NCBI RefSeq assembly: GCF_963921235.1
Contig: NC_086097.1
Span: forward strand, 46,874,001-46,938,000
Length of the DNA: 64,000 nt
Direction of reading: 5' to 3'
Source: Mobula hypostoma
Taxonomy: Eukaryota
Made by a program: the position numbers and the translations under genes. Under the pieces are notes generated by a model. It saw only the letters and a program-made list of their open reading frames with translations, made no database searches and was not told the origin of the DNA. Shown here in pieces: positions 1 to 64,000 of the stretch. Numbering within the stretch: the stretch's first letter is position 1; every line of letters starts with the position of its first letter.

Positions 1-525
1 ACTTTGTAACTCTTTTAAATACTTGAAGATTAATGTTTTCGGAGAAATTTCTACTCCTAGACTTGGTGAAGGTTTGTTTTGATTAAACTGAGACAAGTGA
101 AGTTGCTATCTTTTGTGTGAAACCTTCACCTTTAGAAATCTTCAATTCATTCTCTGCTGCTTCAACCTTTTCTCAATGGCAGGAAGTTAGGAGATGTTAA
201 AAATAAACACGAACATTACTTACACTCAGTGCCACTTTATTAGGTAGCCCCTGAGAATATGTTCATGATCTTCTGCTGCTGTAGCCCATCAACTTCAAGG
301 TTCAACATGTGTGTTCAGACATGCTCTTCTGCACACCACTGTTGTAGCACGTGGTTATTTAAGTTATATCACCTTCCTGTCAGTTTGAATCAATCTGGCC
401 ATCCTCCCCTGATCTCTCTCATCAACAAGGCAGTTTCACGCACAAACCTGCCACTTACTGGATTTTTTTTTTGGTTTTTCACACTAGTTTCTGTAAACTC
501 TAGAGAATGTTGTAAGTGAAAATCC

Positions 526-3500
526 AAAGCAGTATCTGGTTTACTATCACTGGCATACTGTCACAACCATGGATTCCGCAGAGCAGTAGATACAGCAATT
601 GCACTTGTGAATATGCACGTGTCAGCTAATTATTATTTCATTGTGATAGGATTTAACTCCATTCATTCCGTTGTCATGCTTGTCAAGACCTGCACTTGGA
701 CCTGTTTGCTTTCAGCCTTGCCTGAGAAATTGGACTGTTGAATCAATTGACTCTGAAGACTAGCGGTATTCATTTTATATTTAGTTGTTCTTTTCAGCCG
801 TAGTGTAAGCTTCATTTCCCATTTTAGGATTTTAGTTAACAGCCCTGTTTGGCCTAACATTTATTGTTTTATTTTCCCTTTAACACTGTTCACATTAAGG
901 CCTGTGAACTATTAACCTGTGTCAGTGTCTCACACTCCGTACTTGGGCCATATCCAAACTGCCGTGACAGCAAGTCTCGACCTCACAGAGATGGACCCAG
1001 CAGAGAGACAGCAGCTGACCTTGGCCGTGAGATTCATTGGTCAGGTAGGAGACAAGCTACAGGCAATGAAATCTGTTACAGAGACAATGAGGCAGATAAT
1101 CTCGTGCCAACAAGCTCAGTCTCACTTGGAGGAACAGGTATCATCCCTACCCGCAACTGTTCAACAGCTCACCACAGACAATCGGACTTGAGTGTCTGCG
1201 ACTTCCACACTCACGGCCGCCATCCACGAACTTGCTGTGAACAGCTGATCCAGCGCTACAAGCACACCTGAAGACAAGCCAAGGCTTCTCTGCTGCGTGC
1301 CCAAAAGCAACATTCCCGGCAGGCTGATCGGCTCCATCAACAGGTACAGCCATTCAAGCCAGGGGAGGAGGTCTGGTTGGCATCAAGGGATCTTTCCTTG
1401 AAAGTCGACAGCCAGAAATTGGCACCGTGCTAAGTGGGACCATTTGTAGTGGAAAACGCTGTCAACAAGGTGTCTTATAGAATGTGTCTACCAGCATCAC
1501 TGAAGATCCACCAAGGAATCCATGTTTCTCAGCTTAATCCAGTTACTACCTCTCCTTTGGCCCCAGTCACCCCACATCCTCCTCCTCCCTCCCTGGTAGA
1601 TGGTTCCCTTGTCTATGCAATGCGGCACCTCCTGGCATCTCGCTGGCTACGTGGTAAGGTCCAGTACCTGACTGGGAAGTGTATAGTCCAGAAGAACGTA
1701 CTTGGATCCCAGCCAAGGACACATTGGACAAGTCGCTGATCCGGGACTTCCAGCAGACACAGGTCTGTGGTGCCTCGGGGGCTGCGCCTAGACAGAGGGG
1801 TCCTGTCACAACCACAGATTCAGCAGAGCAGCAGATACGGCAATTGCGCTTGTGAATATGCATGTGTCAGATAATTATTATTGCATTGTGATAACATTTA
1901 ACTCTATTCGTTCCGTCCTATTGCTTGTCAAGACTTGGACACAGCATAGCAACGCTTCACTGCCCATCTGTTTTCGGCCTTGCCTGAGAAATTGTACAGT
2001 CGAGTCAACCGACTCTGAAGACTAGCAGTATTCGTTTTGTATTTAGTTGTTCTTTTCAGCCACAGTGTAGGCTTCCTTTCCCATTTGAGAGTTTTGGTTG
2101 ATGGCCCTGTTTGGCCTAGTGTTTATTGTTTTCTTTTTCCTTTGACACTGTTTGCATTAAAGTCTGTAAACTATCAACCCACATTAGTGTCTCTCACTCC
2201 GCACTTGGGCCAATCCGAACTTGGTGACACATACGTTGCTGTTTTTGCAACAGCAGTACATTGCAATACATAGTTATAAAAACTACAAGTTACAATAAGA
2301 AGTATATATTTTTTAAAAAAGTAGTGCAAAGAGAAAAAAAACCCATGAGGCAGTGTTCATGGGTTCATCGTCCATTCAGAAGTCTGATGGCAGAGGGGAA
2401 GAAGCTGTTCCTGAAATGTTGAACATATGTTTTCAGGCTCCTGTACCTCGTCGTTGATACTAACAATGAGAAGAGGGCGTGTCATAGGTGATGGGGATCC
2501 TTAATAATACATGTCACCTTTTTGAGGCATCACCTTTAGAAGGTGTCCTGGATGCTGGGGAGGCTTGTGACCAGGATGCAGCTGGCTGAGTTTGCAAATT
2601 TCTGCAACTCTTTCTGATCTTGTGCAGATGCCTCTCGATACTAGAGTGTTGCAACCAGTTAAAATGCTCTCCATGATACATCCGTAGAAATGTTCAAGTG
2701 TCTTTGGTGACATACCAAATCTCCTCAAATTCCTAATGAAATATAGCCACTGTCCTGCCTTCTTTATAATTGCATTAATATATTGGCCCAGGATAGATCC
2801 TCAGAGATGTTGACACCCAGCAACTTGAAACTGCTCCCCCTTTCCACTTCTGATCCTTTGATGAGCACTTCAGAAAGGGTGAGTTGAGTGTTCCCTCAAC
2901 TCACCCTTTCTGAAGTCCACAATCAATTCCTTGGTCTTACTGACATTGAGTGCAAGGTTGTTGCTGTAGCACCAGTCAACCAGCTGATCTATCTCACTCT
3001 CATACACCTCTTCATCACCACCTGAAATTCTGCCAACAATAGTTATGTTATTGGCAAATTTATAGATTACATCTGAGCTGTGCCGAGCCACACAGTAGAG
3101 AGAGTAGAGCAGTGGGCTAAGCACATATATTTGAGGTGCGCCAAGGTTGATTGTCAACAAAGAACAGATGTTATTGCCAATCTGCAAAGACTGGTCTCCC
3201 AGTGAGGAAGTTAAGAATCCCATTACAATGGGGGAAGAGGTAAGGGGTACAGAGGCCTAGGTTTTGAAGGTTTTTGATTAGAACTGAGGATATGATTGTG
3301 GTGAACTCTGAGCTGTTGTCAATAAGCAGCAGCCAGACATGTTACTATTGTACAGATGATCTAAAGCCACATGGAGAGCCAGTGAGATTGCATCCGCTGT
3401 AGACCTGTTGCGTAATAGGCAAATTTCAGTGGGTCCAGGTCCTTGCTTAGGAGTTGATTCTAGCCATGACCAACCTCTCAATCCATTTCAACACAACTGA

Positions 3501-4975
3501 TGTGGTGTCACTGGGCAACAGTAAACCAAGTCAGCTCACCCTGCTCATCTTGAGCAACAGATTGTTGCCCTTTTCAAGCAGGTGGAAATTTCTGACTGTA
3601 GCAGTGAGAGATTGAAGATGTCCTTGAACACTCCCACCAGTTGTTGGAACAGGTTCTCAGAGCCCTGCCAGATACACCATCAGGCATGACACCTTGCAAG
3701 GGTTCACCCTTTTGAAAGATGTTCTGATGTCGGCCTCCAAGACAGAGATCAGAGTCACCAAATGGTGTAGAGAGTCACAAAGATGTAGTTTTATTCTCCC
3801 TTTCAAAGCATGCATAAAGAGAGTTGAGCTCATCTGGGAGTAAAGCACCATTGTCATTCATTGTGTTAGGTTTCGCTTTTGTAGGAGGCAATGGCCTGCA
3901 AACCCTGCCAGAGCTGATGTGCATCCAGTTTTGTCTCTAACCTCAATTGGAATTGTTTCTTCACTCTTAAGATAGCCTACTGTAGGTAGTTCTGGATCAC
4001 TGCTCTTAAATGCCACAAATCTAAACCTGAGCAGACTACAAATCTCCAGATTTGGGTATGTCTCATATATTCTCGAAGGCACACACTCATCCAAACAGGT
4101 TTTGATGAGGTCGGTGACAACTGTGGCACATTCATTCAGACTTGAAGATGAATTCTCTGGTTCCACAGGTAAGATGTTGGTGGGAGTTGTTCAGAGACTT
4201 CTTCAAGCTGGCCTGGTTGAAATCTCAGGTAGGGACTGGGAAATCGCCATGGTGCACTGTTTTGTCCTTGCTGATTATGTTGCTCAGTTCCTCCAGAGCC
4301 TGCCTGATGTTGGCCTGAGGTGGAATGTACACTGTTATCAGGATGATGGCAGAAAACTCCATTGGCAGATAAAATGAATGACATTTGTCCACTGGATGTT
4401 TCAGGTCGGGTGAGTAGGACTGAAGCAGAACTGCTATGTTTGTGCACCATGATGAGTTCATCATAAAGCACACTCAACCTCCCCTGCCTTTTAAAAAATT
4501 GAGCTGTCCAGTCTTTGCAGAAAATGGTTACGCTATTGAGCTGCAGCGCCATGTCTGAAATGGCAGATGTGAGCCATGTTTCCATGAAGCAATGTACACA
4601 GCAGTCCCTGTGACCCTTTGATACTGCAACTTTGCTCTGAGGTCTTCAATTTTATTTTCCAAAGGCTGTACATTCGCCAGCAGAATAGGCAGGAATGGAT
4701 GTCTAAAGCCTTTGCGTCTCAACTGAACTTGTACACTGCACAGCGTTCCTACTTCAGTTTTATTAAAGGAGAACTGCACCCGCGACCTGAGTCTGCTGTC
4801 TGAGCTTTGTCAATTTTGTATATTGATAGATTTCTTTAAACATCTTAAAGTGATGCTGCTTACTGAAGTACCTATGGCTATGACTGTGGGTTTCAGCTGT
4901 GATAGTCCTATACGGGAATATTTGATGATTTCCATGGGGCTGCATGCAAACATTTAATGGTGCCATCTTGAAGAT
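526..4975 (-). mobile_element. Near full-length degenerate Rex1/Babar-like LINE (APE endonuclease + RT), interrupted by an LTR element
   Basis: Minus-strand fragments ILLANVQPLENK and ETWLT (endonuclease), RNRSTADAISLALH, GAPQ..LSPLLYSLY, KFANNITIVGRI (RT), FYGCIMESILTGC (C-terminus). AATCC is duplicated at 521-525 and 4976-4980. Confidence 0.8.
559..2229 (+). mobile_element. Internally deleted chromovirus (Sushi-like) Ty3/Gypsy LTR retrotransposon
   Basis: LTRs 559-969 and 1804-2229 (TGTCAC...GTGACA), 5-bp TSD CATAC, purine tract before the 3' LTR. Retains gag N-terminus (MDPAERQQ) and integrase tail (PFKPGEEVWL..KLAP..GPF..HVSQL) with chromodomain-like [19 protein letters not shown]. Confidence 0.9.
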
Positions 4976-5557
4976 AATCCCAGGAGAAAAGCATTTTCTG
5001 AGATACCCAAAACACCCCGTCTGGCACCAACAATCAAAGTCAAAGTCACTTATATCACATTCCTACCCCATTCTGATATTTGGTCTGAACAACAACTGAA
5101 ACTCGTGACAATGTCTGCATGCTTCTTTGCATTGAGTTGCTGCCACATGATTGGCTGAGATATTTGCATTGACAAGCAGGTGTACCTAAGAAAGAGGTCA
5201 CTGAGTGTATTTATGAGGTGGAAAAGTGACAAGAATTCATCAAGCTGTTCATGGTATCTTTTAGCATATTTACTGAGATGTGGGTAAAGCTCACAAGACC
5301 AACATTTATTGCTTATCCAGCTATAGCCAATGAGCTATTTTAAGCATTAGTAAGGGATTAAAGATATTACCATAAACCAATTCTAGACTAATTTAGTATG
5401 ATATTTTCTTTTAGGAGCTGAGGTTCTGCATAACTTCCTGATATTTTGAGCTGTTAGAATAGCATTGCAGCTTGTGAATCTTTACAGTCGTTAAGCCATG
5501 ATGCCATCTTATAGCCAGCTGCTATAGATTTATGTATGGTTACCCATGGCTGTGAGT

Positions 5558-6102
5558 TGTGACGAGAATACACATAAAATTAAGATGTTTGCTGGCCTGG
5601 GTTAGCATCAGTGACATCAGCAAGTGGTTTGCCACCTGTCCTCAGGGGAAGGAGAGATAAGGAACAATGGAGCAGCGTCTGGAGATGTGTAATGAAGGGA
5701 CGGGGGAGAGAGAGCTGTCTGGAGCGGCTCCCCCTTTGAACCCTGAACTGTTTGAAGTGATGGACAGGCGATACTCCAGCAGGGGGATAAAAAGGGACAG
5801 GTTCGCTAAGGCAGGACACACACGACACCCGAGGTAACGAGACCCTGGAAGCGGTGCGCCTCTCACGAGTCGGTGGGAAGTATCGGACAACGCACAGGGT
5901 GGAAAGGTACGATCAGCGGGAACCCGGTGTGTGTCCGCCCTTGCCTGGGTGCCGGGTTCACTGCAGAGGATCGACCGCATCTGGAGGAGGGGTCACAGTC
6001 GGTGACCTCAGGTGACATCACCAAGGACCTGCCCAAAAGTTGCTTGTGAGCAATTATCGTCGGTCTGTGAGTGGAAGCCGTTTCTGAATGATCAGTCGTT
6101 CC

Positions 6103-6133
<31 letters not shown>

Positions 6134-6433
6134 GCCCCCCACGTTGTCCATCGCCATGGCAACGATTACTGCAAACTGAACTAAATTGGACTGAACTTTG
6201 TGTCACTTTGAAATTGGTCATTTATCGCTAGGCAACGATAGAGCTTGATTGATGCTGTTATCTTAATTCTGTGCACATGTGTGTTTATCATTGCTGAACT
6301 GTTGCATTTATTATCCTTTCGATTACTGTGTTGCTTGTTTCTTTAATAAAACTTTCTTAGTTCTGGTAATCCAGACTCCAAATGAGTGATCCATTTCTGC
6401 TGGTTTGGCAACCCAGTTACGGGGTACGTAACA
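5558..6433 (+). mobile_element. Solo LTR of the Gmr1-like Gypsy family found at 26108-29691
   Basis: TGTGAC...GTAACA ends, 4-bp TSD GAGT, near reverse complement of LTR 28849-29691. Confidence 0.92.
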
Positions 6434-6794
6434 GAGTTTACAAGAATTATTCATGCATTTGAAATTACAACTGATAGTCAAAGGAGCAGTGTCAATATTA
6501 GCTACTAGAGATCCCATATATTATTGAAAATACTTGAAAAAAAGCTAGCTATTAATATTTTTGGCTCTCTGCCAATATGCTTTATGTAAACAGACTCTTC
6601 ACATCTCCGGCAATCTACCACATATCCTCTCCTACCAACACTATCCAACAACAGGGACATTACTGACTGTCTGGTTTTTTATAGGTGCCATCTGAAAACC
6701 ATCATTGCAGAAACGGCTGCCGAAGTGCACAAAAGATTAGAGAAAGGTCAAATGATCAGTCCCACTTGCTGGGAACAAGATTGAAACTAAATGG

Positions 6795-7420
6795 ACGAGA
6801 AAAACTGCAGATGCTGAAAATTCAAGAAACACACAAAAAATGCCGGCGGAACTCATCAGGCCTGGCAGCATTTATGGAAAAGAGTAAACAGTCGACATTT
6901 TGGGCCAAGTCCCTTCATCGGGACTGGAAAGAAAATGAGAAGTTAGAGCAAGAAGTTAGGGGGAGGGGAAGAAGTACAAGATGGTAGGTGATAGGTGAAA
7001 ATGGGTGAGGGGGAGGGTTGAAGTAAAGAGCTGGGAAGCTGATAGGTGAAAGAGATAAAGAGCTGGAGAAGAAGGAATCTGATATGAGACAGTAGACGAT
7101 CATGGAAGAAAGAGGAGCACCAGATGGAGGTGATGGACAGGTAAGGAGATAAGTGAGAGAGGGAAATGGAAATGGAAGTGGTGAAGGGGGCAATTACTGG
7201 AAGTTTGAGAAATCAATGTTCATGCCATCAGGTTAGAGGGTACCCAGACGGAATATAATGTGCTGCTCCTCCAATCTGTGTATGGTCTCCTCTACTACCG
7301 TGATGAGGTCACACTAAGTTTGGAGGAGCAGTACCCTATATTCCGTCTGGGTAGCCTCCAACCTAATGGCATGGCCGACATGTCAGTCCATGGCCTCCTC
7401 TACTGCCGCGATGAGGCCAC
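6795..7420 (-). mobile_element. Degenerate Penelope-like element 3' region / pseudo-LTR with decayed hammerhead
   Basis: Similar to 40546-41160. Core-mutated hammerhead at 6890-6925; short inverted piece at about 7277-7420. Confidence 0.7.
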
Positions 7421-7790
7421 ACTCATACTATAGGAACGATGCGCTTAAGTTGGAGCAAGTGCAAAAGAAAATGACTTACAAGGATATTGCTGAGAGTGGA
7501 GGGCTTGAGATAGAAGTACAGACTGGATATGCTGGGACTGCTTTCCCCTGGAGTGAAGCAGACTGGGGGTGACCATACAGAGCCATATAGACTCATGAAG
7601 GACATGGATAAGATGCACAGTCTTTTTCCAAAGATAGAAGAATCTAAAACTAGAGACCATAGGTTTACATGACATGATATAAATTTAAAAAGAACCCAAG
7701 AGACAAGATTTTCCACAAAGAGTTATGGTTATATGGAATGAGCTGCAAGAGCCGGGTAAAATTTCAGTGTTTAAAAGACACCAATTGCAC
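7420..7790 (+). mobile_element. Degenerate CR1 LINE 3' fragment
   Basis: YYRNDALKLEQVQKK-type RT C-terminal remnant resembling other CR1 copies in the window. Confidence 0.6.
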
Positions 7791-8117
7791 ATTTATTGTA
7801 CTGTGGTGACCCACTTTCTAGCAGACACGAACCGGCGTGCACCGGCAGAGAGGCCGGCCCCAAAAAGGGCGCCAGGCTATCTTCACCAGCAGGGGGAAAA
7901 TCCCGCACGCGGAAAGGGTCTGGGAATATGCATTCCCCACAGCAGTCCCGCCCAGGGAGGGCGGGAACAGGAAGGCTTTAAAGCAGGCTGCAAAGTTTGA
8001 ATAAATCGCTTTTATCGCAACTCCAACTCACCGACTACGTGTAGTTATTTTAGCGCTGTGTGTAGCACACCACTACAATTGGTGACCCCGACAGCCCAAA
8101 CAATATTTGGACCAGAG

Positions 8118-8822
8118 ATGACCGACGCCGCATCTGTTCACGCAGTTTCGTTAAAACTGCCAAGCTTCTGGATGCTGCGACCCCACTTATGGTTTGAACA
8201 AGCAGAAGCACAATTCCCCATTCGGCAGATAACTTCGGAGCCCACTCGCTACTACTACGTGCTGAGCTCACTCGACCAGGAGACAGCTGCACAAGTTGAG
8301 GAGTTTATAGAGTCACCCCCGGAGGACAGCAGATACACAGCATTCAAAGCCCTGCTCATAAGGACTTTCAGACTCTCAGGGCGCGAATGAGCACGCCGCT
8401 TAATGCACCTGGATGGTTTGGGAGACAGGCCACTGTCGGTATTAATAAACGAGATGCTGGCCCTGGCTGAAGGACACAAACCCTACCTCATGTTTGAGCA
8501 GGCGTTCCTAGAGCAACTACCCGAGGACATATGCCTGCTGCTGTCCGACGCAGATTTCAGCGACCCCCAGGAGGTGGCGGCCCGGGCAGATGTGCTGTGG
8601 AATGCCAGGAAAGAGAGAGGGGCGTCCATCGCACAGATCACCAAGCCGCGTGCCCAACGGCAGACCAGACCAGGCCCGGCAGCAGAGCCTACAAAACCCG
8701 GCGACAGGAGTGAGGAGCCCAAAGAACAATGGTGCTTCTACCACCAGCGGTGGGGCACAGAGGCCCACCACTGTAGACCACCCTGCAAATTCCCGGGAAA
8801 TGCCAGGGCCAGCCGCCACTGA
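8118..8822 (+). pseudogene. gag: gag pseudogene of Gypsy element
   Basis: AVSLKLPSFW..WFEQAEAQF, LGDRPLS, terminal CFYHQRWG..AHHCRPPC motif; in-frame stop at 8388-8390. Confidence 0.85.
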
Positions 8823-10542
8823 TGGATAGGGTGGCTGGCCATCAGGACAGCTTCCTGTATGTCTGGGACAAGCAGTCGGGACGCCGCTTTTTGGTCGACA
8901 CCGGAGCGGAGATCAGCGTCTTACCTTCAACAAGTTACTACACCCGCAACAGAAAACTGGGACCCACCCTGGGGGCCGCAAATGGCAGCACAATACGCAC
9001 CTAAGACCACCCGAACTCAAATACAGTGCTTTCGACCTGGAGCTATTGGCACTATACCTAGCAATCCGGTATTTCAGGTACTTCTTAGAAGGTAGGCCCT
9101 TCACCGCGTTCACAGACCACAAACCGCTTACCTTTGCATTCACGGTGTCCGACCCCTGGTCGTCCCACCAGCAGCGACATCTGTCCTACATCTCCGAGTA
9201 CACGACGGACATCCGGCATGTCTCGGGAAAGGACAACGTCGTGGCGGATGCACTATCCAGACTGACCATACAGGCCCTGTCCCAGGGGGTGGACTATGCA
9301 GCGCTGGCGGAAGCACAGCAGGCAGACACTGAGATCCGCAGTTACAGGATTGCGGTCTCCGGTTTGCAGCTCCAAGACCTCCCCGCAGGCCCAGGTGAGA
9401 GGACCCTTCTGTGTGACGTAGGTACCGGCCAACACTGCCCCGTCGTCCCAGCAGCCTGGCGGCGGCAAGTTTTCAAATCCATTCACAACTTAGCGCACCC
9501 CTCCATCAGGACAACCATCCGGTTGGTCTCCAACAGGTTCGTGTGGCATGGACTGCGTAAACAGGTCAATGAATGGGCCAAAACGTGCACGCAGTGCCAA
9601 ACGGCCAAGGTGCAGCGGCACACCAAGGCTCCGCCGCAGCAGTTTGAACCCACCAGCCGGAGGTTTCACCACATTCATGTGAATATCGTGGGGCCCCTGC
9701 CAGTGTCGCGAGGAGCACGGTACCTCCTAACGATGATAGACCGGTTCACCAGATGGCCAGAGGCGGTCCCGCTCACCGACACCACCTCCGAATCCTGCGC
9801 CCAAGCACTGATCGCAACCTGGGTAGCACGCTTCGGGGTACCAGCCCACATTACCTCCGACAGGGGCACCCAGTTCACCTCCAGCCTGTGGTCAGCTATG
9901 GCCAACCTTTTAGGATCACAGCTACACCACACAACTGCCTACCACCCACAGTCCAACGGACTAGTGGAGCGTTTCCACCGTCACTTGAAGTCGGCTCTCA
10001 TGGCCCGCCTGGAAGGGCCTAACTGGGTCCTGCTTGGAATCCGCACGGTGCCCAAGGAGGATCTGCACACCTCGTCGGCCGAGTTGGTGTACGGCGCACC
10101 CCTGGTAGTCCCAGGAGAGTTCATACCGGCCCCAAGGGGGCAAGAGGAGGAACCCGCAGCAGTCCTGGACAGACTACGTGAGAGGCTCGGTAACCTGGCC
10201 CCCATACCCACTTCACAGCACGGACAGAGCCCGACCTGCGTACCCAAAGACCTGCAGAACTGTAAGTTTCTTTTTGTATGATGGGGCGGACACCGGGCAC
10301 CACTACAGTGGCCCTACGAAGGGCTGTTTAAGGTGATCAGGAACAACGGGTCCACGTTCGTGCTGGACATTGGGGGGAGAGAGGAGGTTTTCACGGTGGA
10401 CCGACTCAAACCGGCCCATGTGGACCTGGCGCAGCCGGTCCAGGCTCAGGCACCGCGGCGCAGGGGCAGACCTCCCAAACAGAGGCCGATCCAGACTGTG
10501 GACATTGGGGTAGGTATCGCCAGTTCTGGGGGGGGGGGATAA
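8822..10542 (+). pseudogene. pol: pol pseudogene: protease, RNase H C-terminal half, integrase; RT missing
   Basis: FLVDTGAEISVLP; ELLALYLAIRYFRYFLEGRPFTAFTDHKPL; HNLAHPS..CTQCQ; HIHVNIVGPL, ITSDRGTQF, NGLVERFH. Stops at about 9002 and 10279. Confidence 0.9.
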
Positions 10543-12018
10543 TCTGGTGACCCACTTTCTAGCACACACAAACCGGCACGCACCGCCAGAGAGGCTGGCC
10601 CCAAAAAGGGCGCCAGGCCATCTTCACTAACAAGGGAAAATCCCGCACGCGGAAAGGGTCTGCGATTATGCATTCCCTACAGCAGTACCGCCCAGGGAGG
10701 GCGGGAACGGGAAGGCTTTAAAGCAGGCCGCGAAGTTTGAATAAATTGCTTTTATCGCAACTCCAACTCACCGACTACGTGTGGTTATTTTAGCGCTGTG
10801 TGTAGCACACCGCTACAGTACCATATTTTCAGATGAAATCTCTGTATACTATGCATGTTCGAAAATAGTTATGAAATATTATTTTTCCAGGAACTGGAGA
10901 ATCTCACAATATGTTGCACAGGGCAAGACAAGATTAATTACAAACTAAGTGATATTAGATTGAAGGAACATGAAACAATTGAACTTCTGACCCAACTTTA
11001 TTTAATATTTTCATTTTACATTATTATTAAGTAGGAAAATACAGGTAGGTTTAAAAAGCAAAGCAGAAGAATTGACTGGATCAGAGGAGTTTATTATTAG
11101 TACGATTTGAGAAACCAAACTATGTAAATTCAGTGCTTCAGTACTGCTATACTGTAGGTCATTTAGGGGCTGAGATGAAAGTTACCACATTCTTGTCTAC
11201 TCAGAACTTTAGCTGTTAACTTTCATTGCTAAACTGACCAACGTTTCTTCCTAGTGGTATAATAAAAAAATTGACCGAATCATAACACATCAAGGGTTCT
11301 TAACCTGGGGACCACAGACCCCTTGGGGCCAGCGGAGTGATTCCAGGGGGTCCATAAACTTAGATGGGAAAAAATTTACATCTTTATATTCACTAACCTC
11401 TAACTGAAATTATATTTTCTACAATGATAAATGTAGGCAACAAACCACAGTAGTATTAGCAGTACCTGTGACTTTGTCACCTGTAAAAATCACAGATATT
11501 TTCATATCACATTACAGTTGTTTAGAATATCTCCAAAATATCATTTACAGCACGCTAATCACAACTTTGAAATTACGGTAGCTATTAGACTCGCTGCTGG
11601 ATCAAACGCGATTGGCATCTTCCTGTCTGCAGACGCTCATGCGATGTAGTAGCCAATGATCGGGCGGCCCTGTTCCTAGCAGTCATTCAGCATCCAAACA
11701 TGAAGTCGCATGATCTCATTTTTGTGACATAGACATTTACATTGCTCTCGATTATTCCTTATCTACAATTGCTTGTTGATCAATGCAGATCAAATGAGAA
11801 CTCTTACCATTCCGTAAGGCTACGTAGCCTTTTGTGATACCGTGCAACTCCATGCGCAATAATAGCTGACTTCTAGGAAGGACACAAAGCCTGGGCTACT
11901 GCTGTAGTCTTTATGTCTATCTGAGCATCTAAAGGCCATTAAAAGTGTTAAGCTTTGGATAAATTGTAAAACCTGCCTTATTTTATTTACTTGGCACACA
12001 AATTTCTTGAATATTTTA

Positions 12019-15000
12019 TCCTTTCCAATATTTTTATTATTAATTTTACATATAAGAATACAGAGTACAAGAAAAAAAGTATATCAATACATTATACTAA
12101 ATCGCATACAGGTTTCCCCCGCCATCTGAAGGTACAGCGTTCCTATGAAATAGTTCGTAAGCCGAAATGTCGTAAAGCAAAGAAGCAATTACCATTTATT
12201 TATATGGGAAAATTTTGTGAGCGTTCGCAGACCCAAAAATAACCTACCAAATCATGCCAAATAACACATAAAACCTAAAATAACAGTAACATATAGTAAA
12301 AGCAGGAATGATATGATAAATACACAGCCTATATAAAGTAGAAATACTTCTCTACAACGATTGTCTGCACAGATTCTCCATAGCGAAAATCTCACGCAAG
12401 CGCTCTCGGCAGAAAATCTCACGCAAGCACTGTTGGCATAAACGTGCTCTCCAGTAACCTTTAAACTATGAAGCTGCCACATCTACCAAATAACACGTAA
12501 AAATACACAGCCTATATAAAGTAGAAATAATGCATGTACAGTGTAGTATCACTTATCGGAATTGGGAAAACAGCGCTGAGCACACTGATGATAGTGTGTT
12601 AGACTGAGTCGTCACAGGCTGGGTGGTGCAGTGGCCCCCACCCTCTGGGCCGCCGACCCGATACATTGCCGCGAAGAATGCAGCGGTAGCTGGGAGGCAC
12701 CCAACACATCTTTAAGAAAAAAGCCAAAATAAATATTCTAATTAATTAGCAGCTGCCCAGCACATAATTGTTGGCCCAGATCAGTGCTCATTGCCGATTG
12801 TATTGCCTCTGTTCTGGGCCGACAATTACGTGTCGGCAGCACCTAATTAATTAGCATGTTTATTTCGGCTTTTTTCTTAAAGATGTTCTGTGTGCCTTCC
12901 AGTTACTGCTGCATTCTCCGTGAATCGATACAGTATCTGTCTGGGGCCCGGGTGTTGGGGTGGTGGGACACGGGGGTGTCATCTCATCGTCGATCGGGGC
13001 AGGCAGCTCATCTTCTCCTATGACTGCCTGCCTCGATGTCGAAGGTCAAGGTTTGTCGTCTGCTGTGGCTGATGTGGAAGGCTTGCTTGACTGCTGAGCC
13101 TCGCGCATTTTTTTTATCATACAGTTGTTTGTAAGCACTCAAACCATCCTGCAAATATCCCCTAAACCTACGTACCCTTTCAAAATTAAAGTCGTACTTT
13201 ATTATTGCAGCAAAAATCTCACGCAGTTGCTTCACTTTCTGCATTTGGTTGCATTCGGTTTCGATTGTTATCCTTTCCTCTTCCAATTGCATCAGCTCCT
13301 CATCTATCAGTTCTTGGTCATGGGATGCCAAAACCTCTTCAACATCATCTTCGTCAACTTCCACAAGCCAAACTCACTTTGTCCTTGTTTCGTTCACCAC
13401 GATCGAAACGCTTAATTATGTCTAGTTTTACGCTAAGTGTAACACCCTTACTCTTTCAGGTTTTTCCGACACCTTAGAACTCATCTTGCCAACGGCTGCT
13501 CAATGCAACGTGTTAAAGCAAAGCCGTTCCGAATCTGGGGCACAGCGGCTGCTCAGGGCGCGCTGATTTTTTCGCGCGCTGCCTTTCTTCGTAACAGTGA
13601 AAACACCTTCTGAAAGTGAAAACAGCATATTAATGTAGGGCTTTCGTAACAGTGAGGTTTCGTAAAGTGAACGTTCAAAAAGCGGGGGACACCTGTATAA
13701 AGACTCCTTACCCTATATTCATAAAGATTAATTCGTAACATTGAAATATAGTATGTTTATTATATAAAAAATCTAACCCACTACCAAGACCGAAGCTGAT
13801 TAATAAAGAAAAAAAGGAAAAAAAATTATTAGTCATCATCTGTGCTTTAACAGCAAATAAGTTTTGAAAATAATTCAAAAAAGGTCCCCACAACATTAGA
13901 AAGTCTTGACTAGGCTCAGAGATTGAACATCGAATCTTCTCTAAATTTAAACATGACATCACATCACGTAACCATTGAGCGTGAATAAGAGGGGCCGCAT
14001 CTTTCCATTTAAGCAAGAGCGTCCTTCTGGCCATAAGAGACATAAAAGCCAAAATGTGCAAGTCAGATGACTCCAAAATAATATCCTTTCCTCCAACAAA
14101 ACCAAATAAAGCGGTCAAAGGATCAGGCTTGACGTTTACTTTGAAAAGTATCGAGAAAGTTTGAAGTACTTCTTTCCAATATTTTCCAAGACTCGGGTAT
14201 GTCCAAAACATATGAATGAGTGAAGCTTCTCGATTACTACATTCATCACAATACGGAGATATATCTAAATAAAAACAAGACAACTTATCCTTGGTCATAT
14301 GGGCCCTATGGACCACTTTAAATTGTAGGAGAGAGTGGGGGGCACATAACGAAGTGTTAATCAATTTAAAAATTTGATTCCAAGTTTCCTCGGAAATTGA
14401 AGTCTATAAATATTGTTCCCAAAGACTTTTAATTTTATCTGAAGGAACATTTCTCATTCCCAACAGCATATTATAAATATTAGATATAGATCCATTATAA
14501 AAAGGTTTCAAATTAAAAATTACATCTATTAGAAGTTCTTATCAGGACTTTTAGGAAATGTACTTATTTGAGACCGTAAAGATCTCTTATTTGTAGGTAT
14601 CGAAAAAAATGAGTTTTGGGTAAACTATATTTAGTTGTCAGTTGTTCAAACGAAAAGAGACTTCCCTCTATAAACAAGTCCTGAAAGCACTTAATACCTA
14701 ATCTATCCCATTCTTTAAAAGCCGCATCAATCATAGAGGGTTTTTAAAAAATTAGAAAAAATGGGACTGGAAAGAGAAAATCTCAATAAGCCAAAGTATT
14801 TTTGGAATTGTATCCAAATTCTCATAGTGTGTTTAACTACCAGATTATCAGTTAACTTGCTCAGAGACAAAGGAAGTGAGGATCCAAGAAGAGAAATAAT
14901 AGAAAATTTATTAACAGAGTTAGCTTCTTAAAAAACCCACATCGGGCAATCCTCACGATTAATATTATATAACCAAAATGTAAGATTTCTTATATTAACT

Positions 15001-17070
15001 GCCCAATAATAAAATCTAAAGTTTGGTAAAGCTAATCCTCCATTCTTTTTATCTTTCTGAAGATGAATTTTATTTAATCTAGAACGCTTGTTCTTCCATA
15101 TATAAGAAGATATAATAGAGTCAAGAGAATCAAAGAAATATTTAGGAATAAAAATAGGCAATGCCTGAAAAAGATGTATAAATTTAGGTAATATATTCAT
15201 TTTAATAGTTTACTCGGCCAATCAGTGATAACGAAAGAGGCAACCAATTTGATAGCATCCTTTTTACGTGATTCAATAGGGTAAGAAAATTTTCTTTAAA
15301 TAGACGCTTATAGTTACACCTAAGTAGGTAAATTGGTTTCTTACACTTTTAAAAGGAAGGTTAGAATTTGTTGGTATCAAATTATTCAAAGGAAAAAGTT
15401 CACTTTTATGTAGGTTTAATTTATAACCCGAGAATTGGCTAAAACAGGAGAGTAAAGAAAGCACCTGGGGTAACAAAATCTCAACATTAGAAATAAATAG
15501 CAGCAGATCATCAGCGTACAGCGAGAGTTTGTGAATAGTGTCTCTCCTTAAGATACCGGTGATATCATTAGATTCTCGAAAGGCTAAAGGTTCTAAGGCC
15601 AGATCAAAAAGCAAAGGGCTCAATGGACAGCCTTGTCCAGTGCCATGGTGAAGCTTAAATAGCTTGGAATTATGAAAATTAGTGATAACCCTAGTGGAAG
15701 GAGCTAAATAAAGTAATTTAATCCACTGAATGAAAACAGGTCCAAAATTGAATTTTTCTAAAGTTTTAAATAAATAATTCCATTCAACTCTGTTGAAAGC
15801 TTTCTCAGCATCCACGGATACCACACATTCCGATATCATGTTAGAAGGAGAATAAATAACATTTAATAATCGACAAATATTAAGGTGAGAATATCGATTT
15901 TTGATAAATCCAGTTTGGTTATCGGAAATGACAGATGGTAAAATATTTTCAGTCCTCTGGGCCAAAACTTTAGATAGGATCTTAGTATCAACATTAAGTA
16001 AAGAAATTGGTCTATAAGAAGACATTCAGTTGGATCCTTATTCTTTTTAAGGATAAGCGAAATGGAAGCCTCATAAAAAGATTGAGGGAGTCTGCCCAAC
16101 TTGAATGAATCCGAAAAAACTGAACATAAGTGAGGTATAAGCAGTGAGGAAAAGATCTTGTAAAACTCTCCAGAAAATCCATCTGGACCCAGAGCTTTCC
16201 TCAAATGTAATGAGTGCACAGCCTCAACAATTTCCTCAGAAGAAATAGGTTGTTCCAACAACTTTCTGTTGTCAGCAGAAATTGTAGGAATGTTTAGTTG
16301 GTCTAAAAAAATGTTCATTACAGTGTTATCCTTAGAAGATTCAGAACCATAGAGTTTAGAATAAAATGCTCTAAAAGTATCATTTATTTCTAAATAATCA
16401 GTTGTCCTATCACCATTAGCTTTGCACATTTTTATAATCTGCTGTTTAGCTATAAAGGTTTTAATTTGATCAGCCAATAATTTACCTGTTTTATCTCCAT
16501 GAACATAAAATTGACTTTTATCTTTTAGGAGTTGGGTTTCAATTGGATAGGTTAAAAGGAGATCATATTTAGTTTTAGTTTCAACACGTCTTTTATATAA
16601 GGCAGGTTCTGGAGCCAAGGCATACTCTTGGTCTAATTGTTTCAGCTGATTAGCTAAATCACTTCTCTCTTTATTAGCTTTTCTCTTAAATACTTGCAGT
16701 ATAAGAAACAACTTGTCCTCTAATATACATCTTAAAGGCATCCCATCTGATAAAACTAGAAGTCTCCTTTAATGTACTCCCTTCAAAAAAAGAGTAATTT
16801 GTCTCTCCATAAACTTTAAAAAATCTTTATCAGATAACAAAGTTAAATTAAATCGCCAAAACCTATTTGTTTGAAGAAGACCAGGGAGATTTAAAGATAG
16901 GAGCACAGGAGTGTGATGTGAGACAGCAATCTCTTTTTATTCACAGGATCGAACTGATAGAATCATTTGGCTATCAATAAAAAAATAATCAATCCTGGAA
17001 TATGTATGATGGACATGAGAGAAAAACCAATATTCCATGTCTACTGAATGAGAAAAACGCCAATCATCAA
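12019..17070 (-). mobile_element. 5'-truncated L1-clade LINE (ORF2 pseudogene), interrupted in its 3' UTR by a Tigger derivative
   Basis: 11-bp TSD TGAATATTTTA (12008-12018, 17071-17081). Motifs YSRIDYF, KALGPDGFSGEFYK, YRPISLLNVDTKIL, QGCPLSPLLF, LYADD and C-terminal CDEC..LIHMFW; several frameshifts. Confidence 0.92.
12109..13695 (-). mobile_element. Internally deleted Tigger/pogo-like DNA transposon
   Basis: TA-flanked TIRs CAGGTTTCCCCCGC / GCGGGGGACACCTG; acidic transposase C-terminal remnant EVDEDDVEEVLASHDQELIDEELMQLEEE. Same end sequence as 38100-38359. Confidence 0.88.
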
Positions 17071-17409
17071 TGAATATTTTACTCCTCACTTAATTAACAT
17101 ACAGATTACTTATTTCTTTGCAAGATTATCAAACAGATTATTTTATAACATACAAAAAATGAGTTTCAAAACTGTCAATTGAATCAAATATTTTAACTTT
17201 ATTTATTTTATATTTTTGAAGACTCAATTTAAGTTGAAATGTTGAAGAAAAGGAAGTACGATGAAAACTATATATTAGATGGTTTTGAACAGCGGCTAAT
17301 CAGCAATCCAGAGCTTGAGAAGATGCAGCACAATCAGGTTTACAAAATGAGTACGTAAGGCATCAATCCATGAAAATTTGGTGTTTTGTGAAGCACAAAA
17401 TCAGCAAAC

Positions 17410-19665
17410 GGGATTGATTGGCAAGTATAAATTAATAAGGCAGGAGCACGCAGAGTGGCCATTGTTGAAGTGGACAGGTTAGAGTGGGATCTTGAGGCCT
17501 TAGCTTTTTTAAACTTCAGTGAGAGGAAGCTTGAGTAACAGAAGGTGAAAAAGCTATACGTAGATAATTTTCCTCCAGTTTATTTCATGTTCTTTATATT
17601 TGTACTGTTGGAACAATAGGGAGGCCAGGCAGGATAGTTGAATACTCCTCTTGCAGGATGTGGGAAGGGGAGGGAGACCTCTAGTGGCTCTGACAACTAC
17701 ACCTGCGAGAAATGCAACTAGCTGCAGCTTCTAACAATCCATATTAAGGAGTTACTGGATGAACTCCAGATCATTCGGGAAGCTGAGGGATGATAGATAG
17801 TTCATATAGAGAGGTGGTTACACCCTAGCTGGACACAGGAAACTGGGTGACAGTCAGGAAGGGGAAAGGGGTTAAACAGCCAGTGCAGAGTACCCGTGGC
17901 CATCCCCCTCAACACCAGATATACCACTTTGGATACTGTTGGGGGATAACCAAGCAGAGAAAAGTAAGAGTGGTTTGGTCTCTGGCACTGAGTCTGGCTC
18001 TGTGACTCAGAAAGAAGGGGAGAGAAGAAGTGAATGATAGGTAATATGTTAGTTAGGGGAACAGAAAGGAGGTTCTGTGAACGAAAACGCGATTTCTGGA
18101 TGGTATGTTGCTTCCCAGGTGCCAGGGTCTGGGACATCTTGGATCAAGACTTCAGCATTCTTAAGTGGGAGGGTGCACAGCCAGAGGTCGTGGTCCATGT
18201 AGATACCAATGACGAGATTCTGCAAAGTGAGTTAAGGGAGTTAGGTGCTAAATTAAAGGGCAGGACCTCCAGGGCTGTGATCTCAAGATTGCTACCCGTG
18301 GCGAAGGAGATAGCGTATGAAGGAAGGCTTCAAAAGTTTGAATTATTGGGCTCTCTTCCAGGGAAGGTGGGGCCTGTACAGAAGGGATGGTTTATACCTA
18401 ATAGAGCAGGAGGAAATAAAGGGAGAGAGGAGGCATTACTAGTCAGGGAAAATGTCACAGCAGTGCTCAGACTGGAGAGTTCATCTAATTAAGGCTTTAT
18501 TAGTAGAACTGAGGAATAAGAAAGGTATGACCACATTATTGGGATTATTTTATAGACCACCCAACAGTCCGTGTAATTTAGAGGAGCAAAATTATAGAGA
18601 GATTACAGACTGTTGCAAGAAACATAAGGTTGTGATTGTAGGTGATTCCAACTTTCCACATATAGACTGAGTCTCCCATACTGTAAAAAGGCTGGATGGA
18701 AAAGAGTTTGTTAAATGCGTTCAGAAAAGTATCCTTACACAGTACACAGAAGTCCTGACTGGAAAGAGTGCAATACTTGATCTCCTAGTAGAAATTGAGA
18801 CATGCAGGTGACAAAAGTTTGTGTAGTGGAACACTTTGCAACTCATGATCAAAATACCATTAGTTTCAAAGTAAATATGGAAAAACATAAATCTGGTCCA
18901 TCGGATGAGATTCTAAATTAGAAAAAGGCCAATTCTGATGGTTACAGAAATGATCCAGCAAGTATGGATTGGGACAGGCTGTTTTCTGGCAAAGGTGTGC
19001 TTGGTAAGTGGGAGGCCTTTAAAAGTGAAATTTTAAGAGTGCAAAGCTTGAATGTATGTGCCTATCAGAATAAAAGGTAAATACAACAGGTTTAGGGAAC
19101 CAATCACAAACAAGAGAAGATATGCAGATGCTGGAAGTCCTTTAGGGAACCTTACTTTTATATTGAGAGCCTGGTTAAGAAAAAAAGGAGCTGCGTATCA
19201 AGTATAGGTAGGTAGGAACAAATGAGGCACTTGAGGAGTATAAGAACTGCAAGAAAACACTTAAGAATGAAATCAGGGGGTCTAAAAGAAGGCATGAGGT
19301 TGCCCTAGCAGACAATATGAAGAGGAATCCTAAGGGTTCCCTTCTTAACAGATCTTAACAGATATGTTAAGAGCAAAAGGATTGCAAGGGACAGAATTGG
19401 TCCTCTAGAAGACCAGAGTGGTAATCTATGCTTGGAGCCAAAAATCATGGAAGAGATTTTAAACAGATATTTTGCATCTGTATTTTCTCAGACACAGAGT
19501 CAAGAGAAGTGAGGCAAAGCAGCAGTTACGTAGTGGACCCTATACAGATTACAGAGGAGGAGGCGCTTGTTGTCCTGAAGCAAATTAGGGTGCATAAATT
19601 GCCAGGGCCTGAAAAGGTGATCCCTTGGACCCTGTGGGAGGCAAGTGCAGAAGTTGCAGGGGCCC
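17410..19665 (+). mobile_element. CR1 LINE 5' portion: ORF1 (zinc finger + SGNH esterase-like) and ORF2 endonuclease; RT end missing
   Basis: IGNMLVRGTERRFC..CCFPGARV..VVVHVDTND; GLFYRPPNS..VVIVGDSNFPHID; KLPGPEK. Confidence 0.85.
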
Positions 19666-19793
19666 TAAGTATTCTTAATAAAAGAATTAAAGAAATAAAT
19701 GAATATCCGTTTTACAACCCCACCAACAACATGGATTTACAATAAAAATAGTCATGCAGAGAAAAGTTTCAGATTATTATTATGAATCTCCAA

Positions 19794-20680
19794 CAAGATG
19801 GCACCAGCAAACAACACAACCAATGGCGACATCCTGCTGACAGTTCACAAAACAACTTCTTTTACTATTTCTTTCAAATATGATTCTACTACTAAACCGT
19901 ATACAATTGGAATCCATGATTTACATTCTGATGGCGCATTTTGGGATCAATTGAGCAATCTGACGCCTTGCTGTCTCTGAGGGAGTCTGATGAGGATGGT
20001 AGCGGAGTGTGTGGCCTGGATGTCTGGCAGTCTGGAGATGGAGCACAAGCCGATGCTGGACTCCACTGCTTCTCTCCAATTGAGGCATCAAGGGCACGAG
20101 CCCATGATTGACTTCATTGTTACATTCCGATTGAGACATCAAGCAAGGTTGAAGTTGACAAGGATGAGAGCGGAGGATGGACGGGTGTTTGGCGTAGTCT
20201 GCCTGAGTTTGACTGATCTTTCTCACCCTCTCACTATGCAGTCGGAGGAAAGTTCAGAAGTTTCAGGATCCACATTGCCAGAATTGATCAGCGAGGCTGT
20301 TGACTTGTTTTGAGGGACTTCAAGGTTCATGGTGCATGTGTTCCTGGATTCTGGTTGCTTTGTTTTTGAGGGGTTTGAAAGGGGCAATTGATGAGGGCTG
20401 GGGTGCTCCAACAAAGAATGGTCCTGCAGCCTGCAATGGCTAGCGGCGCTGCGTTGAACTGAACAAAACTGAGTACTGCTGGTTCCATGTTTGATATTCT
20501 ATGTGCTGTTCCCTCTTTTCACTTGTTTTTTTTCACATGTTAGATGTTCTGATGTTTTCTTGAATGGGTTCCATGGCATTTCTGTGTTTCTTTGTTTCGT
20601 GGCTGCATACAGGAGGTCAAATCTCAGAATTGTATTCTGTATACGTACTTTGATATTAAACATATTTCGAATCTTTGAAC
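19794..20680 (+). mobile_element. Non-autonomous non-coding LINE-dependent element
   Basis: Starts CAAGATGGCACCA like the 5' end of the LINE at 4970; ends in a LINE-like tail (TTTGATATTAAAC..TTTGAA); no coding homology recognised. Confidence 0.5.
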
Positions 20681-21551
20681 ATGTACATGACAATCCGACC
20701 GATAAAGATACTCATTCAGAGTATAGGACTGAGGCACCTGGTTGATCGTTCAATAATCTCAAGTGTACAGTTGTTTTCACCAATTTGTCATGATGATTTG
20801 GAATATGGCATGTTGGGACAGCAGTAAAAACTTCAAAAATTATAGGAGATAAATGTAACACACCTTCCTCCCTCATCTGCTAAATTAGTATTTTGGCATT
20901 AGCATTGGGCATAAAGGACCTAAGCCCTTGTATGTCAAGTTGTTTCTATGAATACCTATTACTGAATTAATCTAGTCTTGGGTGTCTATTTTGGTGTAAA
21001 GGGGAAAAGAGTCTGTATCAGAGAGTGGACAGTTTTCAGCTCCTGGGACTTGTAACAGTATTTGCTTAATACAGAGTTTAAATAGATTTGCTTTCTTTAT
21101 ATTCTTTGTAGCTAATAAATTCAAACTTTTTGTCACCGACCTAAATATGTTTAGGCATAACGTTAATATTGTATAGTGAAATAATCACAGGCAAATTCAT
21201 TCAATATGTCAGATCAGATATAGTAACACATACAATGCTCAGCCCCTACTAATAATCTTCTATTAATCACTACCAAGAGCATGGAAAATTATATAAGAGG
21301 TAGCAACACACAAAATCAATCAGATCTTTTTTTCCCATAGTATCTATACTCTATAGAAACAAGTTTTAAAAGATATAGGCTTGAAAAGAAGAAATTATAC
21401 AGTCCATAAAGGCAGGGTACTGGAAAAAGGAATTGAGTGGAAAAATGGCGAAGATGATTCAACTATATTGGAAAATCCCACAGTGCTAATGATCAAGCTT
21501 TTTTTTTTGCTTCACTCTGCTTTCTACATGTGCTGCAAATATGAAAACATA

Positions 21552-22960
21552 TCAAGTTCAAGTGTATTGTCATCTGACTGCAAATATATACAACCACTCC
21601 TCTGAACAATGGTGCATTCAGAAAACATATCACACATAGTGTGTAAACCGAAATATTATCATAAACACGTCAATAAAATACAATTCATAATGCATGTAGT
21701 GAGCAGCCCAGGTGAGCTATAAACCTCCCAGTAAGTTCGCGGCGCACTCCGACATAGCAGCCTCTTGGGAGTCAACCAAAGGTGTTTTTTTTCCTGTGTT
21801 AAATGTGTTTTTTATAACCACAAGACAATTCTGGACTCCAAGTACTTTGGGTACCTCATCAGTGAGCTGCTTGTTGATCCGAATAGCTGAACAGGGTGTC
21901 AGAGGTGCCAACCGGCATGTCAGAGAAGGAGCCAACCCGTGTGTTGGAGCAGCCAGATTGGGTTCAGAGGAGCTGACCTGGCTGCAGACTGTGTTGCTTC
22001 CTGCTACTCAAAGGAATTGGAGTTGGTGCGTGAAATCAGCATGCAATGTAACCGTGGGTGATTGTCATGGACATTTCTCTTACAAGACCCTGTTGGACAT
22101 TGATAATGTAAGATACCAGAGGCCTGATTTCCTTTATCTGGTGATGCGACAGGTGGAGGGACAACTGTGTAGCCTCAGTTGTAGTGAGGACTAGGCCTCA
22201 AGCCATGGGGTTGTCTGCTGTTGCAGTCCAGGAGAGGAGACACCAGAGGCAGTGCAGCATGCTGTCCGTGCTCGGTTGAGGGCTGGTCTCTCCCACCAGT
22301 GCTGGCCTCCAGTGTTCGATTGATGGAATGACAGGCTGGATTGCTGGAAAGTGTACCCTCAATTTGTGGGACATGTCGCTCAAGATCTTGGGCTATATAT
22401 GTGTTTTACTGCGTGACTACATTTTCCACTCGCTAATTTGAATGTGTTGTGTATACTTTGCACCTTGGCCTCACAGGAACGCTGTTTCTTTCAGCTGTAT
22501 CCATGTATGGTTGAAAGATAATTAAACTTGATTTGATTTGAAACAGTAAACAGCTCGCTGCCCTAGTGACAAGACCTTGATGATGGCAGGGTATTCATTA
22601 ATCTCACAGCCTGAGGGATGAAGCTGTTAATCAATCTGGTAGTCCTGGTTCTGACTCAACAATGCTCCCAGAAAATGTCACAAATGGACGGGGGGGGAGA
22701 ACCTAATGATCCTCTCACGAGTTTCTACTATCCTCTGTAGGATTTTGCCATCTGATGCAGCTTCTGTAACATTCAATGATGCAGCCAGACAGGAAATTCT
22801 TGATAGTTCTCCTGTAGGAAGTTGTTAGAATGAGGGCAGGAGCCTTTCACAACTCAATCTCCTCAGAGAGTGTAGACCTACTGTGCCTTCTTAATTAATG
22901 TGTAAGTGTCCTGGGTCCAGGTTAGTCATTATGTGCACACATAGAAACTTTGTGCTCTTC
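21552..22960 (-). mobile_element. Degenerate Rex1/L2-like LINE 3' region hosting a nested element
   Basis: TCAAGTTCAAG tail at 21552; decayed C-terminal coding similarity at 22600-22960. Confidence 0.5.
21725..22540 (+). mobile_element. Non-autonomous element, family shared with 61690-62393
   Basis: Colinear blocks CCTGCTACTCAAA, GCATGCAATGTAACCGTG, ACATTGATAAT and tail TGTATCCATGTATGGT..AATTAAACTT in both copies. Confidence 0.65.
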
Positions 22961-24203
22961 ATACATGAGGAGTAAAAATCTTTACGTCATGTCTCTGTCT
23001 GAATGTGCAATGTGCAATTTATAGTAATTTGTAATAAATTGTATGTACAGTAAGATATACAACAGAACAGTCAATATAGCTTAGAAATACAATTGTCTCA
23101 GCGTGAATTAAGCAGTCTGATGGCCTGGTGGAAGAAGCTGTCCCAGAGGCTGTCGGTCCTGGCTTTTATACTGTGCTACCATTTCCCGGTTGGTAGCAGC
23201 TGGAACGGTTTGTGGTTGGGATGACTCGGGTCCTTTTTACACACCCATCTTTGCAAATGTCCTGAATAGTGGGAAGTTCACATCCACAGATCCGCTGGGC
23301 TGTCCGCACCACTCTCTGCAGAGTCCTGCGATTGAGGGAAGTACATTCCCATACCAGGCAGTGATACAGCCAGTCAGGATGCTCTCAATTGTGCCCCTGT
23401 AAAAAGTCCTTAGGATTTGGGGACTCACACCAAATTTCTTCAACAATCTGTAGTGAAAGAGGTGCTGTTGTGCTTTTTTCACCACACAGCCAGTATGTAC
23501 AGACCAAGTGAGATCTTCGGTGACGTGTATACTGTGGAACTTGAAACTGTTCACCCTCTCAACCCCAATCAACTGATGCCAATAGGAGTGAGCCTGTCTC
23601 CGTTCCTCCTGTAGTCCACAACTAGCTCCTTTGTTTTTGCAACATTGAGGGACAGGTTGTTTTCTTGACACCACAGTGTCAGGGTGATGACTTCTCTGTA
23701 GGCTGCCTCGTTATTATTTCAGATAAGGCCAATCAATACAGTATCATCTGCAAATTTATTTAGCAGATTGGAGATTAGGTGGCAGCACAGTCATGGGTAT
23801 ACAGAGAGTAAAGGGGGGGGGTTAGTACACAGCCCTGGGGGCTCCTATGGTGAGGGTCAAAGGAGTAGAGGTGAGACAACCCACTCTTACCACCTGCCGG
23901 CGACCTGACATGAAGTCCAGGATCCAGCTGCACAAGGCAGGGTGAAGGCCGAGGTCCCTGAGCTTCTTGTCAGGCCTGGAGGGAATTATGGTGTTGAATG
24001 CTGAACTGTAGTCCAAGAACAGCATTCTCACATAAGCATCACTCCTCTCCAGATGTGTAAGGACGGTGTGTGGAACTGCGGCTATTGTGTCATCTGTCGA
24101 TCGGTTGTGTTGGTAGGCGAATTGTAGGGGGTCCAGTGTGGGTGGTAGCAAGCTGCAGATGTAGTCCTTGACCAGCCTCTCGAAGCATTTGCTTATTATT
24201 AAG
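22960..24203 (-). mobile_element. 5'-truncated Rex1/Babar-like LINE (RT 3' half)
   Basis: LDPLQFAYQHNRSTDD, RMLFLDYSSAFNTIIP, KFADD, FYRGTIESILTGCITAWYG. Confidence 0.85.
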
Positions 24204-24483
24204 TTATGCAGACAATAATTTTCTGTCCATTCCCAGCCATTTATAACTAGGTTAAAATTAAAATGGATTCAATAGTTCCATAGTATAATTACTATACTAA
24301 CTTTCCTCAGCAGCAATATACAGTATTACCTTACCAACTCACTCAATTTGTTGATTGGAGGATCAGCTGTTTTCAATGAATTTGTAAGACTAAATAATCC
24401 CCTCTCTGTAAGATCCAACAGTATGGTAGATTTTCAACAGACCACCTAAAGGCAAAAGAGCATTAAAGACAAGATTAGGAAAT

Positions 24484-25503
24484 AGAAACATAGAAAACCT
24501 ACAGCATAATACAGACCCTTCAGCCCACAAAGTTGTGCCAAACGTGTCTCTACCTTAGAAATTACTAGGCTTACCCATAGCCCTCTATCTTTCTAAGCTC
24601 CATGTACCTATCCGCCTCCACCACTGTTGCCAGAAGCCCATTCCATGCACTCACCACTCTCTGAGTATAAAACTTACCCCTGACATCTCCTCTGTACCTA
24701 CTCCCCAGCACCTTAAACCTGTGTCCTCTTGTGGCTACCATTTCAGCCCTGGGAAAAAGCCTCTGACTATCCACACGATCAATGCCTCTCATCATCTTAT
24801 ACAAGTCTATCAGGTCACCTCTCATCCTCCGTCGCTCCAAGGAGAAAAGGCCAAGTTCACTCAACCTGTTTTCATAAGGCATGCGCCCCAATCCAAGCAA
24901 CATCCTTGTAAATCTCCTCTGCACCCTTTCTATGGCTTCCACATCTTTCCTGGAGTGAGGCGACCAGAACTGAGCATAGTACTCCAAGTGGGGTCTGACC
25001 AGGGTCCTATATAGCTGCAACATTACCTTTCGACTCCTAAATTCAATTCCACGATTAATGAAGGCCAAAACACCGTATGCCTTCTTAACCACAGAGTCAA
25101 CCTGCGCAGCTACTTTGAGCGTCCTACGGACTCGGACCCCAAGATCCCTGATCCTTCACACTGCCAAGAGTCTTAACATTAATACTATATTCTGCCATCA
25201 TATTTGACCTACCAAAATGAACCTCTTCACACTTATCTGGGTTGAACTCCATCTGCCACTTCTCAGCCCAGTTTTGCATCCTATCAATGTCTCACTGTAA
25301 CCTCTGACAGCCCTCCACACTATCCACAACACCTCCAACCTTTGTGTCATCAGCAAACTGACTAACCCATCCCTCCACTTCCTCATCCAGGTCATTTATA
25401 AAAATCATGAAGGGTCCCAGAACAGATCCCTGAGGCACACCACTGGTCACCGACCTCCATGCAGAATATGACCCATCTACAACCACTTTTTGCCTTCTGT
25501 GGG
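24484..25503 (-). mobile_element. 5'-truncated CR1 LINE
   Basis: [41 protein letters not shown]-type tail. Confidence 0.9.
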
Positions 25504-26257
25504 ATCCACAAAGCAATGTCCCCTTGGGTGATAATAGAGAAGCACAAATCTGGAGAAGGATACAAGACCATCTCAAAGGCACTGAACATACCTCAGAACT
25601 CAGCAGTCCATTGTGAAAAAGTGAAAAAATATATGAAACCACAGCCACACTGCCTAGGTAATGCTGCCAAACTTAGTGGCTGGAGAAGAAAGGCACTTGT
25701 AAGAGAAGCTACAGTGATGGCAACAATCACTCTGAACAAACTGCAGACATCAGTGGCCGGAGATGAAGTTCATGGCTCCACAATCTCTAAGGCCTTGCAC
25801 AAAACGGGTATTGATGAAAGAGTGGCTAGGAAGAAGTCCTAGCTAAAAAAAAAACCATATCATTGCCCATAAATATTTTGCCAAACATCACTTAGAAGAT
25901 ACTGTATAAATGTGGAAGAAGGTCTTCTGGTCAGATGCCACTGAAGTGGAACTTTTTGGCCTCAACACCAAGTAGTATATGTGGCATATTGCTGTCCGCT
26001 GCCACGCACCAGCTACTGTCATCTGGCACAGCTTGAGCAATTTTGCAAGGTGAAATGGGCAAATCTTGCTCCAATACATTGTCCAAAGCTAATAGAGACT
26101 TATACATTATTATGTACCCCGTAACTGGGTTACCAAACCAGCAGAAGTGGATCACTCAGTTGGAGTCTGGATTACTAGAACTAAGAAAGTTTTATTAAAG
26201 AAACAAGCAACACAGTACTCTAATCAAAAGGATAATGAATGCAACAGTTCAGCAATG

Positions 26258-26584
26258 ATGCCCATTCTCTCGGTCCCCCCCCCTTGTCTTTCTTCCCGGA
26301 CCTCCTGTCCCATGATCCTCTCGTATCCTCTTTTGCCTATCACCTGTCCAGCTCTTGGCTCCATCCCTCCCCCTCCTGTCTTCTCCTATCATTTTGGATC
26401 TCCCCCTCCCCCTCCAACTTTCAAATCCCTTACTCACTCTTCCTTCAGTTAGTCCTGACGAAGGGTCTCGGCCTGAAACGTCGACTGCACCTCTTCCTAC
26501 AGATGCTGCCTGGCCTGCTGCGTTCACCAGCAACTTTGATGTATGTTGCTTGAATTTCCAGCATCTGCAGAATTCCTGTTGTTT
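26258..26584 (+). mobile_element. Penelope-like pseudo-LTR fragment
   Basis: Near identical to 42277-42560 and to the reverse complement of 40546-40870; ends GAATTCCTGTTGTTT. Confidence 0.9.
26451..26486 (+). ncRNA. Minimal type I hammerhead ribozyme motif (core intact)
   Basis: AGUC-CUGACGA-AGG(GUCUCGG)CCU-GAAAC-GUC/GACU: conserved core, stem I AGUC:GACU, stem II AGG:CCU, palindromic loop-less stem III ACGU. Predicted cut after 26482. Confidence 0.8.
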
Positions 26585-26586
26585 GC

Positions 26587-28749
26587 GTCATAATTCTGTC
26601 GACTGTCTTCCTCACCCCAAAATGTCCACTGAGGGGTACTTTGTGGGCCAGGTTAAAAATCTCGCCCCTATAAATTTTCGGCACTACCACCTGGTGTACA
26701 ACTCCCCACTCCTCATCTGCAGGCACAGTATGTGGTCTCCATTTCCTCATTAGTACTCCCTCCTTTACATAATAGCCGACTGGTTCCCTTTTCAATTCTG
26801 CGTCAGAGAGAACTGTCTCTGCCAAACCCATCAGCTCCTCGTCTCGCTCTTGTGCCTGTGTAAAGTCCTTCCTGGCTAATGCTAAGTCTGCCTCAGCCCC
26901 CTCACCTCCTCTTGTTCCACCACGCTCCTCCTTTTCACCTTCTACCCTCTCCTCGTACAAGGCTGGCAGAAACGTCTCAGCTAGCTGTATCTCAGCATTT
27001 GCAGCTTCCTCGACATCTGTCGAGTTATTGCATAAACGGGGTAAACCTGCAAGTCCATGGGTGGGGCCTCAATGCTGGCAGGCTGACTTGTCAATCTCAC
27101 GGCTGGGAACACAATTCCCCCCCGCGAGGTCATTACCGAGCAAGACTTCCACGCCTTTCATCGGTAATTCGGACCTCACCCCGATCGTGACTAGTCCAGA
27201 GACCAGGTTGCTTTGTAAGTGTATCTGGTGCAAAGGCATGGCTTCCGTCCCTTTTCCAATGCCTTTGATCACGCTAACCTCCCCAGTCTCGGTCTCTGAA
27301 CTAAAGTCTAAAACACTCCTCAAGATCAGTGACTGACAAGCTTCCGTGTCTCTCCAGATCCGTACTGGAATTGGGTTTAACCCCTCTTTCACCGACACCA
27401 ATCCGGCCGAGATAAACCTCTCGCGCCCTTCCTGAACCTTATCCGACCTCCCCTCTCCTGGAGGTTGGTTTGCCGGCTCAATACAGCCAGTCGGAACCCC
27501 CATTTTTCCTTTTCCCGTCTCCTTCTTTGGGGCAAAGCACCTGGACGCAAAGTGTCCGACTTTCCCACAATTATAACAGACGACCCCAGGAGACTTCCTA
27601 CCAGACTGCTCCCGGTCTACCTTATCCTTCTCACTAGTCCCCGGCTTACTTACTGACCTTTCTGGCGGACTCTCCCCGCCGTCCTGACGTCCCTTCTGGT
27701 AGCCTTTACTCGGGGCAAACTTCATTTTATGCGTCAACGCATACTCATCCGCTAACTTAGCAGTTGCGGCTAACGTGACTGCCTCTTTCTCATCTAGGTA
27801 GGGTCTCATACCCTCAGGGACACAACCTTTAAACTGCTCAATCAGGATCAGCTGTAGCAGTCTGTCATAATCCCCCTCTACCCCCTTCGAGGCGCACCAA
27901 CGCTCACAATACGTCTGCATCTCACGGGCAAACTCTAAATACGTGCGGTCCCACTGCTTCCTCGCATTTCGAAACCTCTGCCGGTATGCCTCCGGGACCA
28001 ACTCATAAATCCTGAGGATGGCCTCTTTCATCACCTCATACCTCTGGGTATCTTCCGCGGACAAAGCTGAGTAAGCTTGTTGGGCTTTCCCTTTCAGTAC
28101 ACTCTGAAGCAAAACAGCCCACTTATCCCTCGGCCAGTCCTGACTTGTAGCAACTTTTTCGAAATGGAGAAAGTACCAATCCACGTCGGTATCATCAAAT
28201 GGGGGAACCAGCCTAACCTCCTGGGTTGCCCGGAACCCTCCACCTTGGTTCGGCACGGGCCCCTGCTCTGCCCTTATCCTTAACTTCTCCAGCTCGAATT
28301 CCCTTTCCCTCTGTTTCTCCTCCCGCTCCCACTGTCTCTCTCTCTCCCTCTCTCTCTCCTGCCTTTCTAACTCTCTCTTTCTCTTGCCTTTCTAACTCTC
28401 TCTCTTGCCTTTCTAAGTCTCTCTCCTTCTCTTGCCTTTCTAACTCTCTCTCCTTCTCTTCTCGCTCCAACTGCCGTACCCGGAACTCGTGCTCGAGTCT
28501 CAGTTTTTCAAGCTGCACCTGTACCGCGTCTCCGGCAGGTTTTTCAATAGACACCACCTCCAGCTCGCCTTGGAGAAACACACCTTTAGATACATAGTGG
28601 TTTACGATAGCTCTGTGTATCTCCTGTCTCCTCATTGTCGACTTCCCCTTAGCAAGATTCAATTGTTTGGCCACAGCTACCAGTTCCGATTTCCTGGCAT
28701 CCTCTAATGCCTCCAAGGTCGGCGCCTTTATAATTTCCTCAGCCTCCAT
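26587..28749 (-). pseudogene. gag: gag-pro-(int) pseudogene: coiled coil, SCAN-like capsid, CCHC knuckle, protease, integrase zinc-binding start
   Basis: LVPPFDDTDVDWYFLHFEKVA, ELVPEAYRQRFR, LILIEQFK, CYNCGKVGHFASRC, RDTEACQSLIL, LLGNDL, LAHKVPLSGHFGVRKT; two frameshifts. Confidence 0.85.
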
Positions 28750-29949
28750 TTCTGCTGTTTGTCTTTTCTTTCTTTCGGGAATTTTGACCCAATCAATTTA
28801 CTCCGTCCCAAATTTAGCGTTCAAAATCGCAGACGAGAACCCCACCTATGTTACGTACCCTGTAACTGGGTTGCCAAACCAGCAGAAATGGATCACTCAG
28901 TTGGAGTCTGGATTACTGGAACTAAGAAAGTTTTATTAAAGAAACAAGCAACACAGTACTCTAATCAAAAGGATAATGAATGCAACAGTTCAGCAATGAT
29001 AAACATACATGTACACAGAATTCAGATAACAGGATCAATCAAGCTCTATCATTGTCTAGGGGTAAATGACCAGTTTCAAAGTGACGCAAAGTTCAGTTCA
29101 ATTTAGTTCAGTTCAGTTCGCAGTAATCGCTGCCGTGGGAGATGGACAGTGTGGGGGAAGGAGACAGAGAGCAAAAACGAATGAATATTCAAGGCTTCCA
29201 CACAGACCTTCGCAGTCAGCTTTTGGGCGAGTCCTTTGTGATGTCATCTGAGGTCACCGACCGTGACCCCTCCGTTTCCAGATACGATCGTTTCTCTGCG
29301 GTGAACCCAGCACCCAGGCAAGGGTGGACACACACCAGGTTCCCGCCGATCATGCCTTTCCATCCTGTGCGTCTATGGCCCGATACTTCCCACCGACTTG
29401 TGAGAGACGCACCTCTTCCAGGGTCTTGTTACCTCGGGTGTCGTGTGTGTCCTGCCTTAGTGAACCTGTCCCGTTTTTATCCCCCTGCTGGGGTATCGCC
29501 TGTCCATCACTACCAACAGTTCAGGGTTCAAAGGGGGAGCCGATCTTGACAGCTCTCCTTCCTTCATTAACATCTCCAAATGCTGCTCCATTGTTTTCCT
29601 TATCTCTCTCTCTCCTGAAGACAGGTGGCAGACCAACTGCTGATTCCACTGGTGCCAGCCCAGGCCAGCTACATCGTGTATTCTTGTCACAGCATAAAGA
29701 CCTTTGGCTGCAATAGCTTCAAGAGGTGGTTCAACTAAGTACTGAGCAAAGGGGGATACTTTTGAACTGCTGAAATTTCAATTGTTGAATTTTTAGTTTT
29801 TCATGTTTTATAATTGTCCATGTTTTTGGGCTCTTCTGTGAAAAAGGAGCATGTGATTCACAAATAAAAATTCTCAGTTAAATTGATCATAATCCCTGGT
29901 CGTAATACTCATATCCCTGAACAAAGGTTTGGGACTGAATACTTTTCCT

Positions 29950-30375
29950 TAGATAGGAGCCCAAAATTGCTCACAATATTCCAAATGCATTCTGAGCAAT
30001 GTCTTATAAAGCCTCAACTTTCTTGCTTTTATATTCCAGTCCTTTTGAAATTAATGTTAATATTGCATGTTCCTTCTTTACTATTGACTCAACCTGTACG
30101 TTAACCTTGAGAGAAATCCTAAACAAAGATGCCCAAGACCCTTTTGCGCTTTTGACTTCTGAATTTTCTCCCCATTTATGAAATAGTCTACAACTTTATT
30201 CTTCCTATCAAAGTGCACAAACCCCAAACTTGCCTAAACTGTATTTCATCTGCCACCTCTTTGCCCACTGTCTCAACTTATCCAATTTCTTCTGCAGACT
30301 CCCTGTGTCTACCTCACTACCTGTTCCTCCATATACTGTATCTTGGTATCATCTGCAATCTTGGCCACTGTGTCA
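29950..30375 (-). mobile_element. Degenerate CR1 RT fragment
   Basis: Resembles the ADDTK to WSP region of other CR1 copies. Confidence 0.6.
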
Positions 30376-30404
30376 TCAGTTCCTGCATCTGGAACATCAC
30401 TGTA

Positions 30405-33400
30405 TGAAACCACCTTGGTTTCCTCAGCTGCGTAAGTCTAGGGAAGACAACCTCCGGCCCCGCCAGACTCATGAGATTGAGGTGCCCTTGATCCCACCCC
30501 AAACCTCGGTTTGTGTGTATGCTACGTCATTGGCTACCCTGTTACAAATTAATGCCACGAAATAACACACAGTACACTGCATACAATTAAAGGAATTATA
30601 TTTATAAATCTTAACTGAAGGGTTAGTAAAGAATAACAAAAAAGGGCCCATTCTAATTAAACAGTCAAATGTGCAGAAGTTGGAGCTCATCTGGAACTTC
30701 TCTGTCACTCATGCCCTGGGCCCTCGGTCAACGTGAAAGCACACACCACCTACCGAATGTTGCTCGCAATCCACCTCGAACAAACAGGTCTCCCACCAGA
30801 TCGTAAGCTACGACCGGTTCTCTCCAGTGACTTCTCTCTTCATCTCCCCTTGAACAAAAGCCCCAAGCCCAACCTTATTGTCCTTCACCAAGAAAACCTC
30901 CCCCTAATTGGATGGCACATGTTCCACATCATCCCTTTATCTTCAACAGTTACCCAAACAGGCTGACAGCAGGACAGCAGAACAGCAGCTCTTATAGAGC
31001 TGCTAAATGAAGTACCTACAGCATAACAGTAAAGATGTGAACCAGGGCATTACACTCTCCCCGCCCCCACCACAAATAGTCATGTCCTCATGACTTTGGA
31101 ATAATTTGTCATCCCATCATTAATAACACTGTTTTCAAAGGAATTTTGTGATGTCAGAACCTTCAATCCATTTGTAGATGGTACAGGTCGACCTTCACTA
31201 ATCCGGCACCATTGGGACCTGAGGAGTGCCGGATTAGTGAAAATGCCGAACTACAGAAAGATTACCGAAGGAACCGGATTACAGGTAGTTGGATTAATGA
31301 AGGTCGACCTGTAGTGACATATCTCACTAGGGGGATGTTTCCCCAGTGCTACATAGGCCAGTCTATCTGGGGGACTCCTGACTCTTTGAGACCTCCTTAT
31401 CCCATCATCTACATCTTCAGTTTCAGACATTCCTTGGGATACCTCTGGTCTATATGGTGAGGCGTTTCCCCAGTCTATCACTCGTTCCTTCCTGCAACTC
31501 AGATCCCTCTGCCACTTGGCTGAACTCAGCCTCATAAGTTACTTTAGAGCCCAGCCCCCTTCATGGTCCAGCTGCAAACCTGCCTGAGCACTGCTAATCC
31601 CCCCATTTCATCTGCCTCAGCGTGAGAAAGGTTGGGAATCTCTTCCTCAATTATTGGGGAGTTAGCAAAAGGCAGCATATACCACACCCCTATTTCCCCA
31701 TCCTCCAAGTCCATATCCCATTCAGGGGCAGGCGCCAGTTTAATCGTTCCTGCTTCTGGTCCTTCAGTCTCACCATGTTGCCACAAAGTCCTCTTACTAG
31801 GTGTAGGGCCCAGGTCAGACTCTGGGTCAATATGCACCTCTTGTCCCAGAGGTAGAATATGGTTCCAATGGAGAATCTTGACAGGCCCATCCCCATTTTC
31901 TGGTTTCACCCGGAAAATTGGTACATTTGGCATCTGACTCTCCACTACATAGGGTGTAGCCGTCCAGCAGTCAGCCAATTTATGCTTGCCAGGTAGCCCC
32001 AAGTTCTTCACAAGGATTCGGTCTCCAGGCATGAGTTGGGAGAAACTGACCTTTTGATCATACCTCCTCTTATTTCCTTAATTTTGCTTGGTAGCCAAGA
32101 CCTCAGCTAATTCATAAGCCTTTTTCAGCTCCCTTCTCGTATCAGCCACATTCTTCAGATAAGTCTTCTCTTTATCAGCCTCACTCATAATACACACTCA
32201 AGTCCAGCACACTGAACTACGTCACACCACTCAGACAGGCCAGCACCTCCTCAACTCTCAGGACTGCATACTGGTCGGGGGGACACACATCTATACCTTC
32301 CCATTCTTCTTCCTGGCCACTACTACTGGAGAGGTGTAAGGGCTTCTGGACTCAGTGATAATCCCAGTTTCCTTCAGTTTCCACCGATGCTGCCAAACGT
32401 CCTCCACCTCTGCAGATGTCAGTCGCCGCAACCTTTCTCTGGACGGAGTGCCCTCTGTCACCCAGAGGGTGTGGCGAGTGCCCTTGGAACAACCCACACC
32501 AACTCATCAGTAGAAGACATCTTCCAGCTTCAACATTTTCTCTATCACTTTCTCTTTCTTCTTCCAACCTCCATGTACCAGGGAGTCCCCAAAGTTGAAT
32601 GACTCGGCAGTCATCCTTCTTTTCAGAGAGAATTTCTTCCCAACTTGTCTCAGAGGGACACTGGACATTACCGTCACCAGGAAGAAGTGTGTCATTGGCA
32701 TCCCCTGCCTGGGAGTGATCTCCCGCTCCGAAGTGTTCCTGACACTCACTGTCATTCTATTCACCTATACAACTAAGGGCTACTGCAGTTCGGGCCTCAC
32801 CAGTACCCTTGAAGGTAAGCCTGACTCCTCTTCATGGTCATCCACCAAGAGGGCCTCGGCCTCAGGCATTCTGGGAAATTTGGGTTCCCCATCACTCTCA
32901 CTGCCTCCCCAGGCTGTAACACAACTGGTTTTGACTGGGTGAACCACACAGTCCTTCGTTTACGATCATCATCCAGCCCAGTGCAGCCACGCACTTCCTC
33001 AAAAGCAGCTTGGAACACAGGGTGAATGGACAATGCCTTCAGAAAGCTCTCTCCAACTTTCCCTTTGCAGGCTCCCACTAGCCTCCTCACATTAGGAGTA
33101 TTCATCCCCAGGAGAATTGAAGCTTCGTCCCTCTCGATCGGGTCCGGACAAACCAGCTCTAATGTATCAGGGACCTCAGCTACTCCCACATCTGCCTCTA
33201 AAAACTCCAGCTTCAATGACAAGTAACCATCGTACGGATAGTCATCCGTACTAGGACCCCAGATCTCTAGTGCACTGAGTTACGTCAATGGTAAATGCGT
33301 CAAATACCGGTTGTAAAACAAACAGTACAGCAGAGTAACCTGAGAGCCGGTGTCAAGTATGGCTCTGGCATAAATACCCTCGATCCGTAGCGATACACTG

Positions 33401-35548
33401 GAGCTTGGCCCCACTGAGCCTTCAGGACTAGGGTGTCTTGCTTTCGGGTGTTCTTTGATATATTGCTGGGAACGTGATCCCCCTGAGAAGCCAGGATGTT
33501 CCCTCACTGGGTCACTCCGCTTAGGTACCCGGGGGCTCACTCTCCAACGGGTTTCCCGTCATTCACACTCCCGCCTGAAGTGACCCTCTTCACCAGAGTT
33601 ATAACAGACAATATCGGCCACTCCCCTTTTCGCGGGATCCTGGTCTCACTAGCAGCCCTCTGCGTAGTCCGTCCCCTTAGGGGATTCGCCTCCCTATCAG
33701 CTCTATCGTGCGCGGGGGGGGGGCCGCACCCGCTGATAACAACCGGAACATCTCAGTCCTAAACTCTGCCACGAACTCCTTCACCACTCCATGGGGTGGG
33801 TTATCAGTGATCACCTCAGCCAAAGGGACCACTACCAAGGACTGTACCCTGCGGACGGAGGCTTCCCGTGCCTCCATCGCATTCTCCTCCTCTCTTACTT
33901 CTCTGATCAGCTCGACAAACAAGGGAGGGGGTGCATCTTACGGGACATTCGGAGGCCCCAAGTGATCAGGTCCGGCAAATGGGCACCTTTCACCACTTGG
34001 TCCATTCTTAACTGATTCACCTCAACCATTTGAATGGCCCTTCTCCACTACAAGCCATTTAGCTGCCTCCCTAGCCAAAAAGTAGGCAGAAAGCTTCTGC
34101 CCCTTTTCCTGAAACATGTTCTGAAACCCTGTCATAAGCTCCAATGGGCTTCCCATCATGCCAAACACCTTTTCTAGTGCTTGCATGTAGGCCATAGAGG
34201 TAACAAAGGGGTTCTGTGTCTTTACGGATCTCACTACGTCAACAGACGGCCCCTTCATACTTTCAACCAATCGCTGTCTGTTTTCATCATCAGGGCACTG
34301 CCACTCATCCAGCAACTGAGGGATCTGCTCTGCCCAAGTCTCGTACTCCTCTTTCCACTTAGGGGTGGGCTTTGTTCCTGAGAAAAGGCTGAGGCTGCGA
34401 TAGCTGGGACTTTGAACCTGGGAATTTTGCCATTTATTCACCAGGGAAGTAAGAGCTATCAACTCAGAATGCTCTGCCCTCGCTAGAGGACTCATCAGAC
34501 CTTCTACATCAGACCAATCCTTCCCTTTGCACCACAGAAACGAGAGCGACTTGTCTTTAAAGTCTCCTCCCCCGCTACAGGAAATTCAGCTTCCAATTCG
34601 GCACACTCGCCTTCACTCCTCTCCTCCCGGGAAATGTGGACAACCCACAGCCCCCACTCTCCCCGGACCCCAACAGTACCAGACAGTTCTATTGCCATTA
34701 TGTCAGTGCTAGCCTGAAATAAAACAAAGTCTTTGTCCGCCATTTTATCAAACCTCCACTCCACCCCTTGCAACATCCATAACCACGTATCATACTCATT
34801 TAACCGAACAATAGTTTAACACAGACATAAACACACAACCTACTGGATCAACGCTCAGGGCAATCACACAGCATCCAATGAAATCGATCCCAGACGATTC
34901 CCCACAATGAAACCACCTTGGTTTCCTCAGCTGCGTAAGTCTAGGGAAGACAACCTCCGGCCCCGCCAAACTCAGGAGATTGAGGCGCACTTGATCCCAC
35001 CCCAAACCCCGGTTTGTGTGTATGCTACGTCATTGGCTATCCTGTTACAAATTAATGCCATGGAATAACACACAGTACACTGCATTCAATTAAAGGAATT
35101 ATATTTATGAAGCTTAACTGAAGGATTAGTAAAGAATAACAAAAAGGGCCCATTCTAATTGAACAGTCAAATGTGCACAAGTTGGAGCTCATCTGGAACT
35201 TCTCTGTCACTCATGCTCTGGGCCCCTCGGTCAATATGAGTGCACACACCACCTACCGAATGTTGCTCGCAATCCACCTCGAACAAACTGGTTCCAACCA
35301 GATCGTATGCTACGACCGGTTCTCTCCAGTATCTTTTCTTTTTATCTCTCCTCGAACAAAAACCCCAAGCCCCACCTTATTGTCCTTCACCAAGAAAACC
35401 TCCTGCTAATTGGCTGGCACACATTCCACATCATCCCTTATCTTCAACAGTAACCCAAACAGGCTGACAGCAGAACAGACTACTCTCACAGAGCTGCTAA
35501 ATGGAATACCTACAGCATAACAGTAAAGATGTGAACCAGGGCATTATA
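30405..35548 (-). mobile_element. Gypsy LTR retrotransposon with PNMA-like Gag; most of RT, RNase H and integrase core deleted
   Basis: LTRs 30405-31054 and 34908-35548, TSD TGTA/AGTA (1 mismatch), tRNA-Pro-like PBS TGGGGAATCGTCTGGGAT, purine tract next to 31055. Motifs YRSLSLFSG..EEYETW, CYNSGEEGHFRREC, AILDTGSQVTLL, SPYTSPVVVARKKNG, PGDRILVKNLGLPGKHKLADCW. Confidence 0.9.
31184..31311. mobile_element. 128-bp Tc1/mariner-Tigger-type MITE
   Basis: TIRs CAGGTCGACCTTCACTAATCC / GGATTAATGAAGGTCGACCTG with TA on both sides. Confidence 0.88.
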
Positions 35549-37074
35549 AGTATAAAGTGGAAAATTTTAAAAATTAGTCAAATCCGAACAGTAGGGGAAA
35601 AACTACTTGTTTTTCAACTGAGAAAAAAGGTTACAAATTCTGAGCATGAAGGCCTGAAAATTATAAACTTCCTGTTTTTGAATGAATCATAGTTTAGAAA
35701 TTCAAACTGAATATAGGATACGAGTATAAAATCTTGAATACTTTCCTTGCAGTTGATTCTGCGTCTTCTTCAAGGCACACATAAAATGTTTTCCTTACTC
35801 ACTGAAAAGTTAAAGCATGGATTTACTAGCCAGTGATGAAGGATAAAAGCTGGGGCCTCACACCTCCCATGCATCGAGAGTCCTGAATTCCAGTTTCACC
35901 TGAGTGTAACTCTCAAGTCACCACAGCTGACACTGATTTGTCATGATGTCCAATGGGAAGTTTAGATATCCTCATATCTCCTGGCATTTTGGTTGTACAA
36001 TCTGTACTTGAGCATGCACCAGTTCAATGCGGCAGAAGTCTGCTGAACTCATTGATTTTAATGGAAAGATATGGCCCTGAAGACAACAGCACTTCAAGTA
36101 AATTTCCTTTTTATTTTGTTTAATTGATTTTCAATTGTGTGCATGTTTCTAAGATTTTAGTTTATGCCTTTATAGCTTAAATCATATTTAACTGTATTTA
36201 TATATAAATAATGTCTGATAGCTTTTGAATACTGTATTTACAAATACCATTCAATTTAAACTGCAGTCTTGACAGTCAGTTAGCCTGGGGTCACAGATTC
36301 ACTCCCTGTTAAGGAAAACCAGGATGGGTAGAATCTGTCTTGTTCAGAGGCCATGTCTGGTTCTCTCCAATCAGCTGGGAGTAAGCATTGAAATGGAAGT
36401 CTGGTGACACATTACAAGAATCAGCATGCTCCTAGAACAAATGACCAGAAATCTAAGACAGTTCATCAGACCAGTGAAAATAATCAACCTACTAGGTTAT
36501 AATCATAAGACCTACTAGGTTATAACCATAAGACCAATCGACATAGGAGCACAATTAGGCCATTTAGCCCATCAAGTCTACTCCACCATTTAATCGTGGC
36601 TGATCTATTTCCCTGTCATAATGAGATGAGGTATTATGGTACTCTCACATAAATGCACTGTTATGGTTCTAAAAGCAGTGGACCAAAGAACTAGTGATGT
36701 TTCTTGAGCCTACTCAACCATTCAATTTGATTATTGCCAATCCACTGTATATCATAGCTCTAATCAATCATCTTTCTTTCATGCTAATAATCTATTTTTT
36801 TAAAGTTGCAGTAATAAAGATTGTTTACGAATCCACACTAAGTTGCTCATCTAGATAATTTGTCCTTCAGTTTCATTTCCTCTGTGTGGAGAAGCAGACA
36901 TCATATATTTGGCATGAAACAAATGGGGAAAAGATGCCAAATTCTATGGAACATGACTGTTCAACAGAGCAAGCGTATTATAATTTGATTTCAGAGCCCA
37001 ATTAGATGCAGACTGTGCCTGCAGAAATTTCTTTCTCAATCAGTGATATAGCAGCAAAGAAGTTGAGAAAGTAA

Positions 37075-38359
37075 ACTGTCTGCAGAATTGGATTGTTCAA
37101 CTTTCAAAACGCTTCCCTGCACTCTTGACTCAACAAAGCGTGGTGTTCAGTTAAGTTTTCTTATACTTAAGGAGAGATCAGTCAGTTTTTTTAATAAGCT
37201 GAAACAGAAAGCACTGGACGATGGTGATGAAAGTGTTGCAAAAGTGGAATTTAAAGGTAGTCATGGGTGGATTGATTGGTTTCTGAGGCGAGGGCAGCTT
37301 CATAGTTTAACGTTTACCGGAGAGAGTGCTTCAGCTGATAATGAAGCTGCCAAAAAGTTCCCAGCAGAACTGAAGAAAATAATTACAGAAGGTGGTTATT
37401 CGTATAAGCAAGTGTTTAACTGTGACGAAGCTGCAATTTATTGGAAAAAATTGCCGAGCAAGACATTTATTTCGATAGAAGAAAAGCAGGCTAAGGAACA
37501 CAAGGCATTGAAGGACAAGTTTACCCTAATGCCTATTATTAACATCACTGGTGATACTGTCCTTAAGCCTCTACTAGTGCACCATTCAGAAAATCCGAGG
37601 GCACTTAAAGGCATTGAGAAGAAAACACTTCCTGTTGTGTTTCGTTCACAATCCAAGTGGTTGGAATATCCTAAAGTGCTTTTTACTGAGTACGAGTGGA
37701 TACGTTAGTCCTTTTGTTGAAAAATACTGTAGAGAAAATAACCTCGATAATAGGTGTCTTGTGATTGTGGATAATTGTGCTGCTCATCCACCTGGCATTA
37801 CTGAATATGGCGGTAACATTCGTGTTGTGTTCTTACCGTCGAATACGGCATCGTTGCTGCAGCCGTGAGGCCAAGGCCTAATAGCCACAATTAAGGCTTA
37901 CTACACGCAAAATGTGAAGCGTTTTATTGTAAGTACCATTGACAGAAAGGGCAACTCCAAAGCGTCTTTGCGAGAGATCTAGAAAGAATACAGTGTAAAA
38001 CTGGCAATCGCCAACATTGGAGATGCTCTCGATAGGTTAACAGCCTCTGAGAAATGGCGTTTGGAGGAAACTGTGTCTTTCCGATTCTGGTAAGTGAAAC
38101 TACACTGTACATACATTATTTCTATTTTATATAGGCTGTATATTTATCATATCATTCCTGATTTTACTATATGTTACTGTTATTTTAGGTTTTATGTGTT
38201 ATTTGGCATGATTTTGTAGTTTATTTTTGGGTCTGGGAACGCTCGAAAATTTTTCCCATATTAATAAATGGTAATTGCTTATTCACTTTACGACATTCCG
38301 GCTTACGAACCATTTCATAGGAACGCTCTGCTCTACCTTCGGATAGCAAGGGAAACCTG
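37075..38359 (+). mobile_element. 5'-truncated Tigger/pogo transposase pseudogene with right TIR
   Basis: FKGSHGWIDWF, GESASAD, QVFNCDEAAIYWK, IVDNCAAHP, FLPSNTASLLQP*; ends GGGAAACCTG-TA. Confidence 0.9.
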
Positions 38360-38924
38360 TATTAGCTAGTGCATAATGTGCGCATTATGCATATGAAAAT
38401 ACACCAAGTATACTTAATTCAGAAAGTCTTTATAGACCTTTTAAGAAAATAATTAGTGACTAAGAATTGTAACCATTAGAGAAGCAGGAACATCATCAAA
38501 TATATGTAAGTGCCACTGGGCAACAGTCATTGAGACAGGCTACCACGCTCTTCTTGGGCACCGGTACGATTAAAGCCTGCTTGAAGGAGATGGGTACCAC
38601 ACATTACCAGAGCCAGAAGTTGAAGATATCTGTGAATACCCCAGCCAGTTGATTAGAACAGGTCTTCAGTACTCGGCCAGGTACTCTGTCCAGGTACTCT
38701 CTTCTGTTCTAGTTCTCCATAATCCTCAACTCCTATATCTATTGCAAATACTTATCTATTTCCATTTCAAATATACATAATAATCTGGTCTTCACCAACT
38801 CAGGGCAGAGAAATCCTGAAATTCACTGCCCTCTGTGTTAAGGCAGATGGCCAAATGGTTGTTCTTAAAGCAACCCCTTACAGAACCGTGAGGTGTAATT
38901 TCAGCAGATAGCTTTCCGGATGAA

Positions 38925-39735
38925 GTACATCTCATTGCCTCAGTAAAGCATCCAGCATAATCAAAGACCAAACTCAACCCGGGCGTTCTCTCTTCTCCTC
39001 TCTCTCATTGGACAGAAGATACAAACATCTGAAGTATGTCGTTGTCGTGGCTCTCCCTCGAGGTCGAGGATGATGGTCTTCGTTCTGAAGAAGTGGCCCA
39101 CAGAGTGAAGATGCCTGTGCATGTATTTGTTTAACGTGTACTTGATGTTGCACTCCAAGAAGCACACGACACTTCACAAATCAACCAACTGATTTCAATG
39201 GCATGGAAACCACGATGATTGGAGCTGATGGATTTGCTGCAGCCTTCAACCGCCTTCACAGCCGTTGAGTTCAAAGTAACCGTCCGCCTGTTCCACCGTT
39301 GAGGTCTTGGTTGGATTGTTCTTTGTCAGAGACCTCACCCCCGACCTTACCACCATGGGTGACCCTACCAGGAGCATAGCTCCAGACAGCATTGCTCTCA
39401 AGATCACAGGAACGCACAAGCTTCTCTACCACGACAAGGTGACAATCCACAAAGAAGATGTATGTACCACTAGGCTCAAGAACAGCATCTATCCCACTGT
39501 CAGGTTCTTGAATGGAGCTTATATTCTCAGATAGACTCTTGGCCTCACAATCTACCTCTTTATAATCTTACACTTGCTCTGCACTGTTTCTGTAGCTTTT
39601 ACACTTTATACTGCATTGTTACTATTTTACTTTACTCTGGCTCAATGCACTGTGTAATGATTTGATCTATGTAAACAGAATGCAAGATTAGATTTTCGCT
39701 GTATCTTGGTACATGTGACAATAACAAACCAATCC
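38925..39735 (+). mobile_element. Rex1-like LINE 3' end interrupted by an RTE derivative
   Basis: GRRYKHLK..TTRLKNSIYP on either side of the insertion; tail GTGACAATAACAAACC. Confidence 0.65.
39040..39459 (-). mobile_element. 420-bp non-autonomous RTE-clade derivative
   Basis: TSD GTATGT (39034-39039, 39460-39465). 5' sequence CACCTTGTCGTGG..CCTGGTAGGGTCACCCATGG..CTGACAAAG resembles, from memory, RTE (Expander/Rex3, BovB) 5' UTRs. ACG-type tail. Confidence 0.7.
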
Positions 39736-39744
39736 GGATGCACT

Positions 39745-40500
39745 ACTTTTCTTAATACATATGAATGATTTCAACTTGGATGCTCAGAGCACCATTTTGA
39801 CAAATGCAGATGACACAGAACTCGGAGAAATAGGGTAGGTGAGGATGATAAAAATAGACTTCAAGGAGATATAGTCAGGATGACTAAATGAACAGATAGG
39901 TGGCACATTGATCATAATACATTGAAGTCCAAAGTATTATATTTCAGAAGTAAAAATGAGAAAAAGCAATATAAATTAGAGTGAATAATTCTAAAAGGAG
40001 TGCAAATACAGAGAGCTTTGAGGATTATGTGTATAGATCACTTTAAAGTGGCAAGGCAGGTTCAGAAAGTGGGTGGAAAAAGTACACAGGTCAGGGTTTA
40101 TAAATGGAAGCAGAGATTACAAGAACATTGAATATATGACGGAATTTTATATAGCCTTGCTTCAATCAAGCTTTTGGAAAACTTTGAAGGTTATGGAGAG
40201 AATGCAAAAGAGAATGGACAAAATTATTCTGAGAGACTTGGGCTGGATATGTAGACCATGAAAAACAGAAGATACAACAGTGCAGCTCTGTATAGGCTCT
40301 TCGGCCCCATGATGTTCTGCTGTTGCGCTGACCTAATCTACTCCAAGATCCTGGGTTATTCTCAAATAGATGGAAAGGAAGAAATTGAAAGAAGATCTTT
40401 CAGAATCATAAAGACTTTCATCATGATCTTTTAGAATCAGGAAGAGTAGAAAGAGAAAAATGTTGCTGGCTATGTGGATAGTGTGATAAGAACTAGGAAC
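39745..40500 (+). mobile_element. Old degenerate CR1 RT fragment
   Basis: ADDTEL and MERMQKR remnants. Confidence 0.55.
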
Positions 40501-40545
40501 ATATTAATCACTCTCTTTCTTGAAAACAATCACTACAATCAATAC

Positions 40546-42560
40546 AAACAACAGGAATTCTGCAGATGCTGGAAATTCAAGCAACACACATCAAAGTTGC
40601 TGGTGAACGCAGCAAGCCAGGCGGCATCTCTAGGAAGAGGTACAGTTGATGATTCAGGCCGAGACCCTTCGTCAGGACTAACTGAAGGAAGTTAGTAAGA
40701 GATTTGAAAGTGGGAGGGGGAGGGGGAGATCCAAAATGATAGGAGAAGACAGGAGGGGGAGGGATGGAGCCAAGAGCTGGACAGGTGATTAGCAAAGGGG
40801 GTATGAGAGGATCATGGGACAGGAGGTCCGGGGAGAAAGACGGTGGGGGGGGAACCCAGAGGATGGGCAAGGGGTATAGTCAGAGGGACAGAGGGAGAAA
40901 AAGGAGAGTGAGAGGAAGAATGTGTGTATAAGAATAAATAACTGATGGGGTACAAGGAGGAGGTGGGGCATTAGCGGAAGTTAGAGAAGTCAATGTTCAT
41001 GCCATCAGGTTGGAGGCTACCCAGAAGGAATATAAGGTGCTGCTCCTCCAACCTGAGTGTAGCTTCATCTTTACAGTAGAGGAGGCTGTGGATAGACATG
41101 TCAGAATGGGAATGGGATGTGGAATTAAAATGTGTGGCCACTGGGAGATCCTTTCTCTGGCAAGCTTATTAACTTTGCCTCCAACTTTCACCCTGCCCTC
41201 AAGTTTACCTGGTCCATTTCCGACGCCTCCCTCCCTTTCTAGATCTTTCTGTCTCTGTCTCTGGAGACAGCTTATCCACTGATGTCTACTATAAGCCTAC
41301 TGACTCTCACAGCTATCTGGACTATTCCTCTTCTCACCCTGTCTCTTGCAAAAATGCCATCCTCTTCTCGCAATTCCTCCATCTCCGCCGCATCTGTTCT
41401 CAGGATGAGGCTTTTCATTCAAGGACAAGGGAGACGTCCTCCTTTTTTAAAGAAAGGGGCTTCCCTTCCTCCACTATCAACTCTGCTCTCAAACGCATCT
41501 CCCTCATTTCACGCACATCTGCTCTCACTCCATCCTCCCGCCACCCCACTAGGAATAGGGTTCCCCTGGTCTTCACCTACCACTCCACCAGCCTCCGGGT
41601 CCAACACATTATTCTCCGTAACTTCCGCCACCTCCAACGGGATCGCACCACTAAGCACATCTTTCCCTCCCCCCACCCCCCCCCGCTTTCCGCAGGGATC
41701 ATTCCCTACACGACTCCCTTGTCCATTCGTCCCCCCCATCCCTCCCCACTGATCTCCCTCCTGGAACTTATCCGTGTAAGCGGAACAAGTGCTACACATC
41801 CCTTACACTTCCTCCCTTACCACCATTCAGGGCCCCAGACAGTCCTTCCAGGTGAGGCGACACTTCACCTGTGAGTCGGCTAGGGTGATATACTGCGTCC
41901 GGTGCTCCCGATGTGGCCTTCTATATATTGGCGAGACCCGACGCAGACTGGGAGACCGCTTTGCTGAACACCTACGCTCTGTCCGCCAGAGAAAGCAGGA
42001 TCTCCCAGTGGCCACATATTTTAATTCCACATCCCATTCCCATTCTGACATGTCTATCCACGGCCTCCTCTACTGTAAAGATGAAGCCACACTCAGGTTG
42101 GAGGAACAACACCTTATATTCCGTCTGGGTAGCCTCCAACCTGATGGCATGAACATTGACTTCTCTAACTTCCGCTAATGCCCCACCTCCCCCTTGTACC
42201 CCATCCGTTATTTATTTTTATACACACATTCTTTCTCTCACTCCTTTTTCTCCCTCTGTCCCTCTGACTATACCCCTTGCCCATCCTCTGGGTTCCCCCC
42301 CTCGTCTTTCTCCCAGGACCTCCTGTCCCATGATCCTCTCATATCCCCTTTGCCAATCACCTGTCCAGCTCTTGGCTCCATCCCTCCCCCTCCTGTCTTC
42401 TCCTATCATTTTGGATCTCCCCCTCCCACTTTCAAATCTCTTCCTAACTCTTCCTTCAGTTAGTCCTGACGAAGGGTCTCGGCCTGAAACGTGGACTGTA
42501 CCTCTCCCTAGAGATGCTGCCTGGCCTGCTGCGTTCACCAGCAACTTTGATGTGTGTTGC
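40546..42560 (+). mobile_element. 5'-truncated Penelope-like element (Neptune-type) with inverted upstream pseudo-LTR
   Basis: RT thumb (LPFLDL, VYYKPTDSHSYLDYSSSHP, SQFLHLRRICS), Cys-rich linker, GIY-YIG endonuclease (VIYCVRCSRCGLLYIGETRRRLGDRFAEH). 40546-41160 is the reverse complement of the 3' region. Confidence 0.92.
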
Positions 42561-43207
42561 ATGATAGCAACCTCCCTGTTTGCTGGAGAAATTGTGGAAA
42601 TCAAAATGCAAACCATTATCATATTTTCTGAGAATGCCCCGTTATCAAAGACTATTGGAGTGGGATACACAAGACATCTTTAAATGTGAAACACCCTTAG
42701 AAAGTAAGACCATATATTTTGGGTATGTACCTCAAGAATGGTTGAAAAGAGATAAATATTTAATGAATATACTGCTGGTGGCTGGTAAAAAGACTCTTAC
42801 CAGGAAATGGTTATCACAGGAGAGCCCAACTTTAAATGTATGGATGGAAATTACAATGGACATTTACAAAATGGAGAAGATAACAGCATGTTAATCATAA
42901 GTTGGAACAATTTGATTCATACTGGGAAAAATGGTTTAACTACATAACACCTCATAGGCCTGATTTTATTCTCACAAGTCAATGAATATGTTGTAAAAAA
43001 AATCACTCCCTACTTTGTACATAGATCTTTTCTTTTGATTGTTCTTTCTTTCCTCTCCTTTCTATAAGTGTATACCTCAGATAAATATTATGTGGAGATT
43101 TGTGACAAATATGACTATATGATATATATGTACAGTATCTGAAATACATCTTATGGAAAGTTTTGTTTGATGATGAACTTCGATAAAAAATAAATTACAA
43201 AAAAAAA
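42561..43207 (+). mobile_element. L1/Tx1-clade 3' fragment with poly(A)
   Basis: HYHIF*ECPVIKDYW, LLVAGKKTLTRKW..PTLNVW; AATAAA followed by an A-run ending at 43207. Confidence 0.8.
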
Positions 43208-43899
43208 GTGGACAAATGTATAACACACAAAAGAATTTTCAGGGCTATAGTAGGAGAGCAAAATAACTGGGACTCACCGGATTTATTCTTATAGAACCAT
43301 TATAGACTTGCGGCTCAAATGGCCTCCTTCCATGCTACACTACACAATTCTTATACTCTCCATTCAATCATCAGGCAATGCTGATCTAATTTATATCTCC
43401 ATAGCTGACTGAGTTAAGTTAAATAACATCCAATCCATTTCAATCACACATTGCCTCTCTTACAATTCACCAGCTTATGTTGTGTTTCACTGCAAAGGCT
43501 CTGCAGTTAAAAGCACAGGAAAACAACTGCTATCATATGGGTGAAAAGAAATTCCATGCAGGTCTACAGTATGTCAGAACTGGTGCATCCTTTGCAATGA
43601 AAAAGAATACACATAACAAAAACACAGGACTATTATGGGTAGAAGTACTGCACCAAAAGAGTCTTGAAAACTTGGAAACTTCACAACATCATGAAATTGA
43701 GATCCATTACATGCTTGTCAGAGATTAGGATCAGGTATTTTAGATCATAAGTTCAGTCATCATAATGAAAAATAAGGAAAAGATGAATATAATGAAGTGA
43801 TAAGATCAAAGGAAACTTACAATATGTCTGTTATCCAATGTACTTGCAGATTTAGAGAGGATAATAGTGCCGGCCTCGCATCTGTGTTTTTTAATAGTC

Positions 43900-44683
43900 A
43901 TCTTATCCAGAGTCGTTAAGCCCTTGTGCTTTCTGTTTAATCTTGACTTTTACTTTGACTGGCATAGGTTTTCAGCCTACCGTGATTGCTTAAAGCAGAC
44001 TTCCAATTACTTATTATTATTATGAGGTCCTTGTGTGTGTGTTTGCAGAATGATCTGGCTCACAGTGTCGCTTGGTCAGGCCACCGATGATTAATTGGAA
44101 TTCCAATGAATTAATTTTTGTTTCTGTCTCAACGTGGGAGTTTTTCTCTCCTCCACACGTGGGTCCAGTCTCCCATCAGTGCATTCTGTGACAGAAGGAC
44201 CCCGCGCCATAAATGGACCCACTGGATGATCAACAGCGGCTTGGACATCGGTCAGCTGGAGGCAAGGGTACCTTTGTTTCTCAGTGCTTGGCCTGAGGTT
44301 ACGTTCTGAGTTTCTTCAGTCCATGTTCCGAGCTTCTCTAGTCTATGTTCAAGGTTGTTAAGGTTTCCTGAGTCTCCCATGGCCTTCCATGTTTCTGAGT
44401 TTGATGCTATGTTTCCGCATTTTATTCTATGTTTCTGAGTTATATGTAATGTTCCCAAGTTTTCTAGCCCTGTCTCAAGAGCATCAGGTCTGTTTCAAAT
44501 TTACCAATTCTGTCTTGAGAGCATCAGGTCTGTTTTGAATTTATGAGCACTGTCCTAAAAGCATCAGGTCTATTTCAACTTTACCAGCCTTGTCTCAAGT
44601 TCCCCACGACTCCTGGGCCATCGAGAAGGGAGGTACTGTCATGCGCTGTGCTGGCCTGCTAGTTGAACCAGATAATCATGACA
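43900..44683 (+). mobile_element. Possible degraded non-autonomous LTR element
   Basis: ATGGACCC (MDP, as in the gag start at 991); purine tract GAGAAGGGAGG followed by TGTCATG...CATGACA. Confidence 0.35.
44471..44599. repeat. 40-bp tandem repeat, about 3.2 copies
   Basis: Units start at 44471, 44511, 44551 and 44591; invariant GCATCAGGTCT core in the three full units. Confidence 0.85.
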
Positions 44684-44829
44684 ACATTTACACCACATCT
44701 GCAGTTTAATGTCATTAAAGTCTAGTTGGATATTAAATCATTCAAATCACCAGTTACCCTCTATTTTGTTACAATGAATGAGCTGTAATATTTTGCTGTT
44801 ATAGTGAAATCTGACATTTAAAAACTACA

Positions 44830-44905
44830 AGCAACGCACATCAAAGTTGCTGGTGAACACAGCAGGCCAGGCTGCATCTCTAGGAAGAGGTGCAGTCGAC
44901 GTTTC
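44830..44905 (-). mobile_element. 76-bp Penelope pseudo-LTR fragment with TSD
   Basis: AACTACA at 44823-44829 and 44906-44912; on the minus strand the insert begins GAAACGTCGACTG. Confidence 0.8.
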
Positions 44906-45490
44906 AACTACACCTTTCTGTTAAATATACATAAAACTGAAAATTGTCTTTCTTTAAAAATTGCATTCTTTTACAAAAATCTGAATTCTGTATTACACTT
45001 TTTGATTCCAAAAAATGCTTCTACATTCGATCAAACTTCTCATGAAAGACTCATGAAAAAGGGAATTGTCTCCTTAAAGTAAAATTCGTGCTTATTCATT
45101 CAAAATGTATCCTGTTACATTTAATCAAAATGAAATTCCACTCTTTTTGCATGTTATCAGATTGCAGGTTCCTTTGATATCTTTATTAACTATGTCTTCA
45201 TTTTTGTCATTATGAAAATTTTAAATTATTCGCAGTATATCTTTTTATCTAAGCCACTAAATAGTTAATATAACAGCTTCTCACTTATTGTACTAAATAC
45301 CCTGAATATTTCTCAAACCCATGCCAGTTCTGCTAACCAATTGTTAATTTTTTTCTCTCTAAAAGAGAAGTGAGTAAGTGAAAATTCCTGACAGGAATTG
45401 AGCTAGGGATAACTACTTCAAATCTGTGCTGGGTTTTTACACTTAGATGGTGAATTTTTGGAAATATTACTAAGGATTCCCCTTACGTAC

Positions 45491-45540
45491 CTCAGCCCAA
45501 ATTTCAGTTCCTTTACAATATGCCAAACAGGATACACGTT
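45491..45540 (-). CDS. Candidate internal micro-exon of an unidentified host gene
   Basis: Acceptor TTTTTTTCTTTCTCCTAG and donor GAG|GTACGT (alternative GTAAGG 4 nt further) in non-repeat sequence; open as RVSCLAYCKGTEIWAE or NVYPVWHIVKELKFGL. Protein not recognised. Confidence 0.3.
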
Positions 45541-45964
45541 CTAGGAGAAAGAAAAAAATTAGTCAAATAAATCAGACCATGTCATTCATCCTGTTAGCCA
45601 TTGTTGTGGTAACAATGGAAAAGTCTTATCAATCTTACTATAGAAATGACTGTGAATATTGGTGGAGTGGGGTGGGATGAGGGCGTTGGAGAAGAAGGGG
45701 TACAAAGATGGTCTTTGCCAGCAGTACAAAGTTGCTCATAACAAAAGGGCTAATTTATACAAAATGATTTTATTATCTAGTAAAATCATAATCTGCTGCT
45801 CAAATTAATATAATACTCTGTGTAATATTCTATTTAGCATTTTGTTCACTTCCATAGGATCATTCTTAAGTGACAGCTTTCTAATTATTTCTCCTGATTC
45901 AGAAATCTAACACTAGGCATCAAGCCTGTGGTTTTCTGTTGCATTCCTTATCATTCCCTAATTG

Positions 45965-46770
45965 CTTATGGCACCCAACGGCAACTCCTTTGCTTGCATC
46001 TTCAAAAACAGTTCTATTTCCATCTTTAATATCTCTATTTCTCCCTTTCAGGGTTCTTTTGAAGACCCTGACCTGGAGTTACACACTGACTACGGTTCTT
46101 TGTTGGAATGGGACCCAATCTTGTGGTTTCACAATCGGCCGCTAATCAGCATGCCAAAGGCTTGGCCTAAGATTTCAGTACAGATTCAGAAGCCTGGGAT
46201 CTTGAGGAACTGGAGATGAGCGGATCGAGAGTCAGTATCGCTACAGGAGACCCATGTGTCATTGGGGGAGTCGGAACATCTGCAGTGTGCCTGGGAACCC
46301 GAGATCTTTGCGATCTTCAGGCACAGAGCTCGAAAAAAGCGATGTAACTGCCTTTTAACATTATAAGCCAGCAAATAGTTTGTTATGTCTCCCCGCTCAT
46401 TGGAAAATGGAGTCACCTCTTTCTCCCTTATGAGGAGAGAGAGAGAGCCTGCAGCATGTCGAATTATTGGGTGAACAATGTAGTCGTAGGGGTAACTGCA
46501 AGTCTGTATCTTTGCTATTGCTTGGCTCACGCTTGAGTGCTGGTAGCGGGTGCGCATTATTTTTGCCGGTGGGGGGAGGGGATTGTTGCTTGCTGCCGCT
46601 TATGCGCGGGAGGGAGAGGAGCTGGGGTGGGGGGACTTTGGGGTTCTAACATTTAACTGTCATTCATTCTCGGGGCACTCCTCTGTTTTCGTGGATGGTT
46701 GCTAAGAAAAAGTATTTCAGGATGAATATTGTATGCATTTCTCTTGACATTAAACTGTACCTTTGAACCT
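45965..46770 (+). mobile_element. Non-autonomous non-coding LINE-dependent element
   Basis: Starts ATGGCACCCAACGGCAACTCC (cf. 19798); LINE-like tail GACATTAAACTGTACCTTTGAACC. Confidence 0.45.
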
Positions 46771-48029
46771 ACGTCCAGAACTGCAATGACAATTGGCCCA
46801 ACTATAGCACAGCACATTTTCTACTGTTTTGGCAAATTATTACTTGCTGACCTGCATTAGATTCATCCACTAAACAAAAGGGCATTTGGCAGGGGGAGAA
46901 GGAAACAGAAACATAGAATAATTTAAGTGGTGAGAGACAGAAAAGTAATAGTGCTCATAAAGGCTATTACTTATAAATGAGTTATTGATTGAGGGAATCC
47001 AGCAAAGATTCGCCTAGGATGGCAGGTCTGTTGCATGAGGTAGAGGATTGGGTTGGGCTGATATTCTCTAGAATTGAGCAGAAAAACAGATGATCTCACT
47101 GAAATGTACATCATTTCATGGTGTTTTAAAGGGTAGCTGTGTAGATAATGTTTCCCATCACTGAGGTATCAAGGACCAGAATACTCACCTTGCAGGTAAG
47201 GGGTTGACAAAAAAGGATAAAGCGAGAATTTTTTTTTGTCCAAGGGAAGTTAATCTTTGACTGTAATATGTAGCCTGCTTGGGTCATTAATGACAAAGAT
47301 TAACTATCCAAGTAATAATTACATTTACAACAGAGATCAAAAGCTATTTAAATATTAAGGGATTCAAATAATATAGGAAAGTACAGCCGAAGTAAAAGAT
47401 CAGCCATGATCTCATTGAGTGGCAGAACAGGCGGATGGGGCTGAATGGCATACTCTTTCTTATAATTCTGATGCTCTTTCAGACCAAGTACTTTTCAGAG
47501 TCAGAGAGTCATGGACATACAGCACAGAAACAGGTCTTTCAGCCCAAATGTATACTGGTCATTTTTTTTAGATTTTAGATTAGATTATGAGGACACGCAG
47601 ACCTCTTTTATTGTCATTTAGTAATGCATGCATTAAGAAATGATACAATTTGTTCCTCCAGAATGATATCACAGAAATACAAGACAAACCAAGACTAAAA
47701 AAAAATTTTCTTTCTGACACCAGGTCTGATATATAGCTGTAAAGATTCTGCCCCTCAGCCTCTCTATTCACTTTATGTTTACCTATAATTTTACATAATT
47801 TCTGGGATGCCATTTTCAATTCTTCAAGTTTAATAAAAACTCTATCATTTAACGCTATCATTATGCTTAAGTAACTCAGGCACCATTGTAAATTAGAAGG
47901 AACAGAAATCCCAAGCTTTAGGATATCTTGTTGAATTCTTATTCATATTACTCATGTTAAGTTTTGAGAAGTAGGATCACAAGGGCTGTAAACTCAGAAT
48001 TACTGCTTGTGCCATGCAACAGTGAGTAT

Positions 48030-51000
48030 AGGAATAAAGTGAGGTGGAGGATAAATGCGTAGCTGATGGAGTGGAGCAGGGGGCAGGGATTCAGATTTCT
48101 GGATCATTGGGACCTCTTTTGGGGCAGGTGTGACTTGTACAAAAAGGACGGGTTGCACTTGAATCCGAGGGTGACCAATATCCTGGCAGGGAAGTTTGCA
48201 AAAGCTATTGGGAGAGTTTAATCTAGGATTGCTGGGGGGTGGGAACCAAACTGAAGAGACGAAGGAAGGGGTGGTTGACTCACAAATAGAGAAAGCTTGC
48301 AGGCAGTGTAACAGGGAGAATAGGCAGGTGGTAGAGAAGGGATGCGCTCAGACTGATGGTTTGAGATGTGTCTATTTTAATGCAAGAAGCATCATGAACA
48401 AAGCGGACAAGCTTAGAGCGTGGATCAGTACTTGGAGCTACAATGTTGTGGCCATTACAGAGACCTGGATGGCTCAAGGGCAGGAATGGTTACTTAGGAG
48501 TGCCAGGCTTTAGATGTTTCAGAAAGGTCAGGGAGGGAGGCAAAAAAGGTGGGGGCATGGCACTGCAGATCAGAGATAGAGTCACGGCTACAGAAAAGGA
48601 GGAAGTCATGGAGGGATTGTCTACTGAGTCTCTGTGGGTGGAAATTCGGAACAGGAAGGGGTCAATAACTTTACTGGGTGTTTTTTATAGACCTCCCAAT
48701 AGTAACAGGGACGTCGAGGAGCAGATAGGGAGACAGATTCTGGAAAGGTGTAATTATAACAGGGTCGTTGTGGTGGGAGATTTTAATTTCCCTAATATCC
48801 ATTGGCATCTTCAGAGAGCATGGGGATTAGATGGGGTGGAGCTTGCTAGGTATATTCAGGAAGGTTTCCTGACACAGTATGTAGATAAGCCTACAAGAGG
48901 AGAGGCTGTACTTGATCAAGCATTGGGAAATGAACTTGGTCTGGTAAACAACAGGAATTCTGCAGATGCTGGAAATTCAAGCAACACATATCAAAGTTGC
49001 TGGTGAACACAGCAGGCCAGGCAGCATCTCTAGGAAGAGGTACAGTCGACATTTCAGGCCGAAACCCTTCGTCAGGACTAGCAGGTGTCAGGTCTCTCAT
49101 TGGGAGAGCATTTTGGAGATAGTGATCATAATTCTATCTCCTTTACCATAGCACTAGAGAGGAATAGGAACAGACAAGTTAGGAAAGCGTTTAATTGGAG
49201 TAAGGGGAAATATGAAGCTATCAGGCAGGAACTTGGAAGTATAAATTGAGAACAGATGTTCTCAGGGAAATGTACGGCAGAAATGTGTTCAGGGGATATT
49301 TGCGTGACGTTCCAATAGGACAGGGAAAGGATGGTAGGATACAGGAACTGTGGTGTACAAAGGCTGTTGAAAACCTAATCAAGAAGAAAAGCTAAGCTTA
49401 CGAAAGATTCAAAAAGCTAGGTGATGATAGAGATCTAGAAAATTATAAAGCTAGCAGGAAGGAGCATAAAAATGAAATTAGGAGAGCCAGAAGGGACCAT
49501 GAGAAGGCCTTGGCAGGCAGGATTAAGGAAAACCCGAAGGCATTCTACAGGTATGTGAAGAGCAAGAGGATAAGATGTGAGAGAATAGGACCAATCAAGT
49601 ATGACAGTGGAAAAGTGTGTATGGAACCGGAGAAGATAGCGGAGGTACTTAATGAATACCTTGCTTCAGTATTCACTACAGAAAAGGACCTTGACGATTG
49701 TAGGAAAGGCTTACAGTGGGCTGAAAAGCTTGAGCATATAGACATTAAGAAAGAGGATGTGCTATAGCTTTTGGAAAGCATCGTTGGATAAGTCACAAGG
49801 ACCGGACGAGATACATCGCAGGCTACTGTGGGAGGTGAGGGAGGAGATTGCTGAGCCTCTGGCAATGATCTTTGCATCATCAATGTGAACGGGCGACATT
49901 CTGAAGGATGTCTCAGATGTTGTTCCCTTATTCAAGAAAGGGAATAGAGATAGCCCAGGAAATTACAGACCAGTGAGTCTTACTTCAGTGGTTGGTAAGT
50001 TGATGGAGAAGTTCCTGAGAGGCAGGATTTATCAACATTTGGAGAGGCATAACATGATTAGGAATAGTCAGCATGGCTTTGTCAAAGGCAGGTCATACCT
50101 TACGAGCCTGACTGAATTTTTTGAGAATGTGACTAAACAAATTGATGAAGGTAGAGCAGTAGATGGATTTCAGCAATGCATTTGATAAGGTACTCCATGC
50201 CAGGCTGTTTGAGAAAGGAAGCATGGGATCCAAGGGGGCCTCGCTTTGTAGATCCAGAATTGGCTTGCCCACAGAAGGCAAAGAGTGGTTGGAGATGGGT
50301 CATATTCTGCATGGAGGTCAGTGACCAGTTGTGTGCCTCAGGGATCTGTTCTGGGACCCATCCTCTTTGTGATTTTTATAAATGACCTGGATGAGGAAGT
50401 AGAAGGGTGGGTTACTAAGCTTGCTGATGACACAAAGGTTGGGGGTGTTGTGGATAGTGTGAAGGGTTGTCAGAGATAACAGTGGGACATCGATAGGATG
50501 CAGAACTGGGTTGAGAACTGGCAGATGGAGTTCAACCCAGATAAGTGTGAAGTGGTTCATTTTTGTAGGGCAAATTTGAAGACAAGAATATAATATTAAT
50601 GGTAAGACTCTTGGCAGTGTGGAGGATCAGCGAGATCTTGGGGTCCGTGTCCATAGGAGCTCTCAAAGCTGTTCTGCAGGTTGACAATGTTGCTAAGAAG
50701 GCATATGGTGGGTTGGCCTTCATAACTGTGGGATTGAGTTCAAGAGCCGTGAGGTAATGTTAAAGCTATATGAGACCTTAGTTAGACCCCACTTGGAGTA
50801 CTGTGTTCAGTTCTGGTCACCTCACTACAGGAAGGATATGGATACTATAGAGAGAATGCAGAGGAGATTTACAAGGATGTTGCCTGGATTGGAGAGCATG
50901 CCTTCTGAGAATAGGTTGAGTGAACTTGGCCATTTCTCCTTGGAGCGATGGAGAATGAGAGGTGATCTGACAGAGGTGTATAAGATGCTAAGAGGTATTA

Positions 51001-51340
51001 ACTGTGTGGATAGTCAGAGGTTTTTTCCCCAGGACTGAATTGGCTAGCACAAGGGGCATAGGTTTAAGGTGCTTGAAAGTAGGTACAGGGGAATGTCAGA
51101 GGTAAGTTTTTTACACACAGAGTGGTGGGTGCATGGAATGCACTGTCAGCGACAGTGGTAGAGGCAGATACAATAGGGTCTTTTAAGAGACTCTTAGATA
51201 GACTCATGGAGCTTAGAAAAATAGAGAGCTATGCAGTAGGGAAATTCTAGGCTGTTTCTGGAGAAGTTTACATGGTCAGCACAACATTGTGGGCTGAGGG
51301 GCCTATAGTGTGCTGTAGATATCTATATTCTATGTTCTAA
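48030..51340 (+). mobile_element. CR1 LINE: ORF1 end plus near-complete ORF2 pseudogene
   Basis: [89 protein letters not shown] tail. Confidence 0.92.
48946..49081 (-). mobile_element. 136-bp Penelope pseudo-LTR insertion with hammerhead (49044-49079) inside CR1
   Basis: Minus strand AGUC-CUGACGA-AGG..CCU-GAAAU-GUC-GACU; same 3' end as 26584 and 40546; flanks CTGGT/CAGGT. Confidence 0.85.
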
Positions 51341-53731
51341 ATACACACGTCACCCTGAAATTATGCTCTAATAAATACCAATTGTTAAGAAACTGGTTAA
51401 AGGAGAGAAAATAATGTTCAACTTTTCATGCAAGCCCCTGAAGTTTAAAGTTTAACTGATATCCTTGGAATCAGAACTTATTAACATTTACTTACACAAA
51501 ATTCTTCACTTCGGATGTCAGTTCCAAAGGAAATCAACAGGGTTGGAAAGTCAAGACCTTCTTATTAAAAGAAATCCTAAAAACTGCTCCATAAAGATAC
51601 ATTTAATTGGAGGTTAATGAAACAGTTGTTACCTGTGAAACTTTGTTTGAATATTACTACCTTGTTAACCTTTCTCTGATCTATTAATACATTACTTGAG
51701 TCCATTGACTCTCCTGTAATGATTGACGATCATTCACAAATCCTCTAGTTTGTGAAGTCAAACATTGTATAAATTGGAAACAATATGTTCATATTGCAAG
51801 ACACAGGAGCAAAATTAGGCCATTCAGCCCATCGAGTCTGCTTCGCTATTCAATTATGGCTGATTTATCATCCCTTTCAGCCCTATTTTATTACTGGAGC
51901 AATAAGTAGAACAACCCCAAATTTTTTAAAAAATACAACTGCTGGAAAACTCAAATGAAAAATAAAATTCTGTAAGCAAGTCAGACAAAATGAGCCCTTC
52001 CTTTTTCTGGAAAAATATTTTTCCGTGATAACGATGGAAGATTGCATCAATCCTGTTTCTCTCTCAGCAAAATTGCAGACCTGCTGAGTAATTCCAGTAT
52101 TTTTTCTACCTAATGTCCTTTACATAATATTTATTTAGTGCTCAATGTTTTACTTTCAATATTTGGATTGTTCAAACTTCCACTACTTTGGCAAACAGCC
52201 ATTCAATTCAGAATAGAAAAATGTTCACAGGATACAGATGATGACGTACTGATCTAATTAATGGCTAAAATGTTGACATTTTTGTTGAGTTTCCATTCAA
52301 TTTTGATACAATGATATCATACTGGAAATTCTTGAATTGAATGGATTTTCCCTGGTAAACCTCTGAAGGTAAAAAAAAGGAAAATGTAACAACATAGTAG
52401 AGGCCACATAATCTACTCCTTATTCCTTGGTGACTGTAATCATAGTCAGCTTTCCAGTGGCTTTGAAAGAAAGCTCAATGTGGAGAGAACGTGGTATTTT
52501 CTTAATACTGTACGATAACGGTTTCAGATGATCAAGATAAATTTTGAAATACTTACTGAAGAAAATTCTATTTCAGAGCTAATATTTTCACAAAGGGTAA
52601 ATAAATAACTGAAAGCACATTCTACTAATTAGTTTGCTAACAAGCAAATAAAGCAATAAAAGGAAATGATGGAAGCCACACTTCGATGTAACGCATCGAT
52701 TTTCTCAAAGGAATTTAAGAAAATGCTTATTTTCTACAATAATTAAGTTATGGTCCTGCATAGCTCAATGGGTGTCTGTGATCTACAACCAAACAGACTC
52801 ATCCTGAATCCCCACCTGTGCTCAATTTACAGAGGGAGATCCTACATTAACAGTGCCAAGTTTTAAAGGTGGAAATTAATCTGGACTCCCACTATCTCAA
52901 GATCACTGTCAACAGAATTGTCCTCTAGGCCTAAGTAGCCATTCACGTTCTTGAAAGTGCAAGTTTTACTTCAGGAGGGAGTCAGAAATACACTGGTCTC
53001 TATGACAGTTCTCTTCTAAATTGCTGGCAAAGTATAAACTGATTTCTGCCCCATGTTTCAGGCCAATGACTTCAAACAATAACTCTCTCAACAAAGGTGC
53101 TGCCTGACATGTTAATTACATCAGCATTCTCTGCTGATGCTTCAAATTGTACATCCACAGCATTTTACAGTAATATATCTGGGCTATATTGGTTTCACTT
53201 GGGCCTATGTGACAACAAGACACCCTTGTCCTTATTTTTACCAGAATATTGTCTTCAGGTCCTAAGGAAACTCGAACATTGATAGCTCCATATAAGAATT
53301 AGAAGTTTGCTAATTGTCAAGGTTGTTTTAAAACATTTTCTTTTGCTCATTTTGAGCATGCCTGGCAAATCTTGCATTTATCGTCTATCTCTTGCTGCCC
53401 TTGAGAACATGGAGCCGCCTTCTTGTAGTCCCCTTGGTGAAAGTGCTGGCAAAATACTTCAAGGTAGTGCATAACTTGGACGGAAATCTGTAGGTGGCAG
53501 TACTCCTGAACTTTTGCTGCCCTTGCCTTAGTTGGAGGTAGAGGTTGCAGATTTGCCTGTCTAACAATTGCAGTACATTTTGTAAATGATACAAACAGCA
53601 GCTACTCTACATAAATAGTGGAGAAAACAAATATACAGGATGTTTTGAAAACTAATGGAAATAGAATTTACAGCTCAGAGAAGAGATGATAAATTGGAAT
53701 ATTCAGCAAGCAACATCTTGTTCAACTCTAA

Positions 53732-54705
53732 AGGCTACATCCACACTACGCCGGATAATTTTGAAAACAAAGCTTTTTCTCTTCGTTTTGACCTTCCGTC
53801 CACACTGAAACGCCGTTTTCAGCCCCCGAAAATAGAGATTTTCAGAAACAGTCTCCAGAGTGAATAATTCTGAAAACGCCTAACATCCGTTGCAATGTGT
53901 ACAGGGTAACCGGAGCTTTTTAAAACCGCTGTCATGACGTGCCAGAACAAATGGCGGCAGTCCAGCATTTCATTGTTTTCTTCTTATTATTATTATTTAT
54001 TGTCGCCAAACAATTGACACTAGAGCGTACAATCATCACAGTGATATTTGATTCTGCGCTTTGCAGAACCTAACAATTTCAGAACAGACGGCAATGAGAC
54101 TGAAGCCAGAAGAGTTAGAAATGTACTCAGCAAATACTTTGACCCATAGCTTACTGAATAAATAAGTATACTCACTTTGCCCTGTTTTCTGTCCTTGCTT
54201 GTATGAAGATGGTTTACCTATTTATGCAAGTACTTCTCTGACAATAGATGTGTAACAGCCTAATGTAACATTGTATGGAAATACAAGATAACACTGATGT
54301 AGACATGTTTTATACATTTAACAAGGTGCTTTATTAATGCAATAGAGTTAGTCAGTTTTTCAATGTTTGTCGTCAGCCGGGTCATACTGTCCGTGAACTC
54401 CCAGTCGGTTGCCTCCATACGCTCCAGTATTTGTGTTTTTAGTTTTAAGTCCTGCTGCACGAGAGCCAAGAGCAATTCCTTTTAAGTTTTTCTACTCTGT
54501 AACTGGACAAACGCGCACTGAAAGTATACCGTTTCCTCTTCGCTTGTTTTCTGTGTGTCCTGCGCGTGCCCAGTTGAGGAGATTCGCCCAAATATCCGTG
54601 TTAGTATGGACAGAGATATTTTGAAAAACGCTTAGTGTGTACACCTGTCATTCTTACTCGAAACTGGCGTTTTCAAAATTATCCAGTGTAATGTGGACGT
54701 AGCCT
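53732..54705 (-). mobile_element. Non-autonomous PIF/Harbinger-like element
   Basis: About 37-bp TIRs AGGCTACATCCACACTACGCCGGATAATTTTGAAAAC / GTTTTCAAAATTATCCAGTGTAATGTGGACGTAGCCT; flanks TAA/CAA; internal coiled-coil-like remnant at 54260-54475. Confidence 0.8.
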
Positions 54706-54904
54706 CAATTTTTCAATCAAATCTCTTAATCTTTTTTATTTACACCTCATTCCTTTACTTCTCACTCAGGTTTTCCTGGGGAAGGATCAAATCTTGATTC
54801 TTCCTTTATTCTGTTCCCTTCTTTCTCCAGCTTGCCTTCAAAAAATTCTTGATCCTCATACTTGCTTCCTGACTGCTGAAATTTCCAACATTTACTCGCA
54901 CTTA

Positions 54905-56010
54905 ACAAGATAAAATCCTACGGTGTTACAGGAAAGATGAATGGCTGACAAGCAGGAGGCAGCGAGTGGGAATAAAGGAGGCCTTTTCCAGTTGGCTGCC
55001 AGTGACTAGTGGTATTCCTCAGGGGTCAGTATTGGGACTGCTACTTTTCACATTGTTTGTCAATGATTCAGATAATGGAGAAATGATGGCTTTGTGGTAA
55101 AGTTTGCAGATGATATGAAGGTGGGAGGAGGGGTAGGTATACTGAGGAAACAATGCAATTGTAGCAGGACTTAGACAAATTGAAAGATTAGGCAAAAAAG
55201 TGGCAGATGGAATACAGTGTTGGGAAATGTATGATAATGCATTTTGGTAAAAGGAACAATCATGCGGACGATCATCTAAATGGGGAGAAGGTTCAAACAT
55301 CAGAAGTGCAGAGGAACATAGGAGTCCACATGCAAGACTCCCAAAAGATTAATTTACAGGTTGAGTCTGTGGTAAAGAAGGCAAATGATGGCATTTATTT
55401 CAAGGGGAATAGAATATAAAAGCAAGGAGATAATGCTGAGGCTTTATAAGACACTAGTCAATTCACACTTGGAGTATTGTCAACAGTTTTGGGTCCATAT
55501 CTAAGAAAAGATGTATTGTCATTGGAGAGAGTCCAAAGCAGGTTCACAAGAATGAGTCCAGGAATGAAAGGGTTAACATATGAGGAGCGTTTGGCAGATT
55601 TGGGCCTTGTACCCACTGGAATTTAGAAGAATGCGGGGGGGATCTCATCGAAACCTACCGGATGTTCAAAGGACTAGATAGGATGGATATGGACAGGATG
55701 TTTCCTGTGATGGGGGTATCCAGAACTAGAGGGCACAGCCTCAAAATTGAGGGGTGACCTTTTAGAACAGAGGTAAGGAGAATTCACAGCAGTGAATCTG
55801 TGGAATGCTCTGCCTCAGACTGTGGTGGAGGCCAAGTGGGTATTTTTAACGTGGAAGTTGATAAGTTTCCTGATCAGTCAGAGCATCAAAGGATATGGTA
55901 AGAAGGCAAGTGTATGGGGTTGAGCGGGACTGGGATCAGCCATGATGGAATGGCGGAGAAGACTCAATGGGCTGAGTGACTTTATTTTGCTCCTATGTCT
56001 TATGATCTTA
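54905..56010 (+). mobile_element. 5'-truncated CR1 LINE
   Basis: SGIPQGSVLGLLLF, KFADDMK, WQMEYSVGKC; CR1-like 3' UTR ending TCCTATGTCTTATG. Confidence 0.85.
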
Positions 56011-57039
56011 AACAATGCACTTTCGATATTGCCTGATGTCTCGCAGACTTTTCTGGACTTATACCATTAATCAGTAAAAATGCAACTTCAGTGCAAATAA
56101 AGCTTGGAAAGTTGAAGTTCACAAAAAGTTACATGCATCTCATGAAAGACCTTATTCATAAGATCACCGTCTTTAGTCTTCCACACATTTGTACCAATGC
56201 AAATGCTATAAGCAGCGAGAGTGGATAATTGATGCATTAGCTCTCCAAAGTGAACATGGGAATATATACTTTCATGATCAATTTGCAAACATGAAGAAAA
56301 TATTACTCAATACAGATCACTACCCCTGAAACAATTATCTGGTTTCATCACTTGAATAGAAAACTACGTCAACAGTAGCTGCAAGAAAAAGAGCTGAGTC
56401 TAGTCATTCAGGTTCGGGTGAGGGGAAAATTACAAACCTAAATATAAAGTTCAAATGTAAAGTTGCAATTTGCATAATGATAACAGAGTGTGACAGGAAA
56501 GTACAGAGCGTTTAATTCTAATAACTCTTAGCAAAGAAATTAACAAGTAAATTCTGTAAAAAAGAAGTTAAAAAGTAAAAAATAGTTAAAATTAAAAGGA
56601 TTGGATAAAGAACAAAATACAGGAATAGAAATGTACTTCTTTTCAAGATGACAGGGTGTTCTTGTCAGCAGGGTGCCAGAAGGAACAGCAAGCTGAAGTT
56701 CATATTAATGTCTTAAATGGAAAAACACAATGTTACATTTCCAAATGTGCTGACAATACAAAACTATGCATGGAAAGCAATGTGTGAGGAATTCACAAAA
56801 TGTGAAAAAAGAATATAGGCAGGTTAAGCAAGTGGGAAAGACAACACAATATAAAATTATGAACTTCAGCATTTTTACTTTTTCATGTTTAATATTTTTA
56901 CATAGTAAGAATTAGTAAATTTCTTTCTACGAAGTACATAGCAGTGTGCTGGTTCATGAAATGCACAATGTAAACCGGGAGACATACCAAGAAGCCGCAA
57001 CTACAAATGATATGCTGGCCTTTTCCAGAGCACCTGGTC

Positions 57040-58005
57040 ACTATCTGCAACAGCCATCTTAATCTTTTGGTTGCATGTCATTCTAACTCGCTTCCCACTC
57101 CTGCACTGGCATGTCTATCCCCTAAAGGGGCCAAACGCAAATTCGAATAACAGTTCTTATAGAATTTGGGTCACTCATAACTCAAAGGCACGAACAGTGA
57201 ATTTTCCAACTTTGGGTAACTCACAACCCAATTCCTCCAACACACATTCATCTGTCCACCTCATTTTATTCTCACTTTATTCACCTCTCCAATCCCTCCC
57301 CTCACCTGTATCATCTAGCCATCATCCCTTCCCCATCTGATTCAACCCATCATCGACCAGTCTTTCCCCTGATACACCAACAAACGTTCCTGTTCGCTTT
57401 GTCCTGATGCTGGGGCTTGACACAAAGTGTTGACTTTCATCTTTTACCTCCACAGATCCAAGCATTCTTCCAGCATTCTGTTCATTGTTACAGGCAAATC
57501 TTTGGTATAATCACAGTGCGCTCTTCACAAAAAAAGTGTGGAGTTTCAGATTTCCATATTCTGATTCTTAAATCCCGCCCCCTCCCCTCTTCTTCTAATC
57601 CCCACTCTGGCCTTTTGCCTCTTCTGATCTGCTTATCACTTCCCCCTGGGACCCCTCCTCCTTTGCTTTCTCCTATGGTCCACTCTCCTCTCCTGTCACC
57701 GATTCCTTCTTCTCTAGCCCTTTACTTTCCCACCTACCTGGCTTCACCTATCACCTTCTAGTTAGCCTCCTTCCCCTCTTCCCACCTTTTTAATCTGGCA
57801 TCTTCCCCTTTCCTTTTCAGTCCTGAAGAAGGGTCTCGGCCCGAAATACTTGTGTGTGCTGCTCTGGATTACAGGCATCAGCAGATTTTTTTCACATTTG
57901 TAATGTTAACTGTTTATTCATTTCCATAGATGCTGCCCAACCTACTGAGTTCCTCCAGCATTTTGGGTGTGTTGCTTTGAATTTCCAGCATCTGCAGACT
58001 CCCTG
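57040..58005 (+). mobile_element. Two tandem degenerate Penelope 3'/pseudo-LTR remnants
   Basis: Pyrimidine-rich tracts; decayed hammerheads near 57401 and 57819; downstream GATGCTGCC..GCATCTGCAGA. Confidence 0.65.
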
Positions 58006-58228
58006 ATCCTTAAATCTACAATGTCTACTTCCCCACCCCCACCATGTTCAATTATTCAACTGTGGTTTCATCTTACAGTAGTTGATCCTTTTGCTCATCA
58101 TGAGTTTCTCAACAGCTCACTGTGATTTCACCAAACCTGAGACTCCCTAGGCTTTGTAATTTTTTTTTAATATGTCTTTAAAGATATAACACAAGATTTT
58201 ATACAGCAAAATCTGTACATGAAATATA

Positions 58229-58797
58229 CACTAAGTGGCCACTGAGTATATGAGTGTTCAGGGGTTACCACTGAGTGTATTTCTGTATGTGCGTGGTCTT
58301 TTGCTGCTGTGGCAGATCCACTTGAAGGTTTGATGTGTCATGCATTCAGAGATGCTCTTCTTGCACATCACTGCTGTAACGTGTGGTTATTTGAGTTACT
58401 GTCACCTTCCGGTCAGCTTTAATTAACCTAGTCATTCTCTGACCTCCCTCAGCAACAAGGTATTTTGACTCACAGAATTGCCATTCACTGGATACTTTTT
58501 GTTTCTCACAACATTCTCTGTAAACTCCAGAGACTGTTGTGCGTGAAAATCCCAGAAGATCAGCAGTTTCTGACGTACTCAAACCACTTCATTTGGCACC
58601 AACAATCATTCCATTGTCAAAGTCACTTAGACACTTAGATCACAATTCTTCCCCATTCTGATGTTTGGTCCAAGCAACAAATGAACCTCTTGATGATGAC
58701 TGCATGCTTTTATGCATTGAGTTACTATCACGACTGATTAAATATTTGCATTATTGAGCATTTGTACAATGCATCTAAGAAAGTGGCCTCTGAATAC
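58229..58797 (-). mobile_element. Non-autonomous Tc1/mariner element with HTH remnant
   Basis: TA-CACTAAGTGGCCAC start; ETADLLGFSRTTVSGVYRE..KADRKVTVTQIT; same family as 223-5207. Confidence 0.8.
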
Positions 58798-58799
58798 AT

Positions 58800-59890
58800 A
58801 TAGGTTTCCAAAAGGCATCTGACAAATTGACACATAACAGTTTGGTATATAACTAATGAGTTCTTGGTATTGGAGGAAGTATGTTAGCATAGATGGAATG
58901 CTGCCTAGATAACAGAAAACAATGATTTGGAGTACTAAATCTTTTTCAGATTGGAAAGATATAACAAGCAGAATACCACAGTGATCAGCCTTTGGCCCTC
59001 AATTAATTTAATATATAAATGACCTGGAGAAAGGGGTAAATTATAAGCTATCCAGGTTTGTCAATGACAAAAAAATGGAAGGACTGTTATGACAAAGATA
59101 TTGTGATCATACAACAGGATATAAACAGATTGAGAGCTTGTACAAAATCTTGGCAAATAGATTTCAACTTGTGAAGTCATTACTTCAGTAGGAGGAATCA
59201 AAAGGTAAACTACTCTCAATGAAGAATGAGTGAAGTACAGAGGGATCAAGGTGTTCTGGTGAATGAATCACAGAATATGAGCTGGTAATTATGAAAGTGA
59301 GTGGCATTTTATTCCATTGAGGATACAATTTAGATACAGAGAATTATTTATTATCATTGTATAGGGTGTTTGTAATGCCATGACATGAATACTGCACACA
59401 GTTTTGGTCTCCTTACCTGAAAAGGAATATTGTAGCATTGGAGGCTGGTTCACCAAGCTAATTCCTAGGATGTTAGGTAGGACTGTCCTATCAAGAGAGG
59501 CTTAACAGTTTAGATAAGTATTCTGCGGAGTTTAAAAGAATATACAGTATTTAGACAAGATTTTGAGGGAGCAGAACAGAGGTGATGTTGAGATGATTTC
59601 ATTAGCGGGAGAGTCTCATACAAGGGGTCTTAGCTACATGATAAGGGACCCGTTCTTTAAAATGGAGGTGTGGAGAAATTTATTTTTGCAGAAGGTGGTG
59701 AATCTCTGGAATTCTCGGCCCCAAAAGCATGCTTGATCATTAAAAGTATTTAAGGCCGATGTGGAAAAATTCTAGTCTAAGAGGAAAGCACAGAAGACGA
59801 GCTGAGACCACTATAGATCAGCAATAATCAAAATTAATGGTGAGGCAGACATGAAGAGCTTGCTGGACTAGTCCTGTTCATAGTTTCTTC
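58800..59890 (+). mobile_element. Old degenerate CR1 RT/3' fragment
   Basis: FQKASDK, EYCTQFWSPYLK remnants. Confidence 0.65.
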
Positions 59891-60054
59891 TGTTGCTGTT
59901 TATACCTGCCTTCCCATTTCAACTTTCCCAGTATTTTGATTTTTTTTCTGAAGGCCTGCCTAAGCCAACTAATACATATTTAGTGTTTCTCCAAATTGTT
60001 CTTCACACCTTCTATCTTCTTGCCAAGCTAAACCGCTGGCTGCAGCTTCAGTTG

Positions 60055-60808
60055 TCTAGAAACATTGAACACCTACAGCACAATACAGGCCCTTTGGCCC
60101 ACGATGCTGTGCCGAACATGTACTTATTTTAGAAATTACCTAGGGTTACCCATTGCCCTCTATTTTTCTAAGCTCCATGTACCTATCCAGGAGTCTCTTG
60201 AAAGACCCTATCATATCTGCCTCCACCACCATCGCCAGCAGCCCATTCCACGCACTTACTACTCTCTGCATAAAAAACTTGCCCCTGATATCTCCTCTGT
60301 ACCTACTTTCAAGCACCTTAAAACTGTGCCCTCTCATGTTAGCCATTTCAGCCCTGGGAAAAAGCCTCTGACTATCCACACGATCAATACCTCTCATCAT
60401 CTTATATCAGGTCACCTCTCATCCTCCGCCGCTCCAAGGAGAAAAGGCCAAGTTTACTCAACCTATTCTCATAAGGCATGCTCCCCAATCCAGGCAACAT
60501 CTTTGTAAATCTCCTCTGCACCCTTTCTGTAATTTCCACATCCTTCCTGAAGTGAGGTGATTAGAACTGAGCACAGGACTCCAAGTGGGGTCTGAACAGA
60601 GTCCTATATAGTCCTCTCGGCTCTTAAACTCAATTCCATGGTTGATGAAGGCCAATGCACCGTACGCCTTCTAAACCACAGAGTCAACCTGTACAGCAGC
60701 TTTGATTGTCCTATGGACTCGGACCCCTAGATCACTCTGATCCTCCACACTGCCGAGAGTCTTACCATTAATACTATATTCTGCCATCATATTTGACCTA
60801 CCAAACTG
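60055..60808 (-). mobile_element. 5'-truncated CR1 LINE, same subfamily as 24484-25503
   Basis: MMRGIDRVDSQRLFPRAEM..FFMQRVVSAWNGL; near-colinear with 24484-25213. Confidence 0.88.
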
Positions 60809-61094
60809 AACCACATAGGGAGGAAAAGGGAGGAGGTCCTGAAAACAGACTACAGGGAGTTAAGAAGGAAGTTAAGAATCAGGATCTCAAAGGTAGTAAT
60901 CTCCTGTTCAAGTTCAGTTTATTGTCATTCAACTGTACACATATATACCACCAAATAAAACCACACCTCCAGACCAAGGTGTGCAACACAGTACATATAA
61001 CTCACACACACAAAAACACATAAAAGCAATATTACCATAAATAAATTAACAAATAATAAGATGCATTTTGTTTCTCATTCCTTAAGGTTATTAA

Positions 61095-61670
61095 AGCCAG
61101 GGGTGGTAGTGCAGACAAGCTCCCATTATCTAGTAAATGCTCCCAATGGTGTGTACCTCAAATAGCCTCTGACAACCAAGTCCAGCTCCCGGCCTTCACG
61201 TGTGGCCTAGCTACTAAGCCTGACGGAACAATTTCTACTGACAGGAGAAGGGGCAAAGACGGATTACTTTAAACCCTGTCACTTCAGGCAGATGGGGCTC
61301 GTCAGCCGTGGTGGACTGCTCATCGAGGAGAAGGAAAACTCTTAACTCAAATCTCTGCTACTTTGTGGCTATACCCACTCATGAGGAAGGCTTTGGGAGT
61401 AAACAACGAGAGAAAAATCTGGAGCTAAGAGTCCTTAAGGCAGTCCTACATTGAGTTCAATGCTGACTGGCAACTCCTGCGATGCTGCTGGTGCCGAACA
61501 GTATCGGTCTCTGGCGTTCCTTTGGGTTCATCAGATGCATGGAGAGGGGGGCTTGCTACATGGGCAACAGCTTACTCTCCATATTGTACAGCCAAGCTTG
61601 TGTATCTAGACAGCTGGAATGCAAATCCACAATCAACTCTGACCAACAGAGGCTTCAGACCAAAAGACTA
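61095..61670 (+). mobile_element. Probable non-autonomous RTE-like element
   Basis: Non-coding block with GGAGAAGGAAAACTCT..AAATCTCTGC resembling RTE 5' UTR motifs (from memory). Confidence 0.4.
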
Positions 61671-61689
61671 TACTGTACTCCAGATAAAC

Positions 61690-62393
61690 AGGTACAGCGA
61701 GTCCACCACATCAGTGATCTATTGTTTGGAGCCGCTGGCCGGGATGTCAAAAGAGCCGACGGATGAGTCAGAGAAGGCGAAGCCAGCGCTCGGCTGCGTG
61801 AAGGAGAAGCTGGTGCTTGGCTGGGGGCAAGTTTAGAGGAAGTGACGTAGGTGCAGACTATGCTATTGCCTGCTACTCAAAAACATAAGAGATGGTGCGC
61901 GAAAGCAGCATGCAATGTAACCGTGAGTGACTGCCTCGAACGTTTCTCTTGTGCTTGCAAGACGCTATTGAACATTGATAATATGAGATGCCAGGCCTGT
62001 TTCCCTTGTTTTGTGGTAAGACAGGCAACGAGGCAGCAGCGTGGCCTTGCTTGTAGCGAAGACAAGGCCTCAAGCGGGCTTGCCGGCTGCTGCAGTCCAG
62101 GTGAGACAACACTGCCAGATGGAGTCTGTGCTCGGTTAGGAGCTGGCCTCTACCATCAGTGCTCCCTCCAGTGTCCGACAGGTGGAAGGACAGGCTGGAT
62201 TTCCAGGAGCGGTACCATCAAGTTTGCATGTCGTTCAGGGACTTGGACTATACAAGTTCTGGCGTAACGATGTGTGTGTCTTTTTCCTCTCTTGCTATTC
62301 TGAATGTATGTTATACACCTGGGCCCCAGAGGGATGCTGTCTCATTCAACTGTATCCATGTATGGTGTGAATAGTAATTAAACTTAATTTGAT
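61690..62393 (+). mobile_element. Non-autonomous element, family shared with 21725-22540
   Basis: Colinear with 21850-22540, including the tail. Confidence 0.65.
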
Positions 62394-62829
62394 ATTATTA
62401 TATTGTGAAATATATGTGATACTGATGGATATTACTAAAAAGTGTGATTACAAATCCTTCGGCAAAAGAAGACAGCCGCACACAATCAGTATCTTGTTTA
62501 CAAGATTTGTTTTCAGGAAACCTGAGTAAGGTTGTGCACAGGATTGATAGCAATGCAAACACCCCTATGAAAGAGATGAACTATCTTCAGCTTATTGAAA
62601 AACATTAGCAGCTGACCTGATGACCTGACAGCAACAGAGACAGTGATTCAAACTTGCTTCAAGGAAATGGCAAGAATTGTTTGTGGGAAAGAAGATTTTA
62701 AAGATGGACTAATATGGACTTAGAATATGGAAGCTGATGTTTTGTTATGTGTTTATGGAAAATTATAACGGTGACATTCCTTGGAGGTTTTGGAAACGTG
62801 GGCAACTGAGATTGAGGAAGTGAATATTC

Positions 62830-64000
62830 TGTCACAATGAAGGGCGCTGGAAGCGGACCCAAATGCAAGACACAGACACTGAAGTAGAAGGAACAGGACT
62901 TGATAGAGTAGGGACGTGACAGGATACAGACAAGGAGCAGGGACAAGAACGCAGACTAGGGCTTGGACCCCAAGCCAGAGACTGGACAAGGACCCAGAAC
63001 CTGGGTCTTGCCACAGGCTTGGGCCCCAGAACCAGGCATGGACATGACATGACTGCAGGACTGGAGGCTGGGGCCTTGAGGCTTGAGGCTTGGAGACAGG
63101 CTTGAGGCTTGAGGCTTGGAGACAGGCTTGGGGTCCTGAGGCTTGAGCTTGGAGACAGGCTAGGGTCTTGGTCTTGAGGCCTGCAGGCTGGGGTCTTGGG
63201 TCTAGGGTACTTCGAGGCTTGGGTATGGACTCTGAGCCAGAGGCTGGGCAAGGACCCAGAACCTGGGATTTGACTCAGGCTCGGACTTCAGAACTAGGCG
63301 AGGACAAGACGAGGCTACAGGACTGGATATGGCTTGGGTGAGGAACTCCTGGGTAAGGCGAGACACAAGGACAGGTAAAGGCACATGGACAGGCCTCAGA
63401 TAGGACTGGACTAGGCATGGACTGGACGAGGGCCTTCAGGAGCACGGAGCCTTGGACTAGAAGAGACAAGAGCACAGAACACAGAGCCGGGACCCCTCCT
63501 TGGGAATAGGACGTAGGCCCGGGACCCATACACAGAACACTGAACATGAAGAGACAGATCTCAACACAAGGTGGCAGCAAACGGCCGGACCCACCTAGCG
63601 AAGGCATGGACACAGAGACAGATCCCAACACTAGGTAGCGGCAAATGGCCGGACCTACCTAGCGAAGGTGTGGACAGAGAGAGACAATTCCACACAACGA
63701 AAGACAGTTCCTTATCTTGACCTAACAAGGTTCCGGTCTTGCTCTGGTGGTAAAACTTCAGCGATACAGGCGGGGTATACAGGCCAGGTATCTAGGCAGA
63801 GAGTCAGGCGAGGAAGGAAAAGACAGGGAGGGGAACAGGACAGTCCAGCAGGGAATCCCTGGTTTGCAGAGGTATTTATGTCTCAGCCCCAAAACAAGAA
63901 ACATGTGCCCACAACAGAAACTGGGGAAAACCAGAAACCCTGGAACAAGGAGTCATGGACCAGACCGTGAACCGGAACATGGATCTCACGGACCGGACTA
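62830..64000 (-). mobile_element. Probable long LTR with internal tandem repeats, running off the window end
   Basis: Begins TGTCACA; GCGGACCCAAATGCA resembles a reversed Gypsy U5 motif; GAGGCTT repeats at 63064-63182; about 64-bp duplication at 63552-63685; reversed ATAAATA near 63873. Confidence 0.6.

Follow-up and report, generated by a model that had tools for sequence, protein, structure and literature searches.

The hammerhead motif and its terminal repeat

Analysis of the window, the whole 64-kb stretch of ray DNA under study, revealed a minimal type I hammerhead motif within a solo terminal repeat (pseudo-LTR, pLTR) of a Penelope-like element (PLE), composed of a pyrimidine-rich 3' region, the hammerhead, a downstream hairpin region and a tail (Table 1). 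The full core, the GUC triplet, stems I and II and the loop-less ACGU stem III, which an earlier note had reported at 26451-26486, were all confirmed, the CUGACGA and GAAA boxes together with GUC corresponding to the CUGANGA/GAAA core with an NUH triplet. The type I topology comprises a stem I of 4 bp plus a U.G pair and a stem II of 3-4 bp. The closed and looped helix III of canonical monomer-active type I hammerheads is absent; lacking loop 3, the motif has an ACGU palindrome that lets a double hammerhead form at a computed energy of -9.5 kcal/mol. In stem II, the register with an extra A and a G10.1.U11.1 pair (4 bp, -2.5 kcal/mol) is favoured over that with an A-U pair (3 bp, -2.2 kcal/mol), and the extra nucleotide characteristic of minimal hammerheads (min-HHRs), A26462, is thus present in the slightly stabler register; it is clear in the older copies and in the metagenomic relative L001 described below. 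The G10.1-C11.1 pair, a highly conserved trait that lies outside the published descriptor, is replaced by G.U in the focal copy.

Table 1. Coordinates of the hammerhead, the repeat copies and the neighbouring mobile elements in the window.
Feature	Position	Strand	Remarks
Minimal type I hammerhead	26451..26486	+	Boxes read off the letters, descriptor scan, folding
Stem I	26451-26454 (AGTC); 26483-26486 (GACT)	+	5' strand; 3' strand
Core	26455-26461 (CTGACGA); 26475-26478 (GAAA)	+	
Stem II region	26462-26474	+	13 nt; extra A 26462, stem 26463-26474
Stem III	26478-26481 (ACGT)	+	Loop-less palindrome
GTC triplet	26480-26482	+	C17 = 26482; predicted cut 26482/26483
Solo pLTR, 5'-truncated, young subfamily	26259..26585	+	No ORF; 92% to 40545-40869, 91% to 42278-42564
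Optional tail, ~33 bp	26553..26585	+	Present in 26k, 40k and 49k copies, absent in 42k and 44k copies
Parent Penelope-like element, 5'-truncated, frameshifted	41162..42564	+	RT C-terminal part, linker, GIY-YIG, pLTR
GIY-YIG endonuclease of parent	about 41885-42110	+	PF01541, E 7.2e-5; stop 42176-42178
Hammerhead of parent's pLTR	42462-42497	+	GUG triplet
Inverted 5'-truncated copy joined to parent	40545..41161	-	93.6% over 590 bp to 41985-42564
79-bp copy	44828..44906	-	Starts inside hammerhead (26474-equivalent); GAAA, triplet and stem I 3' strand only
135-bp copy	48946..49080	-	5' start = 5' edge of hammerhead; reaches tail end
Older-subfamily copy	6805..7439	-	Endonuclease remnant, internal inversion
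Older-subfamily copy	57737..58005	+	Hammerhead from 57819; C11.1 kept
Broken Gypsy-type LTR retrotransposon around focal copy	26110..29691	-	SCAN and zinc-knuckle gag, integrase zinc finger
Second Gypsy-type element	7804-10817	+	92% identical LTRs, DUF7041 gag, RNase H, integrase; apparently without most of RT
Tc1/mariner and DDE transposon remnants, LINE-like fragments	25411-25842, 37067-37708, 13708-16768, 24475-25672, 48000-51318		LINE-like fragments judged from translations

The descriptor scan proposed in the earlier note matched the focal motif: the type I descriptor gave two matches in the 64-kb window (26455 on the forward and 49075 on the reverse strand). In 60 first-order Markov resamples, the loose descriptor gave a mean of 0.2 matches (maximum 2), and the strict loop-less form matched in none of the 60. 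The Rfam search returned no hammerhead family among its 15 matches at E<=10, which we attribute to the dependence of the Rfam models on helix III. Pattern scans gave no matches in viral contigs and one in metagenome contigs (L001, 401-437 on the reverse strand of MOXH01004682.1), a minimal hammerhead with the same core and ACGU palindrome, a GUU triplet, a 6-bp stem II and a TGTC/GACA stem I; its layout is that of the focal motif, with different stems and on an unrelated contig.

The identification of the repeat as a Penelope pLTR with a minimal hammerhead, also made earlier, proved right: in the parent element the repeat lies 284 nt behind the GIY-YIG ORF (41.8-42.2 kb), the location typical of min-HHRs, and tblastn matches to the RT side and then to the EN side follow each other in the order of a C-terminal GIY-YIG endonuclease. 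Among 178 candidates the parent endonuclease gave 14 hits, with identities of 94% for a Mobula hypostoma protein and 90% for a Hypanus sabinus protein. According to PMC8557442, a CX2-5CxxC linker between RT and EN marks Neptune/Nematis and is absent in Penelope/Poseidon. A C-x4-C-x2-C linker is intact in P0003, a relative protein with 94% identity, and the parent in the window retains its first two cysteines, the third being lost at the frameshift; this single linker motif, used in place of a tree, points to a Neptune/Nematis-type parent. The insertion traits of EN+ PLEs were likewise found, namely 5' truncation, an inverted adjacent copy (40545-41161) and two ends 33 bp apart; inverted truncated arms and a tail of 30-40 bp that may be present or not have been described as the layout of PLEs (PMC8557442), and a tail of this kind is also reported in PMC11167929. 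No intact tandem master element was detected within the 64-kb window.

The self-comparison of the window (copy-to-copy E values of 1e-133 to 1e-6) yielded seven pLTR copies, two of which fit the descriptor; core and palindrome are both intact only in the focal one. The focal repeat, 327 bp long, shares 91-95% identity with four other young copies and 70-80% with two older ones. Copies end either at the equivalent of 26552 or ~33 bp beyond it. The five relatives listed earlier were each as described. In particular, the hammerhead at 49044-49079 (reverse strand) has an intact core and an AUGU stem III, that at 42462-42497 (forward) is the parent's, and that at 40644-40679 (reverse) carries A15.1>U (GAAT), G16.2>A and G1.1>A. 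Among the older copies, 6890-6925 (reverse), in which C11.1 is kept, carries U4>C and G12>A, and the hammerhead from 57819 (forward) is interrupted after GAA by 57 nt similar to the tail region, which probably reflects a partial tandem or a deletion join. The copy at 44828-44906 (reverse) and the parent ORF at 41.2-42.2 kb are additions to that list. The cut site is the starting point of none of the seven copies, and three of them begin upstream of it, at or within the motif, which fits uncut RNA templates. The tandem array of retrozymes, in which two or more successive units each have a full hammerhead, was not found, the self-comparison of the window showing no tandem units. At 7187-7439, an internal inversion in the endonuclease remnant produces a long hairpin with spurious Rfam miRNA matches.

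The focal pLTR lies antisense within a broken Gypsy-type element; at the junction that it occupies, most of the 3' LTR and the remainder of pol are absent. In this element, gag is directly followed by protease-like and integrase zinc-finger parts, an order which we take to be Gmr1-like, and a relative of its LTR occurs at 5558-6436. A second GTCGAC palindrome at 26599-26604, 113 nt behind the motif in the flanking retrotransposon, is probably due to chance. Repeat intervals drawn by hand cover about 60% of the window. Outside these intervals, a Pfam search of 128 frames of at least 55 aa, a length below which short exons could escape, revealed no host exon, the matches being two of LINE type and three weak ones below the cut-off. 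A G-alpha-like stretch at 40169-40399 on the reverse strand (Pfam E 0.0038, PDB E 0.047) was taken as a chance match among the 128 frames, a decayed pseudogene piece being less likely.

Conservation among copies and between subfamilies

The earlier note had named an excess conservation of core nucleotides over flanks across copies as one part of its test. Among inserted copies this excess was not found; between subfamilies the motif was better kept than its flanks. In one DNA run (X1), the depth-weighted frequency of G8>A was 8.4% among the rows listed, with some X1 differences uncounted, and on the same basis the changes at the stem III and cut-site CpGs reached 7.7, 9.3, 7.6 and 8.3% and that at one flank CpG 12-15%. 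G8 thus decays like other CpG sites, which suggests that the inserted copies are unselected. Between young and old subfamilies, a comparison comprising two old copies plus the loose ends of contigs, motif identity was 29/36 and 31/36, and flank identity 45/66 and 43/66 on the downstream side and 64/111 on the upstream side (for the second old copy the upstream value, 36/111, is spoiled by gaps). Catalytic bases and palindrome, mutation-prone CpGs included, were kept. Two of the six X1 loose-end peaks listed coincide with the motif edges, 26451 (642 contigs) and 26487 (513 contigs), and the consensus letters beyond them resemble the flanks of the older subfamily. Both patterns are what selection on master elements combined with neutral decay of their copies would predict; the comparison of core and flanks among inserted copies was mis-aimed, because selection would act on the master.

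Position 11.1 (26474) is U in all five young copies and in ~81% of X1 depth, and C in both older copies and in 19% of X1 depth. This change is of the CpG type and is fixed in the young subfamily at a normally conserved pair. Since G10.1-C11.1 is reported as highly conserved in min-HHRs (PMC4209133), U11.1 may make the ribozyme of the young subfamily weaker.

The very large number of genomic copies expected earlier is plausible. The window holds seven copies in 64 kb, or ~110 per Mb, and 130,021 X1 contigs matched a 371-bp stretch of the repeat. Their summed depth is not a copy number, and the genome-wide figure of at least ~1e4 copies (summed depth 1.3e7, single-locus depth 15-30, overlap up to 31-fold) is to be taken as a rough bound only. 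Further X1 loose-end peaks lie at 26584, 26585 and 26588, with AT-rich flanks, and correspond to the long tail ends. Among the six loose-end places listed, there was no peak of 5' ends at 26483 that could represent a fossil of cleavage. A 5'-end hotspot at 26450-26455, formed by a window copy, several back-joints and the largest loose-end peak, was discarded as a candidate signal, being indistinguishable from older-subfamily flanks. The X1 joints onto 26451-26455 include several back-joints, among them a 35-nt head-to-tail duplication of the hammerhead (three contigs). The existence of local tandem motifs elsewhere in the genome is thereby indicated, and any active dimers would most probably be found among them.

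In a run guessed to be RNA and derived from another sample than X1 (X9), 7,114 contigs contained the repeat; the raw-read runs X21 and X22 gave two and zero reads with it, respectively. Within 26339-26499, A>G changes occurred at 16 places in X9 versus five in X1, seven sites being 26-54 times commoner than in the DNA run, and T>C changes, as expected from an antisense arm, were not raised (four places in each run). The A>G excess, restricted to the sense strand, probably reflects A-to-I editing of pLTR duplexes by ADAR, with the caveat that alleles can mimic editing in contigs from a guessed-RNA run of a different sample. Two further X9 signals were rejected. The lower frequency of G8>A (0.62% versus 8.4% in X1) does not indicate selection, as the non-core position 26396 drops alike (ratio 0.11 versus 0.07), and the X9/X1 depth ratio (0.005-0.013 upstream, 0.024 in the motif and 0.045-0.066 downstream) changes gradually and is contig-based, which disqualifies it as a sign of cleavage.

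Folding, host transcripts and the reading of the motif

Taken alone, the 36-mer is predicted to fold into an inactive hairpin pairing the core with the triplet (-10.0 kcal/mol), the double hammerhead lies 10.5 kcal/mol above two such hairpins, and the probability of stem I is ~0 in a context of 160-330 nt, although nearest-neighbour energies omit tertiary contacts and Mg2+ and understate any hammerhead fold. The best same-strand pair in the window, the 26k and 42k copies, is 16 kb apart, has a dimer of -9.8 versus -20.4 kcal/mol for two hairpins and carries a GUG triplet in its 42k partner. Copies on opposite strands form duplexes of -225 to -249 kcal/mol, which would bury the motif, and since both descriptor-fitting copies lie on opposite strands, no transcript of the window carries two in sense.

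The earlier suggestion that scattered intronic copies pair in host pre-mRNA, cut it and thereby affect host genes found no support in these values, and we regard it as very improbable. It could draw on the density of the copies, on the presence of the repeat in X9 and on the depletion of Xenopus retrozymes from introns (bioRxiv 10.64898/2026.07.22.740005). In addition, two Mobula RefSeq models, P0001 and P0002 (STARD3NL isoform, uncharacterised protein), hold the pLTR frame 26448-26585 in sense through the hammerhead; copies can therefore sit in predicted mRNAs, but gene models spanning the motif imply transcripts that are apparently uncut. Several Hypanus and Mobula models also include the PLE ORF. 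Besides the unfavourable dimers and the antisense duplexes, the lack of selection for or against G8 among genomic copies and the lack of a host exon in the 128 non-repeat frames of the window speak against it. So do the published data: dimers cleave weakly (PMC4209133), and the Anolis RNA-seq described in PMC11167929 has no reads ending at the cut site. Cutting of host transcripts at scale would represent a new cost of PLEs, and the evidence runs against it. Quite unlikely as well is a picture in which ~10^4 to 10^5 or more copies in ray genomes include, as the most successful, a young subfamily with a fixed 10.1-11.1 wobble, those in host transcripts are quieted by self-hairpins, antisense pairing and ADAR editing, and a small subset, either head-to-tail duplicates lying close together or copies to which the element's protein is bound, cuts host RNA. 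Were it true, the series of subfamilies together with the range of 5' ends would amount to a natural mutational scan of the role of the PLE hammerhead. Conserved intronic hammerheads exist in amniotes, and the focal copy is the only one of seven with core and palindrome both intact, yet its domestication as a host ribozyme is extremely improbable: it sits inside a broken LTR retrotransposon, is 91-95% identical to the other young copies, lacks helix III and adopts another fold in context, and, assuming independence, ~70% of young copies would keep the four CpG-linked sites by chance alone. The probability that the resemblance to a hammerhead is itself accidental is close to nil. The missing Rfam match and a folding z-score of -0.37 are what an accident would give, and the failure of the strict descriptor in all 60 resamples, the published position in a PLE pLTR and the preservation of the layout despite altered stems, both in L001 and in the older copies, contradict it.

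An unlikely but more serious alternative is that the motif of the young subfamily is kept mainly as a non-catalytic signal (a protein-binding structure, a promoter or splice acceptor, or an overlapping frame), catalysis being weak or lost. It would account for C11.1>U throughout the young copies and in most X1 depth, and accords with the unchanged in vitro insertion of hammerhead mutants (PMC11167929) and with Naiad PLEs, which spread without a hammerhead according to PMC8557442; moreover, one frame through the motif is open. The region directly 5' of stem I (26430-26452) contains a CTAAC-like motif, a pyrimidine tract and a CAG, with matching places in the 40k, 42k, 6k and 57k copies, and the end of an intron is similarly placed in D. 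virilis Penelope (PMC4209133). The acceptor-like CAG lies at 26446-26448; the Hypanus model P0006 continues beyond the last residues of the ORF, and of the two Mobula proteins, P0002 enters the repeat at a CAG-compatible phase and P0001 two codons earlier. An intron running from the ORF end to the hammerhead was nevertheless rejected for the young subfamily, as neither of two young copies has a GT donor there, and the tract itself belongs to an extended pyrimidine-rich stretch; the CAG is retained as a candidate acceptor. The alternative is further weakened by the retention of catalytic bases, palindrome and mutation-prone CpGs between subfamilies, and by the fact that G.U or A-U still closes stem II.

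Judged by its sequence, 26451-26486 is a real minimal hammerhead of a Penelope-like pLTR and an example of a described class. The account that we consider highly probable as a whole is that it represents the terminal-repeat hammerhead of a Neptune/Nematis-type PLE in a myliobatiform ray, carried here by a dead, 5'-truncated insertion. By analogy with published work on PLEs, active masters would occur in tandem and be transcribed as multimers. A single motif, which without loop 3 cannot close stem III, is computed to fold into the inactive hairpin, and two motifs on one tandem RNA would swap strands through ACGU/ACGU and two stem I helices. A slow cut after GUC, probably assisted by the RT-endonuclease protein of the element, would then trim the element RNA. 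Reverse transcription would start at two sites ~70 and 100 nt downstream, giving rise to the optional tail, on RNA left uncut at that motif, and early stops would scatter short pLTR copies. Inserted copies would decay neutrally, mainly at the four CpGs of the motif, and solo copies would be inert. Cleavage, assistance by the protein and a role in transposition are, for the ray motif, what we infer from the related elements.

Relation to described Penelope-like hammerheads

Min-HHRs are reported from pLTRs of metazoan PLEs (Xena, Poseidon and Neptune) in fishes, coelacanth (about 4,000), Xenopus (about 9,000) and reptiles (PMC4209133). That study already covers the class, the logic of its dimers and its occurrence in Neptune elements of fishes. 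The statement of the earlier note that such motifs cleave mainly as dimers agrees with it, in that monomers were uncut and dimers cleaved at a low level; Lunse et al. are cited for dimer cleavage in the review PMC6765202. Like the min-HHRs of Cervera and De la Pena (2014, PMC4209133), the ray motif is of type I, lacks loop 3, is palindromic at 15.2-16.2, has a helix I of 4-5 bp and an extra nucleotide between 9 and 10.1, and occurs mostly as dispersed single copies from truncated PLEs. It differs from them in the young subfamily, where G10.1.U11.1 takes the place of G-C and helix II has 4 bp. At about 110 per Mb, the density in the ray window points to copy numbers above the counts given there.

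Our literature search, to which subscription literature was mostly external, found no published test of a ray or shark PLE hammerhead, in line with the earlier view of a known class and a lineage lacking such a test; the supplements of PMC4209133 and of the retrozyme preprint may list chondrichthyan motifs. What is new is the addition of the ray lineage to the described class, with no visible host role. Insertion in vitro does without the PLE hammerhead (PMC11167929) and Naiads lack it (PMC8557442); numerous copies from several subfamilies in one genome would offer cheap material for testing its role.

The ray hammerhead shares with that of the PAc (Poseidon) element of Anolis carolinensis (Frangieh et al., 2024, PMC11167929) its place in the pLTR, AT-rich targets and, as the copies suggest, the position ahead of two RT start sites, by which an optional tail is defined, and the use of uncut RNA as the template. 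However, the Poseidon clade lacks the Cys linker, and the PAc ORF starts at stem II, where the ray motif has no in-frame ATG. PAc is cleaved only in the presence of the element's protein, cleavage is not needed for insertion and no RNA-seq reads end at the site. Like the ray motif, the hammerheads of non-LTR retrozymes are of type I and derive from PLE pLTRs (bioRxiv 10.64898/2026.07.22.740005; see also PMC7229834). One of nine Xenopus dimers was active, and hammerhead retrozymes are reported from one chondrichthyan genome (bioRxiv 10.64898/2026.07.22.740005). Retrozymes form tandem arrays, whereas the window copies are dispersed monomers or attached to a PLE ORF, the few head-to-tail joints in X1 lying elsewhere. 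Finally, truncated 3' copies of lizard Penelope form dsRNA that is heavily A-to-I edited (Porath et al., 2017, PMC5625713). Unlike in the lizard, editing in the ray is suggested by contigs of the guessed-RNA run, from a different sample than the DNA and on the sense strand only; as in the lizard, an A>G excess (X9) goes along with copies of the 3' part of the element in both orientations.
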